A stretch of 64,000 bases of DNA from Rhodospirillales bacterium (GTDB taxonomy: Bacteria > Pseudomonadota > Alphaproteobacteria > Rhodospirillales > Casp-alpha2), in the NCBI GenBank assembly GCA_965222355.1, contig OZ244953.1, forward strand, positions 4,230,714 through 4,294,713. Direction: 5' to 3'. Below are positions 1-64,000 of the stretch, piece after piece (the first letter of the stretch is position 1; each line of letters begins with the position of its first letter). The notes below the pieces were generated by a model, which searched no databases, was not told where the DNA came from, and was given only the letters and a program-made list of their open reading frames with translations. Position numbers and translations under genes: made by a program.

Positions 1-459
1 ACCCGCACCGACGTGGTCGCCCCCGAAGACGGCGTCGTCGTCGCCCTCAGGCACCACACACCGGGTGGGGTGATCCAGGCCGGCGAACCGGTGCTGGAAC
101 TGGTGCCCGACAACGACAGATACGTGATCGACGTGAAGATCGACCCGAACGACATCGACGTGGTCTATCCGGGCCAGGTCGCGCGGGTCCGGCTTTCCGC
201 GTTCAACGCGCGAGCGACGCCGATGATCGAGGGTAAGGTTGTTCAGGTTTCCCCCGACCGCCTCACCGATCCGCAGACAGGCGCGGGGTTCTTTTCCGGC
301 CGCGTGATCCCGAACGAGAGCGCGTATCGGGCCGACCGGCCGATGCTGTCGCCGGGCATGCAGGCGGAGGTGTTTCTGGTAACGGAACGCAGGTCGGTGC
401 TGGATTACCTGCTCGATCCCCTCGTCCGCGCCGCGTCGCGTGCCGGTCGGGAGACGTAA
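1..459 (+). CDS. HlyD-family type I secretion membrane fusion protein, C-terminal part (5'-truncated by window)
   Basis: APEDGVV...TPGGVIQAGEPVLELVP, VRLSAFNARATPMIEGKVVQVSPD, LSPGMQAEVFLVT-RSVLDYLLDPL are typical PrtE/HlyD C-terminal motifs. Confidence 0.9.
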   Translation, partial: TRTDVVAPEDGVVVALRHHTPGGVIQAGEPVLELVPDNDRYVIDVKIDPNDIDVVYPGQVARVRLSAFNARATPMIEGKVVQVSPDRLTDPQTGAGFFSGRVIPNESAYRADRPMLSPGMQAEVFLVTERRSVLDYLLDPLVRAASRAGRET

Positions 460-473
460 GTTAATTTCACCTT

Positions 474-497
474 GTCACCCCCGCGAAAGCGGGGGAC
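474..497. repeat. Family A REP-like palindrome, left half-element
   Basis: GTCACCCCCGCGAAAGCGGGGGAC matches the left arm of the full elements at 9460, 17588, 31798 and 44698. Confidence 0.8.
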
Positions 498-646
498 TGC
501 ATGACGGTTTGAACGCTTCCGCACCCCACAGCCGCATCGTCACCCTGAACTTGATCAGGGTCCATACGACGGATTTGACGCAAACGGTGTCACCGGTATG
601 GGTCCCAAATCGAGTTTGGAACGACGGCGATGTTATCCGATGCGGC

Positions 647-1153
647 TCACCGAACCGGTCTGATCCGGCCCGTCGCGCGATCGACGGCGAGCTTCTCGAC
701 CAGGGCCTTTTCCTTGGCCGTCACGACGTCGACGACGATCTCGTCGGCATTGTCATCGGCAACGTCCCCGACCGTCAGCCGGTCGTTGCCGAGCATCACC
801 AGACGCGCCTGGACGAGGGCGCGGGCATCGTCGGCTTTAAGCTTAAGATCACGATCCTGTCCCCAGCCATACATCATGCCGGGACCGTGGCCCATGCCAT
901 AGCCCTGGCCCATCATACCAGGACCATAGCCCTGGCCCATCATACCAGGACCATAGCCCTGGCCCATCATGCCGGGGCCATAGCCCTGGCCCATCATACC
1001 GGGACCGTAGCCCTGCCCCATCATGCCGTACCCGCCACCGCGGCGATTATCGATTTCGTCGGCCGACACGGACACGGCGGCGCTCATGACGCCGGCGCAC
1101 AGGATGGCGGCGAGAACACGGGATAAACGGATTGAACGGAAAGTCATCGTCAT
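647..1153 (-). CDS. Secreted Gly/Met-rich repeat protein (GYGPGMMGQ x4 plus degenerate copies), function unknown
   Basis: GGAGG RBS precedes ATG at 1153 (MTMTFRSIR); signal-peptide-like N-terminus ending VSA; low-complexity repeat followed by a small globular C-terminal domain. Confidence 0.8.
   Translation of the reverse strand: MTMTFRSIRLSRVLAAILCAGVMSAAVSVSADEIDNRRGGGYGMMGQGYGPGMMGQGYGPGMMGQGYGPGMMGQGYGPGMMGQGYGMGHGPGMMYGWGQDRDLKLKADDARALVQARLVMLGNDRLTVGDVADDNADEIVVDVVTAKEKALVEKLAVDRATGRIRPVR
897..1031. repeat. 27-bp coding tandem repeat (CCATAGCCCTGGCCCATCATACCAGGA-like)
   Basis: Directly visible; encodes GYGPGMMGQ on the minus strand. Confidence 0.95.
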
Positions 1154-1212
1154 TCCTCCCATTGAGTGAGTGATTTCGGGAGGAACGTAGCCCGGGCGCC
1201 ACGCCCCCGGCA

Positions 1213-1226
1213 TTGATGTGCATCAA
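1213..1226. promoter_or_regulatory. Perfect FNR/FnrL/FixK box TTGAT-GTGC-ATCAA
   Basis: Exact TTGAT-N4-ATCAA consensus about 66 nt upstream of the ATG at 1153. A minus-strand TACGTT -10-like hexamer at 1184-1189 gives class II spacing. Confidence 0.8.
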
Positions 1227-1256
1227 TCAACTGCGGGTAGCCCCACACCGCCGCTC

Positions 1257-1282
1257 GTCACCCCCGCTTTCGCGGGAATGAC
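1257..1282. repeat. Family A REP-like palindrome, right half-element
   Basis: CCCCCGCTTTCGCGGGAATGAC matches the right arm of the full elements and is inverted relative to 474-497. Confidence 0.8.
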
Positions 1283-1290
1283 AAGACGTA

Positions 1291-1815
1291 TCAGGACCCC
1301 AGCGGTTCCGGCGGCATGGACGGGAACATCGGATTGGCCGGCTGCGGCGCGGCCGTCTCGTCGCTCTGGTTCTCATCGGTGATGTCGGCTTCGGCATCCT
1401 CGGACGCCTCCCCCGCGACGGCTTCGTCCATCGGCTCGGCGACAATATCGTCTTCTTCGCCGAGCGGCTCGAGGTCGTTCCGCGTCCACCAGTACCAAAA
1501 GCCCTGCGAGCGCAGCCATTTTTCGAGGCGGTCGAGATTGGACCATTCACGGCCCGCACCGCGCGCCGAATAGATTCTGGCCAACTGTCCGTCGACATAG
1601 ACAAGCACGCCCCACGTATGCGGGTTCTTGGTCTGATCGCCGAATCCCCCGCCTGCCTGCTCGCGCCAGACACGATAAACCACCGCATACTCGCCGAGCC
1701 GCCCGACCGCGCGCAGATACGGCAGGTCGGCCTGGGTGATGGTCATGGTGACCCCCAGCGCCAGGTCCTGCTGGGCTGCGTCCTGTGGAACCGGGTTTCC
1801 GACATCTTGCGGCAT
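1291..1815 (-). CDS. Hypothetical protein with Trp-rich core and acidic C-terminal tail
   Basis: ORF with normal codon pattern; likely start MPQDVGNP at 1815 (ORF track extends to 1881); no family recognised with confidence. Confidence 0.65.
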   Translation of the reverse strand: MPQDVGNPVPQDAAQQDLALGVTMTITQADLPYLRAVGRLGEYAVVYRVWREQAGGGFGDQTKNPHTWGVLVYVDGQLARIYSARGAGREWSNLDRLEKWLRSQGFWYWWTRNDLEPLGEEDDIVAEPMDEAVAGEASEDAEADITDENQSDETAAPQPANPMFPSMPPEPLGS

Positions 1816-2004
1816 GGTGATAGGAACACCTTGTATCATGTTGTTGACACGCACGCTCAAATAACGTACATCATGATACATGCTGTTGACCGATTCCGCT
1901 AGTCCTTAATTCAGCGGGGCCACAGCAGAAGGTTTTCGGGGCCGATGCCCCCAGGATTCAACGGGGCACAGTCCCCATCCAAAACGAGAATTAGGAGTTT
2001 TGAC

Positions 2005-2559
2005 ATGGCTAAAAAAGTTGCTCCGGTGCCCAAAGGCTATCGCACCGTGACCCCGTCCCTGGTCGTCCGTGGCGCCGATGCCGCGCTCGGCTTTTACAAC
2101 GAAGTGTTCGGCGCCGAAGTGCTTTCGCGCACCTACGCCGAAGACGACGTCACCGTCCTGCACGCTGAAATGAAGATCGGCAACTCGATCATCGTCGTTT
2201 CCGACGAACTGCCGGCGTTCGGCATCTGGTCGCCGCTCGCGTTCGGTGGTTCCGCCGTTGCCCAGCACCTCTATGTCGCCAACGTCGACGAGATCTGGGA
2301 ACGCGCCGTCGAAAACGGTTGCACGGTGCTGGTGCCGCTGGCCGACACGCACTATGGTGAACGCTTCGCCAAGGTTGTCGATCCGTTCGGTCACGTCTGG
2401 TCGATGTCGAAACGTATTCCGGCTCCGAAAGCCGAAGACATCAAGGCCCAGACCCAGGCCGAAGGTTTCTCGATCTACGAGCCCCAGGCTCAACGTGAAG
2501 AACAGCAGTACCCGACCGCCGATGCCGCCCACGTTGAGGGCGAGATCGCAGCGGCCTAA
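2005..2559 (+). CDS. VOC/glyoxalase (PhnB-like) family protein
   Basis: AGGAG RBS before MAKKVAP; TPSLVVRGADAALGFY...HAEMKIGNS...ERFAKVVDPFGHVW pattern. Confidence 0.9.
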   Translation: MAKKVAPVPKGYRTVTPSLVVRGADAALGFYNEVFGAEVLSRTYAEDDVTVLHAEMKIGNSIIVVSDELPAFGIWSPLAFGGSAVAQHLYVANVDEIWERAVENGCTVLVPLADTHYGERFAKVVDPFGHVWSMSKRIPAPKAEDIKAQTQAEGFSIYEPQAQREEQQYPTADAAHVEGEIAAA

Positions 2560-2574
2560 CGCTGATATCGGAGG

Positions 2575-2598
2575 GGGCGGCCGATCGGCCGCCCTTTT
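2575..2598 (+). terminator. Rho-independent terminator
   Basis: GGGCGGCC-GATC-GGCCGCCC followed by TTTT just after the VOC stop. Confidence 0.75.
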
Positions 2599-2642
2599 CA
2601 CCTCTGAGGTTTGTCCATTTTTTACACAGGGACTTGAAGGAA

Positions 2643-3947
2643 ATGACTGATAACAAATCGCTCAACGACCGTCGTCAGGCCGCCACGCCCCGGGGCGTCG
2701 GTGTCGCCACCGGCATTTACGCCGACCGCGCCGAAAACGCGGAACTGTGGGACGTCGAAGGCAAGCGCTACGTGGACTTCGCGGGCGGCATTGCCGTTCT
2801 CAACACCGGTCACCGCAACCCGACCGTGATGGCCGCCGTCCAGAAGCAGCTCGAGCGGTTTACCCACACGGCGTATCAGGTCGTTCCCTACGAGCCCTAT
2901 GTCGAACTTGCCGAAAAGCTGAACGAACTGGCGCCGGGCGACACCCCCAAAAAGACCCTGTTCGTGACCACGGGTGCCGAGGCCGTCGAAAACGCGGTCA
3001 AGATCGCGCGCGCCCACACGGGCCGCCCGGGCGTTGTCGCGTTCTCCGGCGGGTTCCACGGCCGCACCATGATGACCATGGGACTGACCGGGAAAGTCGA
3101 CCCCTACAAACGCGGTTTCGGCCCGATGCCGGCCGGCATTCACCACCTGCCGTTCCCGATGCCGATGCACGGCGTCTCGGTCCAGGACTCGATCGACGCG
3201 CTGCACCGCCTGTTCAAGGCCGATCTCGAACCCGAACAGGTCGCAGCGATTATCATCGAGCCGGTCCAGGGCGAAGGCGGTTTCTACATCGCCCCCATCG
3301 AACTGATTAAGGAACTGCGCCGCGTCTGCGACGAACATGGCATCTGCCTGATCGCCGACGAAGTGCAGACCGGTTTCGCCCGCACGGGCCGCATCTTCGC
3401 CTCCGAACACTGGGGTGTCGAGCCGGACATGATCACCACCGCGAAATCGCTCGCGGGCGGTTTCCCGCTCGCCGGCGTTGTCGGCAAGGCGGAAATCATG
3501 GACGCCCCCGCGCCGGGTGGTCTGGGCGGCACTTATGGGGGTAGCCCGATCGGCTGCGCCGCCGCGCTGGGTGTCATCAAGGTGATCGAGGAAGAGCAGC
3601 TTCTGGGCCGCGCCAACATTATCGGCCAGCGCATCGTCGAGCGTGTCAATCGCATCAAAGACCGCACAGACGTGCAGCCGATCGGTGACGTCCGCGGGCT
3701 GGGCGCGATGGTCGCGTTCGAGATGGTGACGGAAAAAGGCACCGATAAACCGGACGCCGACGCCACCAAGACGCTCTGCGCCAAAGCGTTGGAAAAAGGC
3801 CTGATCCTGCTGTCGTGCGGCGTTTACGCCAACACGATCCGGATCCTGGTGCCGCTGACCGCTTCGGATGCCGTTATCGACGAGGGTCTCGACATCATCG
3901 AGAACTGCCTCGCCGAGATGGGCACGACCGCGGTCGCCGCGGAATAA
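2643..3947 (+). CDS. gabT: 4-aminobutyrate:2-oxoglutarate aminotransferase
   Basis: DFAGGIAVLNTGH, THTAYQV, EPVQGEGGF, DEVQTGFARTG, TTAKSLAGGFPL (PLP Lys), GGTYGGSP. Confidence 0.9.
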   Translation: MTDNKSLNDRRQAATPRGVGVATGIYADRAENAELWDVEGKRYVDFAGGIAVLNTGHRNPTVMAAVQKQLERFTHTAYQVVPYEPYVELAEKLNELAPGDTPKKTLFVTTGAEAVENAVKIARAHTGRPGVVAFSGGFHGRTMMTMGLTGKVDPYKRGFGPMPAGIHHLPFPMPMHGVSVQDSIDALHRLFKADLEPEQVAAIIIEPVQGEGGFYIAPIELIKELRRVCDEHGICLIADEVQTGFARTGRIFASEHWGVEPDMITTAKSLAGGFPLAGVVGKAEIMDAPAPGGLGGTYGGSPIGCAAALGVIKVIEEEQLLGRANIIGQRIVERVNRIKDRTDVQPIGDVRGLGAMVAFEMVTEKGTDKPDADATKTLCAKALEKGLILLSCGVYANTIRILVPLTASDAVIDEGLDIIENCLAEMGTTAVAAE

Positions 3948-3954
3948 GGCTTCG

Positions 3955-3986
3955 CCCGGCGGGTGCGGAATACGCCGCCGCCGGGC
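3955..3986 (+). terminator. GC-rich hairpin after gabT (weak terminator or stabiliser)
   Basis: CCCGGCGG...CCGCCGGG stem; no clear U-tract. Confidence 0.4.
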
Positions 3987-4059
3987 AGACCTTGACCGGA
4001 ACACGCTTGCAAGCGACCATTGTAACGTATTGCGAAATAAACATAGAGGTCCCTATTAG

Positions 4060-5016
4060 ATGACCCCCTTCGCGATTGCCGGTGTGCAGATGCAAGTTTC
4101 GGCCAGCCATGAGAACGTGACCGCGATGTCGCATCGCGTCGATCACGTGATGGCGCGCTTTCCCTGGGTTCAGATGATCGTGTTCAGCGAGCTGGCGCCG
4201 TATGGCCCGCTGACCGGCAACCATCCCGAAAGCACAGAAGGGGCGCTTGAGGTCTTCCGCGAAGCCGCGCGCCGTCACAACGTCTGGCTTCTTCCGGGTT
4301 CTATGTTCGAACGCACCGAATACGGCCTTCAGAACGTCGCCTACGTCATCAATCCGCAGGGTGAGACCGTCGGCCGCTACGCCAAGATGTTCCCGTTCCA
4401 GCCGTACGAAGCCGGTGTCGAGGGCGGGACAGAGTTCTGCGTCTTCGACGTGCCGGAAATCGGCCGCTTCGGGGTGTCGATCTGCTACGACATCTGGTTC
4501 CCGGAAACCACGCGCACGCTCGTCTCGATGGGCGCCGAGGTGCTGCTGCACCCGGTCTTAACGGGGACCATCGACCGTGACATCGAACTTTCGATCGCGC
4601 GCTCGACCGCGGCGATGTTCCAGACCTATGTCTTCGACATCAACGGCCTGGGCCCGGGCGGGACCGGACGCTCCTGCGTCGTCGATCCGTCGGGCACCAT
4701 CCTCTATCAGGCCGCCGGCCAGGAGGAAGTGATCCCGGTCGAGGTCGATTTCGACCTGGTGCGCCGCCAGCGCGCCGTGGGCCTTAGGGGCCTGGGGCAG
4801 ACTTTGAAGAGTTTCCGCGACCGAAACGCCTATTTCGGGGTTTATGACCCGACCGTCGCCGATACCAGCTATCTTTACAGCCTGGGCGCGCTGGAAATGC
4901 CGCATCAGGGCTCGCAGGAGGGACTGAACGTCCCCCGCCCCGCCGACGTGAACGGCCACCGGGGCTATAACAACATTACGGTGCTCGACACCCATAAAAG
5001 CGCGAAAGACGCATAA
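4060..5016 (+). CDS. Carbon-nitrogen hydrolase (nitrilase superfamily)
   Basis: Glu-Lys-Cys triad in context: FSELAP, YAKMFP, SICYDIWFPE. Confidence 0.9.
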   Translation: MTPFAIAGVQMQVSASHENVTAMSHRVDHVMARFPWVQMIVFSELAPYGPLTGNHPESTEGALEVFREAARRHNVWLLPGSMFERTEYGLQNVAYVINPQGETVGRYAKMFPFQPYEAGVEGGTEFCVFDVPEIGRFGVSICYDIWFPETTRTLVSMGAEVLLHPVLTGTIDRDIELSIARSTAAMFQTYVFDINGLGPGGTGRSCVVDPSGTILYQAAGQEEVIPVEVDFDLVRRQRAVGLRGLGQTLKSFRDRNAYFGVYDPTVADTSYLYSLGALEMPHQGSQEGLNVPRPADVNGHRGYNNITVLDTHKSAKDA

Positions 5017-5042
5017 AACAATGACGAACAGGGAGTTCAAAA

Positions 5043-7784
5043 ATGCCGGACGAGGGAGCGAAGACTAAGGGCGTATCGCTAGGCCGCTATTACAATGCCA
5101 CCCAGTTCCGCGTCGATACGTGGAACAAGCTCAAGAATATCGTCCTTCGGCTTGCCGAAGGGCGGGAACGCCCCGACGACTATGCGCAGGCCAAGGCGCT
5201 GCTGGACGAACTTGCGCCGTTCGAAACGTATTGGGCGTTTCCGGGCCACCACGATTTCAGGCAGCTCTACCATCTTCTGGACACCAAGGACGTCCGCACG
5301 CTGAGCCGCGCGGTGTCACGCATCGTCGGCGCGATGATGAGCAGCAGCTATCGCCGCAAGCACGTCAACCTCGGCCTTCACGGCGAGGATGAATATCTCG
5401 AGGAAGAGGAACTTGAGACGCTTGAGGAGCGGAGCCGCCGCCGCCCCTATTTCGAAGTGCTGTTCGTCGACGACCTGTCGCACGTGCAGCAGCATCAACA
5501 GGAAGAGGGTCTGCACGGCATGCGCCGCGAGGAAGACCCCTTCACTTACGAACCCGTGTTCGTGCCCAGCTTCGAGGACGCGGTCATCGCGGTCCTGTTC
5601 AACCACAACATCCAGTCGGTGGTGATCCGCTTCGGCTTCCGTTTCAAATCGATCAACGATCTGCCGGTTTTGAACCGATATCTGAAGATGGCGCACATCG
5701 ACAGCGTCGATGACCTGGAGCCGCAGGACTACGGGATCGTCCTGGCCGAGGTGATCGGCCGCATCCGCCCGGAACTGGACCTCTATCTGGTGACCGATCA
5801 GAGCGTCGAGGACGTGGCCGGCCGCGTCGGCGATTCATGCCGCCGCATCTTTTATAATCAGGAAGACTTCCTGGAACTGCACATGAACATCCTGAGGGGT
5901 GTCGACAGCCGCTTCCAGACCCCCTTCTTCACCGCGCTCAGGAATTACGCCAAGCAGCCGACCGGCGTGTTCCACGCGCTCCCCATCTCGCGCGGCAAGT
6001 CGATCACGAAATCCAACTGGATCAGGGACATGGGCGAGTTCTATGGGATGAACATCTTCCTCGCGGAAACGTCGGCGACGTCGGGCGGGCTGGACTCCCT
6101 TCTTGAGCCGATCGGGCCTTTGAAAAAGGCGCAGGAGCTGACATCCCGGGCGTTCGGCTCGCGCAAGACCTTCTTCGCCACCAACGGCACGTCGACCTGT
6201 AACAAGATCGTCGTGCAGGCCGTCGTCCGGCCGGGCGACATCGTTCTCGTCGACCGTGACTGCCACAAGTCGCACCATTACGGGATGGTGCTGGGCGGCG
6301 CGCACGTGGTCTATCTCGATAGTTATCCACTTAGTGAGTATTCGATGTACGGCGCCGTGCCGCTGCGCGAGATCAAGAAAGAACTGCTGGAACTGAAGGC
6401 CGCCGGCAAGCTGGACAAAGTCCGCATGCTTCTGTTGACGAACTGCACCTTCGACGGGCTGGTCTACAATGTCGAACGGGTGATGGAAGAGTGTTTGGCG
6501 ATCAAACCGGATCTCGTCTTCCTGTGGGATGAGGCGTGGTTCGGCTTCGCCCGGTTCGGGCCGACGTATCGTCAACGCACGGCGATGTATCAGGCCGGCA
6601 ACCTCCGCGAAAAGTTCAAGGACCCGGATTATCGCGAGGCCTACGAAGCGCATAAGATCGAGCGCGAGGAAGCCGGCGACGATATCGAGAAACTTCTGGA
6701 TATGCGCCTGATGCCCGATCCGGATACGTCCAGGGTCCGCGTGTACGCGACCCAGTCGACCCACAAGACCCTGACGGCCCTCAGGCAGGGCTCGATGATC
6801 CACGTCCACGACCAGGACTTCGCATCGAAGACGGAGGAAGCCTTCCACGAAGCGTTCATGACCCACACCTCGACCTCGCCCAACTACCAGATTTTGGCGT
6901 CGCTCGACGTCGGGCGCCGGCAGGTCGAACTCGAAGGCTTCGAGATGGTGCAGAAACAGGTCGAGATGGCCATGGTGCTGCGCCAGAAGGTCCGCACCCA
7001 TCCGCTGCTGTCGAAGTTCTTCAAGATTCTCACCGTCGGCGACATGATCCCGGCGGAATACCGGCAATCGGGAATCGAGAGCTACTACGAGGCCGACAAA
7101 GGCTGGAACGATATCTGGGAAGCATGGGCGGGTGATGAGTTCGCGCTCGATGCGACCCGCATCACGCTGCTGGTCGGTGAGACCGGCATGGACGGCGATA
7201 CGTTCAAAAACGCCGAGTTGATGGATAAATACGGCATCCAGATCAACAAGACGTCGCGCAACACGGTCCTGTTCATGACCAACATCGGCACGACGCGTAG
7301 TTCGATCGCGTATCTGATCGAGGTGCTCGTCAAGATCGCCCACGAGATGGAAGAGAAGCTCGAGGACATGAATGCGCCGGAAAAGAAAGCGCACGAGAAA
7401 AAGGTCAACGGCCTCCTGAACGAGTTGCCGCCATTACCCGACTTCTCGCGCTTCCACGACGCCTTCCGACCCGACCCCAAGGGGCACACCCGCGAGGGTG
7501 TGATGCGGGATGCGTACTTCCTTTCTTATGATGAGGACACCTGCGAGTACCTGACCCTCGAAGAGGGGATCGAAGAGGCGATGGCCGCGGGACGCGAGGT
7601 CGTCAGTGCGACCTTCATCATCCCCTACCCGCCGGGCTTCCCGATCCTGGTGCCGGGCCAGGTGGTCTCGAAAGAGATCATCGGGTTCTTCAAGGCGCTC
7701 GATGTGAAGGAAATCCACGGCTACCGCCCGGACCTGGGCTTACGCGTATTTACCGAGGACGCTTTGAAAGCGCGCCTCAAATAG
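5043..7784 (+). CDS. Large fold-type I Orn/Lys/Arg decarboxylase-family protein
   Basis: FHALPISRGKS, FFATNGTSTCNK, VDRDCHKSHH, WDEAWF, TQSTHKTL (PLP Lys), HTSTSPNYQILASLD, YPPGFPILVPG. Confidence 0.9.
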   Translation: MPDEGAKTKGVSLGRYYNATQFRVDTWNKLKNIVLRLAEGRERPDDYAQAKALLDELAPFETYWAFPGHHDFRQLYHLLDTKDVRTLSRAVSRIVGAMMSSSYRRKHVNLGLHGEDEYLEEEELETLEERSRRRPYFEVLFVDDLSHVQQHQQEEGLHGMRREEDPFTYEPVFVPSFEDAVIAVLFNHNIQSVVIRFGFRFKSINDLPVLNRYLKMAHIDSVDDLEPQDYGIVLAEVIGRIRPELDLYLVTDQSVEDVAGRVGDSCRRIFYNQEDFLELHMNILRGVDSRFQTPFFTALRNYAKQPTGVFHALPISRGKSITKSNWIRDMGEFYGMNIFLAETSATSGGLDSLLEPIGPLKKAQELTSRAFGSRKTFFATNGTSTCNKIVVQAVVRPGDIVLVDRDCHKSHHYGMVLGGAHVVYLDSYPLSEYSMYGAVPLREIKKELLELKAAGKLDKVRMLLLTNCTFDGLVYNVERVMEECLAIKPDLVFLWDEAWFGFARFGPTYRQRTAMYQAGNLREKFKDPDYREAYEAHKIEREEAGDDIEKLLDMRLMPDPDTSRVRVYATQSTHKTLTALRQGSMIHVHDQDFASKTEEAFHEAFMTHTSTSPNYQILASLDVGRRQVELEGFEMVQKQVEMAMVLRQKVRTHPLLSKFFKILTVGDMIPAEYRQSGIESYYEADKGWNDIWEAWAGDEFALDATRITLLVGETGMDGDTFKNAELMDKYGIQINKTSRNTVLFMTNIGTTRSSIAYLIEVLVKIAHEMEEKLEDMNAPEKKAHEKKVNGLLNELPPLPDFSRFHDAFRPDPKGHTREGVMRDAYFLSYDEDTCEYLTLEEGIEEAMAAGREVVSATFIIPYPPGFPILVPGQVVSKEIIGFFKALDVKEIHGYRPDLGLRVFTEDALKARLK

Positions 7785-7791
7785 TGCCATT

Positions 7792-7816
7792 GGCGGCGGC
7801 TCGACCCGCCGCCTTT
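7792..7816 (+). terminator. Terminator-like hairpin between decarboxylase and ATP-grasp genes
   Basis: GGCGGCGG-CTCGAC-CCGCCGCC followed by TTTT. Confidence 0.65.
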
Positions 7817-7842
7817 TAAAATTAAACAGGGAGACGATTATC

Positions 7843-9420
7843 ATGGCGACTAAGAAGAAAGCCGCAACCAAGAAGAAAGCGCCCGCAAAGAAGGCCGCTG
7901 CCAAGAAAGCCCCCGCAAAAAAGACTGCCGCCAAGAAGGCGCCCGCGAAAAAGGCTGCTGCACGCAAGCCGCGCCCCAAGAAGCTGAAGAACATTTCCGA
8001 GATCCGGCGGTTCTTCCACCGGAACGAAGATCCGATCTTCTTCATCAGCGCGACCAACTTCAATCTGTTGGGGATTGATGAATGGTGCCGTAACTTCAAA
8101 TACATTTGCTACATCGACTGCTACGACGGGCGTCATCCGAACGTCTTCGTCCCGACCGAAGCGCCCCATCCCGAATTCGAGTCGATCGAGGACATCAACG
8201 CCTACCTGCTCGAGCACAAGGAAGTCATCGACTATGTGAAGTCGAAGGGCGGCAAGCCGAAAGCCGTGTTCCTGATGTTCGACGAGCGGGTCGAGAAAGT
8301 CTGCAAGGAGCTGGGCCTCGAGGTCTGGTTCCCGAAAGCGGCGCTCCGCGAAAAGATCGACCACAAGATCGAAACCGTGCGCATCGGCAACAAGGCGGGC
8401 GTGCCGTCGGTGCCGAACACGCTTGGTGTGATCAACAGCTACGACGATCTCAAGAAGCTCGCGAAGCCATTGGGTAACGATCTGGTCCTTCAGTCCGCGT
8501 TCGGTGACAGCGGTCACACCACGTTCTTCATCAAGAGCGAAAAAGACTACCGCCGCCACGAGCACGACATCGTCGGCCAGGGCGAGATCAAGGTGATGAA
8601 GCGGATCAACTGCCGCGGTTCCGCGATCGAAGCCTGCGCAACATCAAAGGGCACCATCGTCGGCCCGCTGATGACCGAGCTTGTCGGCTTCAAGGAATTG
8701 ACCCCATATCGCGGCGGCTGGTGCGGCAACGAAATCTTCCCCGAAGCGTTCGATCCGAAGATCCGCAAGAAAGCCCGCGAGTACACCTTCCAGTTCGGTA
8801 ACCAACTGGTGAAAGAGGGTTATCGCGGCTATTTCGAGCTCGACTTCCTGATCGATCAGGACGACGGCAACATCTATCTGGGTGAGTGCAACCCACGCGT
8901 CACGGGTGCCAGCTCGATGACCAACCACGCGGCCTTCGCGCATGCCGACGCGCCGCTGTTCCTGTTCCACCTGCTGGAATTCTCGGGCGTGCCGTTCGAC
9001 ATCGACGTCAACGAGTTGAACAACCGCTGGGCCGATGCCGACAATATCGACAGCTGGTGCCAGATGGTGATTAAGCACACAGAAGACAATGTCGATATCA
9101 TCACGGAAGCCCCCGAGTCGGGAATCTGGAGCCTGAACAAGGACGGCAGCGTCACCTACAACCGCTTCGACTATCACCGCCGCGCGGTCGAAAGCGAAGC
9201 CGAGGCGTTCTTCCTGCGCATCTCCGACAAGGGCGATTACCGCTACGAAGGCGCCGATCTGGGGATTCTGATTACCCGCGGGCGGGCGATGGATAACAAG
9301 TTCAAGCTGACCAAACGCGCCAAGCAGTGGATCGAGGGCATCAAGTCCCAGTACAAGGCGAAACCGCTGCCGAAAGCGCAACCGGTCGAGCTTGCGGACC
9401 CGGCGTTCAAGATTCTTTGA
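7843..9420 (+). CDS. ATP-grasp ligase (often auto-annotated as biotin carboxylase) with N-terminal Lys/Ala/Pro repeat tail
   Basis: DHKIETVRI, SAFGDSGHTTFFI, VMKRI, GYFELDFLI, YLGECNPRVTG ATP-grasp motifs; first ~47 aa are KKAPAKKAAA repeats. Confidence 0.85.
   Translation: MATKKKAATKKKAPAKKAAAKKAPAKKTAAKKAPAKKAAARKPRPKKLKNISEIRRFFHRNEDPIFFISATNFNLLGIDEWCRNFKYICYIDCYDGRHPNVFVPTEAPHPEFESIEDINAYLLEHKEVIDYVKSKGGKPKAVFLMFDERVEKVCKELGLEVWFPKAALREKIDHKIETVRIGNKAGVPSVPNTLGVINSYDDLKKLAKPLGNDLVLQSAFGDSGHTTFFIKSEKDYRRHEHDIVGQGEIKVMKRINCRGSAIEACATSKGTIVGPLMTELVGFKELTPYRGGWCGNEIFPEAFDPKIRKKAREYTFQFGNQLVKEGYRGYFELDFLIDQDDGNIYLGECNPRVTGASSMTNHAAFAHADAPLFLFHLLEFSGVPFDIDVNELNNRWADADNIDSWCQMVIKHTEDNVDIITEAPESGIWSLNKDGSVTYNRFDYHRRAVESEAEAFFLRISDKGDYRYEGADLGILITRGRAMDNKFKLTKRAKQWIEGIKSQYKAKPLPKAQPVELADPAFKIL
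7852..7980 (+). repeat. Coding repeat, ~30-bp unit (KKAPAKKAAA x3)
   Basis: Directly visible in DNA and translation. Confidence 0.9.
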
Positions 9421-9459
9421 GGAGCATGGACTCTGGACGCTCTCGCGCGTAATTAGATC

Positions 9460-9532
9460 GTCATTCCCGCGAAAGCGGGAACCCGGAAATGACGTGCCGG
9501 TGCCCCTGGGTCCCCGCCTTCGCGGGGATGAC
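9460..9532. repeat. Family A REP-like full palindromic element
   Basis: GTCATTCCCGCGAAAGCGGGAACCC...GGGTCCCCGCCTTCGCGGGGATGAC. Confidence 0.9.
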
Positions 9533-9560
9533 AACACTGCCCGGCAACAAGGAACCGTTC

Positions 9561-10550
9561 ATGGATCTGGTCTTTGAGACCATAAGCGAGAAGCACGCGG
9601 GCGAGAAATGGCAGTCGCGTTTCGACATGCTCTGGCCCGCTTACCAGCGTTGGTTTCTCTCCGACGGCATCGAGGCCCGCCAGACCTACCTGGCGGGCTA
9701 TCGGGCCTTCAAGCAGTACATGCCAGAGATGGTGCCGACCTATGAAAAGCTCTGCGAGCTTGCAGGCGGCGACGACCTGTCGGCCCGGTTCCTGAGTTTC
9801 TACTGTCCGCCCGCATATCTATCGGGGTGTTCCCAGGCCGTCTGGCCCGGGGCCGAGCCGATGCTGGTCCGCAACTACGATTACGCCCCCGCCCTTTGCG
9901 ACGGTTTGATCCTGCATTCGCGCTGGCACGACAGGTGGGTGTTGGGGATGGCGGACGGGTTGTTCGGCCTGGTTGATGGGATGAACGACCGGGGCCTTGC
10001 GGTATCGCTCACGTTCGGGGGCCGAACCATCGTCGGCGACGGGTTCGGGGTGCCGATCATCCTCCGCTACATCATGGAATTCTGCGACACGGTCAGTGAC
10101 GCGACCGAAGCGCTGACCCGTATCCCATGCCACATGACCTACAACGTCACCGTGGTCGACAAACAGGGCCGGCACGCGACCGTCTATCTGTCGCCGGACC
10201 GGAAGGCCATCGTCACGGATCAAAGGGTCGCGACCAATCACCAGGAGCGTGTCGAATGGCACCGCCACGCCCGCGCCACAGCGACGGTCGAGCGCGAGCG
10301 CTTTCTGTTACAAAGATTGACCCTCCACGACGAACCCGCCGACCGCTTCATCGGTGCATTCCAGAAACCGCCCCTCTATTCGACCGCGTTCGGACGCGGC
10401 TTTGGCACGGTCTACACCGCTGTCTACTGGCCAAAGAAAGGTCTCGCCGAATACCGTTGGCCGGGCGTTCATTGGACGCAGCGCCTCAAATCCCCGGTCG
10501 AGGGCCAGCGCCATATCCGTTTCCCGATGTCCGATCAGGCATTGGCGTAA
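9561..10550 (+). CDS. Peptidase C45 / autoproteolytic acyltransferase-hydrolase (Ntn-hydrolase)
   Basis: SG|CSQ autoproteolysis site, LVRNYDY, LVDGMNDRGLAVS, TNHQ; start MDLVFE at 9561 after the REP element. Confidence 0.85.
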   Translation: MDLVFETISEKHAGEKWQSRFDMLWPAYQRWFLSDGIEARQTYLAGYRAFKQYMPEMVPTYEKLCELAGGDDLSARFLSFYCPPAYLSGCSQAVWPGAEPMLVRNYDYAPALCDGLILHSRWHDRWVLGMADGLFGLVDGMNDRGLAVSLTFGGRTIVGDGFGVPIILRYIMEFCDTVSDATEALTRIPCHMTYNVTVVDKQGRHATVYLSPDRKAIVTDQRVATNHQERVEWHRHARATATVERERFLLQRLTLHDEPADRFIGAFQKPPLYSTAFGRGFGTVYTAVYWPKKGLAEYRWPGVHWTQRLKSPVEGQRHIRFPMSDQALA

Positions 10551-10646
10551 GCATTTTTCGTTTAGCACGTCATAAAACTTTGATGATTTCCCCCGCGCCA
10601 CCTTTTGTTATGGTGAAGGCTTGTTACGCATGAACGGGTTCGATCA

Positions 10647-11300
10647 TTGAAAAAAGTCTACAAAAAGATCTTCAAGGATTTCACGGCCAACGTTGTGCCG
10701 GTCGACTGCGGCGAGAAGTGCCGGCATCTGAACGAGGGCACACCTGTCTGCTGCGATATCGAGAACGCCGTCCCGATCATGGACAAGAGCGAATACAAAC
10801 TGCTCAGGTCCCGCTCCAAACTCTGGCGCAAGTACCGGCCCCCCAACGAACATGGCGAGGAACTCGTTGAATCGCTGCACGAAGATTGCGTTGCGTGTGA
10901 GTGCAAGGGCGCCATGTTCTGCGAACGCGACAACCGCTCGCTATCGTGCCGCGCCTTTCCGTTCTTTCCGTATATTACGAAGAACGGCGACTTCATCGGG
11001 ATGGCGACCTACTGGACGTTCGAGGACCGGTGCTGGGTGATCAGCAACATGAAAAAAGTGACGCCCGAGTTCGTCACCGAATTCCATGGCGTCTATGAGC
11101 ACCTGTTCGAGAACAAGCCCGACGAGTTCGAGGTCTATAAGGATTATTCGGCGACCATGCGGCGCGTGTTCTCGCGCTGGAAACGACCGATTTACATCGT
11201 CGACCGCGACCGCGACTTCCACGCCATCCTGCCCAAGGGTGCGGGGATGGAACCGGTCAAAAAACGCGACCTGCCGAAGTTCGGTCCTTACGCGGAATAG
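10647..11300 (+). CDS. Cys-rich hypothetical protein (YkgJ/CxxCxxCC-like putative Fe-S or Zn cluster protein)
   Basis: CGEKC...VCC, CVACECKGAMFC, SLSCRAFPF, CW; the C-x-x-F-P-F pattern resembles YkgJ/FliB-like proteins. Confidence 0.6.
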   Translation: MKKVYKKIFKDFTANVVPVDCGEKCRHLNEGTPVCCDIENAVPIMDKSEYKLLRSRSKLWRKYRPPNEHGEELVESLHEDCVACECKGAMFCERDNRSLSCRAFPFFPYITKNGDFIGMATYWTFEDRCWVISNMKKVTPEFVTEFHGVYEHLFENKPDEFEVYKDYSATMRRVFSRWKRPIYIVDRDRDFHAILPKGAGMEPVKKRDLPKFGPYAE

Positions 11301-11302
11301 TT

Positions 11303-11400
11303 CCCCTCACCCGGCGCGCAAGCGCGCCACCCTCTCCCCAAGGAGAGGGATGATCGGACATTGGTCCCCTCTCCCTCGGGAGAGGGACAGGGTGAGGGGG
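11303..11400. repeat. Family B palindromic intergenic element
   Basis: CCCTCACCC...CCCTCTCCC...GGAGAGGG...CCCTCTCCC...GGGAGAGGG...GGGTGAGGG, between convergent genes. Confidence 0.9.
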
Positions 11401-11406
11401 TGATGG

Positions 11407-12795
11407 TCAGGAAACGTCCGCGTAAACCGTATCCAGCGATTTCTTCACCGCAGACACGATCTCGTCGACCTCGCCTTCGGTAAGACAGAACGGCGGCGCG
11501 AAACCGAGGATATCGCCGTGCGGCATGGCCCGCGCGATGATCCCGTTTTCGAGCGCGGCAGCCGACATCTTGGCACCAACCTTAAGGCCCGGATCGAAAA
11601 AGGTTTTCGACTTCTTGTCCTGAACGAACTCGATGGCGGCCAGAAGGCCCTCACCACGGACTTCGCCGACCATCGGATGATCCTGGAAATTATCCCTGAG
11701 CGCCTTCTGGAAATAGGCGCCGGTCTTTCTCACGTTCCCGATCAGGTCGTCTTTTTCGATCACGTTCAGATTGGCGACGCCGGCAGCCGCACCGACCGGA
11801 TGCGCGGAATACGTCCAGCCATGCCCGATGGGCCCGAGATCTTCCGAGCCCTGATCCAGAATACCGCAGACCTTCTCGCTCAGGATCGAACCCGACAACG
11901 GGGCGTAGGCGCTGGTCAGGCCCTTGGCGATGGTGATGATGTCGGGCTTCATTTTATAGTGCTCGGACCCGAACCATGAACCCAATCTGCCGAAGCCGGT
12001 CACGACCTCGTCGGCGATCAGCATGACGTCGTATTTATCGAGCACTTTCTGAATAGCCTGCCAGTAACCTTCGGGAGGCGGGATCAGCCCGCCCGTCCCC
12101 ATGAACGGCTCGCCGATGAACGCGGCGACGGTGTCGGGACCTTCGTCCTGGATGAGTTGTTCGAGTTGTAACGCGCAGTAATCGGAGAACTCCAGTTCAC
12201 TCATGCCGTCCTGGGCGTACTTCCAATAATGCGGGCATTGGGTGTGCAACACCCGGTCCAGCGGCAGATCGAACGCCATGTGGAACAGCGGCAGGCCGGT
12301 CAGACTGCCGGTCATCAACCCCGACCCGTGATAGCCCCTGTCGCGGGAAATGATCTTCTTCTTCTCGGGTCTGCCCAGAATGTTGTTCATGTACCAGACC
12401 AGCTTGATGTTGGTCTCGTTCGCATCCGAACCGGACAAGCCGAAATAAACACGGCTCATGTTCTCAGGCGCGAGATCGACGACCTTGGCGGCCAGCCGGA
12501 TCGAGTTCTCGGTGCCGTGGCCGACATACGCGTGATAGAACGCGAGCTTATGGGCTTGTTCTGAGATCGCATCGGCAACCTCGGTCCGGCCATAACCGAT
12601 GTTCACGCAGTAAAGCCCGGCGAACGCGTCCAGGCTCTTCTTACCCGTGCGGTCGGTGATGTAGACCCCCTCGCCCGTTTCGATGACGCGCACCGGCGTC
12701 TTACCGGTGGCATGCCCCTTCACATCCGATGACGCGTGTAGAAAATGCGCCCGGTCAAGCGCTTCCAGTTCATCCATGTTGCGAAGTTCGTTCAT
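11407..12795 (-). CDS. doeD: Class III aminotransferase, DoeD/Atf-like (L-2,4-diaminobutyrate transaminase of ectoine catabolism)
   Basis: DRAHFLHAS, DAFAGLYCVNIGYGRTEVA, YHAYVGHG, SGSDANETNIKLVWY..NILGRPEKKKIISR..GYHGSG..TGSLTGL..FH..FDLP match my recollection of DoeD. Confidence 0.7.
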   Translation of the reverse strand: MNELRNMDELEALDRAHFLHASSDVKGHATGKTPVRVIETGEGVYITDRTGKKSLDAFAGLYCVNIGYGRTEVADAISEQAHKLAFYHAYVGHGTENSIRLAAKVVDLAPENMSRVYFGLSGSDANETNIKLVWYMNNILGRPEKKKIISRDRGYHGSGLMTGSLTGLPLFHMAFDLPLDRVLHTQCPHYWKYAQDGMSELEFSDYCALQLEQLIQDEGPDTVAAFIGEPFMGTGGLIPPPEGYWQAIQKVLDKYDVMLIADEVVTGFGRLGSWFGSEHYKMKPDIITIAKGLTSAYAPLSGSILSEKVCGILDQGSEDLGPIGHGWTYSAHPVGAAAGVANLNVIEKDDLIGNVRKTGAYFQKALRDNFQDHPMVGEVRGEGLLAAIEFVQDKKSKTFFDPGLKVGAKMSAAALENGIIARAMPHGDILGFAPPFCLTEGEVDEIVSAVKKSLDTVYADVS

Positions 12796-12951
12796 CTGAG
12801 AGTCCTCTGTAAAAAAAGCTAACGAGGCTTGATAGGGGGAATCACATCCCACTTACAACCCCCCTGCACGGGATATTTATCCGCCATCCCATCTATGGTT
12901 TATTGGACTCAACGACACCCCACCTATGGCATATCAACGGAGAAAAAAATT

Positions 12952-13695
12952 ATGGGAGAGACACGCCGCACTGCCCTGATCACGGGGGCGGGACGCAATA
13001 TCGGCCGCGCTTCGGCTTTGGCATTAGCGAAAAACGGCATCAACATCGTCGTCAACGGCTCCAGCAATCGGGCGAACTGCGACACAGTCGCCGAAGAAGT
13101 CAAAGCACTCGGCGTCGATGCCCTGGTGGCCATGGGGGATGTCGGCAACCCGGACGATCTCGGCAACATCGCCGCCGCCGCTTTCGAGAAATTCGGACGC
13201 GTCGATATTCTGGTCAATAACGCCGCCATCAGACCGAACAGCCCGTTCCTCGAAACAGATGAAGACGAGTGGGAACGCATTTTGAATATCGATTTCCACG
13301 CCGCGCGGCGGTTATCGAAGCTCTGCCTGCCCGGCATGATCGACGCGGGTTGGGGCCGGATCATCAACTTCGCCGGCATGAACGCCATTCACGGATATAA
13401 CGGGCGTGCACCGGTCAGTGTCTCGAAGCATGCGGCGTGGGGTCTCACCAAATCGCTCGCGAAAGAGTTCGGTAAAAAGGGTATCACCACCAACATCATC
13501 TCTCCCGGCCCCATCGCCCCCGAAGAATCCGAACCCGAAATGCGCGAACATATCGAAAGCATGGTCGGACGCGTGCCGGTCGGACGGCTCGGCAAAAACG
13601 AGGAAATCGGCGCCATGGTCGCACTTTTGGCGTCCGACGACGGCGCCTTCGTCAACGGTCAGCTCATCCAAGTGAACGGCGGCGCGGAAACGTAA
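12952..13695 (+). CDS. Short-chain dehydrogenase/reductase
   Basis: TGAGRNIG, NNAA, VSVSK (catalytic Tyr position appears as Val), SPGPI. Confidence 0.85.
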   Translation: MGETRRTALITGAGRNIGRASALALAKNGINIVVNGSSNRANCDTVAEEVKALGVDALVAMGDVGNPDDLGNIAAAAFEKFGRVDILVNNAAIRPNSPFLETDEDEWERILNIDFHAARRLSKLCLPGMIDAGWGRIINFAGMNAIHGYNGRAPVSVSKHAAWGLTKSLAKEFGKKGITTNIISPGPIAPEESEPEMREHIESMVGRVPVGRLGKNEEIGAMVALLASDDGAFVNGQLIQVNGGAET

Positions 13696-13715
13696 CCCCG
13701 CCCTTATCCCAAACC

Positions 13716-13738
13716 AGCCCCGGTTTCGCGCCGGGGCT
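13716..13738. terminator. Hairpin downstream of SDR
   Basis: AGCCCCGG-N7-CCGGGGCT. Confidence 0.5.
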
Positions 13739-13933
13739 AGATTTGGGCCCTCACTTGGTGCCGCATTGGACGCCTTTGGGGCGTTGACCGTGTGTCAGTG
13801 TATGCCTACGACCGATACAACCTATGATTAGGTACAACGCCCACCCCATTCATCAATATCAGCAGTTGCGCGAGACAAAAATTCCTGTAAACAATCCAGT
13901 TAATGCGGGGGCATTACGATAGTGGGTTAGACT

Positions 13934-14362
13934 ATGAACTTCGTGAGTCCCCTGAAGCTCCCGGTAGCATTCGAAACCGGCATTTCCTCCATCGACCAGG
14001 AACACAAAGGGCTGATCGCCTATCTGAACGGCTACCTCGCGTCGTGCGAACACAGCACGATCTCGAACTTCGATGAATTGTTTACGGCCTTCATCAGCGA
14101 ACTGGAACATCACTTCGAAAGTGAAGAGATGATCATGCAGGAAGCCGGATACCCGGGACTTGAGAAGCACGCCCGCCACCACCAGCACTGCCTGGATGAA
14201 CTTCGAAGACTGTTGGAACGATGCCGTAGTCGCGGCTATGCGGGGACAGGTGACGTGATCACCTTCTTTCAGAAGATCATCGACGACGTATCGAAGGCCG
14301 ATCTCAGGTTCGTCGATTACCTGATGGCGGAAGACAAGATGACCGAGTTCAAGGCGCGCTAA
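13934..14362 (+). CDS. Single-domain bacteriohemerythrin
   Basis: IDQEHKGL, HHFESEE, HARHH hemerythrin motifs. Confidence 0.85.
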   Translation: MNFVSPLKLPVAFETGISSIDQEHKGLIAYLNGYLASCEHSTISNFDELFTAFISELEHHFESEEMIMQEAGYPGLEKHARHHQHCLDELRRLLERCRSRGYAGTGDVITFFQKIIDDVSKADLRFVDYLMAEDKMTEFKAR

Positions 14363-14368
14363 GACGCT

Positions 14369-15751
14369 TCAGCATTCGGTGATATTGACGGCCAAGCCGC
14401 CCTGCGACGTTTCCTTATACTTCGAGAGCATGTCGACGCCCGTCTGGCGCATCGTCTCGATGGCGCTGTCGAGCGGCACGAAGTGCGTGCCGTCACCCCT
14501 AAGCGCCAGCGATGCCGCATTGACCGCTTTCACCGCGCCCATCGCGTTGCGCTCGATGCACGGCACCTGAACCAATCCGCCGACCGGATCGCACGTCATC
14601 CCCAAGTGATGTTCGATCGCGATCTCGGCGGCGTTCTCGATCTGCGCGTTGGTGCCGCCCAAAACAGCACATAAACCCGCCGCCGCCATCGCCGCCGCCG
14701 AGCCGACTTCGCCCTGGCAGCCGACTTCCGCCCCCGAGATCGAGGCCTTGGTCTTGATGATCCCGCCGATCGCGGCGGCGGTTAACAGAAAGTCGTCGAC
14801 CGTGTCTTCGCTCGCGTCGGGACAGAACTCAAGATAGTAGCGGATCGTCGCCGGGATCACGCCCGCGGCCCCGTTCGTCGGCGCGGTCACGATGCGCCCG
14901 CCGGCCGCGTTCTCTTCATTCACCGCGATGGCATAGAGGCTGATCCAGTCCATCACCGAATGCGCGTACTTCACGTTACGGGTGGTGTCGGCTTCGAGGG
15001 CGTCGGAAATCTGCCGGGCCCGGCGTTTGACCTTAAGACCGCCCGGCAGCTGACCGTCGGTTGCGATGCCCCGGTCCATGCAGTCTTTCATCACCAACCA
15101 GATGGTATCCAGGCGTTCTCGGACGTCGGCTTCCGAATGCTGGGAGATTTCGTTCTCGAACTTCATTTCGGCGATCGTCTTACCGGCAGTCTCCCCCATC
15201 TTCAGCATTTCAGCGGCGTCGCGAAACGGATACGGGACGTCCGGGTATTCCCCACCCGACGATGCGAAGTCCGCGAACTCCGATTTGGTGACGACGAAAC
15301 CGCCGCCCACCGAGAAATAGGTGTCGCTCAGGATCGGGTTGCCGCTTTCGTCGTACGCCGTCACCAGCATTCCGTTGGTGTGCTCTTCAAGGGGATCGTC
15401 GAAGTCGAAAATAACGTCGCGGTCGAAATCGAAATTAAGCCCCTTGAGCGGCCCGCGCGACAGCGACTTCGTTTCGATCACCCCGTCGACCAGTTTGTTC
15501 ACGTCGGCGGGGTCGATCCTGTCCGGTTTCTCGCCCAGAAGCCCCAGCACGACCGCACGGTCAGTACCATGCCCCTTGCCGGTGTAGGCGAGTGACCCAT
15601 AGAGCGTGACCACAACACGGGAGACGGACGTTTCGTTCCCCGATGCCGAGAGATCGGCCAGAAAACGGCCCATCGCCACCATCGGCCCCACGGTATGCGA
15701 ACTCGACGGTCCAATGCCGACTTTGAAAAGATCGAAAACACTTAAAAACAT
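14369..15751 (-). CDS. sdaA: L-serine ammonia-lyase (Fe-S)
   Basis: [69 protein letters not shown]. Confidence 0.95.
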
Positions 15752-15959
15752 AAATTGCCTCTTTTGAAATTCGCTGGACGGTAGCCGAGGGTGTTAATCC
15801 GGGCAAGCAGCGTATCGACGCGAATTATCGATCAACCGACGTCACTTCGGCAAATTCCGAGACAATTTCCCGCCTACGTGATTGGACACCCTGCCGGGCG
15901 GTCTGATACCTTTCGACTACGGCGGCATCGCTCGCCGCTTATCTACGGAGGAAGCTCAG

Positions 15960-16925
15960 ATGATACCGATGTCCGTCGTCAGGAAGACGGCGCGCGAGCT
16001 CATGGACAGGGCGGCTATCGAGATCCCGGACGATTATCTGACGGGATTGAAAAAGGCCGCGGACAACGAAGACGGTGACCTGTCGTCGTTCGTCCTCCAC
16101 GCCATGCTTGAGAACTATGAAGCCGCGAAAGAGGACCGCCGCGCCATGTGCGCCGACACCGGCGTGCCGCGCTGGTATGTGAAGATGGGCAACGAGGCGA
16201 CGCTCGAGGGTGGCCCCGTCGCACTCGAAGAAGCCCTCAGGGGCGCCACGGCGGAAGCGACCGACGGCGTACCGCTGAGGCCCAACCGGGTGCACCCCCT
16301 CTGGCGCACCGATCACAACAACAACGTTGGTTTGAACGCACCGGAAATCGAATATTCGTTCGAACCGGGCGGCGACTGGATCGACCTGACGACCGTCCAC
16401 AAGGGCGGGTTGTTCGGGACGGATTACCGCATGCTGTTCCCGGGCGACGGGATCGAGGGGATCAAACGCTTCTATCTCGACTGCCTGATGGCGTTTGGAA
16501 AGCGCGGCCTCGCCTGTCAGCCGGCCATCATCGGCGTGGGCTTGGGCGGGTCGAAGGATATCTGCTCGGTGCTTGGCAAGCAGGCGGCGTGTTTGAGGAC
16601 CGTCGGCGACCGCAACCCGGACCCGCGGACGGCGGAACTCGAGCTTGAACTTATGGAGCTCGGTAACTCCATCGGCATGGGCGCCATGGGTTTCGTCGGC
16701 AAGTCGATGGTCATAGATTGCCATATCGAATGCGGCTACACGCACACCGGCGGCATGCCGATGAGCGTGCACGCCTTCTGCCTGTCGTCCAGGCGCGCGG
16801 TGGCGCGCGTATACGGCGACGGCCGGGTCGAGTTTCGTACCGACCCGAACTGGTTTACCCCTTACATGAGACGGGAGACGGTCGGATGGGAACCGGAAGC
16901 GGAAAGCTTAAGACAGTCAGTCTGA
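15960..16925 (+). CDS. Fe-S hydro-lyase alpha subunit (tartrate dehydratase TtdA / class I fumarase N-terminal family), divergent
   Basis: GGAGG RBS; MCADTG, LRPN.VHP, ACQPAIIGVGLGG, IGMGAMGFVG, AFCLSSRR. Confidence 0.8.
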   Translation: MIPMSVVRKTARELMDRAAIEIPDDYLTGLKKAADNEDGDLSSFVLHAMLENYEAAKEDRRAMCADTGVPRWYVKMGNEATLEGGPVALEEALRGATAEATDGVPLRPNRVHPLWRTDHNNNVGLNAPEIEYSFEPGGDWIDLTTVHKGGLFGTDYRMLFPGDGIEGIKRFYLDCLMAFGKRGLACQPAIIGVGLGGSKDICSVLGKQAACLRTVGDRNPDPRTAELELELMELGNSIGMGAMGFVGKSMVIDCHIECGYTHTGGMPMSVHAFCLSSRRAVARVYGDGRVEFRTDPNWFTPYMRRETVGWEPEAESLRQSV

Positions 16926-17566
16926 ACCTCCCGGTTACGACCGAGGATCTGAAGGACATCGAGATCGGCACCGTGGTCTATCTGAACGGTGTCGTCTACA
17001 CGGCGCGCGAAGGCGTTTATAAAAAGGTGATCGAGGACGGCGAACAGCTCCCCGCGCACCTGCACGAAACGTCCAACGCCAACTTCCACTGCTCGCCCGC
17101 CGCGACACGTAACGCGGACGGGACGTACAACGTCGGTGCGATGACGGGCACCGCATCGTTCCGGTTCTCGAAATGGCTGGAAGACTGGTTCCGCATCTCG
17201 AAGGCCAAGATCATCATCGGCAAGGGCGGTATGTCGTCGGCGGACTACAAAAAATACTTCGTCCCCAACGGTGCGATCTACCTGACCACGGTCGGTTATG
17301 GCACCGGTGCGTTACTGGGCCGGGGGATCAAGGGCATCAGGGATGTTCACTGGTTCGACGAACTGGGTGTCGCACAGGCCATGTGGATGGTCGAGGTCGA
17401 GAACTTCGGCCCGTTCATTGCCGACAGCGACCTTGAAGGGAATTCCCTGTTCGAACGTGAGAACGCGAAAATCCGCGAGGGTGTCGACAAGCTCTATGAA
17501 GGGACGAAGGAACCGGCGCTGCATCGTTACGGCGAGAGCAATAACCGCGGCGACGAGGTGATCTGA
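16886..17566 (+). CDS. Fe-S hydro-lyase beta subunit (TtdB / fumarase C-terminal family)
   Basis: LPVTTEDLKDIEIGTVVYLNGVVYTARE, FHCSPA, GTASFRFSK, IIGKGGM, ELGVAQAMW.VEVENFGPFI. Confidence 0.8.
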   Translation: MGTGSGKLKTVSLNLPVTTEDLKDIEIGTVVYLNGVVYTAREGVYKKVIEDGEQLPAHLHETSNANFHCSPAATRNADGTYNVGAMTGTASFRFSKWLEDWFRISKAKIIIGKGGMSSADYKKYFVPNGAIYLTTVGYGTGALLGRGIKGIRDVHWFDELGVAQAMWMVEVENFGPFIADSDLEGNSLFERENAKIREGVDKLYEGTKEPALHRYGESNNRGDEVI

Positions 17567-17587
17567 AGACCGCGTTACTTCTCCATC

Positions 17588-17660
17588 GTCATCCCCGCGA
17601 ACGCGGGGATCCAGGGCAACCGATCGGCAATTGCTGGGTTCCCGCGTTCGCGGGAATGAC
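17588..17660. repeat. Family A REP-like full palindromic element
   Basis: GTCATCCCCGCGAACGCGGGGATCCA...TGGGTTCCCGCGTTCGCGGGAATGAC. Confidence 0.9.
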
Positions 17661-17671
17661 AAGGTTGTTTT

Positions 17672-18295
17672 TCAATACTCCCGGCCCGGGCGGGCTTTAT
17701 AGCTGGGCAGCGACAGCGCCTTGGCGATGCCGAACGCGCGCAGGATAAAGCCGGCGGCAAAGCCCGCGCATGCCGAGATTTCGAACGGCAGCTCCGCCAG
17801 CGTCAGCACCACGTGCACCGTCGCCGCCAGCGCGGCGCAGGTTGCATAGACCTCTTTTTTCAGGATCAGGGGCGTTTCGCCGCAGATCACATCCCTGAGC
17901 AGCCCCCCAAATGTCGCCGTCATCATCCCCATCACGATGGCGACGAGCGGCCCCGCGCCCGACAACAGCGCCAGTTCCGCGCCCATGACCCCGTATAGTG
18001 CAATCCCGAGGGCATCCGCCCATAACAAGACCGGATAGCGGCGCTGAACCTTGTGCGCGGTGAAGAAGACCAGGAGCGCGATCGCAAGACATATCCAGAT
18101 CGCCCGGGGATCCGAAATCCAGAATACCGGACGATCCAGCAACAGATCGCGCAACGTACCACCACCAACGCCCGTCAGGCTGGCCATCAGCCCGAAACCG
18201 ATCAGGTCCATCTCTTTCCGGCTCGCAACCAGCGCGCCAGACGCCGCGAAGACGATCACGCCCATGATGTCGAGTACGATAATAAGTGTGTGCAT
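17672..18295 (-). CDS. UPF0126/YadS trimeric intracellular cation channel family membrane protein
   Basis: FAASGAL, GVGGGTLRDLLL, DALGIA, ATFGGLLRDVI, KEVYAT. Confidence 0.9.
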   Translation of the reverse strand: MHTLIIVLDIMGVIVFAASGALVASRKEMDLIGFGLMASLTGVGGGTLRDLLLDRPVFWISDPRAIWICLAIALLVFFTAHKVQRRYPVLLWADALGIALYGVMGAELALLSGAGPLVAIVMGMMTATFGGLLRDVICGETPLILKKEVYATCAALAATVHVVLTLAELPFEISACAGFAAGFILRAFGIAKALSLPSYKARPGREY

Positions 18296-18397
18296 ATGTC
18301 CCGGCGCCCCCGAACGTCAGCCTGAATTCAATTCGGGATTCATCATACCCGTGAAATCGTTGCCGGTCTTTATGCGTCCCGAAACAAGCCCCCGAGG

Positions 18398-19492
18398 CTA
18401 TTCCCGGCGTTCATGCGCGAACTTGATGAGCGCACCCAGACGATAGACGGCGTGCGCCATCTTCCCATAAGGGAACGTCACGAACATCGCCAGCACGATC
18501 CCAAGATGCACGGCCAAGAGCGTGCCCATCGCCGCGGTCTCACGCAGCGCCAGAAGCGCAAGTCCGGTGATACCGGTCAAGATCAGCAGCCACAAAAAGG
18601 CGATGTCCATCCCCGTCCTTTTCGTGTCCTGGGGGGCGGTGTCGGCGGTCTTTTTCATCATCAACAGGCCGATCGGCCCGATCACGATGCCGATGCCGCC
18701 CACCGTCCCCAATATCACGGGGATCGAGAAGTAGTCATAAGGCGCTTCCCAGCCGAACACATAGTGATAGACCGTCGCCACGCTGGTCGCGGCGAAGCAC
18801 AGAATAAAGCCCCACATGGTCATCTGGTGGGCGTGCCTGCGGCCCATCGAGAAATTGTCGTTGGGATAGTTACAGCCGTGCCCACCACCGGCCATATATT
18901 TCATCTGACCGGCGTCCTTGAACGCCTGGATCAACGCCGAGGGATTTAACAGCTCGCCCGGTTTCCCGCCGATGTCGCGCCAGAATTTGACGAGCCCGAC
19001 GATAAACGCGACGCCCGCGAATAAAAATGGCGCGGAGGCCAGATAAACGATCACATCATGCGGGATCACCTGATAGAACGCGCCCGTCCCCGTGTGCACC
19101 CCCGTGACCACGTCGGCCCCTTGCACGACAAAGACGCCCACCGTCACCGCGATGGTCAGAACTAAAGTGATCAGGGCGATCCATTTGGCATTGCCCTCGA
19201 ACAACCCCTTGAACATGCCGGGCCAGGCGTAATCACGATAGGTCTCGCCACGCAATTCGGCGAACGCCTTCGGGACGTTGACCATGAACTCGTGAGGTGG
19301 GGTGTACTGACACGCGTAATAGCAGCCCTGGCAGCCATGGCAGAGGTTTGCCAGATACGTCACGTCGCCGTCCGAAAACGTCAGACGTTTGTTCATCGCC
19401 GGGAACACGGCGCAATAACCTTCGCAGTATCTACACGCGTTGCAGATCTGCATGACGCGTTTGGCTTCTTTCAAAGTCTCAGTTGCGGGCAT
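18398..19492 (-). CDS. tcuB: Tricarballylate utilization 4Fe-4S membrane protein
   Basis: ICNACRYCEGYCAVFPAM, LANLCHGCQGCYYACQY.PPHEF.VNVP, transmembrane C-terminal half with YGKMAH. Confidence 0.85.
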   Translation of the reverse strand: MPATETLKEAKRVMQICNACRYCEGYCAVFPAMNKRLTFSDGDVTYLANLCHGCQGCYYACQYTPPHEFMVNVPKAFAELRGETYRDYAWPGMFKGLFEGNAKWIALITLVLTIAVTVGVFVVQGADVVTGVHTGTGAFYQVIPHDVIVYLASAPFLFAGVAFIVGLVKFWRDIGGKPGELLNPSALIQAFKDAGQMKYMAGGGHGCNYPNDNFSMGRRHAHQMTMWGFILCFAATSVATVYHYVFGWEAPYDYFSIPVILGTVGGIGIVIGPIGLLMMKKTADTAPQDTKRTGMDIAFLWLLILTGITGLALLALRETAAMGTLLAVHLGIVLAMFVTFPYGKMAHAVYRLGALIKFAHERRE

Positions 19493-20882
19493 GACGCGCG
19501 GCCTCCTCGCCTGCGATGCGGCCGAACACGTTGCCGATCGCCATTCCGGTGCCACCGGCATAGCCTTGACCGAGAATATTCCCGGCCATGATCTCGCCCG
19601 CCGCCCAGATGTTCTCGGCGGGCTTGCCGTCATTCATGAAGACTTGGGCCTGACGGTTCACCTCAAGGCCCAGATACGTAAACGTGATCCCCATCCGGAC
19701 CGGGTATCCGTAATAAGGGGGCGTGTCGATCTTGCGGGCCCAGTTGGATTTCTTGGGCTCCACACCCTCCGTGTGGCAGCCGTCCGGCTCGGTCGCGTTG
19801 AATTCGCCCGGGATGACGGCGCTGTTAAAGTCTTCGATGGTCTTTTCCATGGTTTCGGCGTCGACACCCAACTGTTCGGCGAGACCGGATAATGTGTCTG
19901 ACTGGAACGGCTCATAAACCGTCGGCATGAACAGGCCCATCGATTTGCTGTCGATGACCGCATAGGCGACCTGATCGGGTTGTTTCGCGACAAGCCGCCC
20001 CCAGATCGCATAGCGCTTGGGCCAGATATCCTCGCCCTCGTCATAGAACCGCTCACCGTTCTTGTTCACGACGACCGAGAAGATCACGCAGTCGATCCGC
20101 GTCGAAATCCCGCCGTCGAACTTGGGGGCGCGGCCGTCGATGGCGACGGCGTGGCACTGGTCGGGCGCGCCGATCGGCTTGGCGCCGTTATCGAGCATCG
20201 ATCTGAGCACTTTCCCCGTGTTCATCGGCGAGCCGCGCACGAGAAAGTTATCGGCGATCTCGCCCCAGCCTTCCTTCAGCCATTCGATGTTCGCTTCGAA
20301 CCCGCCCGACGCGAGTACGACGGTCCGGGCTTCGACCCGGTGCAGTTCGCCCCCTTGGCGCACCATTGCGGCGGTGAAACGCGCGCCATCCATCTCGATC
20401 TTTTCGACTTCGGCTTCGTAAACGATGTCGATCCCGGCTTTCTCGGCCGCCTTGAAATAGGCGTTCATCATGCCCTTGCCGCCACCCAGAAAAAACGCGT
20501 TGGTGCGCGCAAGCCCGAGCGTTCCCGATAACGGCGGCTGGAACTTGATGCCCTGAGAAAGCATCCAGTCGACGCAATCATCCGACGCGTCGATCATGAA
20601 GCGCATCAGGTCTTCGTTGGTGTTCCCATCCGTGACCCGCATCAAATCCTTGAAATATTCATCGGCATCGTAGCGCCCGGTGACGTAGTCCGTCGCCGCA
20701 TTGTGGCTGTAGCGGATGTTGCGGACATGCCGGCTGTTGCCGCCGCGCAAATCCTTGTTGGCGCTCTCGATCATCAGCACCGAGGCGCCCCTGGCCCGGG
20801 CCGTCAAAGCCGCTGACATGGCCGCATTCCCGGCCCCGAGAACGAGCACATCGTGCGGTCGGGTAAACTCTTCTGGCGGCAA
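19479..20882 (-). CDS. tcuA: FAD-dependent tricarballylate dehydrogenase (TcuA/CobZ-N family)
   Basis: DVLVLGAGNAAMSAA, GGNSRHVRN, TNAFFLGGGK, HAVAIDGRAPKFDGGI.TRID, DIWPKRYAIWGRL, GITFTYLG; likely TTG start at 20882 after a GGAG RBS. Confidence 0.85.
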   Translation of the reverse strand: MPPEEFTRPHDVLVLGAGNAAMSAALTARARGASVLMIESANKDLRGGNSRHVRNIRYSHNAATDYVTGRYDADEYFKDLMRVTDGNTNEDLMRFMIDASDDCVDWMLSQGIKFQPPLSGTLGLARTNAFFLGGGKGMMNAYFKAAEKAGIDIVYEAEVEKIEMDGARFTAAMVRQGGELHRVEARTVVLASGGFEANIEWLKEGWGEIADNFLVRGSPMNTGKVLRSMLDNGAKPIGAPDQCHAVAIDGRAPKFDGGISTRIDCVIFSVVVNKNGERFYDEGEDIWPKRYAIWGRLVAKQPDQVAYAVIDSKSMGLFMPTVYEPFQSDTLSGLAEQLGVDAETMEKTIEDFNSAVIPGEFNATEPDGCHTEGVEPKKSNWARKIDTPPYYGYPVRMGITFTYLGLEVNRQAQVFMNDGKPAENIWAAGEIMAGNILGQGYAGGTGMAIGNVFGRIAGEEAARHARN

Positions 20883-20997
20883 AACGTAACTCCGTGGCCG
20901 GACCGGCCGATTTGAATAGACAGTGACAGCAAACATAGCCGCCGATAGCATACGCTTCAAAATAAATAAGCCGAGTGGGACATTTAGGGAGCCATCC

Positions 20998-21771
20998 ATG
21001 AGCACCGCCACCGAATTCAAGCAGAAAATCAGCGATGCGGAGTGGCAGACGCGGGTCGATCTGGCCGCGTGTTTCCGCCTCGTGCACATGTACGGCTGGT
21101 CGGACCTGCTGGCGACCCACCTGTCGGCACGCGTTCCCGACGCCGACGACCAGTTCCTGATCAATCCGTTCGGATTGATGTTCGAGGAAATGACCGCATC
21201 CTCGCTCGTCAAGGTGGACGAGGACGGGAACGAGCTATCCCCCTCGGAATTGGGGATCAACCCCGCCGGGTTCGTCATTCATTCGGCGGTGCATATGGCG
21301 AGGCCCGAAGTCGCCTGCGTCATCCACACCCACACACAGGCGGGTGTGGGGGTCGCAACGCAGAAGAACGGGCTTCTTCCCCTCACCCAGCAGGCGCTGG
21401 CCGTCATCGCGCACACCGGCTATCACGATTACGAAGGGATTGCCTTCGACCTTTCCGAGCGCGACCGCCTCGCCCGCGATCTTAAAGACAACAAGGTGCT
21501 GATTTTAAGGAATCACGGCTTGCTGACGGTGGGGAATACAGTCGCCGAAGCCTTCATGTGGATGTACCGGGCCGAACGGGCGTGCCGGTTCCAGCTCAAG
21601 TTCCAGCAGGCGGGTGTCGCGCCGACGGAAATCTCGGAAGAGATGCAGCAGGTCACCATCGAGCGGAACAGGAAAGCGAATTCGAAAGACGGCTATCGCC
21701 CGATCGGCGTCAACGAATGGCCGGCGCTTTTACGGAAGCTCGATCGGGAAAACCCGGGTTACGACGTTTAA
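20998..21771 (+). CDS. Class II aldolase/adducin family protein
   Basis: RVDLAACFRL, THLSARVP, INPAGFVIHSAVH, HTHT, LRNHGLLT. Confidence 0.9.
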   Translation: MSTATEFKQKISDAEWQTRVDLAACFRLVHMYGWSDLLATHLSARVPDADDQFLINPFGLMFEEMTASSLVKVDEDGNELSPSELGINPAGFVIHSAVHMARPEVACVIHTHTQAGVGVATQKNGLLPLTQQALAVIAHTGYHDYEGIAFDLSERDRLARDLKDNKVLILRNHGLLTVGNTVAEAFMWMYRAERACRFQLKFQQAGVAPTEISEEMQQVTIERNRKANSKDGYRPIGVNEWPALLRKLDRENPGYDV

Positions 21772-21781
21772 AGACGATTGC

Positions 21782-21874
21782 CCCCTCACCCGGCGCTGCG
21801 CGCCACCCTCTCCCGAGGGAGAGGGGTGTTTCGTCGGGGTCCCTTCTCCCTTGGGAGAAGGACAGGATGAGGGG
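21782..21874. repeat. Family B palindromic intergenic element
   Basis: CCCCTCACCCGGCGC...CCCTCTCCCGAGGGAGAGGG...GGATGAGGGG, between convergent genes. Confidence 0.9.
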
Positions 21875-21881
21875 CAGCAAT

Positions 21882-22460
21882 CTATTCGAAAGCCGGTTCG
21901 ACGCCGGACGGCAGGCCAACCTCGAACGCGTTCAGAATGTGCGAAATCGTGGCGTAGTACCCGGCAAGGAACACCAGTTCCGTAACCCCCTGCTCGCCCA
22001 ATAGATCGAGCGCCTTTTTATAAAGATCGTCCGAAACCCGGTTCTTCGACTGAAGATCGGACACGAATTGATAGACCGTCGCTTCCGCCGGGTCGGCAGG
22101 GATTTCGCCCGCCATCACGGCATCGATGGTTTCTTGGGAGAGCCCCTCTTTTTTACCCACGTTGACATGCGCCCACCATTCGTATTCGGCCTCAAAATGA
22201 CGGCCGACGGTGATGATCGCAAGCTCGCGGAGTGTCGCCGGAATAATCGTCTCGTATCTCAGCTTACCGCCTAACTGCTGCAGAAGATTGCCCATTTCGG
22301 GGGAATACAGCATGGCGTTGAAGGGACCGCGAAGCGCCCCCTCCTCGTTCAGCATTTCCGCCGGATTTCCCTTGGCGCGGGGGCCGCCGGTAATGCCGTC
22401 GAACACCAGTTTCTGCGCTTCGCTCATCGTGTCCGCGGGGACGGGGCCTAGTCTGCTCAT
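21882..22460 (-). CDS. Carboxymuconolactone decarboxylase/AhpD-like protein
   Basis: GPFNAMLYSP, LRELAII, YEWWAHV..G...GLS; no CxxC. Confidence 0.85.
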   Translation of the reverse strand: MSRLGPVPADTMSEAQKLVFDGITGGPRAKGNPAEMLNEEGALRGPFNAMLYSPEMGNLLQQLGGKLRYETIIPATLRELAIITVGRHFEAEYEWWAHVNVGKKEGLSQETIDAVMAGEIPADPAEATVYQFVSDLQSKNRVSDDLYKKALDLLGEQGVTELVFLAGYYATISHILNAFEVGLPSGVEPAFE

Positions 22461-23599
22461 TTCTCACCTGCCGCTTTCTTGACGTTCTCCGGATTGGGCG
22501 GGTTGCCCGGCACCGGTTCGCCGGCCATCGCCGGATGCGAGCGCTGGTACTGCGGCGGGAAAGCCGCATGCGCGCGCAGCGTTTCCGCCGCGTGCCACGC
22601 CCAGCGCGGATCGTAGAGCATCCCCCTGGCCAGCGCCACCATGTCCGCCTGCCCCGTCTTGACGATGTGTTCGGCCTGGATCGGGTCGGTGATCTTGCCC
22701 ACCGCCATCGTCGCGAGACCGGTTTCGCGGCGGATATCGGCGGCGAAGTGGGTCTGGTAACCGGGCCCGACGGGAATCTGCTGATGGGGTGAGTTGCCCC
22801 CCGACGACACATCGATGAAGTCGCAGTCGCGCTTCTTCAGTTCCTTCGCATAGGCGATGCTGCCGGTTAAATCCCATCCCCCCTCGACCCAGTCGGTCGC
22901 GGAAATACGCACACCCATCGGGATATCGTCAGGAACGACCGCCCGGACCGCATCGAAGACCTCGAGGGGGAATTTCATCCGGCCCTCTAAAGATCCCCCG
23001 TACGCGTCGTTACGGCGGTTGGAGATCGGCGACAGGAACTGATGCATCAGATAGCCGTGCGCGTTGTGGATTTCGATGCATTTGAAACCGAGGCGGACGG
23101 AGCGTTTCGCGGCTTCGACGAAGCTGGTGCGGACCCGCTCCAGCGTTTCGTCGGTCATCGCTTCCGGGACGTGCCACCCATCGGCGTAGGGCTCGGCGGA
23201 CGGCCCAACCGTCTGCCAGGCGCCGTTACTCTGGTCGAGCGGCTTCCCCCCGTTCCACGGGACGTCGACGCTCGCCTTACGGCCGGCGTGCGCGAGCTGA
23301 ATACCGACGGGCGTATTTCCGTATGACGTCGCGAAGTCGAGGACGCGTTTGAGCGCGGCTTCGTTCTCGTCCGACCATAAACCGACGCAGCCTGGCGTGA
23401 TGCGGCCTTCGGGTTCGGTGCCCGTCGCTTCGACGAACAGCAGCCCGTTGCCGCCGACCGCGAACTGGCCCAGATGCATCAGGTGCCAGTCGTTGGCGTT
23501 GCCGTCATGGGCCGAATACTGGCACATCGGCGCAACGACGATGCGGTTGGGCATTTCCAGCCCGCGCAGGTTGATGGGCGTAAAAAGAACGCTGCTCAT
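22457..23599 (-). CDS. NADH:flavin oxidoreductase (old yellow enzyme, YqjM/NamA-like)
   Basis: NRIVVAPMCQYSA, GIQLAHAGRKAS, EIHNAHGYL.HQFLSP.SN.R.D.YGGS, RISATDW. Confidence 0.9.
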   Translation of the reverse strand: MSSVLFTPINLRGLEMPNRIVVAPMCQYSAHDGNANDWHLMHLGQFAVGGNGLLFVEATGTEPEGRITPGCVGLWSDENEAALKRVLDFATSYGNTPVGIQLAHAGRKASVDVPWNGGKPLDQSNGAWQTVGPSAEPYADGWHVPEAMTDETLERVRTSFVEAAKRSVRLGFKCIEIHNAHGYLMHQFLSPISNRRNDAYGGSLEGRMKFPLEVFDAVRAVVPDDIPMGVRISATDWVEGGWDLTGSIAYAKELKKRDCDFIDVSSGGNSPHQQIPVGPGYQTHFAADIRRETGLATMAVGKITDPIQAEHIVKTGQADMVALARGMLYDPRWAWHAAETLRAHAAFPPQYQRSHPAMAGEPVPGNPPNPENVKKAAGEK

Positions 23600-23702
23600 G
23601 TGATCCCCCCGGGAATTGACGTCTAGGTGTGCTGCCTTAATGTTGGCATGCAGCACCCACCCGTCAATACGCTCTGCGCGCCCCCGGGACGATCATTGAG
23701 CT

Positions 23703-25268
23703 TCAAGCGGCTTTGGACTTGCCGACGGCGGCCGTCTGTTCGTTGGCGGCGGGCGGCAGGACCGGCTGGCCATTGGCCGCGCGTTCCTCGATCAGGGCCT
23801 TATGGAGGACCTTCACCGCGTCGTCATAGCTTTCGTCGGCGAAGATGAACTGGATGTCGACGCCCCGGCCCGATGCATGGGTCGCCAGCAGGTCGAGATT
23901 GCTCTCACTGATGGCGGCGACCGCATCGCCGATGATCGCCTTGTCGCGCATGTTGGCGCCGATGGCGGATACGATATCGACCTTCCGGGTCTGGATGACC
24001 GCTTCCGGCTGACGCTTCTGGATCACCTCGATGACGCGGCGCACCTGTTTCAAAGGTGCCTCGACATAAAACGTCATGGTGTTAGCGTTGAGGCTCCAGC
24101 TCACCAGTGGCAGCTTGAAGCGGCGGAAAGCCGCGACAGCTTCCTCGCCGGCACCCGGAATGCCGACCATATCCTGATCGAAAACCTCGACCTCGATGGC
24201 ATTCTCAAGCCCGGTGACGATCTCGATGCGCGGATCGTCCGGCACCCAATCCTCGTCGATGACGGTGCCCGGGTGATCGGGCTCGAAGGTGTTGACGATG
24301 CGGAGCGGGATCCCCTTCTGACGCAGGCCCTTGGCGGCGCGCGGGTGGATCGCCTCCATACCCATGTTCGACAGCTGGTCGGCGACATCGTAATTGGTGC
24401 GGCCGATCGGCTGTACCTTGTCGATACCGACGATCTTCGGATCCGCGCTGGATAAATGGAATTCCTTGTGGATCACCGCTTCGCGGGCGCCGGTGACGCA
24501 TGCGACGGCGGAGAACGTCACTTCCGAGTAGCCGCGCCCGAACACCCCCATAAGACCATCGCCCGCCTGGGTGTAACCGGTCACGATCGGCAGTGTCTTG
24601 GAAACGTCGATATCCGCGAAGCCTTCGCCGATGCGATCTTCGAGGCTCATGCTCTCGCTTTCGCGCCAGCCGGACAGGTCGACGAATTCCGCTTCAACGC
24701 CGCGGCGGCGCAACAGCAACATGGTATTGTGCGCGCTGTGCGCTTCGCCGATGCCGCTGATCATTTCACGCACGGTCATCAGGTGTTCTTCGAGTTTGAA
24801 GTGCCCGTAACCGCAGATGCGCTGCAGATCAATCAGGCAGTTGCGCACGCCCTCGACCCGCTCCTGCACGAAGCGGTCGGCGAGTTTGCGGTCCGACTCG
24901 TCGTCGAACGCATCGGCGTTGATCTCGAGCATGTGGTTGAGCACCTTCGACAGCGCATCGCCCCACGCCCAATCGTTGTCGGACCCGGCATAGAGTGCGT
25001 AGACACCCGGCTCGCCGGTCTTCTTGTTTTCGAGCAGCATATCGGTGATGCCGCCGTAAGCCGAGACGACGAAGATCCGGTTATAAAGGTCGTCGCCGCT
25101 GCGCCCACCGATCAGAATGTTGTCGAATACCGACTGGATATCCGACATCGATGTGCCGCCGATCTTGTGAACGGTGTGCGTGTTCACAGCTTTATCCTCC
25201 CCGGAAACCTGGGGCTCGGCTTGTTTACTGTCGGTCATGGAACTGTTTCCTTCTGGCGGCGCCGTCAC
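23703..25268 (-). CDS. ask: Ectoine-associated aspartate kinase
   Basis: [50 protein letters not shown]; directly downstream of ectC with ATGA overlap. Confidence 0.9.
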
Positions 25269-25669
25269 GCGTCGACGAGCGCTTCTTCGTTAAGTTTGTA
25301 GGCGCCATCCTCGTCATGGACTTCGCGGCCGTTGAGCGGCGGATTGAAGGCACAGGCCAGGTGCATGTCCTCGGTCCCGCCGCGCAGGATGTGCTGGTCG
25401 TTTTTATCGAGGATATAAACCGTACCCGGCTCGATCTTGTACACCTTCCCGTCGGCGACGGTTTCAACCTCGCCGTTACCCGACATGCAGTAGACGGTTT
25501 CGAGATGGTTCTTGTACCAGATCGGCGTCTCGGTCCCGGCGTAGATGGTGGTGATGTGGAACGAGAACCCCATCCCGTCATCGGCCAGCGACAGGCGGAC
25601 GCTCTGCCAGTTGTCGGTTTTGACTGTGCGCTTGGTGCCTTCGCATTCTTTGAGGGTGCGAACGATCAT
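25265..25669 (-). CDS. ectC: Ectoine synthase
   Basis: [61 protein letters not shown]. Confidence 0.97.
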
Positions 25670-25706
25670 TGTGACTTACCTCCAGGGTGTCTTGTATCAG
25701 GCTCGT

Positions 25707-26984
25707 TTACTCGGCGGCCGCGGGCGCTTTGGCGCCGGCGATCGCGGCGTCGAACGCCTGACCGAGAATGTCGAGGGCGCGTTTCAATTCGTCCTCGGTG
25801 ATGGTCAGCGATGCCAGGCACTTCACGACCTCGTCGTGTGCGCCGGACGTTTCGATCACGAGACCGCGCTTGAACGATTCGGCGACGATTTCGTCGGCGA
25901 GTTCACCCGACGTGACGACGATGCCCCGCATCATTCCACGTCCGCGCAACTCGACGACGTGCGAGCCGTGTTTCGACTGGATCGCTTCGAAGCCTTCGCG
26001 CAGCATCTCGCCCTTCTTGCGGACGGATTCGGCGAACTTGTCGTCCTTCCAGAACTTCTCAAGCGCGGCAGTCGCGGTTATGAAGGCGTGGTTGTTACCA
26101 CGGAACGTACCGTTGTGCTCACCCGGCTTCCAGGTGTCGAGCTTACGGTCGATCAACGTCACCGCAAACGGCAGGCCGAAACCGGAAAGCGATTTCGAAA
26201 GCGTCACGATGTCGGGCTTGATGCCGGCCGGCTCGAAGCTGAAGAACGTGCCGGTGCGACCGCAGCCGGCCTGGATATCATCAACGATCAGCAGGACGTC
26301 ATGCTTGCGGCATACTTTTTCGAGGTTCTGCAGCCATTCCATGCTGGCGGCGGTAAGACCGCCCTCGCCCTGCACGCACTCGACGATGACCGCAGCCGGA
26401 TGGTCGACGCCGCTCGACGGATCGCCGAGGGCTTTGTCGAGATACTTGGTGCTGTCGACGTTATGGCCGAGGTAGCCGTCATACGGCATGGGGGTGGTGC
26501 CGACCATATCGACACCGGCGGCGCCCCGGTGATGTTGGTTCCCGGTCGCGGCCAACGCGCCCATGCTGACACCGTGGAAGCCGTTGGTGAACGAGATGAT
26601 GTTGCTGCGTCCGGTCACTTTACGCGCCAGCTTCATCGCCGCTTCGACGGCGTTGGTGCCGGTCGGGCCGGTGAACTGAAGTACGTAGTCCATATCCCGC
26701 GGCTTGAGGATGATGTCCTCGAACGCGGTCAGGAACTTCTCTTTCGCGCGGGTATGCATATCCAGCCCATGCGTGATGCCGCCGGAATGGATGTACTCGA
26801 CCAGCGCATCGCGCATATCGGGATCGTTGTGGCCATAGTTCAGGCTGCCGGCCCCGGCCAGAAAGTCGATGTACTCCGTACCGTCTTCACTCGTCAGGAT
26901 CGCCCCCTGAGCCTTGTCGAAAGTGACAGGGAACGAGCGCGCATAGCTCTGAACCTGGGATTCGCGTCGTTCGAAAATAGACAT
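25707..26984 (-). CDS. ectB: Diaminobutyrate:2-oxoglutarate transaminase
   Basis: FERRESQVQSYARSFP, DFLAGAG.LNYGHN, QFTGPTGTNAVEAAMK, PGEHNGTFRGNN. Confidence 0.95.
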   Translation of the reverse strand: MSIFERRESQVQSYARSFPVTFDKAQGAILTSEDGTEYIDFLAGAGSLNYGHNDPDMRDALVEYIHSGGITHGLDMHTRAKEKFLTAFEDIILKPRDMDYVLQFTGPTGTNAVEAAMKLARKVTGRSNIISFTNGFHGVSMGALAATGNQHHRGAAGVDMVGTTPMPYDGYLGHNVDSTKYLDKALGDPSSGVDHPAAVIVECVQGEGGLTAASMEWLQNLEKVCRKHDVLLIVDDIQAGCGRTGTFFSFEPAGIKPDIVTLSKSLSGFGLPFAVTLIDRKLDTWKPGEHNGTFRGNNHAFITATAALEKFWKDDKFAESVRKKGEMLREGFEAIQSKHGSHVVELRGRGMMRGIVVTSGELADEIVAESFKRGLVIETSGAHDEVVKCLASLTITEDELKRALDILGQAFDAAIAGAKAPAAAE

Positions 26985-27113
26985 AATCTGTAGACCTCGC
27001 TTTTTGCTATCGTCTGTGAAAGTCGGTTGTCTCTAGGTTGTGCATCGCCGGGCCTCGCCCAGGGACGCCTTCTAAAGACAGAATTTGCGGAAAATTTGGC
27101 GTCGATCAGGCGA

Positions 27114-27665
27114 TCAGGCGGCACTCATCAGTGCGGGCATCAAATCGGCCCGCTTGAATGGTCCGATGTTCCAGAGCACCTCGGATTTCTGCTGACCGTC
27201 GAAATGCTCTTCCTTGTCGAACAGAACATCTTGCTCGATATCGGCGCCGAGTTCCCGGGCGACGGACTTGAACACGCCGTGCGATGCCTTGTTGTCAGGC
27301 GTAATCGTGGTCTTGATGTGACGCACGTCGCGCGATGCCGGGCGGCGCAGAATGTCGATGATCATGCGCTTGGCCAGCTTGAGACCGCGCGCCTTCGGAG
27401 ACACCGCCACCTGCCACACGAACAGGCTGTTGTCTTCTTCGGGAACGATGTAGCCCGAAACAAAGCCGACCGGCTCCCCATCGAGCTCTGCGAGCGAGCA
27501 GGTCTCGGAAAAGTGCGAACACTGCAACAGATTGCAGTAGACCGAGTTCTCATCGAGCGGCTTGCACTGCTCCACGAGATCGTTCACGGCCACCCCGTCT
27601 TCGGGGGTCGGGCGTCTCAGGATCAGGTCGCGGTCGTTGCGGTCAAGTCGTTCGGAAATCGTCAT
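27114..27665 (-). CDS. ectA: Diaminobutyrate acetyltransferase
   Basis: CKPLDENSVYCNLLQC.HF, LFVWQVAV, TTITPDN.AS. Confidence 0.95.
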   Translation of the reverse strand: MTISERLDRNDRDLILRRPTPEDGVAVNDLVEQCKPLDENSVYCNLLQCSHFSETCSLAELDGEPVGFVSGYIVPEEDNSLFVWQVAVSPKARGLKLAKRMIIDILRRPASRDVRHIKTTITPDNKASHGVFKSVARELGADIEQDVLFDKEEHFDGQQKSEVLWNIGPFKRADLMPALMSAA

Positions 27666-27954
27666 GGTTCTTGCTGTTCCTCTTATATATATCAATAACC
27701 GATATAATTTTGTTGCGGGGTACATAGCCTCTCACCCCTAAGGCGTCAACCGGGTGGCGGTAAATTCGTTGAATAATTTAAAAAATTCATGTTTCCGCAA
27801 CATTATGATAAGAATGCGCCAAGATACGACAATAAAAATCCATTGATTATCGATGGATTTGGGCCTATCTCGGAGGACCATGGAAGGTGGCATGTCATAT
27901 CTGGGATATGTATCGTTATCCGGACGTGAGGATGACGGCCCGGGAGCTGCGGAT

Positions 27955-28434
27955 ATGGACAAACTTAATGAGGCTTTGATCTCAATCCGCCGGATTCTCC
28001 GCGCGACCGAACTCCACGGGAAAGCGCTTCGAATCGCGACCGGTCTCAAAACATCCCAACTCCTGGTGCTGCAGGCTTTAGAAGAAGAGCCTGAACTCAC
28101 TGTTGGTGAAATCACCGATCGCGTGCACATGGCACAGGCATCGGTGACCACGCTCGTCGCGAGATTAGAAGAACTCGGCCTCGTCACCCGGACCCGCGGC
28201 ACGTCCGACAAGCGCAAGGTTTTCGTGACACTGACCGATGCCGGTCACGATATGCTGGAGCAGGCACCGGAAGCCCTGCATCAGCGCTTCGCCGAAAAAT
28301 TCGAACCCCTCGATACCTGGGAACAGACGATGCTGGTGGCGTCCCTTCAACGGGTCGCAGCGATGCTGGACGCGTCCGATATCGACGCCGCACCGATCCT
28401 TCAGCTTGGTCCCGCCGGTCATACCGACGAATAA
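27955..28434 (+). CDS. ectR: MarR-family regulator divergent from ectABC (EctR)
   Basis: ALISIRRILRATE, GLKTSQLLVLQ, QASVT..V.RLE..GLV.R......DKR, WEQTMLVASLQRVAAM; divergent location. Confidence 0.8.
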   Translation: MDKLNEALISIRRILRATELHGKALRIATGLKTSQLLVLQALEEEPELTVGEITDRVHMAQASVTTLVARLEELGLVTRTRGTSDKRKVFVTLTDAGHDMLEQAPEALHQRFAEKFEPLDTWEQTMLVASLQRVAAMLDASDIDAAPILQLGPAGHTDE

Positions 28435-28438
28435 CCGG

Positions 28439-29626
28439 TTACGCCGGCAGCTTGCCCGTATAGCCGTTCCGTTTCAAATGAGCGATCATCGCCGGCGACA
28501 GGATACCGCGCCCATGCGCCAGCTGGTGCAGGTTCATGTCCCCACCCCAATTGACCTCGATCGCGACCGGTCCCCGGTTCGTCAACGCGATATCCCATGA
28601 CTGGGTCCGAAGGCCGGGTAACGCCATCGCGGCGCGGCGGCACATCTCGCTCGCCGCGTGCCATTCAGGCAGCTTAAACCCAATCAGTTCGGTTTCCGTC
28701 ACCGGATGGTGCGTGAGCTCTCTGAGTGCCGGTCCCGTGCCCGTCACGACGCGTGTGATCTGGCCCGTTTCCTTATCCAGCGCGCCCAGCATGTTGCCGT
28801 CGCGCCAATAGTTATCGGCAATATTCCCGTCTGTCGGAATCTTCATCACCGCGCTTTCGATCACCGGGCCGTCTTCACCCAATAAAACCAGGAAGCGCAC
28901 CGTCCCCACGGTGCCGCCCATCGCCTCCTGCAGGTCCGGATGCGGGTTGATGGTGCGCTGTAAGATATACCCCTCCCCGCTCATTTTCTGCATGTAGGCG
29001 GCGATCTCTTTTACCGGGACCTGACCGGCGCCGCGCACGTGCGCCCAGCTGTTGCCGCCATCCGTCATCGCCAACGCACCGACGCTGTACATCCCATCGA
29101 TGGGCTTGGCGAAGATCGGGTAGCTGCCCGGCAGCTCGAGCAACGCTTCCAACGCTTCGATGCGGGTGATCAATTGCGGGTGATCGCGTTTACCCGTCGG
29201 GTCGAACACCGCCACAGTATGCGGTACCGGCACACCGGCGCCGTGCATGACGGTTAGAAAGTGCAGTTTGTCGAGCGCGGCCGCGAACCATTTCGGATCG
29301 CAGCACTGAATGTGCATTTTCGCCTGGGCGGCCTTACCCACGAACCGCTGGGTCGCATCGGCGCCCCGCTCACCTGCATAAAGGCCGTAATAAAAATACT
29401 CGCTCGCCGACAGTTTTCCGGGTCCGTTCAGGCAGCCCCAGAAATCCCTCAGCCACGACGTCCCGGACCCGGTTTCGCGGGTCGCGTGCCTGATGGCTTC
29501 GGTAAGGGGCAGCTCCGGGGGCCGGTCGAGCTCGGCGCGGCGGGCCAGATCGTGGTCGGCATCGAATGAGAAGGGCTGGACGTCTTCTTCGGACGCGTTT
29601 TGGTCAAGCATGCAGGTCTCCATCAC
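28439..29626 (-). CDS. Sugar-transfer-associated type ATP-grasp protein (ATPgrasp_ST-like)
   Basis: LDKLHF, IFAKPIDGMYSVG, YILQRTINPHP, TVGTVRFLV, ADNYWRDGN, SWDIALT..GPVAIEVNW. Confidence 0.75.
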   Translation of the reverse strand: MMETCMLDQNASEEDVQPFSFDADHDLARRAELDRPPELPLTEAIRHATRETGSGTSWLRDFWGCLNGPGKLSASEYFYYGLYAGERGADATQRFVGKAAQAKMHIQCCDPKWFAAALDKLHFLTVMHGAGVPVPHTVAVFDPTGKRDHPQLITRIEALEALLELPGSYPIFAKPIDGMYSVGALAMTDGGNSWAHVRGAGQVPVKEIAAYMQKMSGEGYILQRTINPHPDLQEAMGGTVGTVRFLVLLGEDGPVIESAVMKIPTDGNIADNYWRDGNMLGALDKETGQITRVVTGTGPALRELTHHPVTETELIGFKLPEWHAASEMCRRAAMALPGLRTQSWDIALTNRGPVAIEVNWGGDMNLHQLAHGRGILSPAMIAHLKRNGYTGKLPA

Positions 29627-29755
29627 GACTTAACACCACCTGAGGGGAAGTGTAAGCGCAATGGAGCCCCGGGCCTGTGTCCTAGGTCACATCACAGAAC
29701 CTAATTTTTTTAACGCACAGAGCGACTTAGATCTAATAGCCGCTATTTATGCGGG

Positions 29756-30628
29756 TTATTTGAAGGCCTCGTTCAAAGCATCGCCGACATGCACCGGGGT
29801 CGACAACACGTTGACGCCCGCCGCTTCGAGTGCGGTCTTCTTGGACGCGTACGTGCCCTTGTCGCCCATCACGATGGCGCCGGCATGGCCCATCTTCTTA
29901 CCCGGCGGCGCGGCGCCCCCGGCGATGAAGGCGATCACGGGCTTCTTCATGGTTTTCGCGTATTCGGCCGCGTCCTCTTCCATGGCGCCGCCGATCTCAC
30001 CCACCATGACGACCGCTTCGGTGCCCGGGAAGTTATCGAGCGCTTCCAGCGCATCGCGGGTCGTCGTCCCGATCACCGGGTCGCCGCCGATGCCGACGAA
30101 CGCGGTCTGGCCGTATCCCGCCGTGACGATGTTCTGACACATGAGCGTCCCCAGAGAACCGGAACGCGAGAGAACCCCGACCGTGCCCTTTTTGAAGATG
30201 CGCTCGTTGAACGCCGGCATGAAGCCCATGAACGTTTCACCCACCGTGACGCCGCCCGCGGTGTTGGGGCCGACGACGCGGGTGCCCGCCTCTTTCGCCG
30301 CCGCCATCACATACATCACGTCGTGGACCGGCACATGCTCGGTGAGGCACAGGATCATCTTGGCCCCACCCTCGATCGCGTCCAACGCCGCCGCCTTAAC
30401 CCCCAAGGGCGGGATGAACAAGAGGGTTGCGTCGAAACCGGTGTCTTTCTGGGCGTCGACGGCGGACGCATGCACCGGCACACCGCAGTGTTCGGTGCCG
30501 GCCTTTTTCGGGTTCACACCACCGACCACGGTGGCGCCGTATTCCTGCATGCGTTCGGTCCAGAAGGTGCCCTGCTTGCCGGTGATCCCCTGAACAAGGA
30601 TGCGTGTCTCTTTACGTGGGATAATCAT
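29756..30628 (-). CDS. Succinyl-CoA synthetase-like ADP-forming CoA ligase, alpha subunit (probable sulfoacetate-CoA ligase)
   Basis: VQGITGKQG, GPNTAG, SRSGSLG, GIGGDP, GKKMGHAGAI (phospho-His); operonic with SauS. Confidence 0.8.
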   Translation of the reverse strand: MIIPRKETRILVQGITGKQGTFWTERMQEYGATVVGGVNPKKAGTEHCGVPVHASAVDAQKDTGFDATLLFIPPLGVKAAALDAIEGGAKMILCLTEHVPVHDVMYVMAAAKEAGTRVVGPNTAGGVTVGETFMGFMPAFNERIFKKGTVGVLSRSGSLGTLMCQNIVTAGYGQTAFVGIGGDPVIGTTTRDALEALDNFPGTEAVVMVGEIGGAMEEDAAEYAKTMKKPVIAFIAGGAAPPGKKMGHAGAIVMGDKGTYASKKTALEAAGVNVLSTPVHVGDALNEAFK

Positions 30629-31761
30629 CATGCACCCCCTTTCGCGGCGTCGACGGCGGCCTTGCAGGCCGCGCTCATGTTGGGGAGCGGGTCCATATTC
30701 AGCTTATCCTTCAACATCCGGATCGCCTCTTCGTCGCCGGTGCCGGCGATGGAAAAGAAGACGGGGATGTCGGGCTTGAGTTCCTCCCAAGCACCGAGGA
30801 GCCCTTCCATCATCACGTCGCAGCGCGCGAACGCGCCGCAGAAATTGACGACCAGGCTTTTGATGCCGGGTTTGGCGAGCACCATTTCAAGCGCGAACCT
30901 GGCCTTGGTATAGGCTTCGCCCCCGATCTCGCAGAAATTGGCGGGCGCGCCGCCGTGGTGGCGGACGACGTCCATGGTGGTCATGGTGAGCCCGGCACCG
31001 TTGGCCAGCACGCAAACATCGCCGTCCAGTTCGATGTATTTGATCCCCGCGCTCTCTCCACGCGCTTCGAGCTCGGTCAATTTCTCCGGCGCGCCGTTCT
31101 TGGCCAGCTCTTCCTGGCGCTTGATGGCGCTGTCGTCGAGGGTGAACTTGCAATCCAGCGCCACGACGGAGCCGTCGCCGGTAACAATGAGGGGGTTGAT
31201 CTCGAGCAGTTCGGCGTCATTCACCATATAGGCGTCATAGAGCTTCACCAGCGTATCGGCGACACCCGCCTCGGCGCCTTCCAGATCGACACCCGACAGT
31301 AATGTGTTCGCGTCTTCGAGGCTGAAGCCTTTTCGGATATCGACCGCGTGCGTCTTCAGCTTTTCGGGGGTTTCGGCGGCGATCTCCTCGATATCCATGC
31401 CGCCCTCGGTCGAGAACATGACCATCGGCCCCTTCGAAACCGGGTCGTTTAGGACGGCCGCATAATATTCGCGGCGAATGTCGGATTTCTCCTCGATCAA
31501 CACCTTCTCGACGGTGTGAATGCCGATGGTCATCCCCAGGATCGCTTCGGCGTGGGCTTTCGCCTCGTCGGGCGTGTCGGCAAGCTTGATACCGCCCGCC
31601 TTACCCCGCTTGCCCGTCGGGACCTGCGCCTTGACGACGCAGCCGCCGAGTTTCGCTGCCGCTTCCCCCGCCGCATCGGCGTGATAGACCAGAATGCTTT
31701 GAGGCACCTTGATCCCGCTCTGCGCCAACAGCGGCTTCGCCGCGTATTCTTCGAAGTTCAT
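30628..31761 (-). CDS. Succinyl-CoA synthetase-like ADP-forming CoA ligase, beta subunit (probable sulfoacetate-CoA ligase)
   Basis: VKAQVPTGKRGKAGGIK, EINPL, ALDCK, NGAGL; the SucC NIFGGI motif is replaced by NFCGAF. Start MNFEEY at 31761. Confidence 0.8.
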   Translation of the reverse strand: MNFEEYAAKPLLAQSGIKVPQSILVYHADAAGEAAAKLGGCVVKAQVPTGKRGKAGGIKLADTPDEAKAHAEAILGMTIGIHTVEKVLIEEKSDIRREYYAAVLNDPVSKGPMVMFSTEGGMDIEEIAAETPEKLKTHAVDIRKGFSLEDANTLLSGVDLEGAEAGVADTLVKLYDAYMVNDAELLEINPLIVTGDGSVVALDCKFTLDDSAIKRQEELAKNGAPEKLTELEARGESAGIKYIELDGDVCVLANGAGLTMTTMDVVRHHGGAPANFCEIGGEAYTKARFALEMVLAKPGIKSLVVNFCGAFARCDVMMEGLLGAWEELKPDIPVFFSIAGTGDEEAIRMLKDKLNMDPLPNMSAACKAAVDAAKGGA

Positions 31762-31797
31762 TCGGATGTTTCCCTTGGTGGTCCTTGATTTCATCTC

Positions 31798-31857
31798 GTC
31801 ATCCCCGCGAAAGCGGGGACCCATATTCGACGAGATCCCCGCCTGCGCGGGGATGAC
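31798..31857. repeat. Family A REP-like full palindromic element
   Basis: GTCATCCCCGCGAAAGCGGGGACCCA...GATCCCCGCCTGCGCGGGGATGAC. Confidence 0.9.
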
Positions 31858-31876
31858 GCTCAGGCAAGCCTTCGCG

Positions 31877-33307
31877 TCACTTCCCGAATTTTTCCCAGTA
31901 GCTGCCGAACAGCTCTTCTTCGGAGGGTTTGTCTTCGGGGATTGTTTTCACGAGATGCGTGATGTTGATGAAGTGGGTGTAGTTGAGGTTGTCGGAGATC
32001 GAGTTCCCGGCCCACGTCCCCCCACCCATCGAGAGCGTGAAGTTCAGGCCGTTGTTGTAGCCGCCGCCATTACCAAACGTGTGCGCCTGGTTGACGAGAA
32101 CGCGGACCACGTCGATCTCTTCGGCGAGGCGCGTCGCGTGCGCGGCCTCTTTCGTGTGGATCCCCACCGAGTGCCCCTTCCCGCAGACATCGAGAATAAC
32201 GTTCAACTGACGGACCACGTCGTCCATGTCCTTGGCGCGGTAAACCGTCAGCACGAGGGACAGTTTCTCGTCGATGAACGGGCTTTCCGGGTTGGTGTCG
32301 CCCTCTTCCACCATAAAGAACTTGTTGCCCTTGGCCTGATCGCCCAGACCGAACACGTCGGCCAGCACGTCGGCGTCCTTGGCGATGACATGACGGTTGA
32401 GGTGCCCGTCGACCCACAGATTGTCTTCGACCTTCTGTTTTTCTTCGGCCGTGCAGAGATAACCGCCGGCGCGCTTCAAAGCTTCCATCGCTTCGTCATA
32501 AACGCTGTCGAGGATGATCACCGAGTTCTCGGACGAACAAGACGTCGCGTTGTCGAAGATCTTCGACATGGTGATCTTTTCCGCCGCGTCGTCGAAATCC
32601 GCACTCTCGTCGATGACGACGGGGACGTTGCCCGCCCCCACCCCGATCGCCGGGGTGCCCGACGAATAGGCGCGCTTCACGTTGTTTTGGGAACCGGTCA
32701 CGATCACCAGGTCGCACTGGTTCATCAGTTCCTGGGTCAGCTGCTTGTTGACCGGCGCCGGAAGAACCTGAACCAAGTCCGCGGGAAGGCCGATCTTTTC
32801 CAGTTCGGCGCGCATGTAGTTGACGGTCTTGGTCGTCGTGCCCAGACCCGCGGGCGACGGCGCGATGATCACCGCGTTGCGGCCCTTGATCGCGAACATC
32901 GCTTTGTTGACGGGGGTCGCGGCGGGGTTCGTCGACGGCGTTACCGCACCGACGACACCGACCGGCTTCGCGTATTTGACGAGACCCTTTTCGGGAATTT
33001 CCTCGATCACACCGACCGACTTCACCCGCGACAGATCGCGCAAGCACCCGAACGTCTTGCGGGTGTTCTTGATGATCTTGCTTTCGACATTCCCAAGACC
33101 GGTATCTTCGACCGCAAGCTCCGCCAGCTCGCGGGCGCGGCCCGGCTCGTAGATTGCCCAGGCGAGCGCCGTCACCGCTTCATCCACGCGCGCCTGATCG
33201 GCATTGGCGAACTGGGCCATGGCGGCGCGCCCCTTGGCGATCAGTCCACGGATGATTTCCTTTTCGGGGCCTTGGTCAGGCGCTTTGGCGGCAGCTTGGG
33301 TGCTCAT
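31877..33307 (-). CDS. sauS: Acylating (CoA-dependent) sulfoacetaldehyde dehydrogenase
   Basis: DTGLGNV..K..KN.RKT, PVGVVGAVTPSTNPAATP.NK, TGSQNNV..AY.SGTPA.GVGAGNV, SK.FDNATSCSSENS, NQAHTFGNGG..NG..F.LSMG.GTW.GN..SDNL and the C-terminal ...EKFGK match my recollection of SauS. Confidence 0.8.
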   Translation of the reverse strand: MSTQAAAKAPDQGPEKEIIRGLIAKGRAAMAQFANADQARVDEAVTALAWAIYEPGRARELAELAVEDTGLGNVESKIIKNTRKTFGCLRDLSRVKSVGVIEEIPEKGLVKYAKPVGVVGAVTPSTNPAATPVNKAMFAIKGRNAVIIAPSPAGLGTTTKTVNYMRAELEKIGLPADLVQVLPAPVNKQLTQELMNQCDLVIVTGSQNNVKRAYSSGTPAIGVGAGNVPVVIDESADFDDAAEKITMSKIFDNATSCSSENSVIILDSVYDEAMEALKRAGGYLCTAEEKQKVEDNLWVDGHLNRHVIAKDADVLADVFGLGDQAKGNKFFMVEEGDTNPESPFIDEKLSLVLTVYRAKDMDDVVRQLNVILDVCGKGHSVGIHTKEAAHATRLAEEIDVVRVLVNQAHTFGNGGGYNNGLNFTLSMGGGTWAGNSISDNLNYTHFINITHLVKTIPEDKPSEEELFGSYWEKFGK

Positions 33308-33393
33308 GACGTTTCCTCACGTTTGCTTTGGGCATGATTTTTCTGGAACCGAATTGAGTATAGATCATACCCAGCGGAACGAGAAAATCAACA

Positions 33394-33425
33394 GATAATG
33401 AGATTTATCGTCCCAAAAAATGGGA
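33394..33425. promoter_or_regulatory. Tandem inverted repeats upstream of sauS (candidate IclR/SauR-type operator)
   Basis: GATAA-TGAGAT-TTATC (33394-33409) and TCCCA-AAAAA-TGGGA (33411-33425). Confidence 0.4.
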
Positions 33426-33435
33426 TAGTGACACT

Positions 33436-34380
33436 TTAGGCGCCGATAATCGGATGCGCGGGCCGAAAAGCGGCTGAAAGCAAGGTCAATCCAACGAAAA
33501 GAATCAGCAAACCGCCGGCCAAAGCCGCCAGATCGGCCGCCCACCCGGCCTTCGATCCTTCCATCCACGAAAGCCTCGAGACCACATTCCGCGCTGTCAC
33601 CGCGAACGCTGCCAACATCGAGACGGCGAGCGCGGTGCCCGCCGACATGGCCAGCACGGCAGCGATGCCGGCCCACGAAAGACCGGCGACGCGCGCGAAC
33701 ACGAGTACGATCACCGCCCCGCTGCAGGGGCGGATACCGACCGATACGATCACCCCCAACGCGGACTTAAGATCACGCACCTGGGCCGCATCGTTTGCCG
33801 TCGGCATGTGCGCGTGGCCGCACCCATGATCGTGGGTGTGATCGTGATGATGATGGCCGTGCCCGCCCGACATACGATTTTTCAGACTTCGCGCCGCCCG
33901 CAACAGCAGATACCCGCCCAACAGCGCCACCAACGCGAAGCTGGCCCGCTCGCTCCATAACACGGCGCCCTGCGCATCGCGCGGGACCCAGCCGGCGAGC
34001 GCCACCAGCCCATAGACAATCACGACGGCCACAAGCCCCTGCATGAACGCGGCACCGGCCGCGAGCCACATGCCGATACGGATCGTTTGTTTGTGGGACA
34101 ACAGATAGCTGCTGACCACCGCTTTGCCGTGTCCGGGCCCGGCGGCGTGGAATAGTCCGTAAAGAAAGCTCGCGGCGATCAGCGGCCAGACCAGCCTCCA
34201 ATCACCACCCGCCGCCGCCAGATCGCGGAGATATCCGGTGAGTTCACGATGAAAGGCACGTTGCTCGTTGATGACCCAGACCGTGAAGCGGTCGACCCAT
34301 CCGATATCGCCCGAAGCCGCCCACGCGGCCACCGGTATCGCAATCACCATAATTGCCGCGAGAACGCCGATCAGCCGCAT
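33436..34380 (-). CDS. RcnA/HoxN-like (NicO) metal transporter, ZevB-like
   Basis: YGLFHAAGPGHGKAVVSSY, His-rich loop GHGHHHHDHTHDHGCGHAH, GIRPCSGA. Confidence 0.85.
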   Translation of the reverse strand: MRLIGVLAAIMVIAIPVAAWAASGDIGWVDRFTVWVINEQRAFHRELTGYLRDLAAAGGDWRLVWPLIAASFLYGLFHAAGPGHGKAVVSSYLLSHKQTIRIGMWLAAGAAFMQGLVAVVIVYGLVALAGWVPRDAQGAVLWSERASFALVALLGGYLLLRAARSLKNRMSGGHGHHHHDHTHDHGCGHAHMPTANDAAQVRDLKSALGVIVSVGIRPCSGAVIVLVFARVAGLSWAGIAAVLAMSAGTALAVSMLAAFAVTARNVVSRLSWMEGSKAGWAADLAALAGGLLILFVGLTLLSAAFRPAHPIIGA

Positions 34381-35015
34381 GTCACGTAGACGGTCTCGGC
34401 AAAGAATAACCCCAGCGTATCGCCGGCCGATTGGGTCCGATCGAGCGATGCCGCAAGGGCCACCTGTTCTGGGTTCGGGTTGGGTTGTCTGATCTCTGCC
34501 TTGCAGTTCTTCGGTGCGGCGTCGAGGGTCACGGCGTCTTCGGCCTCGGCATGCACCATCTCGATGTAATAGGTCGGATCGAAGATCGCGTAACGGAACG
34601 GCAGATCATTCGCCGTCACCGGCTCGGCGAGCGGCAATACGAACGACATCTGCAGCCGGTTTCCCGAGACACCGGTCGCCAAATCGCTCGGCTCACCGGT
34701 CTCGATCCGAACATCGCCCGACCACGCACGCGAGAAATAATCGTAATCCTTGAGGTTCTTCATGTTCTCGGCGAGCACCTCTTCGAGCGCCGCCTGATCG
34801 GGTTTGCCGTCCTTGTTCATATCGGCACCGGAGATCACGAAAGCCGAGTAATAGTCGTCGAACAGCCAATACTGATGAAGCGCCTGGACCCGCCCTTCGT
34901 CGTCGAACAGAACCTGAACCTTTACGTCCGCCCAGACGTGGGGATGCGCCATCACGGGTTTGGAATCGACCGCCGCGATAACGATAAGACACGCCAGTGC
35001 GGCTATCCTGATCAT
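34371..35015 (-). CDS. DUF1007 periplasmic metal-binding protein, ZevA-like
   Basis: Signal peptide then AHPHVW, WLFDDYYS, YAIFDPTYY. Confidence 0.85.
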   Translation of the reverse strand: MIRIAALACLIVIAAVDSKPVMAHPHVWADVKVQVLFDDEGRVQALHQYWLFDDYYSAFVISGADMNKDGKPDQAALEEVLAENMKNLKDYDYFSRAWSGDVRIETGEPSDLATGVSGNRLQMSFVLPLAEPVTANDLPFRYAIFDPTYYIEMVHAEAEDAVTLDAAPKNCKAEIRQPNPNPEQVALAASLDRTQSAGDTLGLFFAETVYVTCG

Positions 35016-35443
35016 TTCGCGCGCGCGCCCTGACGTTCCTGGCAGGGGGCGCAGTGGCCCCTGAGTTCGACCACCGTGCGCTCCGTCACAAAACCGCTGT
35101 CACCGGTGATTGCGCCGATGGTCTTGGCCGCTTTGGGGACGGGAATCTCGGAAACGTCGCCGCAATCGTCGCAGATCGCGAAGGCGACGGCTTCCGAATG
35201 GCCATGATCGTGATCTTTCTGGTGACTGTGCGCGCAGGCGATGAAGGCATTCATGCTCTCGATCCTGTGCACGTGGCCCGTCTCCATCAACCGCTCCAGC
35301 GCCCGGTAAACCTGAACCGGGGCGCGGATACCGCTTTCCCGGACGTCGTCGAGGATGTCGTAGGCAGTCATCGCGCGGCCGGATTTCTCGAGGGCTTCGA
35401 GCACGCTGGCCTGGTTCGTCGTCAGTTTCGGTGTTTCGATCAT
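35012..35443 (-). CDS. zur: Fur-family zinc uptake regulator
   Basis: AYDILD, APVQVYRALERL...G.VHRIESMNAF.AC, FAICDDCG, E.RGHC..C; within the znuCB operon. Confidence 0.9.
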   Translation of the reverse strand: MIETPKLTTNQASVLEALEKSGRAMTAYDILDDVRESGIRAPVQVYRALERLMETGHVHRIESMNAFIACAHSHQKDHDHGHSEAVAFAICDDCGDVSEIPVPKAAKTIGAITGDSGFVTERTVVELRGHCAPCQERQGARAK

Positions 35444-36247
35444 CGAATATTCCCCACACGTGCCGGGCCTCGCTTGAGCCCGGTCGGAATGAGACTCAAC
35501 AGGAAAATAAGCGCAGCCGCACAAACGATGCTGGGACCGGACGGCGTATCGAAAGCGAGCGAACCACTAAGCCCGGCGACTACCGCCACGACACCCGACA
35601 CCGCCGCGAACAGTGCCATCATCTCTGGACCACGGGCGAACCTTCTTGCCGTTGCCGCGGGGATGATCAGCAGCGAGGTGATCAGCAGAATGCCGACGAC
35701 CTTCATCGCGATCGCGATCACCGCCGCCATCAAAAGCATGAAGGTGATCCGCGCGCGTTCGGGGTGCAATCCTTCCGCCGCCGCGAGTTCGACACTGACG
35801 GTGCCCGCCAGCAGCGGCCGCCAGATCATGACCAGAATACCCAGGACCACCGCCCCACCTCCGTAGATCAGGATGATGTCCGCCCATGACACCGCCAGAA
35901 TATCCCCGAACAGGAACGCCATCAGATCGATCCGGAGCCACGTCATCATCGCGACGATGACGATCCCCAACGCCAACGTCGAATGGGACAGGATTCCCAA
36001 CAACGCATCGGAAGAAAGCGGTGCGCGCCGCTGTAAAACGATCAGGGCCAATGCGCCCAACGCCGCGATCAGGAACACCGAGCCCGTGATAGAAACATCC
36101 ATCAATACCGCGAGGGCAACCCCCAGCAACGCCGAATGCGCCATCGTATCGCCGAAGTACGCCATCCTGCGCCAGACGATGAAGCACCCGAGCGGCCCGG
36201 CGATGATCGCCACGCCAACCCCCGCCAGCAAGGCGCGGATCAGAAAT

Positions 36248-36255
<8 letters not shown>
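35440..36255 (-). CDS. znuB: Zinc ABC transporter permease
   Basis: GPLGCFIVWRRMAYFGDTMAHSALLG, LFGDIL, VGILLITSLLIIPA, TPSGPSIV. Confidence 0.93.
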
Positions 36256-37075
<820 letters not shown>

Positions 37076-37077
37076 GA

Positions 37078-37092
37078 TGTTATATTATTACA
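37078..37092. promoter_or_regulatory. Zur box
   Basis: TGTTAT-ATT-ATTACA, one mismatch from TGTTAT-N3-ATAACA, in the 53-bp znuC/znuA divergent region. Confidence 0.75.
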
Positions 37093-37128
37093 AAATCACT
37101 GATCCGACACAACATCGAATACAAGCTT

Positions 37129-38121
37129 ATGGTAATGCATAAACTGCATGCGGCTCTTTTCTGCGCCGCCGCCCTCGCCCTCGGGTTGCTGGCCTCCCCC
37201 ACAAAGGCCGAACCGCTCCGGGTCGTTGTCTCTATCAAGCCGTTACATTCCCTGGTTTCGATGGTGTTGGACGGGATCGCCGAGCCCTATCTCATCGTAA
37301 AGGGCGCCAGCTCGCCGCATGGCCATGCCCTCAGACCGTCCGACGCCAAGGCGCTCGCCGACGCCCACGCGGTGTTCTGGATCGGTCCTAACCTAGAGAC
37401 ATTCATGGTCAAACCCCTGGAGAGTTTGCCGGTCTCCGCCCGCGTCGTCGCCCTGATGGACCGAGGCGCCCACTCCGGGCATGTTCATTCGGGGGTTAAG
37501 GACGCTGCCAACAAAGGGACGGACGCCCACACACACGAATACAAAGATAGTACAGATCGAGCTCATGAGCATGGGCACGAGCATGAGCATGAGCATGGGG
37601 ACGTCGACCCGCACATTTGGCTGTCCCCGCAGCACGCGGTCGAAATCATCGAGCACGTAGCGGCGACGGTGAGCGATATCGTGCCGGCCGCCGCAGACCG
37701 GGTTTCGGCCAACCGTGATCGGGCCATCGAAGAACTGATCGACGTCGATGCCGAAGTCCGCCGCCTGATAAAGCCGATGCACGACGAATACCTGGTAACG
37801 CTGCATGAAGCCTATACCCACTTCACCAATCATTACGGCTTGAGGGATTTCATCGCACTGTCGGTCACGCCCGAACACAAACCGACACCCGGGCGTATCA
37901 GCGAAGTGCGCCGAATGATCAACGAATACTTCGTGCGGTGCGTGTTCGCCGAGCCGCAATTTCCGGACACGTACGTCCGCCTTCTGACCGAAGGGACCAG
38001 GGCCCAAGCGGATGTCATCGATCCCTTAGGTGCCCGGCTTCGACCCGGTCCGGATCTCTACCCTCAATTGATACGGCTTATGGGGTTCGCAATCAGGGGG
38101 TGTTACGAAGAGACGTCATAA
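37129..38121 (+). CDS. znuA: Zinc ABC transporter substrate-binding protein
   Basis: VVVSIKPLHSLV, SPHGH.LRPSD, His-rich loop, DPHIWLSP, HEAY, CVFAEPQF, DPLG. Confidence 0.93.
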   Translation: MVMHKLHAALFCAAALALGLLASPTKAEPLRVVVSIKPLHSLVSMVLDGIAEPYLIVKGASSPHGHALRPSDAKALADAHAVFWIGPNLETFMVKPLESLPVSARVVALMDRGAHSGHVHSGVKDAANKGTDAHTHEYKDSTDRAHEHGHEHEHEHGDVDPHIWLSPQHAVEIIEHVAATVSDIVPAAADRVSANRDRAIEELIDVDAEVRRLIKPMHDEYLVTLHEAYTHFTNHYGLRDFIALSVTPEHKPTPGRISEVRRMINEYFVRCVFAEPQFPDTYVRLLTEGTRAQADVIDPLGARLRPGPDLYPQLIRLMGFAIRGCYEETS

Positions 38122-38523
38122 ACGCTCGCCACCCTCTTCGTACGCCGGCAGACCGTCATTGAATTCGTAATAATCGCCCGCACTTCCCTTGAAGATGTGG
38201 AATGCGAGTTTGAGACCGGTCGGCGCATCCAGCGTACCGGCCATGATCGATGTCGCCTCCCCATCGACGGGACGCCAGAACAGATTACTGCCGCATCTAT
38301 TACAAAAGCCCCGCTCGGCCGCGTCGGAAGACCTGAACCAGGTCAGCGTGTCATCGTTGATCATGGTCAGGTCGCTGTTTTTGGCCTTGGTCGCGGCAAC
38401 GAAATGACCGGACGTCTTGCGGCACTGATTACAGTGACACGCAACGACCGGCCGGAGGAATTCGGCAACGCGGTATTCGACGCCACCACACAGGCAGCTT
38501 CCGGTGACGTGAGCGTCTGGCAT
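38116..38523 (-). CDS. GFA (glutathione-dependent formaldehyde-activating/CENP-V) family protein
   Basis: GSCLCGGV, CHCNQCR, RGFCNRCGS.LFW. Confidence 0.9.
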   Translation of the reverse strand: MPDAHVTGSCLCGGVEYRVAEFLRPVVACHCNQCRKTSGHFVAATKAKNSDLTMINDDTLTWFRSSDAAERGFCNRCGSNLFWRPVDGEATSIMAGTLDAPTGLKLAFHIFKGSAGDYYEFNDGLPAYEEGGERL

Positions 38524-38539
38524 GACAGCCCCTCCAGGA

Positions 38540-39376
38540 TCAGCCGGGAACGCGGGCGAAAGTGCGCACCTCGATCGAGCGGCGCGGCGGCGCCCCCACG
38601 GGCGTTTCGGGATGCACGAACGCCGAGTGCGGCGTAAAGCGGGCGCGTCCGTCTTTGAGGGTATCGTACCCCTTGATCAGGATCGCTTCGCGGGTCGTCA
38701 TTTCCGGGAAGTAGAACCAGCGCTGGCCGTCCCGGTGGGCAACGCTATAGATCTGGCCGACGCGGCCGTTCTGCCGCTCGTTGGTGATCGAAGTCTCGAT
38801 CAGGTCGCTGACTTCGGTGCTCGACGCGTCGAGCAACGCCAGCGGCATTTGCAGGACAGGTTCCGCAATCGGCCGCCAGACGTTGATCTGGACGATCCGA
38901 TCCTTTTCCCATTCATCGGCGCGTTCATCGCCGATCATGTCGCGGAGCCGCTTCGGGCCCGACGTCTCGGTATAGTCGTTGTGCGCGTGGCTGGCGGGCC
39001 GGCGATAGCTCGTATCCGGGTCGGTGACGCGGATGGTGTGGTCGAAGATCTCGACTTCAGCGGCACCAGTGGCGTCGGCGACGATCTTCTTGATCTCGGG
39101 GTAGTAGACCCGTTCGACCGCGGCGTTGTCCTCGAAATTTCCGACGGCACTCGTCCCGGTGACGAAGGCGAACCCCTCTTTGTCGATATCGAAGGTGTCG
39201 GCGATGTCGCGGCCGCTGGCGATCAACACTTCGCGGTGATCGAGACCGCCGCGGCGGACCGTGCCCTCATCGCTTTTCGGAATGAAGACGGAAGGTGCCT
39301 CGCCCGACGGATCGGCAAACAGCAACTCGGCGCGGACGTGGCGTTGGTCGTCGACTTGTCGCAGGGTCTCGGTCAT
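38540..39376 (-). CDS. CmcJ/NvfI-family putative Fe(II)/2-oxoglutarate oxygenase
   Basis: EGFAFV, YYPEI, IFDHTIR, HAHNDYT (HxD), INVWRPI, PLALLDASS, WFYFPEMT..E....K.YD, PHSAF, RRSIEVR. Confidence 0.75.
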   Translation of the reverse strand: MTETLRQVDDQRHVRAELLFADPSGEAPSVFIPKSDEGTVRRGGLDHREVLIASGRDIADTFDIDKEGFAFVTGTSAVGNFEDNAAVERVYYPEIKKIVADATGAAEVEIFDHTIRVTDPDTSYRRPASHAHNDYTETSGPKRLRDMIGDERADEWEKDRIVQINVWRPIAEPVLQMPLALLDASSTEVSDLIETSITNERQNGRVGQIYSVAHRDGQRWFYFPEMTTREAILIKGYDTLKDGRARFTPHSAFVHPETPVGAPPRRSIEVRTFARVPG

Positions 39377-39486
39377 GGCGTTTCTCCCAACAAGGGTCTG
39401 ATTGAGGCTCAATGTGGATGAATGCAGCTTTTCAGGCAACAGTTAATATCAATATCGCGAGTGTTGTTCTATGGTGGAATAAATAT

Positions 39487-39510
39487 ATTACCATGTTTAG
39501 ATGTGGTAAT
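39487..39510. promoter_or_regulatory. Inverted repeat in the AT-rich region upstream of soxR
   Basis: ATTACCA-N10-TGGTAAT. Confidence 0.35.
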
Positions 39511-39640
39511 TTTCTTTTTACGAAGCAACATATCACCAGCTTGGAATATGACTGGTCAAAGCTGCAGAAAACCATTATAGTGCGTTGCAACAATCGATTC
39601 GCACGAGCTGTCACCGTCAGCTCGATAAGGGAACGTATAC

Positions 39641-39991
39641 ATGGTCGATCAAGCGATGCTCGCCGGCGCCACCGAGGCAGCCGACTTCCTCAAAGCCCTC
39701 GGGAACGAAAACAGACTGCTGATTCTGTGCCATTTGAGCGAGGGGGAAATGTCGGTTTCGGAACTGGAATCGGCGTTGGGCCTGCGTCAGCCGACGCTGT
39801 CGCAACAGCTTGCCCGGCTGCGCGCCGACGATCTGGTCGATACCCGCCGCGACGGCAAGACGATCTATTACTCCCTCGCGTCGGAGGAAGTCCGCAAAAT
39901 TCTGGACGTCATGTACAATCTGTTCTGTTCCGCGGAAGCCAAGGCAGCACGCGAGAAAATGGCTGCGGCACGTAACAGCGCCGCAGCCTGA
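39641..39991 (+). CDS. soxR: ArsR/SmtB-family repressor of the sox cluster (SoxR/BigR type)
   Basis: FLKALGNENRLLILCHL, QPTLSQQLARLR...LV.TRRDGKTIYYSL, LFC with two conserved Cys; adjacent to soxCD. Confidence 0.8.
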   Translation: MVDQAMLAGATEAADFLKALGNENRLLILCHLSEGEMSVSELESALGLRQPTLSQQLARLRADDLVDTRRDGKTIYYSLASEEVRKILDVMYNLFCSAEAKAAREKMAAARNSAAA

Positions 39992-40019
39992 TACTGAGTT
40001 TACTTAGGGAAACCGAAGG

Positions 40020-41090
40020 CTACTTGGCCGCCTCTTTCATATAGGCGATCAGGTCGCGCACGTCCTCTTCCTTGCGGATCCCGCCGAACGCCATGCGGGT
40101 GCTGGCTTTTTCCTTACCGATAACGCTCCCCAGATAGCCCTTCGGATCGGCAATGAACTTGGCGAGAGAGTCGTCATCCCACACCAGGCCGTTGTCGCCG
40201 GCTTTCTGGAAGTCCTTCGAATACTTGAACCCGTCGAAGCTCGCCGCGGTGCGGCCGAAGACGCCGTGCAGGCTCGGCCCGACACGGTTTTTCGGACTGT
40301 CGATCACGTGGCAGGCCTTGCACTTGTTGAACACCGAACGCCCGGCATCGGCATCGCCCGCCGGCGCGGCGGCAACTTCCTCTTTCTTCGGTTCGGCTTC
40401 GGTAGAAGACTGACTGGCCGGTGCCGAACCGCCTTCACCCATATCGCCACCGCCGGTTTCGGGGGTCACGTCGAGAACGGTGGCGCGGCCGAGAACCTTG
40501 ATCTCGGTCTTGCAGTCCTTCATGCACGCCGTCCCCCCCTCGGGTTGCGCGTCGGGACGCGGGTCCATAAAGAAGTTGGCTTGGTTCGGCATCTCGATCG
40601 TGCCGATGTTGTCCTGCGTGACCGCAAAATCTTCATCGATCACGTCGTTCATGAACAGGAGATACGCCGTGAGGGCGTATGTCTCGTCGTCGGTCAGGCT
40701 CTGCGCATCCCCGAAAGGCATCGCGCGCTTGATATAGTCGAACACCGTCGACGCGTAGGGCCAGTAACTGCCGATGGTTTTCTCGGGCCGCATGTCCTTG
40801 AGCGTCCCATGCCCGCCGATCAGGACCGGGTAGCGTCCGCCCCCTTCCCCGAATTCGCCGTGACACGAGGCGCACTTGACCAGATAGACCCGTTCGCCCT
40901 CACCCGCCGTGCCGTGCCCTTCGGGAGCGCCCTGACCGTCGGGCCGGACGTCGATGTCCCAGCTCTTGATTTCGTCCGGTGTCGGCATGCGGCCGATGCC
41001 GTCGTATTTACGATCCGCGGCCGAAAGCGGGCCCGACGCGATGAAGCTCAGCACCAGCGCGGCGCCAACGGTTTTAAGCAAGACGGACAT
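40020..41090 (-). CDS. soxD: Sulfane dehydrogenase diheme cytochrome c subunit
   Basis: [46 protein letters not shown], and a second CKACH domain after a linker. Confidence 0.92.
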
Positions 41091-42363
41091 TTTCCACCTC
41101 GCCGGTTTTGTTCACCAACCACGTCTGAATGGCATTGTTGTGATAGATGGAATTGATGCCGCGCACTTTTTGTAGCGCGGTCATCTGCGGCTGGACATAT
41201 CCCGTGTCGTCGATGGCGCGGCTCTGCATGTAGACCTCGCTGCCGTCCCATTCCCAGCCGTCGAGATAGAACCGGGTCAGGCACTTCGGCATGACCGGCC
41301 CTTCGATCCGGGCCTCTTTCCAGTTCTTACCCCCGTCGAGTGACACATCGACCCGCTTGACCGAGCCGCGCCCGGACCACGCCAGGCCGGAGATCACGTT
41401 CGGACCTTTCTGGGTCAAAGGGTTCTCCGGGCATGGGCTGGTGATCACGGACTTGCAGTCCATTTCCCACGTGAACCGGCGCGCCCGCCCATCGGGCATC
41501 AGGTCGGTGTATTTGGAGGTTTCCTCGCGCGCCTGCCAACTCTCGTCGCCGACCTCGATCCGGCGCAGCCACTTCACCCACATATTGCCTTCGAAACCGG
41601 GGACGACGAGACGTAATGGATAGCCTTGCTCGGCGCGCAATTTTTCGCCGTTCATCGCGAAAGCGACCATGCAGTCGTCGAGTGCCTTTTCGATCGGCAC
41701 CGAGCGGTTCATCCCCGCGCTGTCCCCGCCTTCGACCATCAGCCACTTGGCCTTGGTGCTGACGCCCGCCTCTTCCAGAAGCAGCTTGAGAGAAACGCCG
41801 GTGTACTGCACGCAGTGGATCATGCCGTGGGTGAACTGCACGCCGTTGAGCTGCGCGTTGCGCCACTCCATACCGCCGTTGGCGGCGCATTCGAGGAAGT
41901 AGAACCTGGAGATGCGCGGCAGACGGAGCAAATCCTCCATGGTGAACAGCAACGGGCGGTCGACCATGCCGTGGATCATCAGTTTGTGTTCTGCCGGATC
42001 GACATCGGCGGCACCACCGTGATGACGTTCGAAACAGATGCCGTTGGGGGTCACGATACCCTCGAGCGCGTAAAGCGGGGTGAAGTTGACCGACGATTCC
42101 CGCGTCGCCGTCAGCCATTCGACGCTGCGGCGGATCACCGAGGATTCGTGATGTGTCGGCTTCCCATAGGGCGCGTCGTCGACACTTGCACCGAGCTGAC
42201 GGCTCCAGTCCGGGATATCCAGCCCGGCGGCCGTCGCCCCCTTTGCCGCCCCAAGCGCGCCCGTGGCGGCCAATGCGGAGCCCGCAAGCCCGGCCTGCAG
42301 GAATCGTCGGCGCGGCATCGCCGCCCCACTATCCTTTATTTCGATGGTCTTCTTTTCACCCAT
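41074..42363 (-). CDS. soxC: Sulfane dehydrogenase molybdopterin subunit
   Basis: Tat [52 protein letters not shown]. Confidence 0.95.
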
Positions 42364-42402
42364 GACAATGCCCCTCCCGGTTGCGTGCGCAACCGCTTAT
42401 TA

Positions 42403-42443
42403 AACATATTCGTTAATTTCATTATATAAAATGTGAATATGTT
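42403..42443. promoter_or_regulatory. Candidate SoxR operator upstream of soxCD
   Basis: AACATATTC-N23-GAATATGTT; same arms and spacer as 48831-48867. Confidence 0.7.
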
Positions 42444-42500
42444 GTCCAGAGGCGGATCGCCGAATTCAGCGATTTTCTTGGCGGGGCCAACCCGGCCGGA

Positions 42501-43097
42501 TCAGCCCGATTTCTGGGCCCGGACGTACTCGTGGAACTTCTGCGTCTCGTAGGCCTTTTCCTCGACGTACTTGAACATCGCCAAGAAGTGCTGCGGTTTG
42601 AAGTACCCTGGGATGCGCGCGACTTCGTTCTCTTTACCCGTGCGCCCTTCGGCTAACGAAGGATCGTCGGTGAAGAACTGGATCGTCGGCGTGAACTTGA
42701 CCTGCCACTTGCGCGCCATGTCGCGCTCCGACAACTCCTCGCCGTCGAAATCGGTAACAATACGAGACCCGATGATATTGAGCTGCAGGATCGTGAAGTT
42801 GGATTTGATGTAGTCGAGGATCTCGGGCTGGGCGAGATTGACCCGGTGCGTCTCCTTACAGTACGGGCAACCCTTCAGCTCCCAGAACACCGCGAAACGC
42901 TTGCCGTTCTTGGACGCGTCAGCCAGATCCTCGTTCATGATCAGGAACGATTCCAGGAACCACGGCTGGATGATCAGGCCGTCGTCGTTGTATTTCAGCT
43001 CGGTCTCGGCCAGCGCCGGAAACGGCAGCATCGCCGAGGCGGCGGCAGCCAAACCCAACTGTTGAAATCGGCGGCGCGAAATCGGATTGTCTTGCAC
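42501..43097 (-). CDS. soxW: Periplasmic thioredoxin SoxW
   Basis: Tat SRRRF, PWFLESFL, ELKGCPYC...H, FTPTIQFF, PGYFKP.HF. Confidence 0.85.
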   Translation of the reverse strand: MQDNPISRRRFQQLGLAAAASAMLPFPALAETELKYNDDGLIIQPWFLESFLIMNEDLADASKNGKRFAVFWELKGCPYCKETHRVNLAQPEILDYIKSNFTILQLNIIGSRIVTDFDGEELSERDMARKWQVKFTPTIQFFTDDPSLAEGRTGKENEVARIPGYFKPQHFLAMFKYVEEKAYETQKFHEYVRAQKSG

Positions 43098-43199
43098 GGG
43101 AGGCCTCTAACGTATTCCAATCACCGAATGTGTAGTTTACGCTGAGATACGATCCCAGCCAAGACGGCAATTTCGAAATCCTATAGAAAGAACCTCAAG

Positions 43200-43925
43200 A
43201 TGCGACGTCTCACCACGGTCATAACACTGCTTCTGGCATTCGGCACGGGCTTTGCGCACGCCGCCGATCAGGATGCGTTCAACAAGTCGGTGAGTGAGGC
43301 CTATGCCGGTTATCGCGCGGCGACGAGCTATCTTCGGACGGGGAATGCCGGGCTTGCGTCTCTTGAACTGGCGACGGCGCTGGAAAGTTGGGGCAGCGTC
43401 GTGCTGACGAATTCAGACGCGCCGCCCAAACCCTACATGAACGATCCGAAGTTCGTTCCCACCCTAAGTTCGATCAACAAGACGCTCGAGGTCGCTTTGA
43501 AACAGGCCGAGGACGGTGACGCCGAAACGGCGCTCGACACCCTGGGGCCGGTCCGTGATCAGATCTATGACCTACGCAAGCGAAACGGCGTCAGGCTCTA
43601 TGCCGACTGTATCACCGAGCTCAACCGCGCCATCGTCCCCCTCTATGAACGCCGGCACAACCCGCCCGACCTGGGGAGCGCCTATATCCGCCAGCAGGTG
43701 ACGGACGAGAGCAAGACCTATGAAAGTCTCCTGACGGATTGCCGTGCAATGGCCCCCGAAAAATATAAGGGCGATGCCGAATTCAAACGGCTGTTCGATG
43801 GCACACTCAACTCGATACAGTCCATGTACCCAGCCATCGAAAGCCAAGACCCGGGACGTGTCGTCAACGTGCTGCGCGAGCTTCGGTCTTTCGACCGGAT
43901 CATCTACTTCCGCTTCGGTGGGTAA
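43200..43925 (+). CDS. Hypothetical secreted helical protein inside the sox cluster
   Basis: Signal peptide (FAHA|AD); helical amphipathic pattern; two Cys; no family recognised. Confidence 0.75.
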   Translation: MRRLTTVITLLLAFGTGFAHAADQDAFNKSVSEAYAGYRAATSYLRTGNAGLASLELATALESWGSVVLTNSDAPPKPYMNDPKFVPTLSSINKTLEVALKQAEDGDAETALDTLGPVRDQIYDLRKRNGVRLYADCITELNRAIVPLYERRHNPPDLGSAYIRQQVTDESKTYESLLTDCRAMAPEKYKGDAEFKRLFDGTLNSIQSMYPAIESQDPGRVVNVLRELRSFDRIIYFRFGG

Positions 43926-43928
43926 CGA

Positions 43929-44672
43929 TCAGCCGACCTTGCCGAGCGCCGGGAACGCTTCCAAAAGCCAGTACGCGATATCGGCGATCGAGCCCGTCAG
44001 GAACAGCACCCCGGTGATGATCAGAAACACCCCGATCACCTTTTCGATGGTGCCCATGTGCTTGCGGATACCCGGCATGACGCGCAGGAACGGGTTGATC
44101 CCCAAGGCCGCGATCAGGAACGGAATGCCGATCCCGGCAGCGTAACTCCCCAGAAGCGCCGTACCACGAACGACGGAGTCCTCGCTGCCCGCCACCATCA
44201 GGATCGCCGCGAGCACCGGACCGACGCACGGCGTCCACCCGAAGGCGAACGCGAGCCCCATGAGAAACGCACCGAACAGCCCGACAGGTTTGGCCGGTCC
44301 CTGAAAACGCGCTTCGCGGTACAAAAGCGGGATTTTGACGATCCCCAAAAAGTGCACGCCCATGACGATGATCAATACCCCGGCGATGCGGCTGACCCAG
44401 AGCATGTTTTCCGCCAGCAACTGGCCCAGGAACGACGCCGTCGCACCGAACAGGATAAATACCAGCGAGAACCCGATAACGAACGTCAGCGCCGCCAGGA
44501 ACACGCGGCGGTTGGCACCGGGCGGCGGTCCCTTTTCGTCCGTCATCTCCGACAGACTGACCCCACCGATGAAACACAGATAAGGTGGCACCAGAGGTAA
44601 GATGCACGGTGACAGGAAACTCAGCAGGCCGGCCAGAAAGGCACCGGCAAATCCGACATCAAACCCTGGCAT
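43929..44672 (-). CDS. soxV: CcdA-family membrane thiol-disulfide protein SoxV
   Basis: GLLSFLSPCILPLVP.YL, FAFGWTPCVGPVLAAIL. Confidence 0.9.
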   Translation of the reverse strand: MPGFDVGFAGAFLAGLLSFLSPCILPLVPPYLCFIGGVSLSEMTDEKGPPPGANRRVFLAALTFVIGFSLVFILFGATASFLGQLLAENMLWVSRIAGVLIIVMGVHFLGIVKIPLLYREARFQGPAKPVGLFGAFLMGLAFAFGWTPCVGPVLAAILMVAGSEDSVVRGTALLGSYAAGIGIPFLIAALGINPFLRVMPGIRKHMGTIEKVIGVFLIITGVLFLTGSIADIAYWLLEAFPALGKVG

Positions 44673-44697
44673 CTAGCGCTCCTGCAAAACTCTAATT

Positions 44698-44767
44698 GTC
44701 ATCCCCGCAAAAGCGGGGACCCAAACCGAATATCTTCATACTGGGTTCCCGCTTGCGCGGGAATGAC
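44698..44767. repeat. Family A REP-like full palindromic element
   Basis: GTCATCCCCGCAAAAGCGGGGACCCA...TGGGTTCCCGCTTGCGCGGGAATGAC, between soxB and soxV. Confidence 0.9.
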
Positions 44768-44793
44768 GATGGTGTGTGCATGACTGAAACCGG

Positions 44794-46482
44794 TCACACA
44801 CCCCGAACCTTGACGTTCTGGTTCTCGGGCACGGTGATGGTCTTCTTTTTCTCGATGTAACCGGCGACCAGGTCGTAGGCAGGCGGACCCTCGGTGCCTT
44901 CATTGACCGACGCCCAGCCGGCAACGACATAATCGCGATTGGGATCGATCGGCTTGCCGTCCTTGACGGTCGTCATATCGGAAATGCGCGAACCGATCTC
45001 CTTGTCGACGTCGATGGTGTAGCTCATCCCCCCAACGCGGACCATATCCCCGCCCTGTTGATAGTACGGGTCCTTGTTGAACAGGTTGTCGGCGACGTCT
45101 TCGAGGATCTCCTTGATGAACGAGCCCTTCATTTCGGTCCGGTAGACGTTCGGATACGTGATCGAGGTATGGTGATGGACGTGCTCCATCGTGATTTCCT
45201 GACCCGGCAACAAAGAAGACCCCCACCTGAAGCCCGGCGACAAGGCGATCTCGGCATCGCGCTCTTCCAGCAACGCCTGACAGATCAGATCGTCGAAGGT
45301 GCCGTTGAAGTTGCCGCGCCGGTAAAGCGTGGTGTCGGTGACGCCCAGCACTTTTTCGAGCTCGTCCTTATATGGCGCGCGGATGTTGTCGATCAGGGCC
45401 GTCATTTCGGCGTCGGGTTGGATGACATCCGAGAACACCGGCATCAGTTTGAAGCGGTAGCCCGCGACTTTCTTATCCTTCACATCGAGGTCGAGGCGCG
45501 ACAGAAACTTCCCATGGCTGCCCGATGCAACGAGGATCGTATTGTTGACGATCTCGACTTTCGGAAGTGCGTCATGGGTGTGACCGGTCAACACGACGTC
45601 AATGCCCTCGACCTGGCTGGCCAGCTTACGGTCCACATCGAAGCCGTTGTGCGACAGCAGAACCACGAGATCCGCCCCTTCGGCACGCGCTTTCTCGACG
45701 TGCTTGCGGACGGTCTTCTCGTTAATACCGAACGACCAGTCCGGGATCATGTAGCGCGGGTTGGCGACGGGCGTGTACGGGAACGCCTGCCCGACAACGG
45801 CGATCTTCACGCCGCCGCGTTCGAACCATGCAGTGGATTCGAAAACAGGTTCCTGCCATTCGGTGTCGGTGACGTTGCCGGCGAGGAACGGAAACTCGAG
45901 CATGTCCTTGAGTTCCTGAACGCGGTCCTGACCGTAGGTGAATTCCCAGTGCGCCGTCATCGCATCCAGACCCATGGCGTTCTGGATCTTGACCATGTCC
46001 TCGCCCTGGGTTTCCAGCGACGTCAGCGATCCCTGCCAAGTGTCGCCGCCATCGAGAAACAGCGTGTTGTTCGGACGCTCGGCGCGCACCGCCTTGACCA
46101 GGGTCATCATCCGGTCGACGCCGCCGACGCGGCCATATTCCTTGGCGAGCGCGGTGAAATCCTGGCTCGACAACGCATAGGCTTCGGGCGTCCCGGGTTT
46201 GATCCCGTAATGACCGAGGAAGTCCTTCCCCGTGATGTGCGGCGGCAACCCCTCGACCTCGCCCACCCCGATGTTGACCGAGGGTTCGCGGAAATAGATC
46301 GGCGTAAGCTGGGCGTGCATATCGGTGAAATGCAGCAGCGTCACCTGGCCCATCGACTGGAAATCGAGAATGCTGGCCTGGTCAATCTTCTGCTGCGCCA
46401 TGGCGCGGCTGAAGGGCATGGCGGAACCGGCAACGGCGGCCGTGGCGGCGGCAAGGTGGAAGAATTCGCGACGGGATATCAC
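44794..46482 (-). CDS. soxB: Thiosulfohydrolase
   Basis: Tat SRREF, TDMHAQL.PIYFREPS.N.GVG, DGGDTWQGS, LSHNGFDVD.KLA, GHTHD, YRRGNFNG, PYYQQGGDMVR. Confidence 0.97.
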   Translation of the reverse strand: MISRREFFHLAAATAAVAGSAMPFSRAMAQQKIDQASILDFQSMGQVTLLHFTDMHAQLTPIYFREPSVNIGVGEVEGLPPHITGKDFLGHYGIKPGTPEAYALSSQDFTALAKEYGRVGGVDRMMTLVKAVRAERPNNTLFLDGGDTWQGSLTSLETQGEDMVKIQNAMGLDAMTAHWEFTYGQDRVQELKDMLEFPFLAGNVTDTEWQEPVFESTAWFERGGVKIAVVGQAFPYTPVANPRYMIPDWSFGINEKTVRKHVEKARAEGADLVVLLSHNGFDVDRKLASQVEGIDVVLTGHTHDALPKVEIVNNTILVASGSHGKFLSRLDLDVKDKKVAGYRFKLMPVFSDVIQPDAEMTALIDNIRAPYKDELEKVLGVTDTTLYRRGNFNGTFDDLICQALLEERDAEIALSPGFRWGSSLLPGQEITMEHVHHHTSITYPNVYRTEMKGSFIKEILEDVADNLFNKDPYYQQGGDMVRVGGMSYTIDVDKEIGSRISDMTTVKDGKPIDPNRDYVVAGWASVNEGTEGPPAYDLVAGYIEKKKTITVPENQNVKVRGV

Positions 46483-46568
46483 GGCGCAGACCCTCTGTTC
46501 TGAAAATGACGAAAAGAAAGAGTGACCGGAGGGACGCGGACGCCCCTCCGATCAGGTTGAGGCTTAAA

Positions 46569-47378
46569 TCAGTTGCGCACCGAGGGCGCTTCGATCGGTA
46601 GCCCACGCCCACGCCATTTGACGTAAAGCTCAAGCGCCAGATACTCGTCGGCACCGTAACCGAACCGATCAGCGCGGACCTGCGAGTTACAACCGCGGAA
46701 CCGGCGATGCAGCGAGCCGACCTTTTGCCATTTCAGACGATAGGTCGGGAACCCGTTGCTCTGCCCCTGCGACAGTGTGTTGGCACGGATAATCCCGCCC
46801 GCATTGTCTTCGTGGCAGTGCTTACAGGCCATGTCGAGCTGACCGCGGCGCTCGTAATAAAACGCCTTGCCCTTCTCGAACCACTCGGCGGCGGGGCCGT
46901 CGATCTTGACGTTGACCGGCATACCCAGCGATTGGTTGTTGATGAACGAGGTCATCGAAAGCATTTCCTTCGATTCCCACTTGTAAGGTTCGGCCTGCAT
47001 ATTCTTTTCGAGACACGTATTGATCTGCGTCTCGACATTCTGCAGCTTCTTCGCCTTCTCATCGTAGACCGGATAGCGTGCGGCGACGCCCTTCATGGTT
47101 TCGGCCGCTTCACCGTGACAGCTTGCGCAGGATTTACCCGCTTTACCGTTGGTTTCGGTCCATAGTTCGGCGCCCTGCTCGACCCAGATCATACCCGGGT
47201 TCTGGAAGCTGTCGACCTGCATGGCCCGGCTTTCGTCGGTCATGTAGGTATAACCGCTACGACGGTCGTCGACCTGATAGGGCCCCCAGTCCGTGGCATT
47301 GGCCGAAGTGGCGAACACGCCGATACACACGGCGCAGGCCGTGGCGATCAGCGTGATTCGGTTCCAGTTCGTTTTCAT
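46569..47378 (-). CDS. soxA: SoxA diheme c-type cytochrome
   Basis: CASCH and CKHCH heme motifs, YYERRGQLDMAC, FPTYRLKWQ...SLHRRFRGC. Confidence 0.95.
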   Translation of the reverse strand: MKTNWNRITLIATACAVCIGVFATSANATDWGPYQVDDRRSGYTYMTDESRAMQVDSFQNPGMIWVEQGAELWTETNGKAGKSCASCHGEAAETMKGVAARYPVYDEKAKKLQNVETQINTCLEKNMQAEPYKWESKEMLSMTSFINNQSLGMPVNVKIDGPAAEWFEKGKAFYYERRGQLDMACKHCHEDNAGGIIRANTLSQGQSNGFPTYRLKWQKVGSLHRRFRGCNSQVRADRFGYGADEYLALELYVKWRGRGLPIEAPSVRN

Positions 47379-47410
47379 GAGTGTTGCCTCCCGTTTTTCT
47401 GGTTTACCGA

Positions 47411-47740
47411 TCAGCCGACGGTGATCTTGGACGTTTTCTCGTAGATCGATCCGTCGTCGTCAGTCCATTTGAAGGCAAACTCACCGCTTTCCTCGACCTT
47501 GGCGAAGAAAGACATGTACGGGTTCGCCGAAATGGCGGGGTGCCAGTCGGCGGTGAACACCGGCTTGCCGTTGAAGGTCACTTCCATCTTGTTGATGATG
47601 CTTCTGGGAATCAGCTTGCCGTCCTTACCTTTACGGCGGCCCGATTCCATATTGTGCGAGATCAGCGTCTTGATCTCGACCACGTCGCCTTTCGCAGCCT
47701 TTTTCGGGACACGAACGCGGGGTTTCACACCTTTAGCCAT
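47411..47740 (-). CDS. soxZ: Sulfur carrier protein SoxZ
   Basis: EIKTLISH.MESGRRK...G.LIPR.II, ISANPY, W.DDDG. Confidence 0.95.
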   Translation of the reverse strand: MAKGVKPRVRVPKKAAKGDVVEIKTLISHNMESGRRKGKDGKLIPRSIINKMEVTFNGKPVFTADWHPAISANPYMSFFAKVEESGEFAFKWTDDDGSIYEKTSKITVG

Positions 47741-47761
47741 GATACTCTCCTTTATCTCGCG

Positions 47762-48244
47762 TCAGCCGCCGCAGCCGCCGATGGTGACTTTGACTTCCTG
47801 TTGCGCTCTGAAAACGCTGCCGTCGCTCATTTCCGCGACTGCAACGATGTTCTGGGTGCCGGCGAGGCGGATACGCGTTGCCGCCGAGGCCTTGCCGCTC
47901 ATCGGCGTGAAGTGCAGCGAAGCCACATCGGGTGCCGGGTTGCCGTCGGCAAACAGGTGAACCGTCTTGACGTAATTGTCGGCGGTCATCGGGCTGTCGA
48001 CGCTGACGCCGACCGGCACGGTGTTACCGTTTTCGGCGATCTGCGGCAGTTCGAGGGTGATCTTGCCCTCGGCCGGTTTCTTGTCACCGATCAGTTTCAT
48101 GACCGCTTCATCGACCATCTTCTGATCGGCGTTCGCGGTGCCGCTTTTCAGGACGACACCACCGGCGGCAACAATCGTCGCCCCGGCCGCCAGCAACAGC
48201 GCCTCGCGGCGCGTCATTGCTGAGAGTGCTTGTTTCGTGGACAT
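47762..48244 (-). CDS. soxY: Sulfur carrier protein SoxY
   Basis: Tat RRE, P.IAENGNTVP, GNP.P, TRIRLA.TQ, C-terminal VKVTIGGCGG. Confidence 0.97.
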   Translation of the reverse strand: MSTKQALSAMTRREALLLAAGATIVAAGGVVLKSGTANADQKMVDEAVMKLIGDKKPAEGKITLELPQIAENGNTVPVGVSVDSPMTADNYVKTVHLFADGNPAPDVASLHFTPMSGKASAATRIRLAGTQNIVAVAEMSDGSVFRAQQEVKVTIGGCGG

Positions 48245-48266
48245 GTTTGTTCCTCTTGCTTCGTGC

Positions 48267-48719
48267 TTATTTGAGGGTCTTCAGATAGGCCACCACGTCC
48301 TCGACCTCTTGTGCGGTCAGGATCGGTTTGCCTTTGAATTTATCCGACACCAGATGAAGCCCTTCCGTACGGTAGAACCCCGGCATAATGGTGTCCGGGT
48401 TGATCTCCTTGGCGTTGACCACCTGAAGACGCAGCTGCGGTTCTTCGTAGCGTTCCGCAACACCGTCCAATGACGGGCCGATCTCACCGTGGAATGGATG
48501 GGCCGACAGTTTCGTCACCTGATGACAGGCCAGGCAGTTGCCGAGCTTGCGGTTAACGAAGGCCTTCTCCCCCGCCTCGGGGTCGCCAGCCTTACCGGTC
48601 AAGGATTTAGGTATTCCGTATTCGACGACTTTGTACTTAACAAGGTCGCCAGCATAGGCCGAACCCGCCAGCAGAACTGCAGCGGCAACGGCCGGTATCA
48701 ATGATTTGAAACTTGGCAT
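48267..48719 (-). CDS. soxX: SoxX c-type cytochrome
   Basis: SLTGKAGDP..G, GNCLACH, FHGEIGP.LDGV, TIMPGFY. Confidence 0.95.
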   Translation of the reverse strand: MPSFKSLIPAVAAAVLLAGSAYAGDLVKYKVVEYGIPKSLTGKAGDPEAGEKAFVNRKLGNCLACHQVTKLSAHPFHGEIGPSLDGVAERYEEPQLRLQVVNAKEINPDTIMPGFYRTEGLHLVSDKFKGKPILTAQEVEDVVAYLKTLK

Positions 48720-48830
48720 AGGGCTATCGCCTCCCGTAAATGTGCCTCATTCAGGAGCGATCTTTCCCCTTGCTTACGGAACCGTCGTGCACTGCCCGTG
48801 CAATAACGATCGTCGCTCCCCTGTCATAAT

Positions 48831-48867
48831 CATATTCAAAAAATATTATATATCAACATTGAATATG
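48831..48867. promoter_or_regulatory. Candidate SoxR operator upstream of soxXYZAB
   Basis: CATATTC-N23-GAATATG in an AT-rich intergenic region. Confidence 0.7.
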
Positions 48868-48885
48868 AATATGTCTCACCCACCT

Positions 48886-49263
48886 TTAGTTTGGACAGGG
48901 TTCGGGGAGTTTGACAAGTTCCCGTGCCAAAAGCGGCCAGAAAAATTCCTCGCCCGGATAACCGACCAGCCTGGATATTTCCTTGCCGTTATCAACGACA
49001 ACGAATGTCGGGGTGAAAACGATGGGGGAAATATCGGTCAGGTCCGCGGGAAGCGGCTCGTCGATATCAACGCGGCGCAGCGGTGCGCAGGCCGCTTCCG
49101 GCGTATTCGGATACACCGGCCCGATCTCCGCATGCCATCGCAGGCACCACGGACAGCTCTTGGTTTCGAACATGACCAGCTCCGCGCTATCGGCCGCCAA
49201 CGTCCAAAACGCCAGCATCAGCGCGATTGCGAAACCCGGCCATCGGGATAGGATCGATTTCAT
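48886..49263 (-). CDS. soxS: Small periplasmic thioredoxin SoxS
   Basis: ELVMFE..SCPWC.RW.AEIGP.YP.T, TPTFV, RL.GYPGE.FFW..L. Confidence 0.85.
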   Translation of the reverse strand: MKSILSRWPGFAIALMLAFWTLAADSAELVMFETKSCPWCLRWHAEIGPVYPNTPEAACAPLRRVDIDEPLPADLTDISPIVFTPTFVVVDNGKEISRLVGYPGEEFFWPLLARELVKLPEPCPN

Positions 49264-49335
49264 GCCCATGCTGCGGATATATCAGTTTATTGATCCGGCG
49301 CCACAAGTCCGGCGACGAAGTGTATCGGAAATGAC

Positions 49336-50619
49336 ATGACCAAGTTGTCTCTCAATCGACGTGACATGATGCTCACCGGGGCCGCGTTCGTCGCGGCCGC
49401 CGGCCCGGCGTTGGCGGGGGGCGGCCCCGCGCTGGCGTCGGATAAATTGCGCATTGCGGTCATTGGAGGCGGTTTCGGCGGTGCGGCGGCAGCGCGCGCG
49501 ACGAAGGCGGCTTTCCCCAACGCCCAGGTAACGCTGCTGACCGATCAGGCGAGTTTCTGGATGTGTCCCGGCAGCAACTCGGTAATCGCCGGTCACACCG
49601 CCCTCGCATCGATCGAGGTCGGCTACGACGTGATCAAGACCCACGGGATCGAGGTCGCCCATGATCCCGCCACCGGGATCGACGCGGACAAGCACGAGGT
49701 GGCCACACAAAGCGGCCGCAAGATCGGTTACGACAAACTGATCCTGTCGCCGGGTGTGGCGCTCGACTACGGCTCTATCGAGGGCATATCCCACGATACC
49801 GTTGATCGTGTGCCCCACGCCTGGAAGGCCGGCCCGCAAACGGATCTTCTGCGGCGCCAGTTGCAGGCGATACCGGATGACGGCCTGTTCGTGATGACTA
49901 TGCCGCCGGCCCCTTACCGCTGCCCCCCGGCCCCCGCCGAGCGCGCGTGTCTGGTCGCCGATTATCTCAAGAAACACAAACCCGGTGCGCGGCTGCTGAT
50001 CCTCGACGCCAAGGACGAGTTCCCGTTTCAGGATCTCTTCACCGAAGCCTGGGACGCGCTCTATCCCAACATTATCGAATACCGCTCCATCGCCGACGAT
50101 GGCGTGGTGCGCGAGGTCGATCCGGAAACACTGACCGCGTTCACGGACTTCGAAGAGATCAAGGCGGACGTGCTCAACGTCATTCCCCCACAAACTGCGG
50201 GCAAGATCGCTATCGACGCCGGGGCGGCGGACGAAACCGGATGGTGCCCGGTGGATATTCGCACGTTCGCCTCGACCCTTTTGCCGGATGTCTATGTTAT
50301 CGGCGATGCCGCGTTCGCCGATCCGCTCCCCAAGGCGGGATCGACCGCCGCCAGTCAGGCGCGCGTTGCAATCTCGGCCATCGCCGCCGAATTGGCGGGC
50401 GATCCTGTCCCCACGCCGTCTTGGATTGCCAACTGTTACTCCCTCGCCGCCCCCGACTACGGCGTGCGCCTGGGTGCCACCTACATATTCGAAGACGACC
50501 ACGTGGTACGCGACACCACCAACTTCTCCGAACTCGGCGCGCCGATGGATGAGCGCCAGGCCGACGCCGAGTTCACGGAAGCCTGGCTCAAACAGATCAA
50601 GCACGAGATCTGGGGCTGA
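49336..50619 (+). CDS. soxF: Flavocytochrome c sulfide dehydrogenase flavoprotein (SoxF/FccB-like)
   Basis: Tat NRRD, VIGGGFGG, CPGSN, HAWKAGPQT, YRCPPAP.ER, IPPQ.AG.IA, WCPVD, NCYS. Confidence 0.8.
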   Translation: MTKLSLNRRDMMLTGAAFVAAAGPALAGGGPALASDKLRIAVIGGGFGGAAAARATKAAFPNAQVTLLTDQASFWMCPGSNSVIAGHTALASIEVGYDVIKTHGIEVAHDPATGIDADKHEVATQSGRKIGYDKLILSPGVALDYGSIEGISHDTVDRVPHAWKAGPQTDLLRRQLQAIPDDGLFVMTMPPAPYRCPPAPAERACLVADYLKKHKPGARLLILDAKDEFPFQDLFTEAWDALYPNIIEYRSIADDGVVREVDPETLTAFTDFEEIKADVLNVIPPQTAGKIAIDAGAADETGWCPVDIRTFASTLLPDVYVIGDAAFADPLPKAGSTAASQARVAISAIAAELAGDPVPTPSWIANCYSLAAPDYGVRLGATYIFEDDHVVRDTTNFSELGAPMDERQADAEFTEAWLKQIKHEIWG

Positions 50620-50621
50620 TC

Positions 50622-51572
50622 TCATTCGAATTCCATCTGCACGAAGACCCGCCCGGCGTTGCGTGTCGCCAGTTCGTCGAACGTATCCAGATGTTTGTAC
50701 GGTGACTGATCGACGTAATACGCCTTTTCGAGCGTGCCGCCGTTTTCCAGATGCTCGGCGATCTTACCCCTTAAATAGACCAGGTAATCGTGCGTGTAGC
50801 GGCGGACCTGCGCCATGTTGGTCGGGTGGCCGTGGCCGGGAATGACGTACGTCGCCTTTAAAGCTTCGAAAGGCCCTTCCCAGGTTTCGACCCAGGCCTT
50901 GGTGCCGGTCTCGTCGAAAATCGGTAGAAGGCGTTCGTGAAATGCCATGTCGCCGGCGATGACCAGGGACTGTTCGGGTAGCCAAACCTGAATATCGCCG
51001 GGGCTATGGGCGGGGCCGAGGTGAAGGACTTCGATCCGGAAGTCGCCCATCTCGATCACTTTCTTATCCTCGAACGTTTCGGTCGGCCCCTGGATTTTGG
51101 TCCCCTCGGCACGATCCTTGAGGCGCGCCTTGGCGCTGTCGAGGATCTGCCGGGCGCGGTCGTCGAACTCGTGCTTGGCGTCGACGTGAGCGAGGATCGG
51201 GACGTCATGCTCGATCCAATAGCTGTTACCCAGCATGGCATGGCCCTGCCCGTTCTCGTTGATGACCAGCTTCACCGGCTGGTCGGTGATCTTCTTGATC
51301 TCGTCGTGGAGCGCCTTGGCCAGAAGATAAGCGCCCCCACCGTTGACGACGATGACGCCGTCGCCCGTGACGATGAAACTCAGGTTATTGTTGTGGCCGC
51401 AGTTGTCGTACGTCGGTGGCGAGGTTGCACCGATCGCCGACCAGACGTGCGGGATCACCTCGACCGGTTTCGAATACAGCATCGAGCCCGGGTACTGGTC
51501 CGGGATGTCCTGACTGGCGAGAGCTGTGCTTGCCAGTGAAACGGCAAACAGAAACGAGATAAGCGTGCGCAT
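50622..51572 (-). CDS. soxH: Metallo-beta-lactamase-fold protein SoxH
   Basis: AIGAT.PPTY.N.GHNNNLSF, NENGQGHAMLGN, AHSPGD, PGHG, ELA.RNAG.VF..MEF. Confidence 0.8.
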   Translation of the reverse strand: MRTLISFLFAVSLASTALASQDIPDQYPGSMLYSKPVEVIPHVWSAIGATSPPTYDNCGHNNNLSFIVTGDGVIVVNGGGAYLLAKALHDEIKKITDQPVKLVINENGQGHAMLGNSYWIEHDVPILAHVDAKHEFDDRARQILDSAKARLKDRAEGTKIQGPTETFEDKKVIEMGDFRIEVLHLGPAHSPGDIQVWLPEQSLVIAGDMAFHERLLPIFDETGTKAWVETWEGPFEALKATYVIPGHGHPTNMAQVRRYTHDYLVYLRGKIAEHLENGGTLEKAYYVDQSPYKHLDTFDELATRNAGRVFVQMEFE

Positions 51573-51636
51573 GTTGTCCTCCCCTTATCGGGAGTATGAC
51601 GCAACACTTAAGAAAAATCGAATATGAAAATCGGGC

Positions 51637-52719
51637 TTATTCAGCCGGCTGGACCTTGGCCGGGCGCGCGCCGAATTCACGGCGCACGAGGATGTCGCCG
51701 ATCCCCGCCCCGACGACGATCGAGACCACCGCCAGGATCGAGCCCACCGAGAGCGTGCTGAGACCGGAAAGCCCCTCACCCACCGTGCAGCCCAGGGCGA
51801 GGATGCCGCCGAAGCCCATCAGCGCGCCACCAAGGGTGTAGCGCAACAACTGGTGCGGGGTCTCAAACCCCTGCAGTTCCCATTCCCCACGGCTGACAGC
51901 GATGGCGAACGACCCGAGGATGACCCCCCCGACGGCGACAATCCCGAAATCGGCAGAGGCGCCGGTGTAGGTCATCAGATACTGGATGGCATTCCCGACC
52001 GGCGCGGTGAAGGTCAGCGATTCCGTCCGCACCGGTTCGAACTCGTCGAAGCCGATGACCCCGGTGACGTACCAACCCGCCGCGATCAACGCGCCGACAC
52101 CCAAGCCGGTCAGTGCAGGCCAGGTGCGGTTATCGATCCCGTTACGGACCAACATAATCACCGCCACGGCAATCAGAAGGCCCGCAACCACAAGCGGCAG
52201 GAATTCCGAGCCGCCCGACAACGCGGCGAGGGATTGTGAGTCGTAACCGAGCGCGGAAAGATCAATCGTCCCGATCGCTTCGAGCGACGTGCGCGGGACC
52301 GCGAGGATACCGCGGAGCGTCATGTAAGCGACGATCCCCAGCACCGACAGCACGACCGCCGAGCGGAGGTTCCCACTCGCCAGAAGGACCATGTGCCGGG
52401 CACCGCAGCCGCGCGCCAGGATCATGCCGATCCCAAACAGCACCCCACCGACGATCAGCGTCAGCCACATCAGGCTCGACGACAGATAAACGCTTCCCGA
52501 AAGGTCGACGACCCCGGACCAGACCATGATCTGTGTCGCGGCAACCGCCGTCGCGATGGCGACCGCCCAGGCACGCACCTGAAAACCGACCCGCCGCGCC
52601 AGCAGCTCAAGCACCGCCGAGCGGAAGCAAAAGGCGCTCAGCCTTGCAATCGCACCGAAGCCGGCGCCGACAACAAGGGCGCCGATCAAAAGGGCTGTGC
52701 GGGGTTCGAGTTCACTCAT
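51637..52719 (-). CDS. YeeE/YedE sulfur transporter (SoxT-like)
   Basis: FCFR, GMILARGC, SLTFTAP, GGILALGCTVGEG.SG.S.LS.GS. Confidence 0.88.
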   Translation of the reverse strand: MSELEPRTALLIGALVVGAGFGAIARLSAFCFRSAVLELLARRVGFQVRAWAVAIATAVAATQIMVWSGVVDLSGSVYLSSSLMWLTLIVGGVLFGIGMILARGCGARHMVLLASGNLRSAVVLSVLGIVAYMTLRGILAVPRTSLEAIGTIDLSALGYDSQSLAALSGGSEFLPLVVAGLLIAVAVIMLVRNGIDNRTWPALTGLGVGALIAAGWYVTGVIGFDEFEPVRTESLTFTAPVGNAIQYLMTYTGASADFGIVAVGGVILGSFAIAVSRGEWELQGFETPHQLLRYTLGGALMGFGGILALGCTVGEGLSGLSTLSVGSILAVVSIVVGAGIGDILVRREFGARPAKVQPAE

Positions 52720-52757
52720 AGTCTCTCTCTCATTCGTTCGGTGCAGTTTCTACAAAA

Positions 52758-52795
52758 TATATTCATAAAATGCAATATAAAACTCTTTCCATATG
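52758..52795. promoter_or_regulatory. Degenerate copy of the sox operator motif upstream of the YeeE gene
   Basis: TATATTC-N24-CCATATG; AT-rich; the spacer is one nt longer than in the other two copies. Confidence 0.35.
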
Positions 52796-52897
52796 TGAAA
52801 TACACTTTTTAACATATTTTTTGTGTTGTTATATCTTGATCCTGCGCCCGGCAGCGCCATGTTTATAAAAGCCGCTGAAACCCGGGATGCCCGCCAC

Positions 52898-53740
52898 ATG
52901 ACCGAAACCCTCCCCGAAGTTGCCGTCCGCGATGCCCCTCCTGAAATTGCCGCGATCTATGACCGCATCATGGAAACCACGGGGGTCGGGTCACCGGCGC
53001 TGATCTACCGGCACTTCGCGGTTTATCCGGGGTTATTGGAATGGGTGTGGGAAACGGTCGGCCCGGAACTGGAGAGCGGCCGCGCCCTGGCCCACGCCCT
53101 GGATGCCGTCCGCGCCACGAACGTGGTGCCCCTTCCCCCCGTCAGTCAGGCCGAAATGCGCTCAACGGGTGTCGATGAAGACGGTCAGGACATGATCGGC
53201 GCGATGCTGACGACCTACAACCGCATGAACCCGGTCAATCTAAGCCTGATCACCGCGATCCGCGATCTGATCGACCCGGCGGCCGAGACCGCTGAGACCC
53301 CGTCTCCCCTGCCGGAGATCCCGATCGCGCCCACGTTGACACCCGTCAAGCTGCCCGCCCCCATCGATCTGAATGCGATGCCGGTGCATGTCCGTGAGAC
53401 GGTGCTGGCGTTATCCGCCGCGATCCCGAGCCCGGGCACGCAGGTGATCCCGACGCTTTACCGCCATCTCGCGATCTGGCCGGATTTCCTGATGCATCTG
53501 GCGCCGGGGTTGTTGGCGGCGATGCGCAAAGGCGAGGTCGAGGCGCGGATGAACGATCTGAACGCGAACATGCGCCCGTTGATCGATGACGTCGCTAGTC
53601 GCGCCAAGGGGGCCGCGCCCGCGCCGCTGGAAGACCCGGCGGCAATGGTCCGCACCCTCAACTCGTTTCTTTATACAATCCCACAGCTCGTCGTGGTCGG
53701 CACCGCGCTCAGGGCAGCGCTGCCGATTTACGACGCGTGA
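52898..53740 (+). CDS. DehI-like (group I haloacid dehalogenase fold) protein
   Basis: LPEV...DAP.EIAAIYD.I, IYRHFA.YPG.L...W, YNRMNP.NL.LITAI, and an internal second repeat TLYRHLAIWP resemble the duplicated DehI architecture. Confidence 0.6.
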   Translation: MTETLPEVAVRDAPPEIAAIYDRIMETTGVGSPALIYRHFAVYPGLLEWVWETVGPELESGRALAHALDAVRATNVVPLPPVSQAEMRSTGVDEDGQDMIGAMLTTYNRMNPVNLSLITAIRDLIDPAAETAETPSPLPEIPIAPTLTPVKLPAPIDLNAMPVHVRETVLALSAAIPSPGTQVIPTLYRHLAIWPDFLMHLAPGLLAAMRKGEVEARMNDLNANMRPLIDDVASRAKGAAPAPLEDPAAMVRTLNSFLYTIPQLVVVGTALRAALPIYDA

Positions 53741-55353
53741 CCGGTCACGTTGTCGATCTTGGCCTGAGATACACTATCGACGCGCCGGAACGTCTCGGCG
53801 GACGCACGTTGCCAGTGGATGGCGTATTCCGCCGGGCAATCGTCCCTGAGCAGTTGCCCCGGTTCGAGAGACAGCATCGACGTCCCACTCAAGTGCGGTT
53901 CGCGGAAGTTGATCATGTTGAGCGTGATCTCGTCGGGTCTGGTCAGTCCCATCGCCCCCAGCATCTCGGCGAACCCCAGCAAGGTGTTGCCGTGGAAATT
54001 GGCGACGCGCCTTGCCTTGTCGCCGACATGAAGTCCCGACTGACGCATCTGATCCTGGGTCGCGACCCCCGTCGGGCAGCGGTTTGTGTGACACGCGCGG
54101 GCCTGGATGCAGCCGATCGAGAACATGAAACCGCGTGCCGAGTTGCACCAGTCCGCACCCAAGGCGAACGCGCGCGCCATATCGGCACCCGAGACGATCT
54201 TGCCGCTGGCGCCGATCTTGATCCGGTCACGAATACCCGCGCCGATCAGGGTCATGTTGACGAAGTGAAGACCATCCCGAAGCGGCAGACCGAGACTGTT
54301 CGAGAACTCGACCGGCGCCGCGCCTGTGCCCCCCTCTTTCCCGTCGACGACGATGAAGTCCGGATAGCAGTCGCGTTCCAGCATCGCCTTGACGATGGCC
54401 ATGAACTCGCGGCGATGCCCGACGCAGAGCTTAAACCCCACCGGCTTGCCGTCCGACAGGTCGCGGAGTTGCTGAATGAAATCGACAAGCCCCAGGGGCG
54501 TCGAAAAAGCGGAATGCGCGGCGGGCGAGATACAGTCGACGCCGACCGGCACGCCCCGCGCCTCGGCGATCTCTTCCGACACCTTCGCGCCCGGCAGCAT
54601 ACCGCCGTGACCGGGCTTGGCGCCCTGCGACAGCTTGATCTCGATCATCTTGATCTGCTCGTCGGCGGCTTTCTCTTTGAAAGTGTCGGCACAGAAGTGA
54701 CCGTCTTTCGTCCGGCAGCCGAAGTATCCGGACCCGATCTCCCAGATGATGTCGCCGTTGTTCTCGCGGTGGTACTTGGATATCCCGCCCTCGCCCGTAT
54801 CGTGCGCAAAGCCGCCCATCGCCGCCCCCCGGTTCAAAGCCGCGATGGCGTTGGCGCTCAGGGCGCCGAAGCTCATCGCCGAGACGTTAAAGAGGGAACA
54901 ACTGTAGGGTTTCTTGCACGCCTCCCCACCGATGGTGATGCGGAGCGATTTCGGATCGACGTGCTCGGGCAGCATCGAGTGAGAGAAAAATGTATAGCCG
55001 GTGCTGTAGACGTCCTGTTGCGTCCCGAAGGGAATGGTCTGCAGTTCGTTCTTGGCGCGCTGATAAACCAGAGAGCGCTGCTCGCGGTTGAACGGAAACG
55101 CGTCCGCATCGCTTTCGATCAGATATTGGCGGATTTCGGGGCGGATCCCCTCGAACAGCCAGCGCATGTGAGAGATGATCGGATAGTTGCGCCAGAGCGT
55201 GTGGCGCTCCTGTAGAAGATCGTAGATCCCCAGCAGCGTCAGCGGCCCGGTGACGGCCAATACCCACCAGCCGAAACCGACGCCGAAAACCAAAAGCAGG
55301 ATGCCGATCCCGGCACCGATACCGACGCCGTAAAATGCGAAAAACCTCCCCAT
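53728..55353 (-). CDS. FMN-binding glutamate synthase family protein with N-terminal membrane anchor
   Basis: NVSAMSFGALS, HDTGEGG, EIKLSQGAKPGHGG.LP..K, DGKEGGTGAAP, CIQARACHTNRCPTGVATQD. Confidence 0.9.
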   Translation of the reverse strand: MGRFFAFYGVGIGAGIGILLLVFGVGFGWWVLAVTGPLTLLGIYDLLQERHTLWRNYPIISHMRWLFEGIRPEIRQYLIESDADAFPFNREQRSLVYQRAKNELQTIPFGTQQDVYSTGYTFFSHSMLPEHVDPKSLRITIGGEACKKPYSCSLFNVSAMSFGALSANAIAALNRGAAMGGFAHDTGEGGISKYHRENNGDIIWEIGSGYFGCRTKDGHFCADTFKEKAADEQIKMIEIKLSQGAKPGHGGMLPGAKVSEEIAEARGVPVGVDCISPAAHSAFSTPLGLVDFIQQLRDLSDGKPVGFKLCVGHRREFMAIVKAMLERDCYPDFIVVDGKEGGTGAAPVEFSNSLGLPLRDGLHFVNMTLIGAGIRDRIKIGASGKIVSGADMARAFALGADWCNSARGFMFSIGCIQARACHTNRCPTGVATQDQMRQSGLHVGDKARRVANFHGNTLLGFAEMLGAMGLTRPDEITLNMINFREPHLSGTSMLSLEPGQLLRDDCPAEYAIHWQRASAETFRRVDSVSQAKIDNVTGHAS

Positions 55354-55455
55354 GGATGGTGCTCCCCTCTCCCCTGCCATGAACGTTCGCGATGTCCGAC
55401 GTCAACCGGTCATCACGCGCACCTTATTTCATATGGGGAAAGCGGTGAAGAATTC

Positions 55456-57036
55456 CTAAAAGCCGGCGGCCCTGCCGTCGGAGCGCGGGTCGGTCGCGCC
55501 TTCGAACAATCCGCTTTCATGACGGCAGACCGCGCCCGCATGGCCCATGGTCGAGGTGAAATCTTCCATTACGTCGACGTTATGGCCTGCATTTTTCAGC
55601 GCATCAATGAGCGCCGGATCGAAGCGGCTCTCCAGTTTAAGGGTCGTGCTCTCTTCCCCCCAGGTGCGGCCCAAAAGCCAGCGCGGCTGGGTAATCGCGT
55701 GCTGTAACGGCTGGCCGAACATCACGTATCGGCTGAAGACGGCAGCCTGGGTCTGCGGCTGACCTTCCCCGCCCATGGTCCCATAACTCAAAACACGGCC
55801 GTCATTCAGTCTGGCCATCGCCGGGTTAAGGGTGTGGAACGGGCGCTTGCGCGGCGCGAGAACGTTCGGATGCGATTGATCGAGCGTGAAGCCATTGCCC
55901 CGGTTCTGGAACACCACGCCCGTTTCCGGGTTGGTCACCCCTGAACCGAACTCCCAATAGACGCTCTGGATGAACGACACGGCCTGCCCGTTCTTGTCGA
56001 TACATCCCATCCAGATCGTGTCACCCGGCTTCGTCGGCTGCGGCCATTCGAGGGCATGTTTCAGATCAATATTATTTACAAGACCGTCCAGAAAATCATT
56101 CTTCAGCCAATCGTTCGGATCGGCGGTCATGAATGCCGGATCGGTGACGTGCGCATTTCTGAGAATAAACGCCTGCTTCGACGCTTCGACCAGACCGTGC
56201 ACGTGGTCGAACCCTTCCGCATCCCTGACACCCAACCTTTCGAACAACGCCAGGATCATCAGCGCGCTCACGCCCTGTGTGGGTGGCGGCATGTTGTAGA
56301 CCGTTCCCGACGACAGCTCGGCGGAAAGCGCCTTCACCTGACGCGCTTCATATTCCGAGAAATCGTCAAACCTAAGGGGGCTGCCGACGCTCTCCAGATA
56401 TGCCGCGTTACTTCTGGCCGTTTCGCCCCGATAGAAATCGTCGAGCCCCTTGTCGGCGAGCCTTTTCAAGGTGTCTGCCAAAGCCGGGAACTTGATGATC
56501 TCGTTGACCAATGGCGGTTCGCCACCCGGAAGGTATGTCTGGGCGAAACCAGGCGCATCCTTCAACTCGTCAAACTTCTCCCGGCTCAGGTCTTCCTGCC
56601 CCTTCGTTACGGGGACGCCGTTCGTCGCGTGTGTGATGGCATCTTCCAAAAGCCTTTCGAGCGGCATCCCCGCGCCGCCGATCTCCAGCGCCATTTTCCA
56701 ACCGGCGATCGTCCCCGCGACGTTGAGCGCCGCCAAAGGACCCCGCGCCGGGATCGCATTCAGCCCCTGACTCTTATAATAATCCGGCGTCGCCATGGCT
56801 GCCGACCAACCCGCCGCGTCGACCCCGACCGGCGCCTGGCCCGGCTGGGCGATCAGCCAAAACCCGTCACCCCCGACACCGTTCATGTGCGGATAAACGA
56901 CGGCGATCGCGGCGGCTGCCGCAACCATGGCTTCGGTGGCGTTGCCGCCGTCACGCAGAACCCGAAGCCCGGCTTCGGTCGCGAGGTGATGTGGCGCGGT
57001 CATCATGCCGCCGAGCGCAGTCGCGGTGTGGAGCAT
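55456..57036 (-). CDS. Gamma-glutamyltransferase family protein (YwrD/HpxW-like)
   Basis: GGNA.EAMVA, VVYPHMNG.GGDGF, GD|TIW nucleophile Thr, SVYWEFGSG, KRPFHTLNPA, GTMGGEGQPQTQ, DPRSDG. Confidence 0.92.
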   Translation of the reverse strand: MLHTATALGGMMTAPHHLATEAGLRVLRDGGNATEAMVAAAAAIAVVYPHMNGVGGDGFWLIAQPGQAPVGVDAAGWSAAMATPDYYKSQGLNAIPARGPLAALNVAGTIAGWKMALEIGGAGMPLERLLEDAITHATNGVPVTKGQEDLSREKFDELKDAPGFAQTYLPGGEPPLVNEIIKFPALADTLKRLADKGLDDFYRGETARSNAAYLESVGSPLRFDDFSEYEARQVKALSAELSSGTVYNMPPPTQGVSALMILALFERLGVRDAEGFDHVHGLVEASKQAFILRNAHVTDPAFMTADPNDWLKNDFLDGLVNNIDLKHALEWPQPTKPGDTIWMGCIDKNGQAVSFIQSVYWEFGSGVTNPETGVVFQNRGNGFTLDQSHPNVLAPRKRPFHTLNPAMARLNDGRVLSYGTMGGEGQPQTQAAVFSRYVMFGQPLQHAITQPRWLLGRTWGEESTTLKLESRFDPALIDALKNAGHNVDVMEDFTSTMGHAGAVCRHESGLFEGATDPRSDGRAAGF

Positions 57037-57201
57037 CTTGCCTCCCGGAAATGGTGAAGCATCATCTTTAGCAGCGAAGCCCTGGTTATCAAGGTGTGAT
57101 CAACCTTACACACGCATCCACAATGTCTCGATATCATGCTTTACGAAGGGGGCACGATTGGTTGATCCTATAACGGGTCCGGAATAATCAGGGGGCAGTT
57201 C

Positions 57202-57885
57202 ATGACGTTTTCCATCGTCGCCAGATGCCGCAACACCGGCATGTTCGGGGTCGCCGTCACATCGTCGTCACCCGCGGTCGCCGCCAGGTGCGCGTTCGCG
57301 GAAGCGGGTGTCGGGGCGGTCGCATCGCAGAACATCACCGACCCCTCGCTCGGCAAGCGCGGGCTTGGCCTGTTGCGCGCCGAAGCCGACGCGCTGGAAA
57401 CCATCGAAACGCTTCTGAGCAGCACCGAGCATATGGACTATCGTCAGGTCATGGTCATCGACCGTTCCGGCGACGCAGCCATTCATTCGGGCAAGCACAC
57501 CCTTGGCACGTGGGGTGAAGCCGTCACGAAAAACGCCGCTGCCGCCGGGAATCTTCTCGCCGATAAATCCGTGCCCCGAAGCATGATCCACGCCTTCGAG
57601 GAAACCGAAAGTTCAGGCATGCACTTGGCCGACCGTTTGATGGACGTGCTCCGCGCCGGTCTCGAGGCCGGCGGCGAAGCGGGCCCGATCCATTCGGCGG
57701 GGATCAAGGTGGTGGACCGGGTCTCGTGGCCGATTGTCGATCTGCGGGTCGACTGGGCGGACGACGGCCCGGTCGCGGCATTACAGAAACTTTGGGAGCT
57801 CTATAAGCCGCAGATGGATGACTACGTGACCCGCGCGCTCGATCCCTCGACCGCACCGAGCTATGGGGTCCCCGGCGACGAGTAA
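57202..57885 (+). CDS. DUF1028 family protein (Ntn-hydrolase-like)
   Basis: MTFSIVARC...G.FGVAV, GAVASQ, AAGNLL, EAGGE, DLRVD. Confidence 0.9.
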   Translation: MTFSIVARCRNTGMFGVAVTSSSPAVAARCAFAEAGVGAVASQNITDPSLGKRGLGLLRAEADALETIETLLSSTEHMDYRQVMVIDRSGDAAIHSGKHTLGTWGEAVTKNAAAAGNLLADKSVPRSMIHAFEETESSGMHLADRLMDVLRAGLEAGGEAGPIHSAGIKVVDRVSWPIVDLRVDWADDGPVAALQKLWELYKPQMDDYVTRALDPSTAPSYGVPGDE

Positions 57886-57981
57886 CCCCTCACCCGGCTC
57901 GCTCCGCTCGCCACCCTCTCCCAAAGGAGAGGGATTCTCGATGCGGCGTCCCCTCTCCCAAGGGAGAGGGACAGGGTGAGG
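57886..57981. repeat. Family B palindromic intergenic element
   Basis: CCCCTCACCCGG...CCCTCTCCCAAAGGAGAGGG...CCCTCTCCCAAGGGAGAGGGACAGGGTGAGG, between convergent genes. Confidence 0.9.
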
Positions 57982-57986
57982 ATCTT

Positions 57987-59624
57987 TCAATCCCTAAGGA
58001 TAACCGGTTCGGGCGGCTCTTTCCCACGGATCATATCTGACGCCTTTTCGGCGATCATGATGGTCGGCGCATTCAGATTGGCCGACGGCATCATCGGCAT
58101 CACGGAGGCATCGATAACGCGAAGCCCTTCGATCCCGTAAACCCTGAGTTCGTCATCGACGACCGCCGTCGGATCGGTCCGGGGGCCCATCCGGCAGGTC
58201 CCCATCGGATGGAACGTCGTCGTACCCCGCTCTTTCGCGACCTGCAGGTATTCGTCGTCGGTATGAATGTCCTTGGCCGGATAGATCCAGTGATCGAAGT
58301 AGGGTTTCATCGGTTCCGTCAGGATCATCCGGCGCGCCAGCTTCATGGCGGCGATCAAGACCTGCCTATCGGTTTCGTGTTCCAGATAGCGCGGATTGAT
58401 GACCGGCTTCTCGAACGGGTCCGCGGACACTGCGCGGACATAGCCGCTCGCTTCCGGGCGTTGCTGCCACGACGCGATGGTCATGCCGGGGAAATCGTCC
58501 AGCTCGGATTGCACGCCTTCTTTGTAACTCGCCGGCGTGAAGGTGAACTGCACGTCGTTGTTCTGGATATCCGGGTTTGAGCGCCAGAAGCAATAGATCA
58601 CGGTCGGGCTGAGGGACAGGATACCCTTTCGGGTCAGCCCCCAGCGCGCGATCTCGCCCAGAAGGTTGAGGCCCTTGGTTCGCTCGTTGAGGGTCTTGAT
58701 GTTCTTGACCCTCGCCGTGAAGCGCGGCGCGTAGTGATCGCGAAGATTCTCGCCGACACCCGGCAGGGCGTGCTTCACCTCAATCCCCAGCGACTTCAGG
58801 AAGTCCGGATCACCGATCCCGGACAGCTGTAACAGCTGCGGCGAATTGATCGTCCCGCCGGACAGAATCACTTCGCGCCGGGCCATGACTTGATCCGACT
58901 TGCCGCCGCGCCCCCCTTTGCTGAAGGCGACGCCCATCGCGCGCTTGTTCTCGAGGATGATCCGCGTTGCATGCGCGTTGGTGATGACTTTCACGTTGCC
59001 GCGTTTTTGGGCCGGCCGCAGGAACGCCCTGGCCGTCGACATCCGCCGGCCGTCTGCAATGGTCCGCTGCGAATACGAAACCCCCTCCTGCTTGGCGCCG
59101 TTGTAATCTTCCGCTCTCGGAATGCCGATGGTCTGACAGCCTTCGATGAAAGCTTCGGTCAGGGGGTGCGACCAATCGATGTTGGTCACTTTCAACGGCC
59201 CTTCACGGCCGCGGAACGTCTCGTCCCCATCGCCGACCCGGCACTCGGATCGTTTGAAGTACGGCAGCACGTCGGCATAACCCCAGCCCCGGTTGCCACG
59301 CTGTGCCCAGTTGTCGTAATCGAGCCGGTTGCCGCGCGTATAGATATGTCCGTTGATGGAACTCGATCCGCCGAGCGTCTTACCGCGCGGGACAGGCACC
59401 GACCGTCCGGCGGTCCAGTCCGTCGGCTCGGTCCCGTAAAGCCAGTTCACTTTCGGGTCCTTGATGGTGTAGATGAAGCCCGCCGGGATATGGATGAACG
59501 GGCTCAGATCCGGTGGTCCGGCCTCGAGCACACAGATACTGACGTTGGGGTCTTCGCCCAGCCGATTGGCGAGCACGCTGCCCGCCGAGCCCGCGCCGAC
59601 GATGACGTAATCGAACGTTTCCAT
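57987..59624 (-). CDS. GMC oxidoreductase (choline dehydrogenase family)
   Basis: FDYVIVGAGSAGSVLANRL, RGKTLGGSSSING, GVGENL.DH, FHPMGTCRMG, N.NAPTIMIAEK. Confidence 0.92.
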   Translation of the reverse strand: METFDYVIVGAGSAGSVLANRLGEDPNVSICVLEAGPPDLSPFIHIPAGFIYTIKDPKVNWLYGTEPTDWTAGRSVPVPRGKTLGGSSSINGHIYTRGNRLDYDNWAQRGNRGWGYADVLPYFKRSECRVGDGDETFRGREGPLKVTNIDWSHPLTEAFIEGCQTIGIPRAEDYNGAKQEGVSYSQRTIADGRRMSTARAFLRPAQKRGNVKVITNAHATRIILENKRAMGVAFSKGGRGGKSDQVMARREVILSGGTINSPQLLQLSGIGDPDFLKSLGIEVKHALPGVGENLRDHYAPRFTARVKNIKTLNERTKGLNLLGEIARWGLTRKGILSLSPTVIYCFWRSNPDIQNNDVQFTFTPASYKEGVQSELDDFPGMTIASWQQRPEASGYVRAVSADPFEKPVINPRYLEHETDRQVLIAAMKLARRMILTEPMKPYFDHWIYPAKDIHTDDEYLQVAKERGTTTFHPMGTCRMGPRTDPTAVVDDELRVYGIEGLRVIDASVMPMMPSANLNAPTIMIAEKASDMIRGKEPPEPVILRD

Positions 59625-59722
59625 CCCTAATCCAATTCAATGGCCGGTTAACCCGGCGTTTCGAAAATACTAGGGATCGGGGGGCTGATTGAAAAGTACG
59701 ATCGGCGGCAATTTCAGGTCGA

Positions 59723-60403
59723 TCAGGCAGTTTTCGGGAAGTCGCGGGGGTCCAGCATCGGATAGCCGAAAGCCTCGAAATCGACGCCGTACAGATCGTT
59801 CACCAGCGCCACGGTATCGTGGGTGTAGCAATTGAGATATTTGAGCTTTTCCGGATTTTCCGCGTCGGGCAGGACGTTGACGTTCAGGTTCCGGACGTCG
59901 CCCAGCACGATGCCGAGATTTCCGGCAAGCGTCCGAAGATCATGATCCAGCGTTTCCGTGCGACCGATCCAGTCGAGCGCCGGCTTGCCGTTCAGGTGCG
60001 TGAATTCGACCATCGGGCAGAAGCTGATCCAGTCCCACGCATTTCGGATATCCGCACACGCGACGTATTGCATCAGGTAGCGGGGAAAATCGTCACCGAT
60101 GACATCGAAGATCGGCTTCTTGGCCGCAATCCAATGCTTCCAACGTGTCGATGCGCGCATGTCCTGTCGATAACTCGAATAAAGCCTGTCGTAGGGATTG
60201 CGGACAAAGGTGAACTTGAAGTAATCGGCATAACGGCCGGCGTCGTCGTATATCGCCAGAAACTTTCTGATCGTCACATGTTCTTCGAAATTGCTGACCG
60301 GATAACCGATGTCGGTGAAGGGTGCCAACGCATGCCTGACAGTCGCCGAACCGCACTTCGGGGTCACGAAATAGAGGTACTTGTAGCGGTCCGAGATCAC
60401 CAT
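59723..60403 (-). CDS. Sulfotransferase family 2 protein
   Basis: 5'-PSB TPKCGSAT, 3'-PB FTFVRNPYDRLYSSY, DFEAFGY. Confidence 0.88.
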   Translation of the reverse strand: MVISDRYKYLYFVTPKCGSATVRHALAPFTDIGYPVSNFEEHVTIRKFLAIYDDAGRYADYFKFTFVRNPYDRLYSSYRQDMRASTRWKHWIAAKKPIFDVIGDDFPRYLMQYVACADIRNAWDWISFCPMVEFTHLNGKPALDWIGRTETLDHDLRTLAGNLGIVLGDVRNLNVNVLPDAENPEKLKYLNCYTHDTVALVNDLYGVDFEAFGYPMLDPRDFPKTA

Positions 60404-60406
60404 CGC

Positions 60407-61225
60407 CTAGCCAGCCTTTCCGGCCGCCGGATGGTCGGCAAACGTTTCGAGCTTGAGAAGACCGTCGGGCACAGACGGATTGTCGGGATGGCTGCAGAAC
60501 AGGCTGAGCGAGTGGATGTTCCCGAAAATGTTTTCGGCGACACCGGCCAGATTGTCGGGACGGTAGAGCGGCACCGGATGACGCCAGACGTCATATCCCA
60601 AACCGCGCACGGTTTCGTAAAGCTCCCGCGACAACGCCTGGCGGTCGTCCTCCAGATAAAGGATCGGCTTGTCGCGCGCGATCACGCCCGACGCCCCCCT
60701 GACGACCGCAGCCTCCATTCCCTCCGCATCGCATTTCAAAACATCGATGACGATATCGCCCAGTATGTCATCCAGCCGGACCACGGCAGTCCAACCCAAT
60801 GCCGGACCGGTCACGGGCTCGAACGTCTCCTGGCGAACGCCGATACCGCCGAAGTTGAAGTCCTGATCCGGATTCAGATCGGGCACCTGGGCGCGGCCCG
60901 CCTTGTCCCCCGCCGCCATGTTGTAGGCGCCGACGTTGATGCAGTTATTATTTATGAGGTTGGCGCAGAGCATCTGAAAACAAAGACGTTGCGGCTCGAA
61001 GGTAATGACGCGGCCGTTCCTTACGTGACGTGCGAGCGGCACCGTGTGCGCACCCACGTTGCCGCCGACTTCGACCACGGTCGCGGTATCGGGGATGAAC
61101 GGTAACAGGGTGATGATTTCCCCCATCGACCACTCACCATATGTCAGCAGCGATTTACCGATGTATTGGTCTTTTGGATTGGCGGTCCATTTATATCCGC
61201 CGATATCCGCATGAGCGAACTGCAT
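60407..61225 (-). CDS. FkbM-family methyltransferase
   Basis: DQYIGKSL..YGEWS, VVEVGGNVGAHT, FEPQ, KCDAEGME..V..GA. Confidence 0.9.
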   Translation of the reverse strand: MQFAHADIGGYKWTANPKDQYIGKSLLTYGEWSMGEIITLLPFIPDTATVVEVGGNVGAHTVPLARHVRNGRVITFEPQRLCFQMLCANLINNNCINVGAYNMAAGDKAGRAQVPDLNPDQDFNFGGIGVRQETFEPVTGPALGWTAVVRLDDILGDIVIDVLKCDAEGMEAAVVRGASGVIARDKPILYLEDDRQALSRELYETVRGLGYDVWRHPVPLYRPDNLAGVAENIFGNIHSLSLFCSHPDNPSVPDGLLKLETFADHPAAGKAG

Positions 61226-61254
61226 GGCCTTTCTGCCCCGGCCGCCGCGTCGGG

Positions 61255-61656
61255 TTATGCCGCGCCGGACAGACGCGTGACGTGACGTTCCAGCCGCGCC
61301 ACCATTTCCTGCATAGTCATGTTCTTGCGGAGATAGTCCTTGGCGCCGCCGATCATTGCATCCTGCACCGACTCTTCGTCTTCGAGGAATGTCATCATCA
61401 CAACGTATGGCGCGGGTTCTTCGTCCTCGAACGCTTCCAGCACTTCAATGCCGTTCATGTTCGGCATGCGGATATCCAGCAACACCAGATCGGGGTTCGT
61501 GTCGCGGTAGAGTTGGATTCCCTCTTCGCCGTCGCCGGCTTCGCCGACGATCTCGCAGTTGAGCGCCATCAGTGCGGCAACCACCACGCGACGCATCAGT
61601 TCGTCATCGTCGATAATGATGGCGCGGACTGTTTTTCCGGCTCCGGCTTCGTTCAT
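61255..61656 (-). CDS. Single-domain response regulator (CheY-like)
   Basis: IIDDD, LVLLDIRMP.MNG, MMT, GAKDYLRK. Confidence 0.9.
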   Translation of the reverse strand: MNEAGAGKTVRAIIIDDDELMRRVVVAALMALNCEIVGEAGDGEEGIQLYRDTNPDLVLLDIRMPNMNGIEVLEAFEDEEPAPYVVMMTFLEDEESVQDAMIGGAKDYLRKNMTMQEMVARLERHVTRLSGAA

Positions 61657-61712
61657 CGCTCACACTCGCACGTAGAATTCAGATTGCCGGGAGAATAGCG
61701 CAGCAATGCCGC

Positions 61713-61749
61713 AAAACGAAAGCCCCGAAGCCATTATGGCTCCGGGGCT
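61713..61749 (-). terminator. Rho-independent terminator after xsc
   Basis: Minus strand reads AGCCCCGGAGCCA-TAA-TGGCTTCGGGGCT then TTCGTTTT. Confidence 0.75.
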
Positions 61750-61777
61750 GAACGCGTAACTTGCGAAGCGGGTTCAG

Positions 61778-63556
61778 TTAATCGGCGCCCGCCTGCGGCT
61801 GCATATCGGCGGCGCTGATGCCGGCAACCTGCGTCGGCGCCTTCATGGCATCGCGGCGGAACGGCTCACCCAGTTCCTGGTTGATCAGTGCTTCGATGAA
61901 CACCGTCTCGCCGTTCTTCTGGGCTTCGATGGCCTTACCGAGTTCCTCGGTCAGTTGTTCCATCGTCGCCACCTGCACACCCTTCACGCCGCAAGCTTCG
62001 GCGATCTTGGCGTATTGGACGTCGAGGTCGAGCTCGGTGCCGACGAAGTTGTCGTCATACCAGAGGGTGGTGTTGCGCTTTTCCGCGCCCCACTGATAGT
62101 TGCGGAAGATCACCATCGTGATCGCCGGCCATTCTTCGCGTCCGACAGCGGTCATTTCGTTCATCGAGATACCGAACGCCCCGTCACCGGCGAAACCGAT
62201 CACCGGCGTATCCGGGCACGCGATCTTGGCGCCGACGATTGACGGGAAGCCGTAACCGCAAGGACCGAACAGGCCAGGGGCGAGATAGCGGCGGCCCTTT
62301 TCGAAGGTCGGGTAGGCGTTGCCGATGGCGCAGTTGTTGCCGATGTCGGACGACATGATGAAGTCCTTCGGCAGCGCCGCCTGTATGGCGCGCCACGCCA
62401 TACGCGGCGACATCCAGTCGGGTTTCGCATCACGGGCGCGCTGGTTCCACGTGGTGCCCGGATCGTCGTCTTCATGGTCCATCGACGAAAGCTGCTGCAG
62501 CCAGGCGGAGCGGGTCTGGTGAATGGTCTCTTCACGCTCCTTGCGGTTGGCATCGCCGGCGTCGGCGGGCAACTGAGCCAGAATTTGCTCGGCGACCAGT
62601 TTGGCGTCGCCCTGGATCGCGACCGAAACTTTCTTGGTCAGACCGATGCGGTCGGCGTTCATATCGACCTGGATCACTTTCGCGTCTTTCGGCCAGTAAT
62701 CGATCCCGTACCCCGGCAGCGTCGAGAACGGATTAAGGCGCGTGCCCAGGCACAGCACCACGTCGGCTTTGGAGATCAATTCCATGCCCGCTTTCGAGCC
62801 GTTGTAGCCGAGCGGCCCGGCGAACAGCGGATGCGAACCCGGGAACGCGTCGTTATGCTGATAGCCGCAGCAGACCGGCGCGGAGAGTTTCTCGGCCAGC
62901 GCGGCCGAGGCCGGAATACCGCCCGACAGCACCACACCGGCGCCGTTCAGGATGACCGGGAACTTGGCCGACGCCAAAAGCTTGGCCGCTTCGGAAACCG
63001 CTTTCGCACCGCCCGCCGGACGCTCGAGGCGCACGATTTCGGGAATTTCGATATCGACGACCTGGGTCCAATAGTCGCGCGGCACGTTGATCTGCGCCGG
63101 GGCGGAACCACGCCACGCCTGTTCGATCACCCGGTTCAGGACTTCGGCGATCCGCGTCGGGTCGCGCACTTCTTCCTGATAGCAGACCATATCTTCGAAC
63201 AAAGCCATCTGCGGAATTTCCTGGAAACCACCCTGACCGATGGTCTTGTTGGCGGCCTGCGGGGTGACGAGAAGCAGCGGCGTGTGGTTCCAGTACGCCG
63301 TCTTGACCGGCGTCACGAAGTTGGTGATGCCCGGGCCGTTCTGCGCGATCATCATGCTCATCTTACCGCTGGAGCGGGTAAAGCCGTCGGCCATCATGCC
63401 GGCGTTGCACTCATGCGCGCAGTCCCAGAACGTGATCCCGGCGGTCGGGAACAGGTCCGACACCGGCATCATGGCAGACCCGATAATACCGAACGCGTGT
63501 TCGATCCCATGCTTCTGCAGAACTTTTACGAATGCTTCCTCAGTCGTCATTTTCAT
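61778..63556 (-). CDS. xsc: Sulfoacetaldehyde acetyltransferase
   Basis: MKMTTEEAFVKVLQ.HGIEHAFGIIGSA, WDCAHE, QNGPGITNFVT..KTAYWNHTP, SSDIGNNCAIGNAYP.F, QWGAEKRN, GEPFRRDAM. Confidence 0.95.
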   Translation of the reverse strand: MKMTTEEAFVKVLQKHGIEHAFGIIGSAMMPVSDLFPTAGITFWDCAHECNAGMMADGFTRSSGKMSMMIAQNGPGITNFVTPVKTAYWNHTPLLLVTPQAANKTIGQGGFQEIPQMALFEDMVCYQEEVRDPTRIAEVLNRVIEQAWRGSAPAQINVPRDYWTQVVDIEIPEIVRLERPAGGAKAVSEAAKLLASAKFPVILNGAGVVLSGGIPASAALAEKLSAPVCCGYQHNDAFPGSHPLFAGPLGYNGSKAGMELISKADVVLCLGTRLNPFSTLPGYGIDYWPKDAKVIQVDMNADRIGLTKKVSVAIQGDAKLVAEQILAQLPADAGDANRKEREETIHQTRSAWLQQLSSMDHEDDDPGTTWNQRARDAKPDWMSPRMAWRAIQAALPKDFIMSSDIGNNCAIGNAYPTFEKGRRYLAPGLFGPCGYGFPSIVGAKIACPDTPVIGFAGDGAFGISMNEMTAVGREEWPAITMVIFRNYQWGAEKRNTTLWYDDNFVGTELDLDVQYAKIAEACGVKGVQVATMEQLTEELGKAIEAQKNGETVFIEALINQELGEPFRRDAMKAPTQVAGISAADMQPQAGAD

Positions 63557-63884
63557 TGGCTTGGTTCCTTGTTTGCCAGCGAGCCGGCCCCTCCCCGGGC
63601 CAGGCAATTACAGTAATTCAAAAACAAATATATTCAGTAATGAGACTATCTATCCTAATTTTTCATATTATAGCAGCCGCGTCAAACCTATTCCGCACTC
63701 TGGCCGAGGTCGGAATGCCCGCTCCCCCCTATCTCTCATGGCGTAGAGGGCATTGCCTTTCCGGGTAAGGGCCAGCATCGCAGGGATCATGGTGCCAGCA
63801 CCCGCCCTTGGATAAAGCAAAGGCGGCGCCTGCCGGGACTGCACCCGCAAACGCCGCCTCGCAGACGGAAAAGTCCGTCAGGGA

Positions 63885-64000
63885 TTATTTGGCCGCGTCG
63901 CGGTTGATCTGCAGGCGCTTGTTCACGAGATTGACCGTGTCCTCGACCATCTTGGACTGCATGCCGATCCCGTCCGAAAGCGTCTTCACCAGAAGATCCA
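63885..64000 (-). CDS. C-terminal end of an unidentified protein (truncated by window)
   Basis: Open minus-strand frame ...DLLVKTLSDGIGMQSKMVEDTVNLVNKRLQINRDAAK-stop, followed by the hairpin at 63864-63879. Confidence 0.55.
   Translation of the reverse strand, partial: DLLVKTLSDGIGMQSKMVEDTVNLVNKRLQINRDAAK

What the first reader, a model, noticed from the sequence alone, without database searches (positions are those of the whole stretch)
2643..11300. Candidate undescribed polyamine/amide conjugation pathway: GabT - nitrilase - decarboxylase - ATP-grasp - C45 - Cys-rich protein
Seen: six co-oriented genes, bounded by a terminator upstream and a convergent gene downstream. Established chemistry: fold-type I Orn/Lys/Arg decarboxylases make diamines or agmatine; ATP-grasp enzymes form amide bonds; C45 Ntn enzymes transfer or hydrolyse acyl groups; nitrilase-family enzymes cleave C-N bonds (e.g. 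N-carbamoylputrescine amidase); GabT handles the GABA derived from putrescine. Inference: the cluster makes an amine, ligates it to an amino acid or acyl acceptor, and processes or recycles the conjugate. This would be an NRPS-independent small-molecule or polyamine-storage cycle. I know of no characterised pathway with this gene set. This is the best candidate for a novel system in the window.
Basis: partly seen in the sequence, partly recalled or inferred. Interest (0 to 1): 0.82.

Follow-up and report, generated by a model that had tools for sequence, protein, structure and literature searches.

The report
GABA-making, GABA-conjugating enzyme operon
The six genes are real, but the conserved unit is a four-gene cassette that most likely makes GABA from glutamate (not a polyamine), uses ATP to tie the GABA to another molecule, and carries two amide-cleaving enzymes whose roles nobody has tested.

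Summary
Six co-oriented ORFs lie at 2634-11300, with a terminator-like hairpin upstream and a convergent gene downstream.

The interpretation needs correcting.
- **Decarboxylase:** the 913-aa enzyme is not a Lys/Orn/Arg decarboxylase. It is a full-length homolog of M. tuberculosis Rv2531c (870 bits; core 58% identical; substrate residues kept). Rv2531c was shown in 2026 to be an L-glutamate decarboxylase that does not act on Lys, Orn or Arg.
- **ATP-grasp:** this protein (NF005096, labelled "biotin carboxylase") is 44% identical over its full length to the sole NF005096 member of the M. tuberculosis genome, which I take to be Rv1722 from its position and neighbours. Rv1722 (GabtS) ligates GABA to trehalose with ATP.
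- **Synteny:** in 80 genomes the conserved core is CN-hydrolase, decarboxylase, ATP-grasp and C45 (73-80 of 80 loci). gabT is a frequent neighbour. The Cys-rich gene is a bystander.

Best reading: glutamate is converted to GABA. GABA is then either transaminated by GabT or conjugated by the ligase, and C45 and/or the CN-hydrolase release it. The acceptor molecule and both hydrolase functions are unknown.

I found no paper that describes this operon. Earlier agents of this scan reached the same reading in other genomes.

The parts
2575..2599 (+). Terminator-like hairpin (8-bp G+C stem, GATC loop, TTTTC tail) after the upstream VOC/glyoxalase-family gene. It marks the upstream boundary.
   Evidence: fold z -2.6. 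Not listed by the consensus scan, because the tail has only 4 T.
2634..3947 (+). gabT, 4-aminobutyrate--2-oxoglutarate transaminase (437 aa). A frequent but not constant neighbour of the cassette. It would convert GABA to succinate semialdehyde.
   Evidence: TIGR00700 at 606 bits (cut-off 506.65), PF00202 at 442 bits. A class-III aminotransferase cluster occurs in 41 of 80 loci, in variable position and strand.
3954..3986 (+). Strong hairpin without a U-tract in the 112-nt gabT/CN-hydrolase spacer. It may act as an attenuator or processing site, or be a REP-like element. It may separate gabT from the cassette transcriptionally.
   Evidence: region MFE -45.8 kcal/mol, z -2.8.
4060..5016 (+). 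Nitrilase-superfamily C-N hydrolase (318 aa), first gene of the conserved four-gene core. Substrate unknown. It is not an AguB equivalog.
   Evidence: PF00795 at 96 bits. AguB TIGR03381 at only 69.5 bits against a cut-off of 410. E44, K109 and C142 are conserved in at least 97% of 74 sequences. Present in 73 of 80 loci at a fixed offset.
5043..7784 (+). Long-form (four-domain) PLP decarboxylase of the Rv2531c subfamily (913 aa). Predicted to be an L-glutamate decarboxylase that makes GABA.
   Evidence: phmmer against PDB 9n0n/9n0o: 870 bits, residues 14-909 aligned to 17-902. Core 58% identical. H408, K409, PLP-Lys K575, R581, T611 and N735 are conserved, and K722 replaces R718. Present in 80 of 80 loci.
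7843..9420 (+). ATP-grasp ligase of family NF005096/PRK06524 (525 aa), mislabelled 'biotin carboxylase'. It is a homolog of the M. tuberculosis GABA-trehalose synthetase Rv1722 (GabtS). Residues 1-47 (bases 7843-7983) form a Lys/Ala/Pro-rich tail.
   Evidence: NF005096 at 770 bits (cut-off 684). 44% identity, E 2e-155, full length, to the sole NF005096 member of genome G936, identified here as M. tuberculosis. Present in 80 of 80 loci. Fold nearest to biotin carboxylase and PurK at 13-16% identity. Biotin carboxylase Glu296 position is Ala.
9460..9532 (.). REP-like inverted-repeat element inserted between the ATP-grasp and C45 genes. It is a dispersed genomic repeat, not part of the pathway.
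   Evidence: 8 copies of the arm in the window, 0 expected by chance.
9561..10550 (+). C45-family Cys-Ntn autoproteolytic acyltransferase/hydrolase (329 aa from ATG 9561). Predicted self-cleavage at Gly89|Cys90. Proposed to hydrolyse or transfer the conjugate.
   Evidence: NF040521 at 181 bits (cut-off 85), PF03417. C90 is invariant and G89 is conserved in at least 90-97% of sequences. AF2 pLDDT 89.8. Top fold match is the isopenicillin-N acyltransferase precursor 2x1c, TM 0.70. Present in 78 of 80 loci.
10647..11300 (+). Cys-rich conserved hypothetical protein (217 aa). A neighbour only, not part of the cassette.
   Evidence: No Pfam or NCBIfam hit. About 1000 homologs. Adjacent to the cassette in only 6-7 of 80 loci. 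A 52%-identical homolog lies among UbiA, UbiD and DUF4170 genes.
11302..11400 (.). Very stable nested palindrome between convergent genes. It is likely a bidirectional terminator or REP-type element and marks the downstream boundary.
   Evidence: -73.3 kcal/mol, z -7.2, 0 of 200 shuffles as stable.
1945..2559 (+). VOC/glyoxalase-superfamily protein (204 aa), just upstream of the finding. Conserved upstream of gabT in a subset of genomes. Any link to the cassette is unproven.
   Evidence: PF00903, E 1.6e-11. Homologs upstream in 24 of 80 loci at 51-89% identity.

Best explanation
The locus is a GABA module: a conserved four-gene cassette (CN-hydrolase, long-form glutamate decarboxylase, GabtS-type ATP-grasp ligase, C45 Cys-Ntn enzyme) placed here next to gabT.

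**Proposed mechanism.**
1. The 913-aa PLP enzyme decarboxylates L-glutamate to GABA. This is inferred from orthology to Rv2531c and from conserved substrate residues.
2. GABA has two fates.
   - GabT transaminates it to succinate semialdehyde. An SSADH encoded elsewhere in the genome then oxidises that to succinate, giving a GABA shunt.
   - The ATP-grasp enzyme activates the carboxylate of GABA as an acyl-phosphate and ligates it to an acceptor, giving a non-excreted GABA conjugate. This is inferred from 44% full-length identity and shared NCBIfam equivalog membership with Rv1722. The acceptor is unknown. Trehalose is possible, because the genome has an OtsA-type gene.
3. The C45 enzyme sits where actinobacterial relatives, including Rv1723 of M. 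tuberculosis, carry a beta-lactamase-fold serine hydrolase. It is proposed to cleave or transfer the 4-aminobutyryl group and so release GABA. The CN-hydrolase would perform a further amide or carbamoyl cleavage on the conjugate, its acceptor or a precursor. Both roles are inferred from position only.

**Status of the claims.**
- Shown here: gene content, synteny, homologies, intact catalytic residues, and co-occurrence of decarboxylase and ligase.
- Inferred: every substrate and product.

**My own odds.**
- Decarboxylase makes GABA: about 0.8.
- Ligase uses GABA: about 0.6.
- Acceptor is trehalose: about 0.25.
- C45 is the release enzyme: about 0.4.
For: **Decarboxylase.**
- 870-bit, end-to-end match to Rv2531c structures 9n0n/9n0o. 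The catalytic core is 58% identical.
- H405/K406, PLP-Lys, R576, T606 and N731 equivalents are conserved in at least 97% of 75 sequences. R718 is replaced by K.
- Rv2531c converts Glu to GABA and not Lys, Orn or Arg, both in vitro and in vivo (PMC13506015).
- The own genome has no canonical GAD but has an SSADH above cut-off and gabT adjacent.
- A genome with the decarboxylase but no ligase (G242) has it beside an Asp-Al_Ex type exchanger.

**Ligase.**
- NF005096 at 770 bits, above the cut-off of 684.
- Its only NF005096 gene lies at 1.948 Mb and scores 925 bits. It is flanked by a PIN gene and a beta-lactamase-fold gene, which fits Rv1720c-Rv1723. Rv1723 is described as an SXXK putative beta-lactamase (bioRxiv 10.1101/2025.02.25.640225).
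- That gene is 44% identical to the window protein over 482 aligned positions, E 2e-155.
- Purified Rv1722 makes GABA-trehalose from GABA, trehalose and ATP.
- In a tree, the Rv1722-like protein falls in the major clade that holds the window protein (100/100).

**Association with the GABA node in independent contexts.**
- Decarboxylase and ligase are adjacent in 80 of 80 proteobacterial loci.
- In a sample of 301 alphaproteobacterial genomes, 7 of 8 genomes with the ligase also have the decarboxylase, and the two genes are adjacent there.
- Actinobacterial ligase genes lie next to GDH, Aldedh and Aminotran_3 genes, next to the long decarboxylase, or next to amine oxidase, arginase-family, Aldedh and Aminotran_3 genes.
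- In 401 genomes of the genus that holds M. tuberculosis, the two genes are unlinked where I compared positions yet co-occur: 111 with both, 28 with ligase only, 50 with decarboxylase only, odds ratio 16.8.
- Both genes were listed as horizontal acquisitions at the same node (PMC3087520).

**Hydrolases.**
- Both are catalytically intact.
- C45 has the isopenicillin-N acyltransferase/NAAA type Cys-Ntn fold.

**Acceptor.** An OtsA-type gene is present in the genome.
Against: - No biochemical or expression data exist for this organism or for any proteobacterial cassette.
- 44% identity does not fix substrate specificity in ATP-grasp enzymes. The acceptor, and even the acyl donor, could differ.
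- The partner here is a Cys-Ntn enzyme together with a nitrilase-family enzyme. Both families typically cleave amides, not sugar esters. This argues that the product may not be GABA-trehalose.
- Rv2531c has a K0.5 of about 0.5 M for free glutamate (PMC13506015). That leaves room for a different physiological substrate where a ligase is co-encoded.
- Making and then hydrolysing a conjugate is futile unless the two steps are separated in time. No regulator was identified here.
- The Rv1722 work is an un-reviewed preprint with n=1 enzyme assays.
- The mycobacterial co-occurrence is not corrected for phylogeny.
- One genome (G084) has CN-hydrolase, ligase and C45 with no decarboxylase found, although the contig ends there.
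- Co-transcription is untested.
Confidence: 0.55

Rival explanations
1. Tethered or protected-intermediate pathway, on the model of butirosin BtrJ/BtrK. The ATP-grasp first ligates the gamma-carboxyl of glutamate to a carrier or amine. The carrier might even be the enzyme's own conserved C-terminal Lys. The decarboxylase then acts on the gamma-glutamyl conjugate to give a 4-aminobutyryl conjugate. C45 works as an acyltransferase in the manner of isopenicillin-N acyltransferase and passes the 4-aminobutyryl group to a final acceptor. The CN-hydrolase removes a protecting amide.
For: - Rv2531c binds free glutamate very poorly (K0.5 about 509 mM).
- Decarboxylase and ligase are adjacent in 80 of 80 loci.
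- The closest structural relative of C45 is an acyltransferase (2x1c, TM 0.70).
- All 81 sequences of the set (the window and 80 proteobacterial loci) end in a (P)AFK(I/L/M)(L/M)-type motif with a Lys.
- The BtrJ/BtrK precedent for ATP-grasp plus PLP decarboxylation of a gamma-glutamyl thioester comes from my own knowledge. I did not check it here.
Against: - Rv1722 ligates free GABA, not glutamate, to trehalose.
- The Rv1722-like protein ends in ...SRLVARA and lacks the C-terminal Lys motif.
- In M. tuberculosis the decarboxylase makes GABA, on the evidence of a knockout and labelling, while its gene lies about 0.9 Mb from the ligase gene.
- No carrier-protein gene lies in the cassette.
Confidence: 0.12
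2. Catabolic salvage of an imported amide or ureido compound. The CN-hydrolase and C45 liberate glutamate or GABA from an external substrate. In Rhodobacterales this substrate would enter through the adjacent TAXI-TRAP system. The decarboxylase and GabT then feed it into the TCA cycle. The ATP-grasp performs an ATP-dependent activation or carboxylation step of the catabolic route, not a storage ligation.
For: - A TAXI-family binding protein, a fused DctQM permease, a Usp protein and an XRE-cupin regulator lie upstream of the cassette in about 15-19 of 80 loci.
- The nearest folds to the ATP-grasp are bicarbonate-activating enzymes (biotin carboxylase, PurK).
- CN-hydrolases include carbamoyl-amidases.
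- gabT adjacency fits catabolism.
Against: - No transporter lies in this window's cluster.
- Key biotin carboxylase residues are not conserved.
- The characterised relative is a ligase.
- The transporter association covers only a minority of loci.
Confidence: 0.12
3. An Orn/Lys/Arg decarboxylase makes a diamine or agmatine. The ATP-grasp enzyme conjugates it, and C45 and the nitrilase-family enzyme recycle the conjugate, giving a polyamine conjugation or storage cycle.
For: - Pfam and NCBIfam place the catalytic domain in the OKR_DC_1 family, with weak sub-threshold hits to LdcC, AdiA and SpeF.
- The best NCBIfam hit of the CN-hydrolase is AguB, at 69 bits.
Against: - All Lys, Orn and Arg decarboxylase models score far below their cut-offs (214 bits against 968 for LdcC, and similar for the others).
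- The protein is instead an end-to-end homolog of Rv2531c (870 bits, against 194 bits or less for AdiA and Ldc structures).
- Rv2531c does not use Lys, Orn or Arg.
- The Arg residue proposed to bind the side-chain carboxylate of glutamate is conserved.
- AguB membership fails (69.5 bits against a cut-off of 410).
Confidence: 0.05
4. The genes are unrelated neighbours with independent functions.
For: - Spacers of 26-140 nt separate the genes, rather than overlaps.
- A hairpin follows gabT, and a REP-like element lies between the ATP-grasp and C45 genes.
Against: - The same order and orientation of the four core genes recur in 73-80 of 80 loci across Rhodospirillales, Hyphomicrobiales, Rhodobacterales, Kiloniellales, Kordiimonadales and Gammaproteobacteria.
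- Decarboxylase and ligase co-occur almost perfectly in a class-wide sample in which only about 3% of genomes carry them.
Confidence: 0.03

Closest known systems
M. tuberculosis Rv2531c, the long-form 'cloaked' L-glutamate decarboxylase of the Lys/Orn/Arg-decarboxylase superfamily (PMC13506015; cryoEM PMC12329521; PDB 9N0N/9N0O/9N0P)
   Same: - Same four-domain length class (913 aa against 947 aa), aligned end to end at 870 bits.
- 58% identity in the catalytic core.
- PLP-Lys, His-Lys pair, R576, T606 and N731 equivalents conserved.
- Association with GABA-shunt genes.
   Different: - R718 is Lys in the window protein and in at least 97% of the 75 aligned cassette decarboxylases.
- Here the gene is embedded in an operon with a ligase and two hydrolases. 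In the genome identified as M. tuberculosis it lies about 0.9 Mb from the ligase gene.
- Activity is untested for any proteobacterial member.
M. tuberculosis Rv1722 (GabtS), the ATP-grasp GABA-trehalose synthetase (bioRxiv 10.64898/2026.04.15.718621), with its downstream neighbour Rv1723, a beta-lactamase-fold hydrolase of unknown physiological substrate (bioRxiv 10.1101/2025.02.25.640225)
   Same: - Same NCBIfam equivalog NF005096, both above cut-off (770 and 926 bits).
- 44% identity over the full length.
- Same major tree clade.
- A hydrolase gene immediately downstream in both.
- Co-occurrence with the long decarboxylase.
   Different: - The partner hydrolase is a Cys-Ntn C45 enzyme here, not a serine beta-lactamase-fold enzyme.
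- An extra CN-hydrolase is present.
- The window protein has a Lys/Ala-rich N-terminal tail and a conserved C-terminal AFK(I/L) motif that the mycobacterial protein lacks.
- The acceptor may therefore differ. Neither trehalose use nor GABA use is shown.
Butirosin side-chain pathway BtrJ (ATP-grasp), BtrK (PLP decarboxylase), BtrH (acyltransferase), BtrG (recalled from my own knowledge, not checked here)
   Same: It combines an ATP-grasp ligase, a glutamate-to-GABA type decarboxylation, an acyl-transfer step and an amide-cleaving deprotection step.
   Different: - Butirosin chemistry runs on an acyl carrier protein, and no carrier gene is present here.
- BtrK, as I recall it, belongs to a different PLP fold, and none of the enzymes was shown here to be a relative.
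- It is an analogy of logic only.
E. coli Puu pathway (PuuA gamma-glutamylation, PuuD hydrolysis, PuuE GABA transaminase); recalled from my own knowledge
   Same: ATP-dependent conjugation, later amide hydrolysis, and a GabT-type transaminase at the GABA end.
   Different: - PuuA is glutamine-synthetase-like, not ATP-grasp.
- PuuD is a class-I amidotransferase-like hydrolase.
- The substrate is putrescine, and there is no decarboxylase of this type.
Isopenicillin-N acyltransferase (peptidase family C45; PDB 2X1C/2X1D/2X1E)
   Same: - Same fold, with an N-terminal pro-region and a Gly|Cys self-cleavage site (TM 0.70).
- NF040521 membership.
   Different: - Only about 14% identity, and no sequence-level PDB hit.
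- The substrate is certainly different.
- Whether it hydrolyses or transfers is unknown.

Membership tests
Rv2531c-type long-form L-glutamate decarboxylase | Four-domain architecture, with an extra N-terminal domain ahead of the receiver-like wing domain | tested here: met
   Residues 14-909 align to 17-902 of 9n0n_A in one stretch, 870 bits. The Pfam major domain starts only at residue 293.
Rv2531c-type long-form L-glutamate decarboxylase | PLP lysine (S-T-H-K) and the His405/Lys406 pair | tested here: met
   STHK at 572-575 and H408/K409. Conserved in at least 97% of 75 aligned sequences.
Rv2531c-type long-form L-glutamate decarboxylase | Residues proposed to select glutamate (R576, T606, R718, N731) | tested here: met
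   R581, T611 and N735 are conserved. The R718 equivalent is K722, a conservative change found in at least 97% of the set. The roles of these residues rest on modelling in PMC13506015.
Rv2531c-type long-form L-glutamate decarboxylase | Decarboxylates L-glutamate and not Lys, Orn or Arg; requires Mg2+ | not testable with these tools
   Needs an enzyme assay.
Enterobacterial-type Lys/Orn/Arg decarboxylases (LdcC/CadA, AdiA, SpeC/SpeF) | Score above the NCBIfam cut-offs of these equivalogs | tested here: not met
   214 bits against 968 (LdcC), 181 against 1167 (AdiA), 162 against 794 (ODC).
NF005096/PRK06524 ATP-grasp family (characterised member: Rv1722 GabtS) | Whole-protein score above the curated cut-off | tested here: met
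   770.5 bits against a cut-off of 684. The Rv1722-like protein scores 926 bits on the same model.
NF005096/PRK06524 ATP-grasp family (characterised member: Rv1722 GabtS) | Full-length homology to Rv1722 itself | tested here: met
   44% identity, 65% positives, E 2e-155 over 482 aligned positions, to the only NF005096 gene of genome G936. I identified G936 as M. tuberculosis by a 100% Rv2531c match and by the PIN and beta-lactamase-fold neighbours. The gene carries no name in the tool, so its identity as Rv1722 is inferred from position and neighbours.
NF005096/PRK06524 ATP-grasp family (characterised member: Rv1722 GabtS) | ATP-dependent ligation of the GABA carboxylate to trehalose | not testable with these tools
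   Only indirect evidence: an OtsA-type gene exists in the genome. The amidase-type partner enzymes argue for a different acceptor.
Biotin carboxylase (AccC and relatives) | Score above the accC or pyruvate carboxylase cut-offs | tested here: not met
   TIGR00514 at 27 bits against 626.5. All accC-type models score 33 bits or less.
Biotin carboxylase (AccC and relatives) | Catalytic residues beyond the shared E-x-N-x-R motif (Glu296 base, Lys238, Arg338) | tested here: not met
   hhalign against the genome's own AccC: ECNPRVTGA aligns with EMNTRLQVE, so the Glu296 position is Ala. The alignment stops before the Arg338 region, and Lys238 is not matched.
Biotin carboxylase (AccC and relatives) | BCCP or carboxyltransferase partner in the neighbourhood | tested here: not met
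   None among the window ORFs at 1-16000 or among the conserved neighbour clusters of 80 loci.
Peptidase C45 / Cys-Ntn autoproteolytic acyltransferase-hydrolase | Family score, Gly|Cys processing site, and Ntn fold with a pro-region | tested here: met
   NF040521 at 181 bits against a cut-off of 85. C90 is invariant and G89 is conserved in at least 90-97% of sequences. AF2 pLDDT 89.8. Isopenicillin-N acyltransferase precursor TM 0.70. Self-cleavage itself is not testable here.
Nitrilase superfamily (C-N hydrolase) | Glu-Lys-Cys catalytic triad and PF00795 membership | tested here: met
   PF00795 at 96 bits against a cut-off of 23. E44, K109 and C142 are conserved in at least 97% of 74 sequences.
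N-carbamoylputrescine amidase (AguB) | Equivalog score | tested here: not met
   69.5 bits against a cut-off of 410.25, and only a partial alignment.
GABA transaminase (GabT) | Equivalog score | tested here: met
   TIGR00700 at 606 bits against a cut-off of 506.65. The PRK-type gabT models fall just below their own cut-offs.

The most novel reading that the evidence does not exclude
ATP-driven conjugation of GABA is not a mycobacterial peculiarity. It would be an operon-encoded pathway widespread in marine and soil Proteobacteria. The product here would differ from GABA-trehalose, probably being an amide-linked 4-aminobutyryl compound. The C45 enzyme would be the first of its family assigned to GABA-conjugate turnover or 4-aminobutyryl transfer. 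The nitrilase-family enzyme would complete a make, store and release cycle that buffers glutamate and GABA under stress.
Probability: 0.3. Interest if true: 0.75.

Novelty: new variant of a known kind. Interest (0 to 1): 0.6.

Why it matters
Two enzymes were characterised only in 2026, separately and as unlinked genes in M. tuberculosis: the "cloaked" glutamate decarboxylase and the GABA-trehalose ligase. Here they are fused into one operon, conserved at 60-80% identity across several bacterial orders. This has four consequences.

1. It gives independent genomic support that the two enzymes work in one pathway.
2. It predicts that GABA conjugates exist well outside mycobacteria, in ecologically important marine Roseobacter-group bacteria, rhizobial plasmids and others.
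3. It names concrete candidates for the still-unknown breakdown step of GABA conjugates: C45 and the CN-hydrolase here, and the beta-lactamase-fold neighbour in Actinobacteria.
4. It corrects two systematic annotation errors, "Orn/Lys/Arg decarboxylase" and "biotin carboxylase". These labels affect the thousands of clustered database sequences that matched the ligase (6747 hits), and presumably their decarboxylase partners.

All of this can be tested directly with standard enzymology and metabolomics in non-pathogenic cultured carriers.

Tried and rejected
- **S. meliloti SMa0680/SMa0682.** I first suspected these FixJ-regulated "Orn/Lys/Arg decarboxylases" as the known counterpart. In pSymA of strain 1021 they are only 27% identical to the window decarboxylase. 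The SM11 plasmid copy of decarboxylase, ligase and C45 is a different locus. Dropped.
- **Keyword literature searches for the gene set** (ATP-grasp, C45, nitrilase, decarboxylase, "peptidase C45", biotin carboxylase) found nothing relevant. Neither Rv2531c paper mentions the neighbourhood.
- **Sequence search of C45 against the PDB:** no hit. The CN-hydrolase hits only generic family members at 61 bits or less.
- **ATP-grasp structure.** The AF2 model is only moderate (pLDDT 69). Foldseek returns biotin carboxylase, PurK and PurT at 13-16% identity, which does not reveal the substrate.
- **Naming Rv1722 through the 50% representatives and cluster look-ups.** This gave no organism names beyond an Allobranchiibius MAG. 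A homolog search from that protein listed no Mycobacterium among the top 120. The route that worked went from the Microlunatus locus to a class sample, then a genus sample, then the 100% Rv2531c match.
- **Cys-rich protein as a pathway member:** rejected.
- **Recent horizontal transfer judged from composition:** GC3 is uniform at 0.79-0.82 across the genes, so there is no signal here.
The C-terminal AFK motif is indeed universal in the proteobacterial clade. It is absent from the characterised mycobacterial enzyme, so I keep it only inside a rival explanation.

Full report
**1. The observation.**

The window carries six co-oriented + strand ORFs:
- 2634-3947, 437 aa
- 4060-5016, 318 aa
- 5043-7784, 913 aa
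- 7843-9420, 525 aa
- 9489-10550, of which the real start is probably ATG 9561, giving 329 aa
- 10647-11300, 217 aa

- Class-III aminotransferase, with GabT TIGR00700 at 606 bits above its cut-off.
- CN_hydrolase.
- OKR_DC_1 decarboxylase.
- An ATP-grasp protein matching NF005096/PRK06524 "biotin carboxylase" at 770 bits (cut-off 684).
- A C45 autoproteolytic enzyme (NF040521, 181 bits against 85).
- A Cys-rich protein with no family.

A G+C hairpin with a TTTTC tail lies at 2575-2599, after the stop of an upstream VOC-family gene. A convergent omega-aminotransferase gene follows a very stable nested palindrome at 11302-11400. The stretch between the ATP-grasp and C45 genes holds a dispersed REP-like inverted repeat, with 8 copies of its arm in the window against 0 expected. 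This explains the spurious N-terminal extension of the C45 ORF.

**2. What is conserved.**

A scan of species genomes with the ATP-grasp protein returned 80 loci. They come from Rhodospirillales, Hyphomicrobiales, Rhodobacterales, Kiloniellales, Kordiimonadales and several Gammaproteobacteria. I ran tblastn and all-against-all ORF clustering on them.

| Gene | Loci out of 80 |
|---|---|
| Decarboxylase | 80 |
| Ligase | 80 |
| C45 | 78 |
| CN-hydrolase | 73 |

The four genes keep the same order and orientation, at 53-90% identity.

Other neighbours are less constant:
- A class-III aminotransferase is near in 41 loci, in variable position and strand.
- The VOC gene is near in 24 loci.
- A TAXI-type TRAP transporter, a Usp protein and an XRE-cupin regulator lie upstream in about 15-19 loci.
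- The Cys-rich gene is adjacent in only the 6-7 closest relatives. It has about 1000 homologs, and a 52%-identical one sits among UbiA, UbiD and DUF4170 genes. It is a bystander.

In an even sample of 301 alphaproteobacterial genomes:
- The ligase is present above cut-off in 8, and the long decarboxylase in 8.
- Seven genomes have both, and there the two genes are adjacent.
- One has CN-hydrolase, ligase and C45 at a contig end.
- One has only a 54%-identical decarboxylase. It lies beside an Asp-Al_Ex type exchanger, an arrangement typical of substrate/product antiport with an acidic amino acid.

The distribution is patchy while sequence conservation is high. That fits an accessory, mobile cassette. 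However, GC3 is uniform here.

**3. The decarboxylase.**

A sequence search of the PDB gave an end-to-end match to "Probable amino acid decarboxylase" 9n0n/9n0o/9n0p (870 bits, E 1e-260). AdiA, Ldc and ODC structures scored 194 bits or less.

These entries are M. tuberculosis Rv2531c. The cryoEM paper describes an extra N-terminal four-helix domain and a receiver-like domain (PMC12329521).

A 2026 study shows that Rv2531c is not a Lys/Orn/Arg decarboxylase but an L-glutamate decarboxylase (PMC13506015):
- The knockout loses 84% of its GABA and all 13C-glutamate-to-GABA labelling.
- The pure enzyme converts only glutamate.
- It needs Mg2+.
- It shows K0.5 509 mM and a Hill number of 4.

In the window protein, the His-Lys pair, the PLP lysine and the equivalents of R576, T606 and N731 are conserved, and R718 is replaced by Lys. 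The same residues are conserved in at least 97% of 75 aligned cassette decarboxylases. The catalytic core is 58% identical.

The window's genome has no canonical GAD. It does have an SSADH above cut-off elsewhere.

So the amine made here is most likely GABA. This also explains the recurrent gabT.

**4. The ATP-grasp enzyme.**

It is only remotely like biotin carboxylases:
- 33 bits or less on all accC-type and pyruvate carboxylase models.
- 13-16% identity in fold matches.
- The E-x-N-x-R motif is kept, but the Glu296 position is Ala.

Notes from earlier agents of this scan pointed to a 2026 preprint. It shows that Rv1722, an ATP-grasp protein annotated as a "carboxylase", is GABA-trehalose synthetase. 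It converts GABA, trehalose and ATP into the 6'-ester (10.64898/2026.04.15.718621).

I tested the homology myself, because no tool names the gene:
1. From an actinobacterial representative I reached a Microlunatus genome handle.
2. From there I sampled its class, then the genus that holds 91%-identical Rv2531c homologs.
3. I found genome G936: 4.4 Mb, one contig, with a 100% match to the PDB Rv2531c sequence at 2.856 Mb.
4. Its single NF005096 gene lies at 1.948 Mb and scores 925 bits.
5. A PIN-domain gene precedes it, and a beta-lactamase-fold gene follows immediately. This fits Rv1720c to Rv1723. Rv1723 is described independently as an SXXK putative beta-lactamase with poor beta-lactamase activity.
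6. That gene is 44% identical (65% positives, E 2e-155) to the window protein over the full length.

In a maximum-likelihood tree, this protein falls in the major clade that holds the proteobacterial, C45-partnered ligases (100/100). The bulk of actinobacterial homologs lie apart. This agrees with the reported horizontal acquisition.

**5. Independent ties between the ligase and GABA.**

In Actinobacteria the ligase gene lies in three kinds of context:
- Divergent from large-GDH, aldehyde dehydrogenase and class-III aminotransferase genes, and followed by a beta-lactamase-fold gene (Antrihabitans).
- Directly after a long decarboxylase and before a beta-lactamase-fold gene (Jatrophihabitans).
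- After Cu-amine-oxidase, amino acid permease and arginase-family genes, and beside Aldedh, Aminotran_3 and PucR genes (Microlunatus).

These are three different routes that all converge on GABA.

In 401 genomes of the mycobacterial genus, the Rv1722-type ligase is present in 139 and the long decarboxylase in 161. They co-occur in 111 (odds ratio 16.8). In G936 and G487, where both genes lie on a single contig, they are 0.8-0.9 Mb apart. This test is not corrected for phylogeny. Veyrier et al. list both genes as acquired by the ancestor of slow growers (PMC3087520).

**6. The two hydrolases.**

*C45:*
- Cys90 is invariant and Gly89 is conserved in at least 90-97% of sequences.
- The model is confident (pLDDT 89.8).
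- The best structural matches are the isopenicillin-N acyltransferase precursor (TM 0.70), then NAAA, acid ceramidase and bile-salt/penicillin-V hydrolases. All of these are Cys-Ntn amide-cleaving or acyl-transferring enzymes.
- It occupies the position that a beta-lactamase-fold hydrolase holds in Actinobacteria.

*CN-hydrolase:*
- It has an intact Glu-Lys-Cys triad.
- It fails the AguB test, and its other equivalog hits (formamidase, archaeal nitrilase, deaminated glutathione amidase, aliphatic amidase) also fall far below their cut-offs.

Their substrates are unknown. Their family chemistry suggests that the proteobacterial conjugate may be an amide, not a sugar ester. The genome does nevertheless encode an OtsA-type enzyme.

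**7. Reading.**

The best-supported explanation is a GABA module. Glutamate is decarboxylated to GABA. GABA is then either burnt through GabT and SSADH or conjugated at ATP cost by a GabtS-type ligase. C45 and/or the CN-hydrolase release or transfer the 4-aminobutyryl group.

Rivals:
- A tethered gamma-glutamyl route of the BtrJ/BtrK kind. The very high K0.5 of Rv2531c, the acyltransferase-like C45 and the universal C-terminal AFK motif favour it. The free-GABA activity of Rv1722 and the absence of that motif from the Rv1722-like protein count against it.
- Catabolism of an imported amide, suggested by the TRAP association.

**8. Novelty.**

The decarboxylase and the ligase each have a relative characterised in 2026. 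In the literature I could search, three things are undescribed:
- the operon that joins them;
- its wide distribution in Proteobacteria;
- the two hydrolases.

Earlier agents of this scan reached the same conclusion in at least 18 other genomes. That is not independent evidence, but it shows the cassette is common. I rate it a new variant of a known kind, of moderate to high interest.

Noticed in passing
window 9460-9532; also 1261-1282, 17588-17660, 31798-31819, 44698-44767: A dispersed REP-like inverted-repeat element with arm GTCATTCCCGCGAAAGCGGGAA. There are 8 arm copies in the window against 0 expected, usually as facing pairs about 30 nt apart. One pair lies between the ATP-grasp and C45 genes and inflates the C45 ORF by 24 codons.
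   Followed up: partly
window 11302-11400: An unusually stable nested palindrome (-73 kcal/mol, z -7.2) between the convergent Cys-rich gene and the omega-aminotransferase gene.
   Followed up: no
window 9403-9420 (ATP-grasp C-terminus) and 80 related loci: All 81 sequences of the set (the window and 80 proteobacterial loci) end in a (P)AFK(I/L/M)(L/M)-type motif. The Rv1722-like protein ends in ...SRLVARA. Other actinobacterial homologs end in GFKSL, PSKSF or NSTIK. The function of this tail is unexplained. It could be a docking peptide or an acceptor lysine.
   Followed up: partly
window 7843-7983: The Lys/Ala/Pro-rich N-terminal tail of the ligase is specific to the lineage. In the 78 of 81 aligned sequences (window plus 80 loci) where it could be measured, its length ranges from 4 to 117 residues (median 10.5). 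It is therefore not needed for catalysis.
   Followed up: partly
window 1291-1881 (-) and 1945-2559 (+): A protein of about 196 aa with no family, and a VOC/glyoxalase-family protein, are conserved upstream of gabT and the cassette in 24-26 of 80 loci from several orders. They may belong to a larger transferred block.
   Followed up: partly
L027:2209-6118 and about 18 other loci (Rhodobacterales and others): A TAXI-family TRAP binding protein, a fused DctQM/DUF3394 permease, a Usp protein and an XRE-cupin regulator lie directly upstream of the CN-hydrolase gene. They may import glutamate or the conjugate.
   Followed up: no
L087 (G242:C61) 6054-11322: A 54%-identical long decarboxylase without ligase or C45 lies divergent from an Asp-Al_Ex/TrkA_C exchanger. 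This suggests a decarboxylase-antiporter pair.
   Followed up: partly
genus-level sample around G936: Besides the Rv1722-type ligase (815 bits or more, 139 genomes), a second NF005096 type scoring about 750 bits occurs in 59 further genomes. It is negatively associated with the long decarboxylase (13 with, 46 without).
   Followed up: no
L088 (G264:C1) about 10110-11722: An alphaproteobacterial genome keeps only the C-terminal third of the ligase gene, next to an intact C45 gene. The cassette appears to be decaying there.
   Followed up: no
L085 (R. leguminosarum plasmid p3) 6141-11718: On this plasmid the decarboxylase is split and the C45 gene is truncated by IS30 and ISNCY transposases. The locus lies a few kb from fixAB genes.
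   Followed up: no
window 11407-13695: An omega-aminotransferase (NF005684, 801 bits) and an SDR gene downstream are conserved only in the closest relatives. No link to the cassette was found.
   Followed up: partly

What the first reader, a model, noticed from the sequence alone, without database searches (positions are those of the whole stretch)
15960..20882. Divergent Fe-S hydro-lyase next to TcuAB: a possible succinate-fumarate-malate-like route for another acid
Seen: the TtdA/fumarase-type alpha subunit has altered signatures (CADTG for CQDTG, KGGLFG for KGGG(S/C)E, CQP for CPP). It lies within 1 kb of tcuAB, and no tcuC or tcuR is present. Established: TcuA performs FAD-dependent alpha,beta-desaturation (tricarballylate to cis-aconitate), and this hydro-lyase family hydrates or dehydrates alkene acids. 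Inference: desaturase plus hydratase form a two-step module. It could act on tricarballylate/aconitate, or, given the organosulfonate genes in this window, on a sulfonate analogue (3-sulfopropionate to sulfoacrylate to sulfolactate). TcuAB also resembles a split CobZ, so that role cannot be excluded.
Basis: partly seen in the sequence, partly recalled or inferred. Interest (0 to 1): 0.62.

Follow-up and report, generated by a model that had tools for sequence, protein, structure and literature searches.

The report
Sulfonate-type Fe-S hydratase beside TcuAB
The odd fumarase-like enzyme is real, but in other bacteria it is paired with a special succinate-dehydrogenase look-alike in sulfonate-breakdown gene clusters, so it probably hydrates sulfoacrylate from 3-sulfopropionate, and its TcuAB neighbour here is most likely a bystander.

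Summary
Window 15960-17566 encodes a two-subunit class-I-fumarase-family Fe-S hydro-lyase (HL1) with CADTG, KGGLFG and CQP. Bona fide tcuB and tcuA lie 831 bp away, convergent. No tcuC or tcuR lies within 10 kb.

HL1 is not a fumarase or a tartrate dehydratase. It misses every NCBIfam equivalog cut-off and lacks residues essential in M. jannaschii fumarase (Q61, G147, T81). The genome has FumC and a FumA-type enzyme elsewhere.

HL1 belongs to a tight family (68-99% identity). In 56 of 80 loci its members sit next to a dedicated four-subunit Sdh-like complex, among TauE, sulfite-oxidase-like, YeiH, TTT-transporter and LysR genes. Among 301 Alphaproteobacteria, all 20 HL1 genomes carry the Sdh-like complex (p = 3e-26). 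Only 3 carry TcuA (p = 0.12).

TcuAB-HL1 linkage is confined to the window's genus plus one other locus. This genome has the Sdh-like complex, with an embedded TauE, about 0.96 Mb away. A SuyAB/ComC/SlcC-like sulfolactate module lies 108 kb upstream.

Best reading: HL1 hydrates sulfoacrylate in a 3-sulfopropionate pathway. That route is known only from a thesis citation and its genes are unpublished.

The parts
15960..16925 (+). HL1 alpha subunit: class-I-fumarase-family [4Fe-4S] hydro-lyase, divergent type (CADTG / KGGLFG / CQP).
   Evidence: PF05681 230 bits. It falls below the fumarase (206 vs 276) and TtdA (154 vs 365) equivalog cut-offs. It is 78-99% identical to 80 loci.
16886..17566 (+). 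HL1 beta subunit, overlapping alpha by 40 nt.
   Evidence: PF05683 86 bits. All equivalog cut-offs are missed. R32, T80, R84 and K104 are kept; T81 is Ala.
14369..15751 (-). L-serine ammonia-lyase (sdaA), divergent from HL1. Conserved neighbour only within the genus.
   Evidence: TIGR00720 642 bits vs 345. Present next to HL1 in same-genus loci L007-L016 only.
17672..18295 (-). UPF0126/YadS-type membrane protein lying between HL1 and tcuB.
   Evidence: PF03458 148 bits. Conserved after HL1 in genus loci and in L017.
18398..19492 (-). TcuB: membrane Fe-S/haem electron-transfer partner of TcuA.
   Evidence: TIGR02484 423 bits vs 247; NF011607 453 vs 524.
19479..20882 (-). TcuA: FAD-dependent tricarballylate-dehydrogenase-type flavoprotein. 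Start is TTG at 20882 or ATG at 20936.
   Evidence: NF006130 678 bits vs 369; TIGR02485 562 vs 373. Start codons checked.
20998..21771 (+). Class II aldolase/adducin-family protein, divergent from tcuA. Genus-conserved neighbour of tcuA.
   Evidence: NF005451 353 bits vs 207. Adjacent to TcuA in L008, L010, L012, L014 and L015.
29756..33307 (-). SCS-like ADP-forming CoA ligase (alpha 29756-30631, beta 30628-31824) plus acylating sulfoacetaldehyde dehydrogenase SauS (31877-33307). Sulfonate context in the window.
   Evidence: NF047625 786 bits vs 600. The SCS subunits fall just under the succinyl-CoA ligase cut-offs.
61778..63556 (-). Xsc, sulfoacetaldehyde acetyltransferase. Sulfonate context in the window.
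   Evidence: NF005713 1027 bits vs 620; TIGR03457 948 vs 676.

Best explanation
HL1 (15960-17566) is the hydratase of a succinate-to-malate-like route for a sulfonated succinate analogue, most likely 3-sulfopropionate. A dedicated quinone-linked Sdh-like complex desaturates 3-sulfopropionate to 3-sulfoacrylate. HL1, a [4Fe-4S] enzyme with a remodelled substrate clamp, then adds water. The product is probably 3-sulfolactate, which this genome can desulfonate with a SuyAB/ComC/SlcC-like module. In nearly all other carriers the Sdh-like genes sit directly upstream of HL1. In the window's genus the two are unlinked: the Sdh-like operon with an embedded TauE lies about 0.96 Mb away. HL1 instead happens to lie near tcuAB, an ordinary-looking tricarballylate-dehydrogenase pair that is most likely not its partner. 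Shown: family membership, the altered active-site residues, gene linkage and co-occurrence statistics, and the sulfite/sulfonate context. Inferred: the substrate, the product, and that the distal Sdh-like complex feeds HL1.
For: (1) HL1 is not a fumarase or TtdAB. All NCBIfam equivalog cut-offs are missed. Q61 is Ala or Gly, the KGxGS loop (G147, S148) is KGGLF, and T81 is Ala. In MjFH, non-polar mutants of Q61 and T81 and the G147A mutant were inactive (bioRxiv 10.1101/2022.09.03.506457). The three Cys ligands, D62, R102, K144, H257, and beta R32, T80, R84 and K104 are kept. The genome has FumC (730 bits vs 665) and a FumA-type enzyme. (2) 56 of 80 HL1 loci have an SdhB-C-D-A-like set next to HL1, usually immediately upstream on the same strand. 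(3) In 301 Alphaproteobacteria all 20 HL1 genomes have the Sdh-like SdhA (Fisher p = 3e-26). It is adjacent in 16 of the 19 genomes other than the window's own. (4) Sulfite/sulfonate context of those operons: TauE in 26 loci, a sulfite-oxidase-type Mo domain in 5, YeiH in at least 4, a TTT transporter in about 25, LysR in 24. HL1 and Sdh-like genomes are enriched in Xsc (p = 1e-4 and 4e-8). (5) In the window's genome SdhB-C-D-TauE-SdhA lies at C1:835.8-839.7 kb and is 64-66% identical to the HL1-coupled type. There is only one divergent hydro-lyase in the genome. A split SuyA/SuyB-like lyase with Ldh_2 (ComC-like), a D-2-hydroxyacid dehydrogenase and GntR lies at C1:4.1346-4.139 Mb. (6) A sister operon type carries a canonical-motif paralogue (HL2) between TauE/Ssu-type ABC genes and SdhA. 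A SuyB-like gene and a 2-hydroxyacid dehydrogenase sit in the same gene cluster. (7) The window's HL1 clade nests among Sdh-coupled lineages with short branches, so there is no sign of a functional shift. (8) A pathway homotaurine -> 3-sulfopropionate -> sulfoacrylate -> sulfolactate was reported for Roseovarius nubinhibens in a thesis cited by PMC11489063. Several Roseovarius species carry the operon.
Against: In this genome HL1 and the Sdh-like operon are unlinked, and I found no shared operator. A same-family genome (G324) has the same SdhBCD-TauE-SdhA operon but no divergent hydro-lyase at all, so that complex may not need HL1. HL2 keeps a fully canonical active site yet sits in the SuyAB-linked operon. 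HL1's remodelled site may therefore mean a different substrate or regiochemistry. Seven of 20 HL1 genomes have neither Xsc nor a SuyB-like gene. TauE and TTT families are not specific to sulfonates.
Confidence: 0.5

Rival explanations
1. In this genus TcuAB is the desaturase that feeds HL1. It would oxidise 3-sulfopropionate or another (sulfo)carboxylate, and HL1 would hydrate the enoate.
For: HL1 and tcuAB stay 2.4-8.6 kb apart in every sufficiently complete genome of the genus. One unrelated contig (L045, Neomegalonema) has tcuA-tcuB-like genes (54% and 43% identity) directly upstream of the Sdh-like/HL1 operon on the same strand. TcuA genomes are enriched in Xsc (9/18, p = 7e-5). G324 shows that the local Sdh-like type can exist without a hydro-lyase.
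Against: The genes are convergent, with variable insertions between them. Outside the genus only 1 of about 69 loci has TcuAB within 10 kb. Genome co-occurrence is at chance level: 3/20, p = 0.12; excluding the window's own genome, 2/19, p = 0.32. In both of those other genomes the genes are on different contigs. TcuA scores as a standard TcuA. It is no closer to the L045 copy (54%) than to generic alphaproteobacterial TcuAs (55-61%). TcuAB neighbourhoods elsewhere share nothing. The Xsc enrichment weakens to 4/12 (p = 0.05) once Sdh-like genomes are removed, and it is ecologically confounded.
Confidence: 0.12
2. The pathway is the same but the chemistry differs. HL1 adds water at the sulfonate-bearing carbon of sulfoacrylate. 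The alpha-hydroxysulfonate then collapses to malonate semialdehyde plus sulfite, as in chloroacrylate dehalogenation. HL1 itself would be the desulfonating enzyme.
For: HL1 is remodelled mainly on the alpha-subunit, cluster-proximal side of the pocket (Q61, the KGxGS loop, CPP to CQP). The SuyAB-linked paralogue HL2 is canonical. HL1 operons carry sulfite-handling genes (TauE, Mo sulfite-oxidase-like, YeiH) but rarely a sulfolactate lyase. Seven of 20 HL1 genomes lack both Xsc and a SuyB-like gene. A CoA-acylating malonate/methylmalonate-semialdehyde dehydrogenase follows HL1 in Telmatospirillum (TIGR01722, 707 bits). A 60%-identical copy lies about 10 kb from the window genome's Sdh-like operon.
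Against: The semialdehyde dehydrogenase is adjacent in only 2 of 80 loci. The thesis route goes via sulfolactate. This genome has a full SuyAB-type module. CuyA was not tested. No chemistry was done.
Confidence: 0.2
3. HL1 and the Sdh-like complex act on a non-sulfonated dicarboxylate, for example methylsuccinate/mesaconate/citramalate or a tartrate or malate isomer. The TauE, YeiH and TTT genes would be generic anion transporters.
For: Both enzymes come from dicarboxylate families. TTT transporters mostly carry carboxylates. Enolase-superfamily and CoA-transferase genes occur in some clusters.
Against: Recurrent sulfite-oxidase-type, TauE, Ssu-type ABC and SuyB-like neighbours. Strong Xsc enrichment. 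No citramalyl-CoA lyase or similar genes were seen among the frequent neighbours.
Confidence: 0.13
4. HL1 is an ordinary fumarase or L-tartrate dehydratase.
For: Pfam Fumerase and Fumerase_C domains. Databases name its relatives 'fumarate hydratase' or 'tartrate dehydratase'.
Against: All equivalog cut-offs are missed. Essential Q61, G147 and T81 are replaced. FumC and a FumA-type enzyme are already present.
Confidence: 0.03

Closest known systems
Two-subunit class I fumarate hydratase (M. jannaschii MjFH, PDB 7XKY; Leishmania LmFH 5L2R)
   Same: Same fold families (PF05681 and PF05683). Three Cys ligands for a [4Fe-4S] cluster. Catalytic D62/H257 and T80. The Arg/Lys clamp R102, R32, R84 and K104.
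   Different: Q61 is Ala or Gly. The KGxGS loop is KGGLF with a changed length. T81 is Ala and CPP is CQP. Both subunits have C-terminal extensions. The scores fall below the fumarase equivalog cut-offs. The usual partner is an Sdh-like complex in sulfite-related clusters.
L(+)-tartrate dehydratase TtdAB
   Same: Split alpha/beta Fe-S hydro-lyase of the same superfamily.
   Different: NF006084 154 bits vs 365 and NF006082 112 bits vs 264. No tartrate genes nearby.
Homotaurine/3-sulfopropionate route of Roseovarius nubinhibens ISM (J. Mayer thesis, as cited in PMC11489063)
   Same: It postulates 3-sulfopropionate -> sulfoacrylate -> sulfolactate, which are exactly the steps an Sdh-like plus fumarase-like pair would catalyse. 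Roseovarius species carry the operon.
   Different: No genes or enzymes were named in any paper I could search. The link to HL1 is my inference.
TcuABC tricarballylate utilisation of Salmonella enterica
   Same: TcuA and TcuB here pass the NCBIfam TcuA and TcuB models. The known roles are FAD dehydrogenase plus FADH2:quinone oxidoreductase (PMC10468695).
   Different: No tcuC transporter or tcuR regulator nearby. The context is variable across Alphaproteobacteria.
SlcC/ComC-SuyAB-TauE sulfolactate desulfonation module (Chromohalobacter, Paracoccus; bioRxiv 10.1101/2023.08.01.551581)
   Same: The window's genome has a split SuyA/SuyB-like lyase, an Ldh_2 (ComC-like) enzyme and a D-2-hydroxyacid dehydrogenase in one cluster. 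This would be the downstream sink for sulfolactate.
   Different: It lies 108 kb from HL1. Its link to HL1 is inferred.

Membership tests
Class I (Fe-S) fumarate hydratase, two-subunit type | Fumerase and Fumerase_C domains | tested here: met
   PF05681 230 bits; PF05683 86 bits.
Class I (Fe-S) fumarate hydratase, two-subunit type | Three Cys ligands of the [4Fe-4S] cluster | tested here: met
   C64, C186 and C274 align with MjFH C60, C182 and C269.
Class I (Fe-S) fumarate hydratase, two-subunit type | Dicarboxylate clamp and KGxGS motif (Q61, G147, S148, T81) | tested here: not met
   Q is Ala, KGxGS is KGGLF, and T81 is Ala. Mutants at Q61, G147 and T81 were inactive in MjFH.
Class I (Fe-S) fumarate hydratase, two-subunit type | Score above the NCBIfam equivalog cut-off | tested here: not met
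   Alpha 206 vs 276; beta 121 vs 269.
L-tartrate dehydratase TtdAB | Score above the NCBIfam equivalog cut-offs | tested here: not met
   154 vs 365 and 112 vs 264.
Sdh-like-coupled divergent hydro-lyase (HL1 family; uncharacterised) | C(A/G)DTG + KGGLFG + CQP signature and at least about 70% identity to family members | tested here: met
   119 of 120 database hits and all 56 locus copies carry the signature. Identity is 78-99% across the 80 loci and 68-81% in the 301-genome sample.
Sdh-like-coupled divergent hydro-lyase (HL1 family; uncharacterised) | SdhB-C-D-A-like operon immediately upstream | tested here: not met
   Absent within 10 kb. It is present about 0.96 Mb away in the same genome.
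Sdh-like-coupled divergent hydro-lyase (HL1 family; uncharacterised) | Sulfoacrylate hydratase activity | not testable with these tools
The inference comes from context only.
TcuAB tricarballylate dehydrogenase system | TcuA and TcuB above the curated cut-offs | tested here: met
   NF006130 678 vs 369; TIGR02484 423 vs 247.
TcuAB tricarballylate dehydrogenase system | Operon with the tcuC transporter and tcuR regulator | tested here: not met
   No MFS or LysR gene within 10 kb.
CobZ (precorrin-3B synthase substitute) | Fused TcuA-like/TcuB-like polypeptide inside a cob cluster | tested here: not met
   Two separate genes overlapping by 14 nt. No cobalamin genes among the neighbours. The cobalamin pathway of the genome was not examined.

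The most novel reading that the evidence does not exclude
HL1 is a new kind of C-S-cleaving enzyme. It would be a [4Fe-4S] fumarase-family hydratase that adds water to the sulfonated carbon of sulfoacrylate and so releases sulfite and malonate semialdehyde without any known sulfo-lyase. In this genus a second quinone-linked flavoenzyme, TcuAB, may also feed it with a sulfonated enoate.
Probability: 0.15. Interest if true: 0.8.

Novelty: new variant of a known kind. Interest (0 to 1): 0.45.

Why it matters
3-Sulfopropionate is made from homotaurine and, in anaerobes, from sulfoquinovose and DHPS. Its degradation genes are not published: PMC11489063 and PMC12890257 call the mechanism unknown. 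A widespread Sdh-like plus HL1 pair would supply the missing steps of that branch of the sulfur cycle. It would also show respiratory complex II and Fe-S fumarase being copied for a sulfonate. For this window the practical lesson concerns annotation. The gene is not 'fumarate hydratase' or 'tartrate dehydratase', and its closeness to tcuAB should not be read as a pathway.

Tried and rejected
(1) Promoter and terminator scan of 15700-21100: counts equal to shuffles, uninformative.
(2) Search for a shared operator between the HL1 upstream region, the tcuA upstream region and the Sdh-like/TauE operon upstream regions: only RBS-like matches.
(4) Sulfopyruvate decarboxylase: ComD/ComE-like pair at C1:862.2-863.5 kb, but below the cut-offs (112 vs 148; 121 vs 221), so ambiguous.
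(5) Conserved neighbours of TcuAB in nine other Alphaproteobacteria: none beyond tcuA-tcuB.
(6) Synteny of the TcuAB locus in the sister genus (G324): not syntenic, uninformative.
(7) The TPP enzyme common in HL1 operons is not Xsc (170 vs 676 bits). Its role is unknown.
(8) Mayer & Cook 2009 (PMC2747907) is not held.
(9) HL1 loci lacking an Sdh-like neighbour (about 8 with enough flank) have unrelated contexts: radical SAM, hydantoinase, peptide ABC. They give no alternative partner.
(10) Tricarballylate/aconitate role for HL1: rejected, because aconitase already serves that step and HL1 does not track TcuA.

Full report
**Anatomy.**
The region holds these genes:
- sdaA at 14369-15751 (-).
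- HL1 alpha at 15960-16925 (+) and HL1 beta at 16886-17566 (+), overlapping by 40 nt.
- A UPF0126/YadS membrane gene at 17672-18295 (-).
- tcuB at 18398-19492 (-) and tcuA at 19479-20882 (-).
- A class II aldolase-family gene at 20998-21771 (+).
- CMD-family and OYE-family genes, then an ectoine cluster.

TcuA and TcuB pass their curated models. HL1 and tcuBA are convergent and 831 bp apart. No LysR or MFS gene lies within 10 kb.

**HL1 is not a fumarase or a tartrate dehydratase.**
Both subunits fall below every NCBIfam equivalog cut-off. The closest solved structure is the M. jannaschii two-subunit fumarase 7XKY. That enzyme's active site has been mapped by mutagenesis (bioRxiv 10.1101/2022.09.03.506457).
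- Kept in HL1: the three cluster cysteines, D62, R102, K144, H257, and beta R32, T80, R84 and K104.
- Replaced in HL1: Q61 (Ala here, Gly in many relatives), the KGxGS loop with G147 and S148 (KGGLF, different length), T81 (Ala), and CPP (CQP).
- In MjFH, mutants at Q61, G147 and T81 were inactive.

The genome also has FumC and a FumA-type enzyme. HL1 is therefore not needed for the TCA cycle.

**The family and its usual partner.**
HL1 has thousands of close relatives, all named fumarase or tartrate dehydratase by automatic annotation. I fetched 80 genome loci at 78-99% identity.
- In 56 loci a four-gene SdhB-C-D-A-like set lies next to HL1. It is usually directly upstream on the same strand, with overlapping stop and start codons.
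- Clustering all neighbouring ORFs gave the recurrent companions: TauE (26 loci), TTT transporter TctA/C/B (about 25), LysR (24), an unassigned TPP enzyme (15 or more), enolase-superfamily protein (7), a sulfite-oxidase-type molybdopterin protein (5), a family III CoA-transferase inserted between alpha and beta (5), and YeiH (4 or more).
- The TPP enzyme is not Xsc.

**Phylogenetic profiles.**
I sampled 301 Alphaproteobacteria evenly.

| Gene | Genomes with it | Overlap with the 20 HL1 genomes |
|---|---|---|
| HL1 | 20 | - |
| Sdh-like SdhA | 26 | 20 of 20 (Fisher p = 3e-26) |
| TcuA (51% identity or more) | 19 | 3 of 20 (p = 0.12) |

- The Sdh-like SdhA is adjacent to HL1 in 16 of the 19 genomes other than the window's own.
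- Excluding the window's own genome, TcuA is found in 2 of 19 HL1 genomes (p = 0.32). In both it lies on a different contig from HL1.
- Xsc is enriched in HL1 genomes (9/19, p = 1e-4) and in Sdh-like genomes (14/25, p = 4e-8).

**Where the TcuAB linkage occurs.**
It is a property of one genus. In 22 species of that genus HL1, TcuA and the Sdh-like complex are all core genes. HL1 and tcuA are always 2.4-8.6 kb apart, with variable insertions between them. HL1 and the Sdh-like operon are always 0.5-2 Mb apart. Outside the genus only L045 (Neomegalonema) has tcuAB-like genes, placed directly upstream of the Sdh-like/HL1 operon. On a tree, the genus clade nests among Sdh-coupled Rhodospirillales lineages with ordinary branch lengths. 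Uncoupling is therefore derived and shows no sign of a functional shift. About eight other loci also have HL1 alone, in unrelated contexts.

**The window's own genome (one 4.36-Mb contig).**
- An operon SdhB-SdhC-SdhD-TauE-SdhA lies at C1:835.8-839.7 kb, distinct from the housekeeping sdh genes. Next to it are a second TauE, an enolase-superfamily gene and a Glyoxalase_3 gene.
- Its SdhA is 68-73% identical to those of a second operon type found in relatives. That type reads SdhB-C-D-(TauE)-(Ssu-type ABC importer)-HL2 alpha-HL2 beta-SdhA, with a D-2-hydroxyacid dehydrogenase in the same cluster. A SuyB-like gene lies in the cluster in both cases where contigs allow the check.
- HL2 is only 34% identical to HL1 and keeps the canonical CQDTG, KGSGSEN, CPP and TTSAR motifs.
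- The window's genome lacks HL2. HL1 is its only divergent hydro-lyase.
- It also has a GntR-headed cluster at C1:4.1346-4.139 Mb, 108 kb upstream of HL1. That cluster holds a split SuyA/SuyB-like lyase, an Ldh_2 (ComC-like) enzyme and a D-2-hydroxyacid dehydrogenase. This is the architecture of the SlcC/ComC-SuyAB sulfolactate module (bioRxiv 10.1101/2023.08.01.551581).
- The window itself adds SauS with an SCS-like ligase, Xsc and sox genes.

**Interpretation.**
The simplest model is as follows. 3-Sulfopropionate is desaturated by the Sdh-like complex to sulfoacrylate. HL1 hydrates the sulfoacrylate. The sulfolactate formed is cleaved by the SuyAB-type module, and TauE and Sox handle the sulfite. 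The only literature trace of this route is a thesis result quoted in PMC11489063 for Roseovarius nubinhibens. Reviews state that 3-sulfopropionate degradation is unresolved.

**Caveats.**
- No biochemistry or expression data exist.
- A sister-genus genome (G324) has the same SdhBCD-TauE-SdhA operon with no divergent hydro-lyase.
- HL1's remodelled pocket contrasts with the canonical HL2. Seven of 20 HL1 genomes lack both Xsc and a SuyB-like gene. Both points leave room for a different regiochemistry, namely direct desulfonation to malonate semialdehyde.
- TcuA genomes are also enriched in Xsc (9/18). This falls to 4/12 once Sdh-like genomes are removed, and it is ecologically confounded.

**TcuAB.**
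On present evidence it is a standard tricarballylate-dehydrogenase pair (roles as in PMC10468695) without its Salmonella transporter and regulator. Its context varies across Alphaproteobacteria. A role with HL1 cannot be excluded but has little support.

**Earlier notes of this scan.**
I opened these after reaching the Sdh-like/3-sulfopropionate reading. Other agents read the Sdh-like/hydro-lyase operons the same way. The notes are not independent evidence. I re-derived the HL2/ABC operon type, the SuyAB link and the SauS call myself.

**Verdict.**
The sulfonate idea and the 'desaturase + hydratase' logic fit the hydro-lyase family. The desaturase, however, is the Sdh-like complex, not TcuAB.

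Noticed in passing
window 29756-33307: SauS (acylating sulfoacetaldehyde dehydrogenase, 786 bits vs 600) is co-oriented with SCS-like alpha and beta subunits that fall just under the succinyl-CoA ligase cut-offs. This is a sulfoacetate (or 3-sulfopropionate) CoA-activation module, like SauCD/HpfYZ.
   Followed up: partly
window 61778-63556: Xsc, sulfoacetaldehyde acetyltransferase, well above its cut-offs. Sox genes and flavocytochrome c sulfide dehydrogenase lie at about 44-52 kb.
   Followed up: partly
own genome C1:835789-839680 (L089:11787-15680): Sdh-like operon with a TauE gene inserted between SdhD and SdhA. It is flanked by Glyoxalase_3, an enolase-superfamily gene and a second TauE. 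The same layout occurs in sister genus G324, which has no divergent hydro-lyase.
   Followed up: partly
own genome C1:4134589-4139013 (L124:5590-10014): GntR gene, split SuyA/SuyB-like lyase, D-2-hydroxyacid dehydrogenase and Ldh_2 (ComC-like, best hit L-sulfolactate dehydrogenase). This is a sulfolactate desulfonation module. An assimilatory sulfite reductase lies next to it.
   Followed up: partly
L045:3031-11284: A Neomegalonema contig with tcuA-like, tcuB-like, SdhB-C-D-A-like and HL1 genes all on one strand. It is the only TcuAB/HL1 linkage found outside the window's genus.
   Followed up: partly
L077, L082, L086 (about 10927-12102): A family III CoA-transferase gene is inserted between HL1 alpha and beta in Marivita and Roseovarius gaetbuli type loci (5 loci). 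This hints at a CoA-ester variant of the pathway.
   Followed up: no
L093:911-11547, L094, L111: Second operon type: SuyB-like, SdhB-C-D, TauE, Ssu-type ABC importer, canonical-motif hydro-lyase HL2 alpha/beta, SdhA, and a 2-hydroxyacid dehydrogenase.
   Followed up: partly
301-genome sample: TcuA-bearing Alphaproteobacteria are enriched in Xsc (9/18 vs 29/282). Four of the six genomes with the HL2-type Sdh operon also have TcuA. No physical linkage was seen. This may be ecological.
   Followed up: partly
window 20998-23656: A class II aldolase-family gene is divergent from tcuA, followed by CMD-family and OYE-family genes. The aldolase-tcuA pairing is conserved in the genus and recurs loosely in one other genome (L105). 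Function unknown.
   Followed up: no
own genome C1:862189-863479 (L122:8190-9480): A ComD/ComE-like split TPP decarboxylase pair, below the sulfopyruvate decarboxylase cut-offs, lies beside a TTT transporter and an aldehyde dehydrogenase, 22 kb from the Sdh-like operon.
   Followed up: partly
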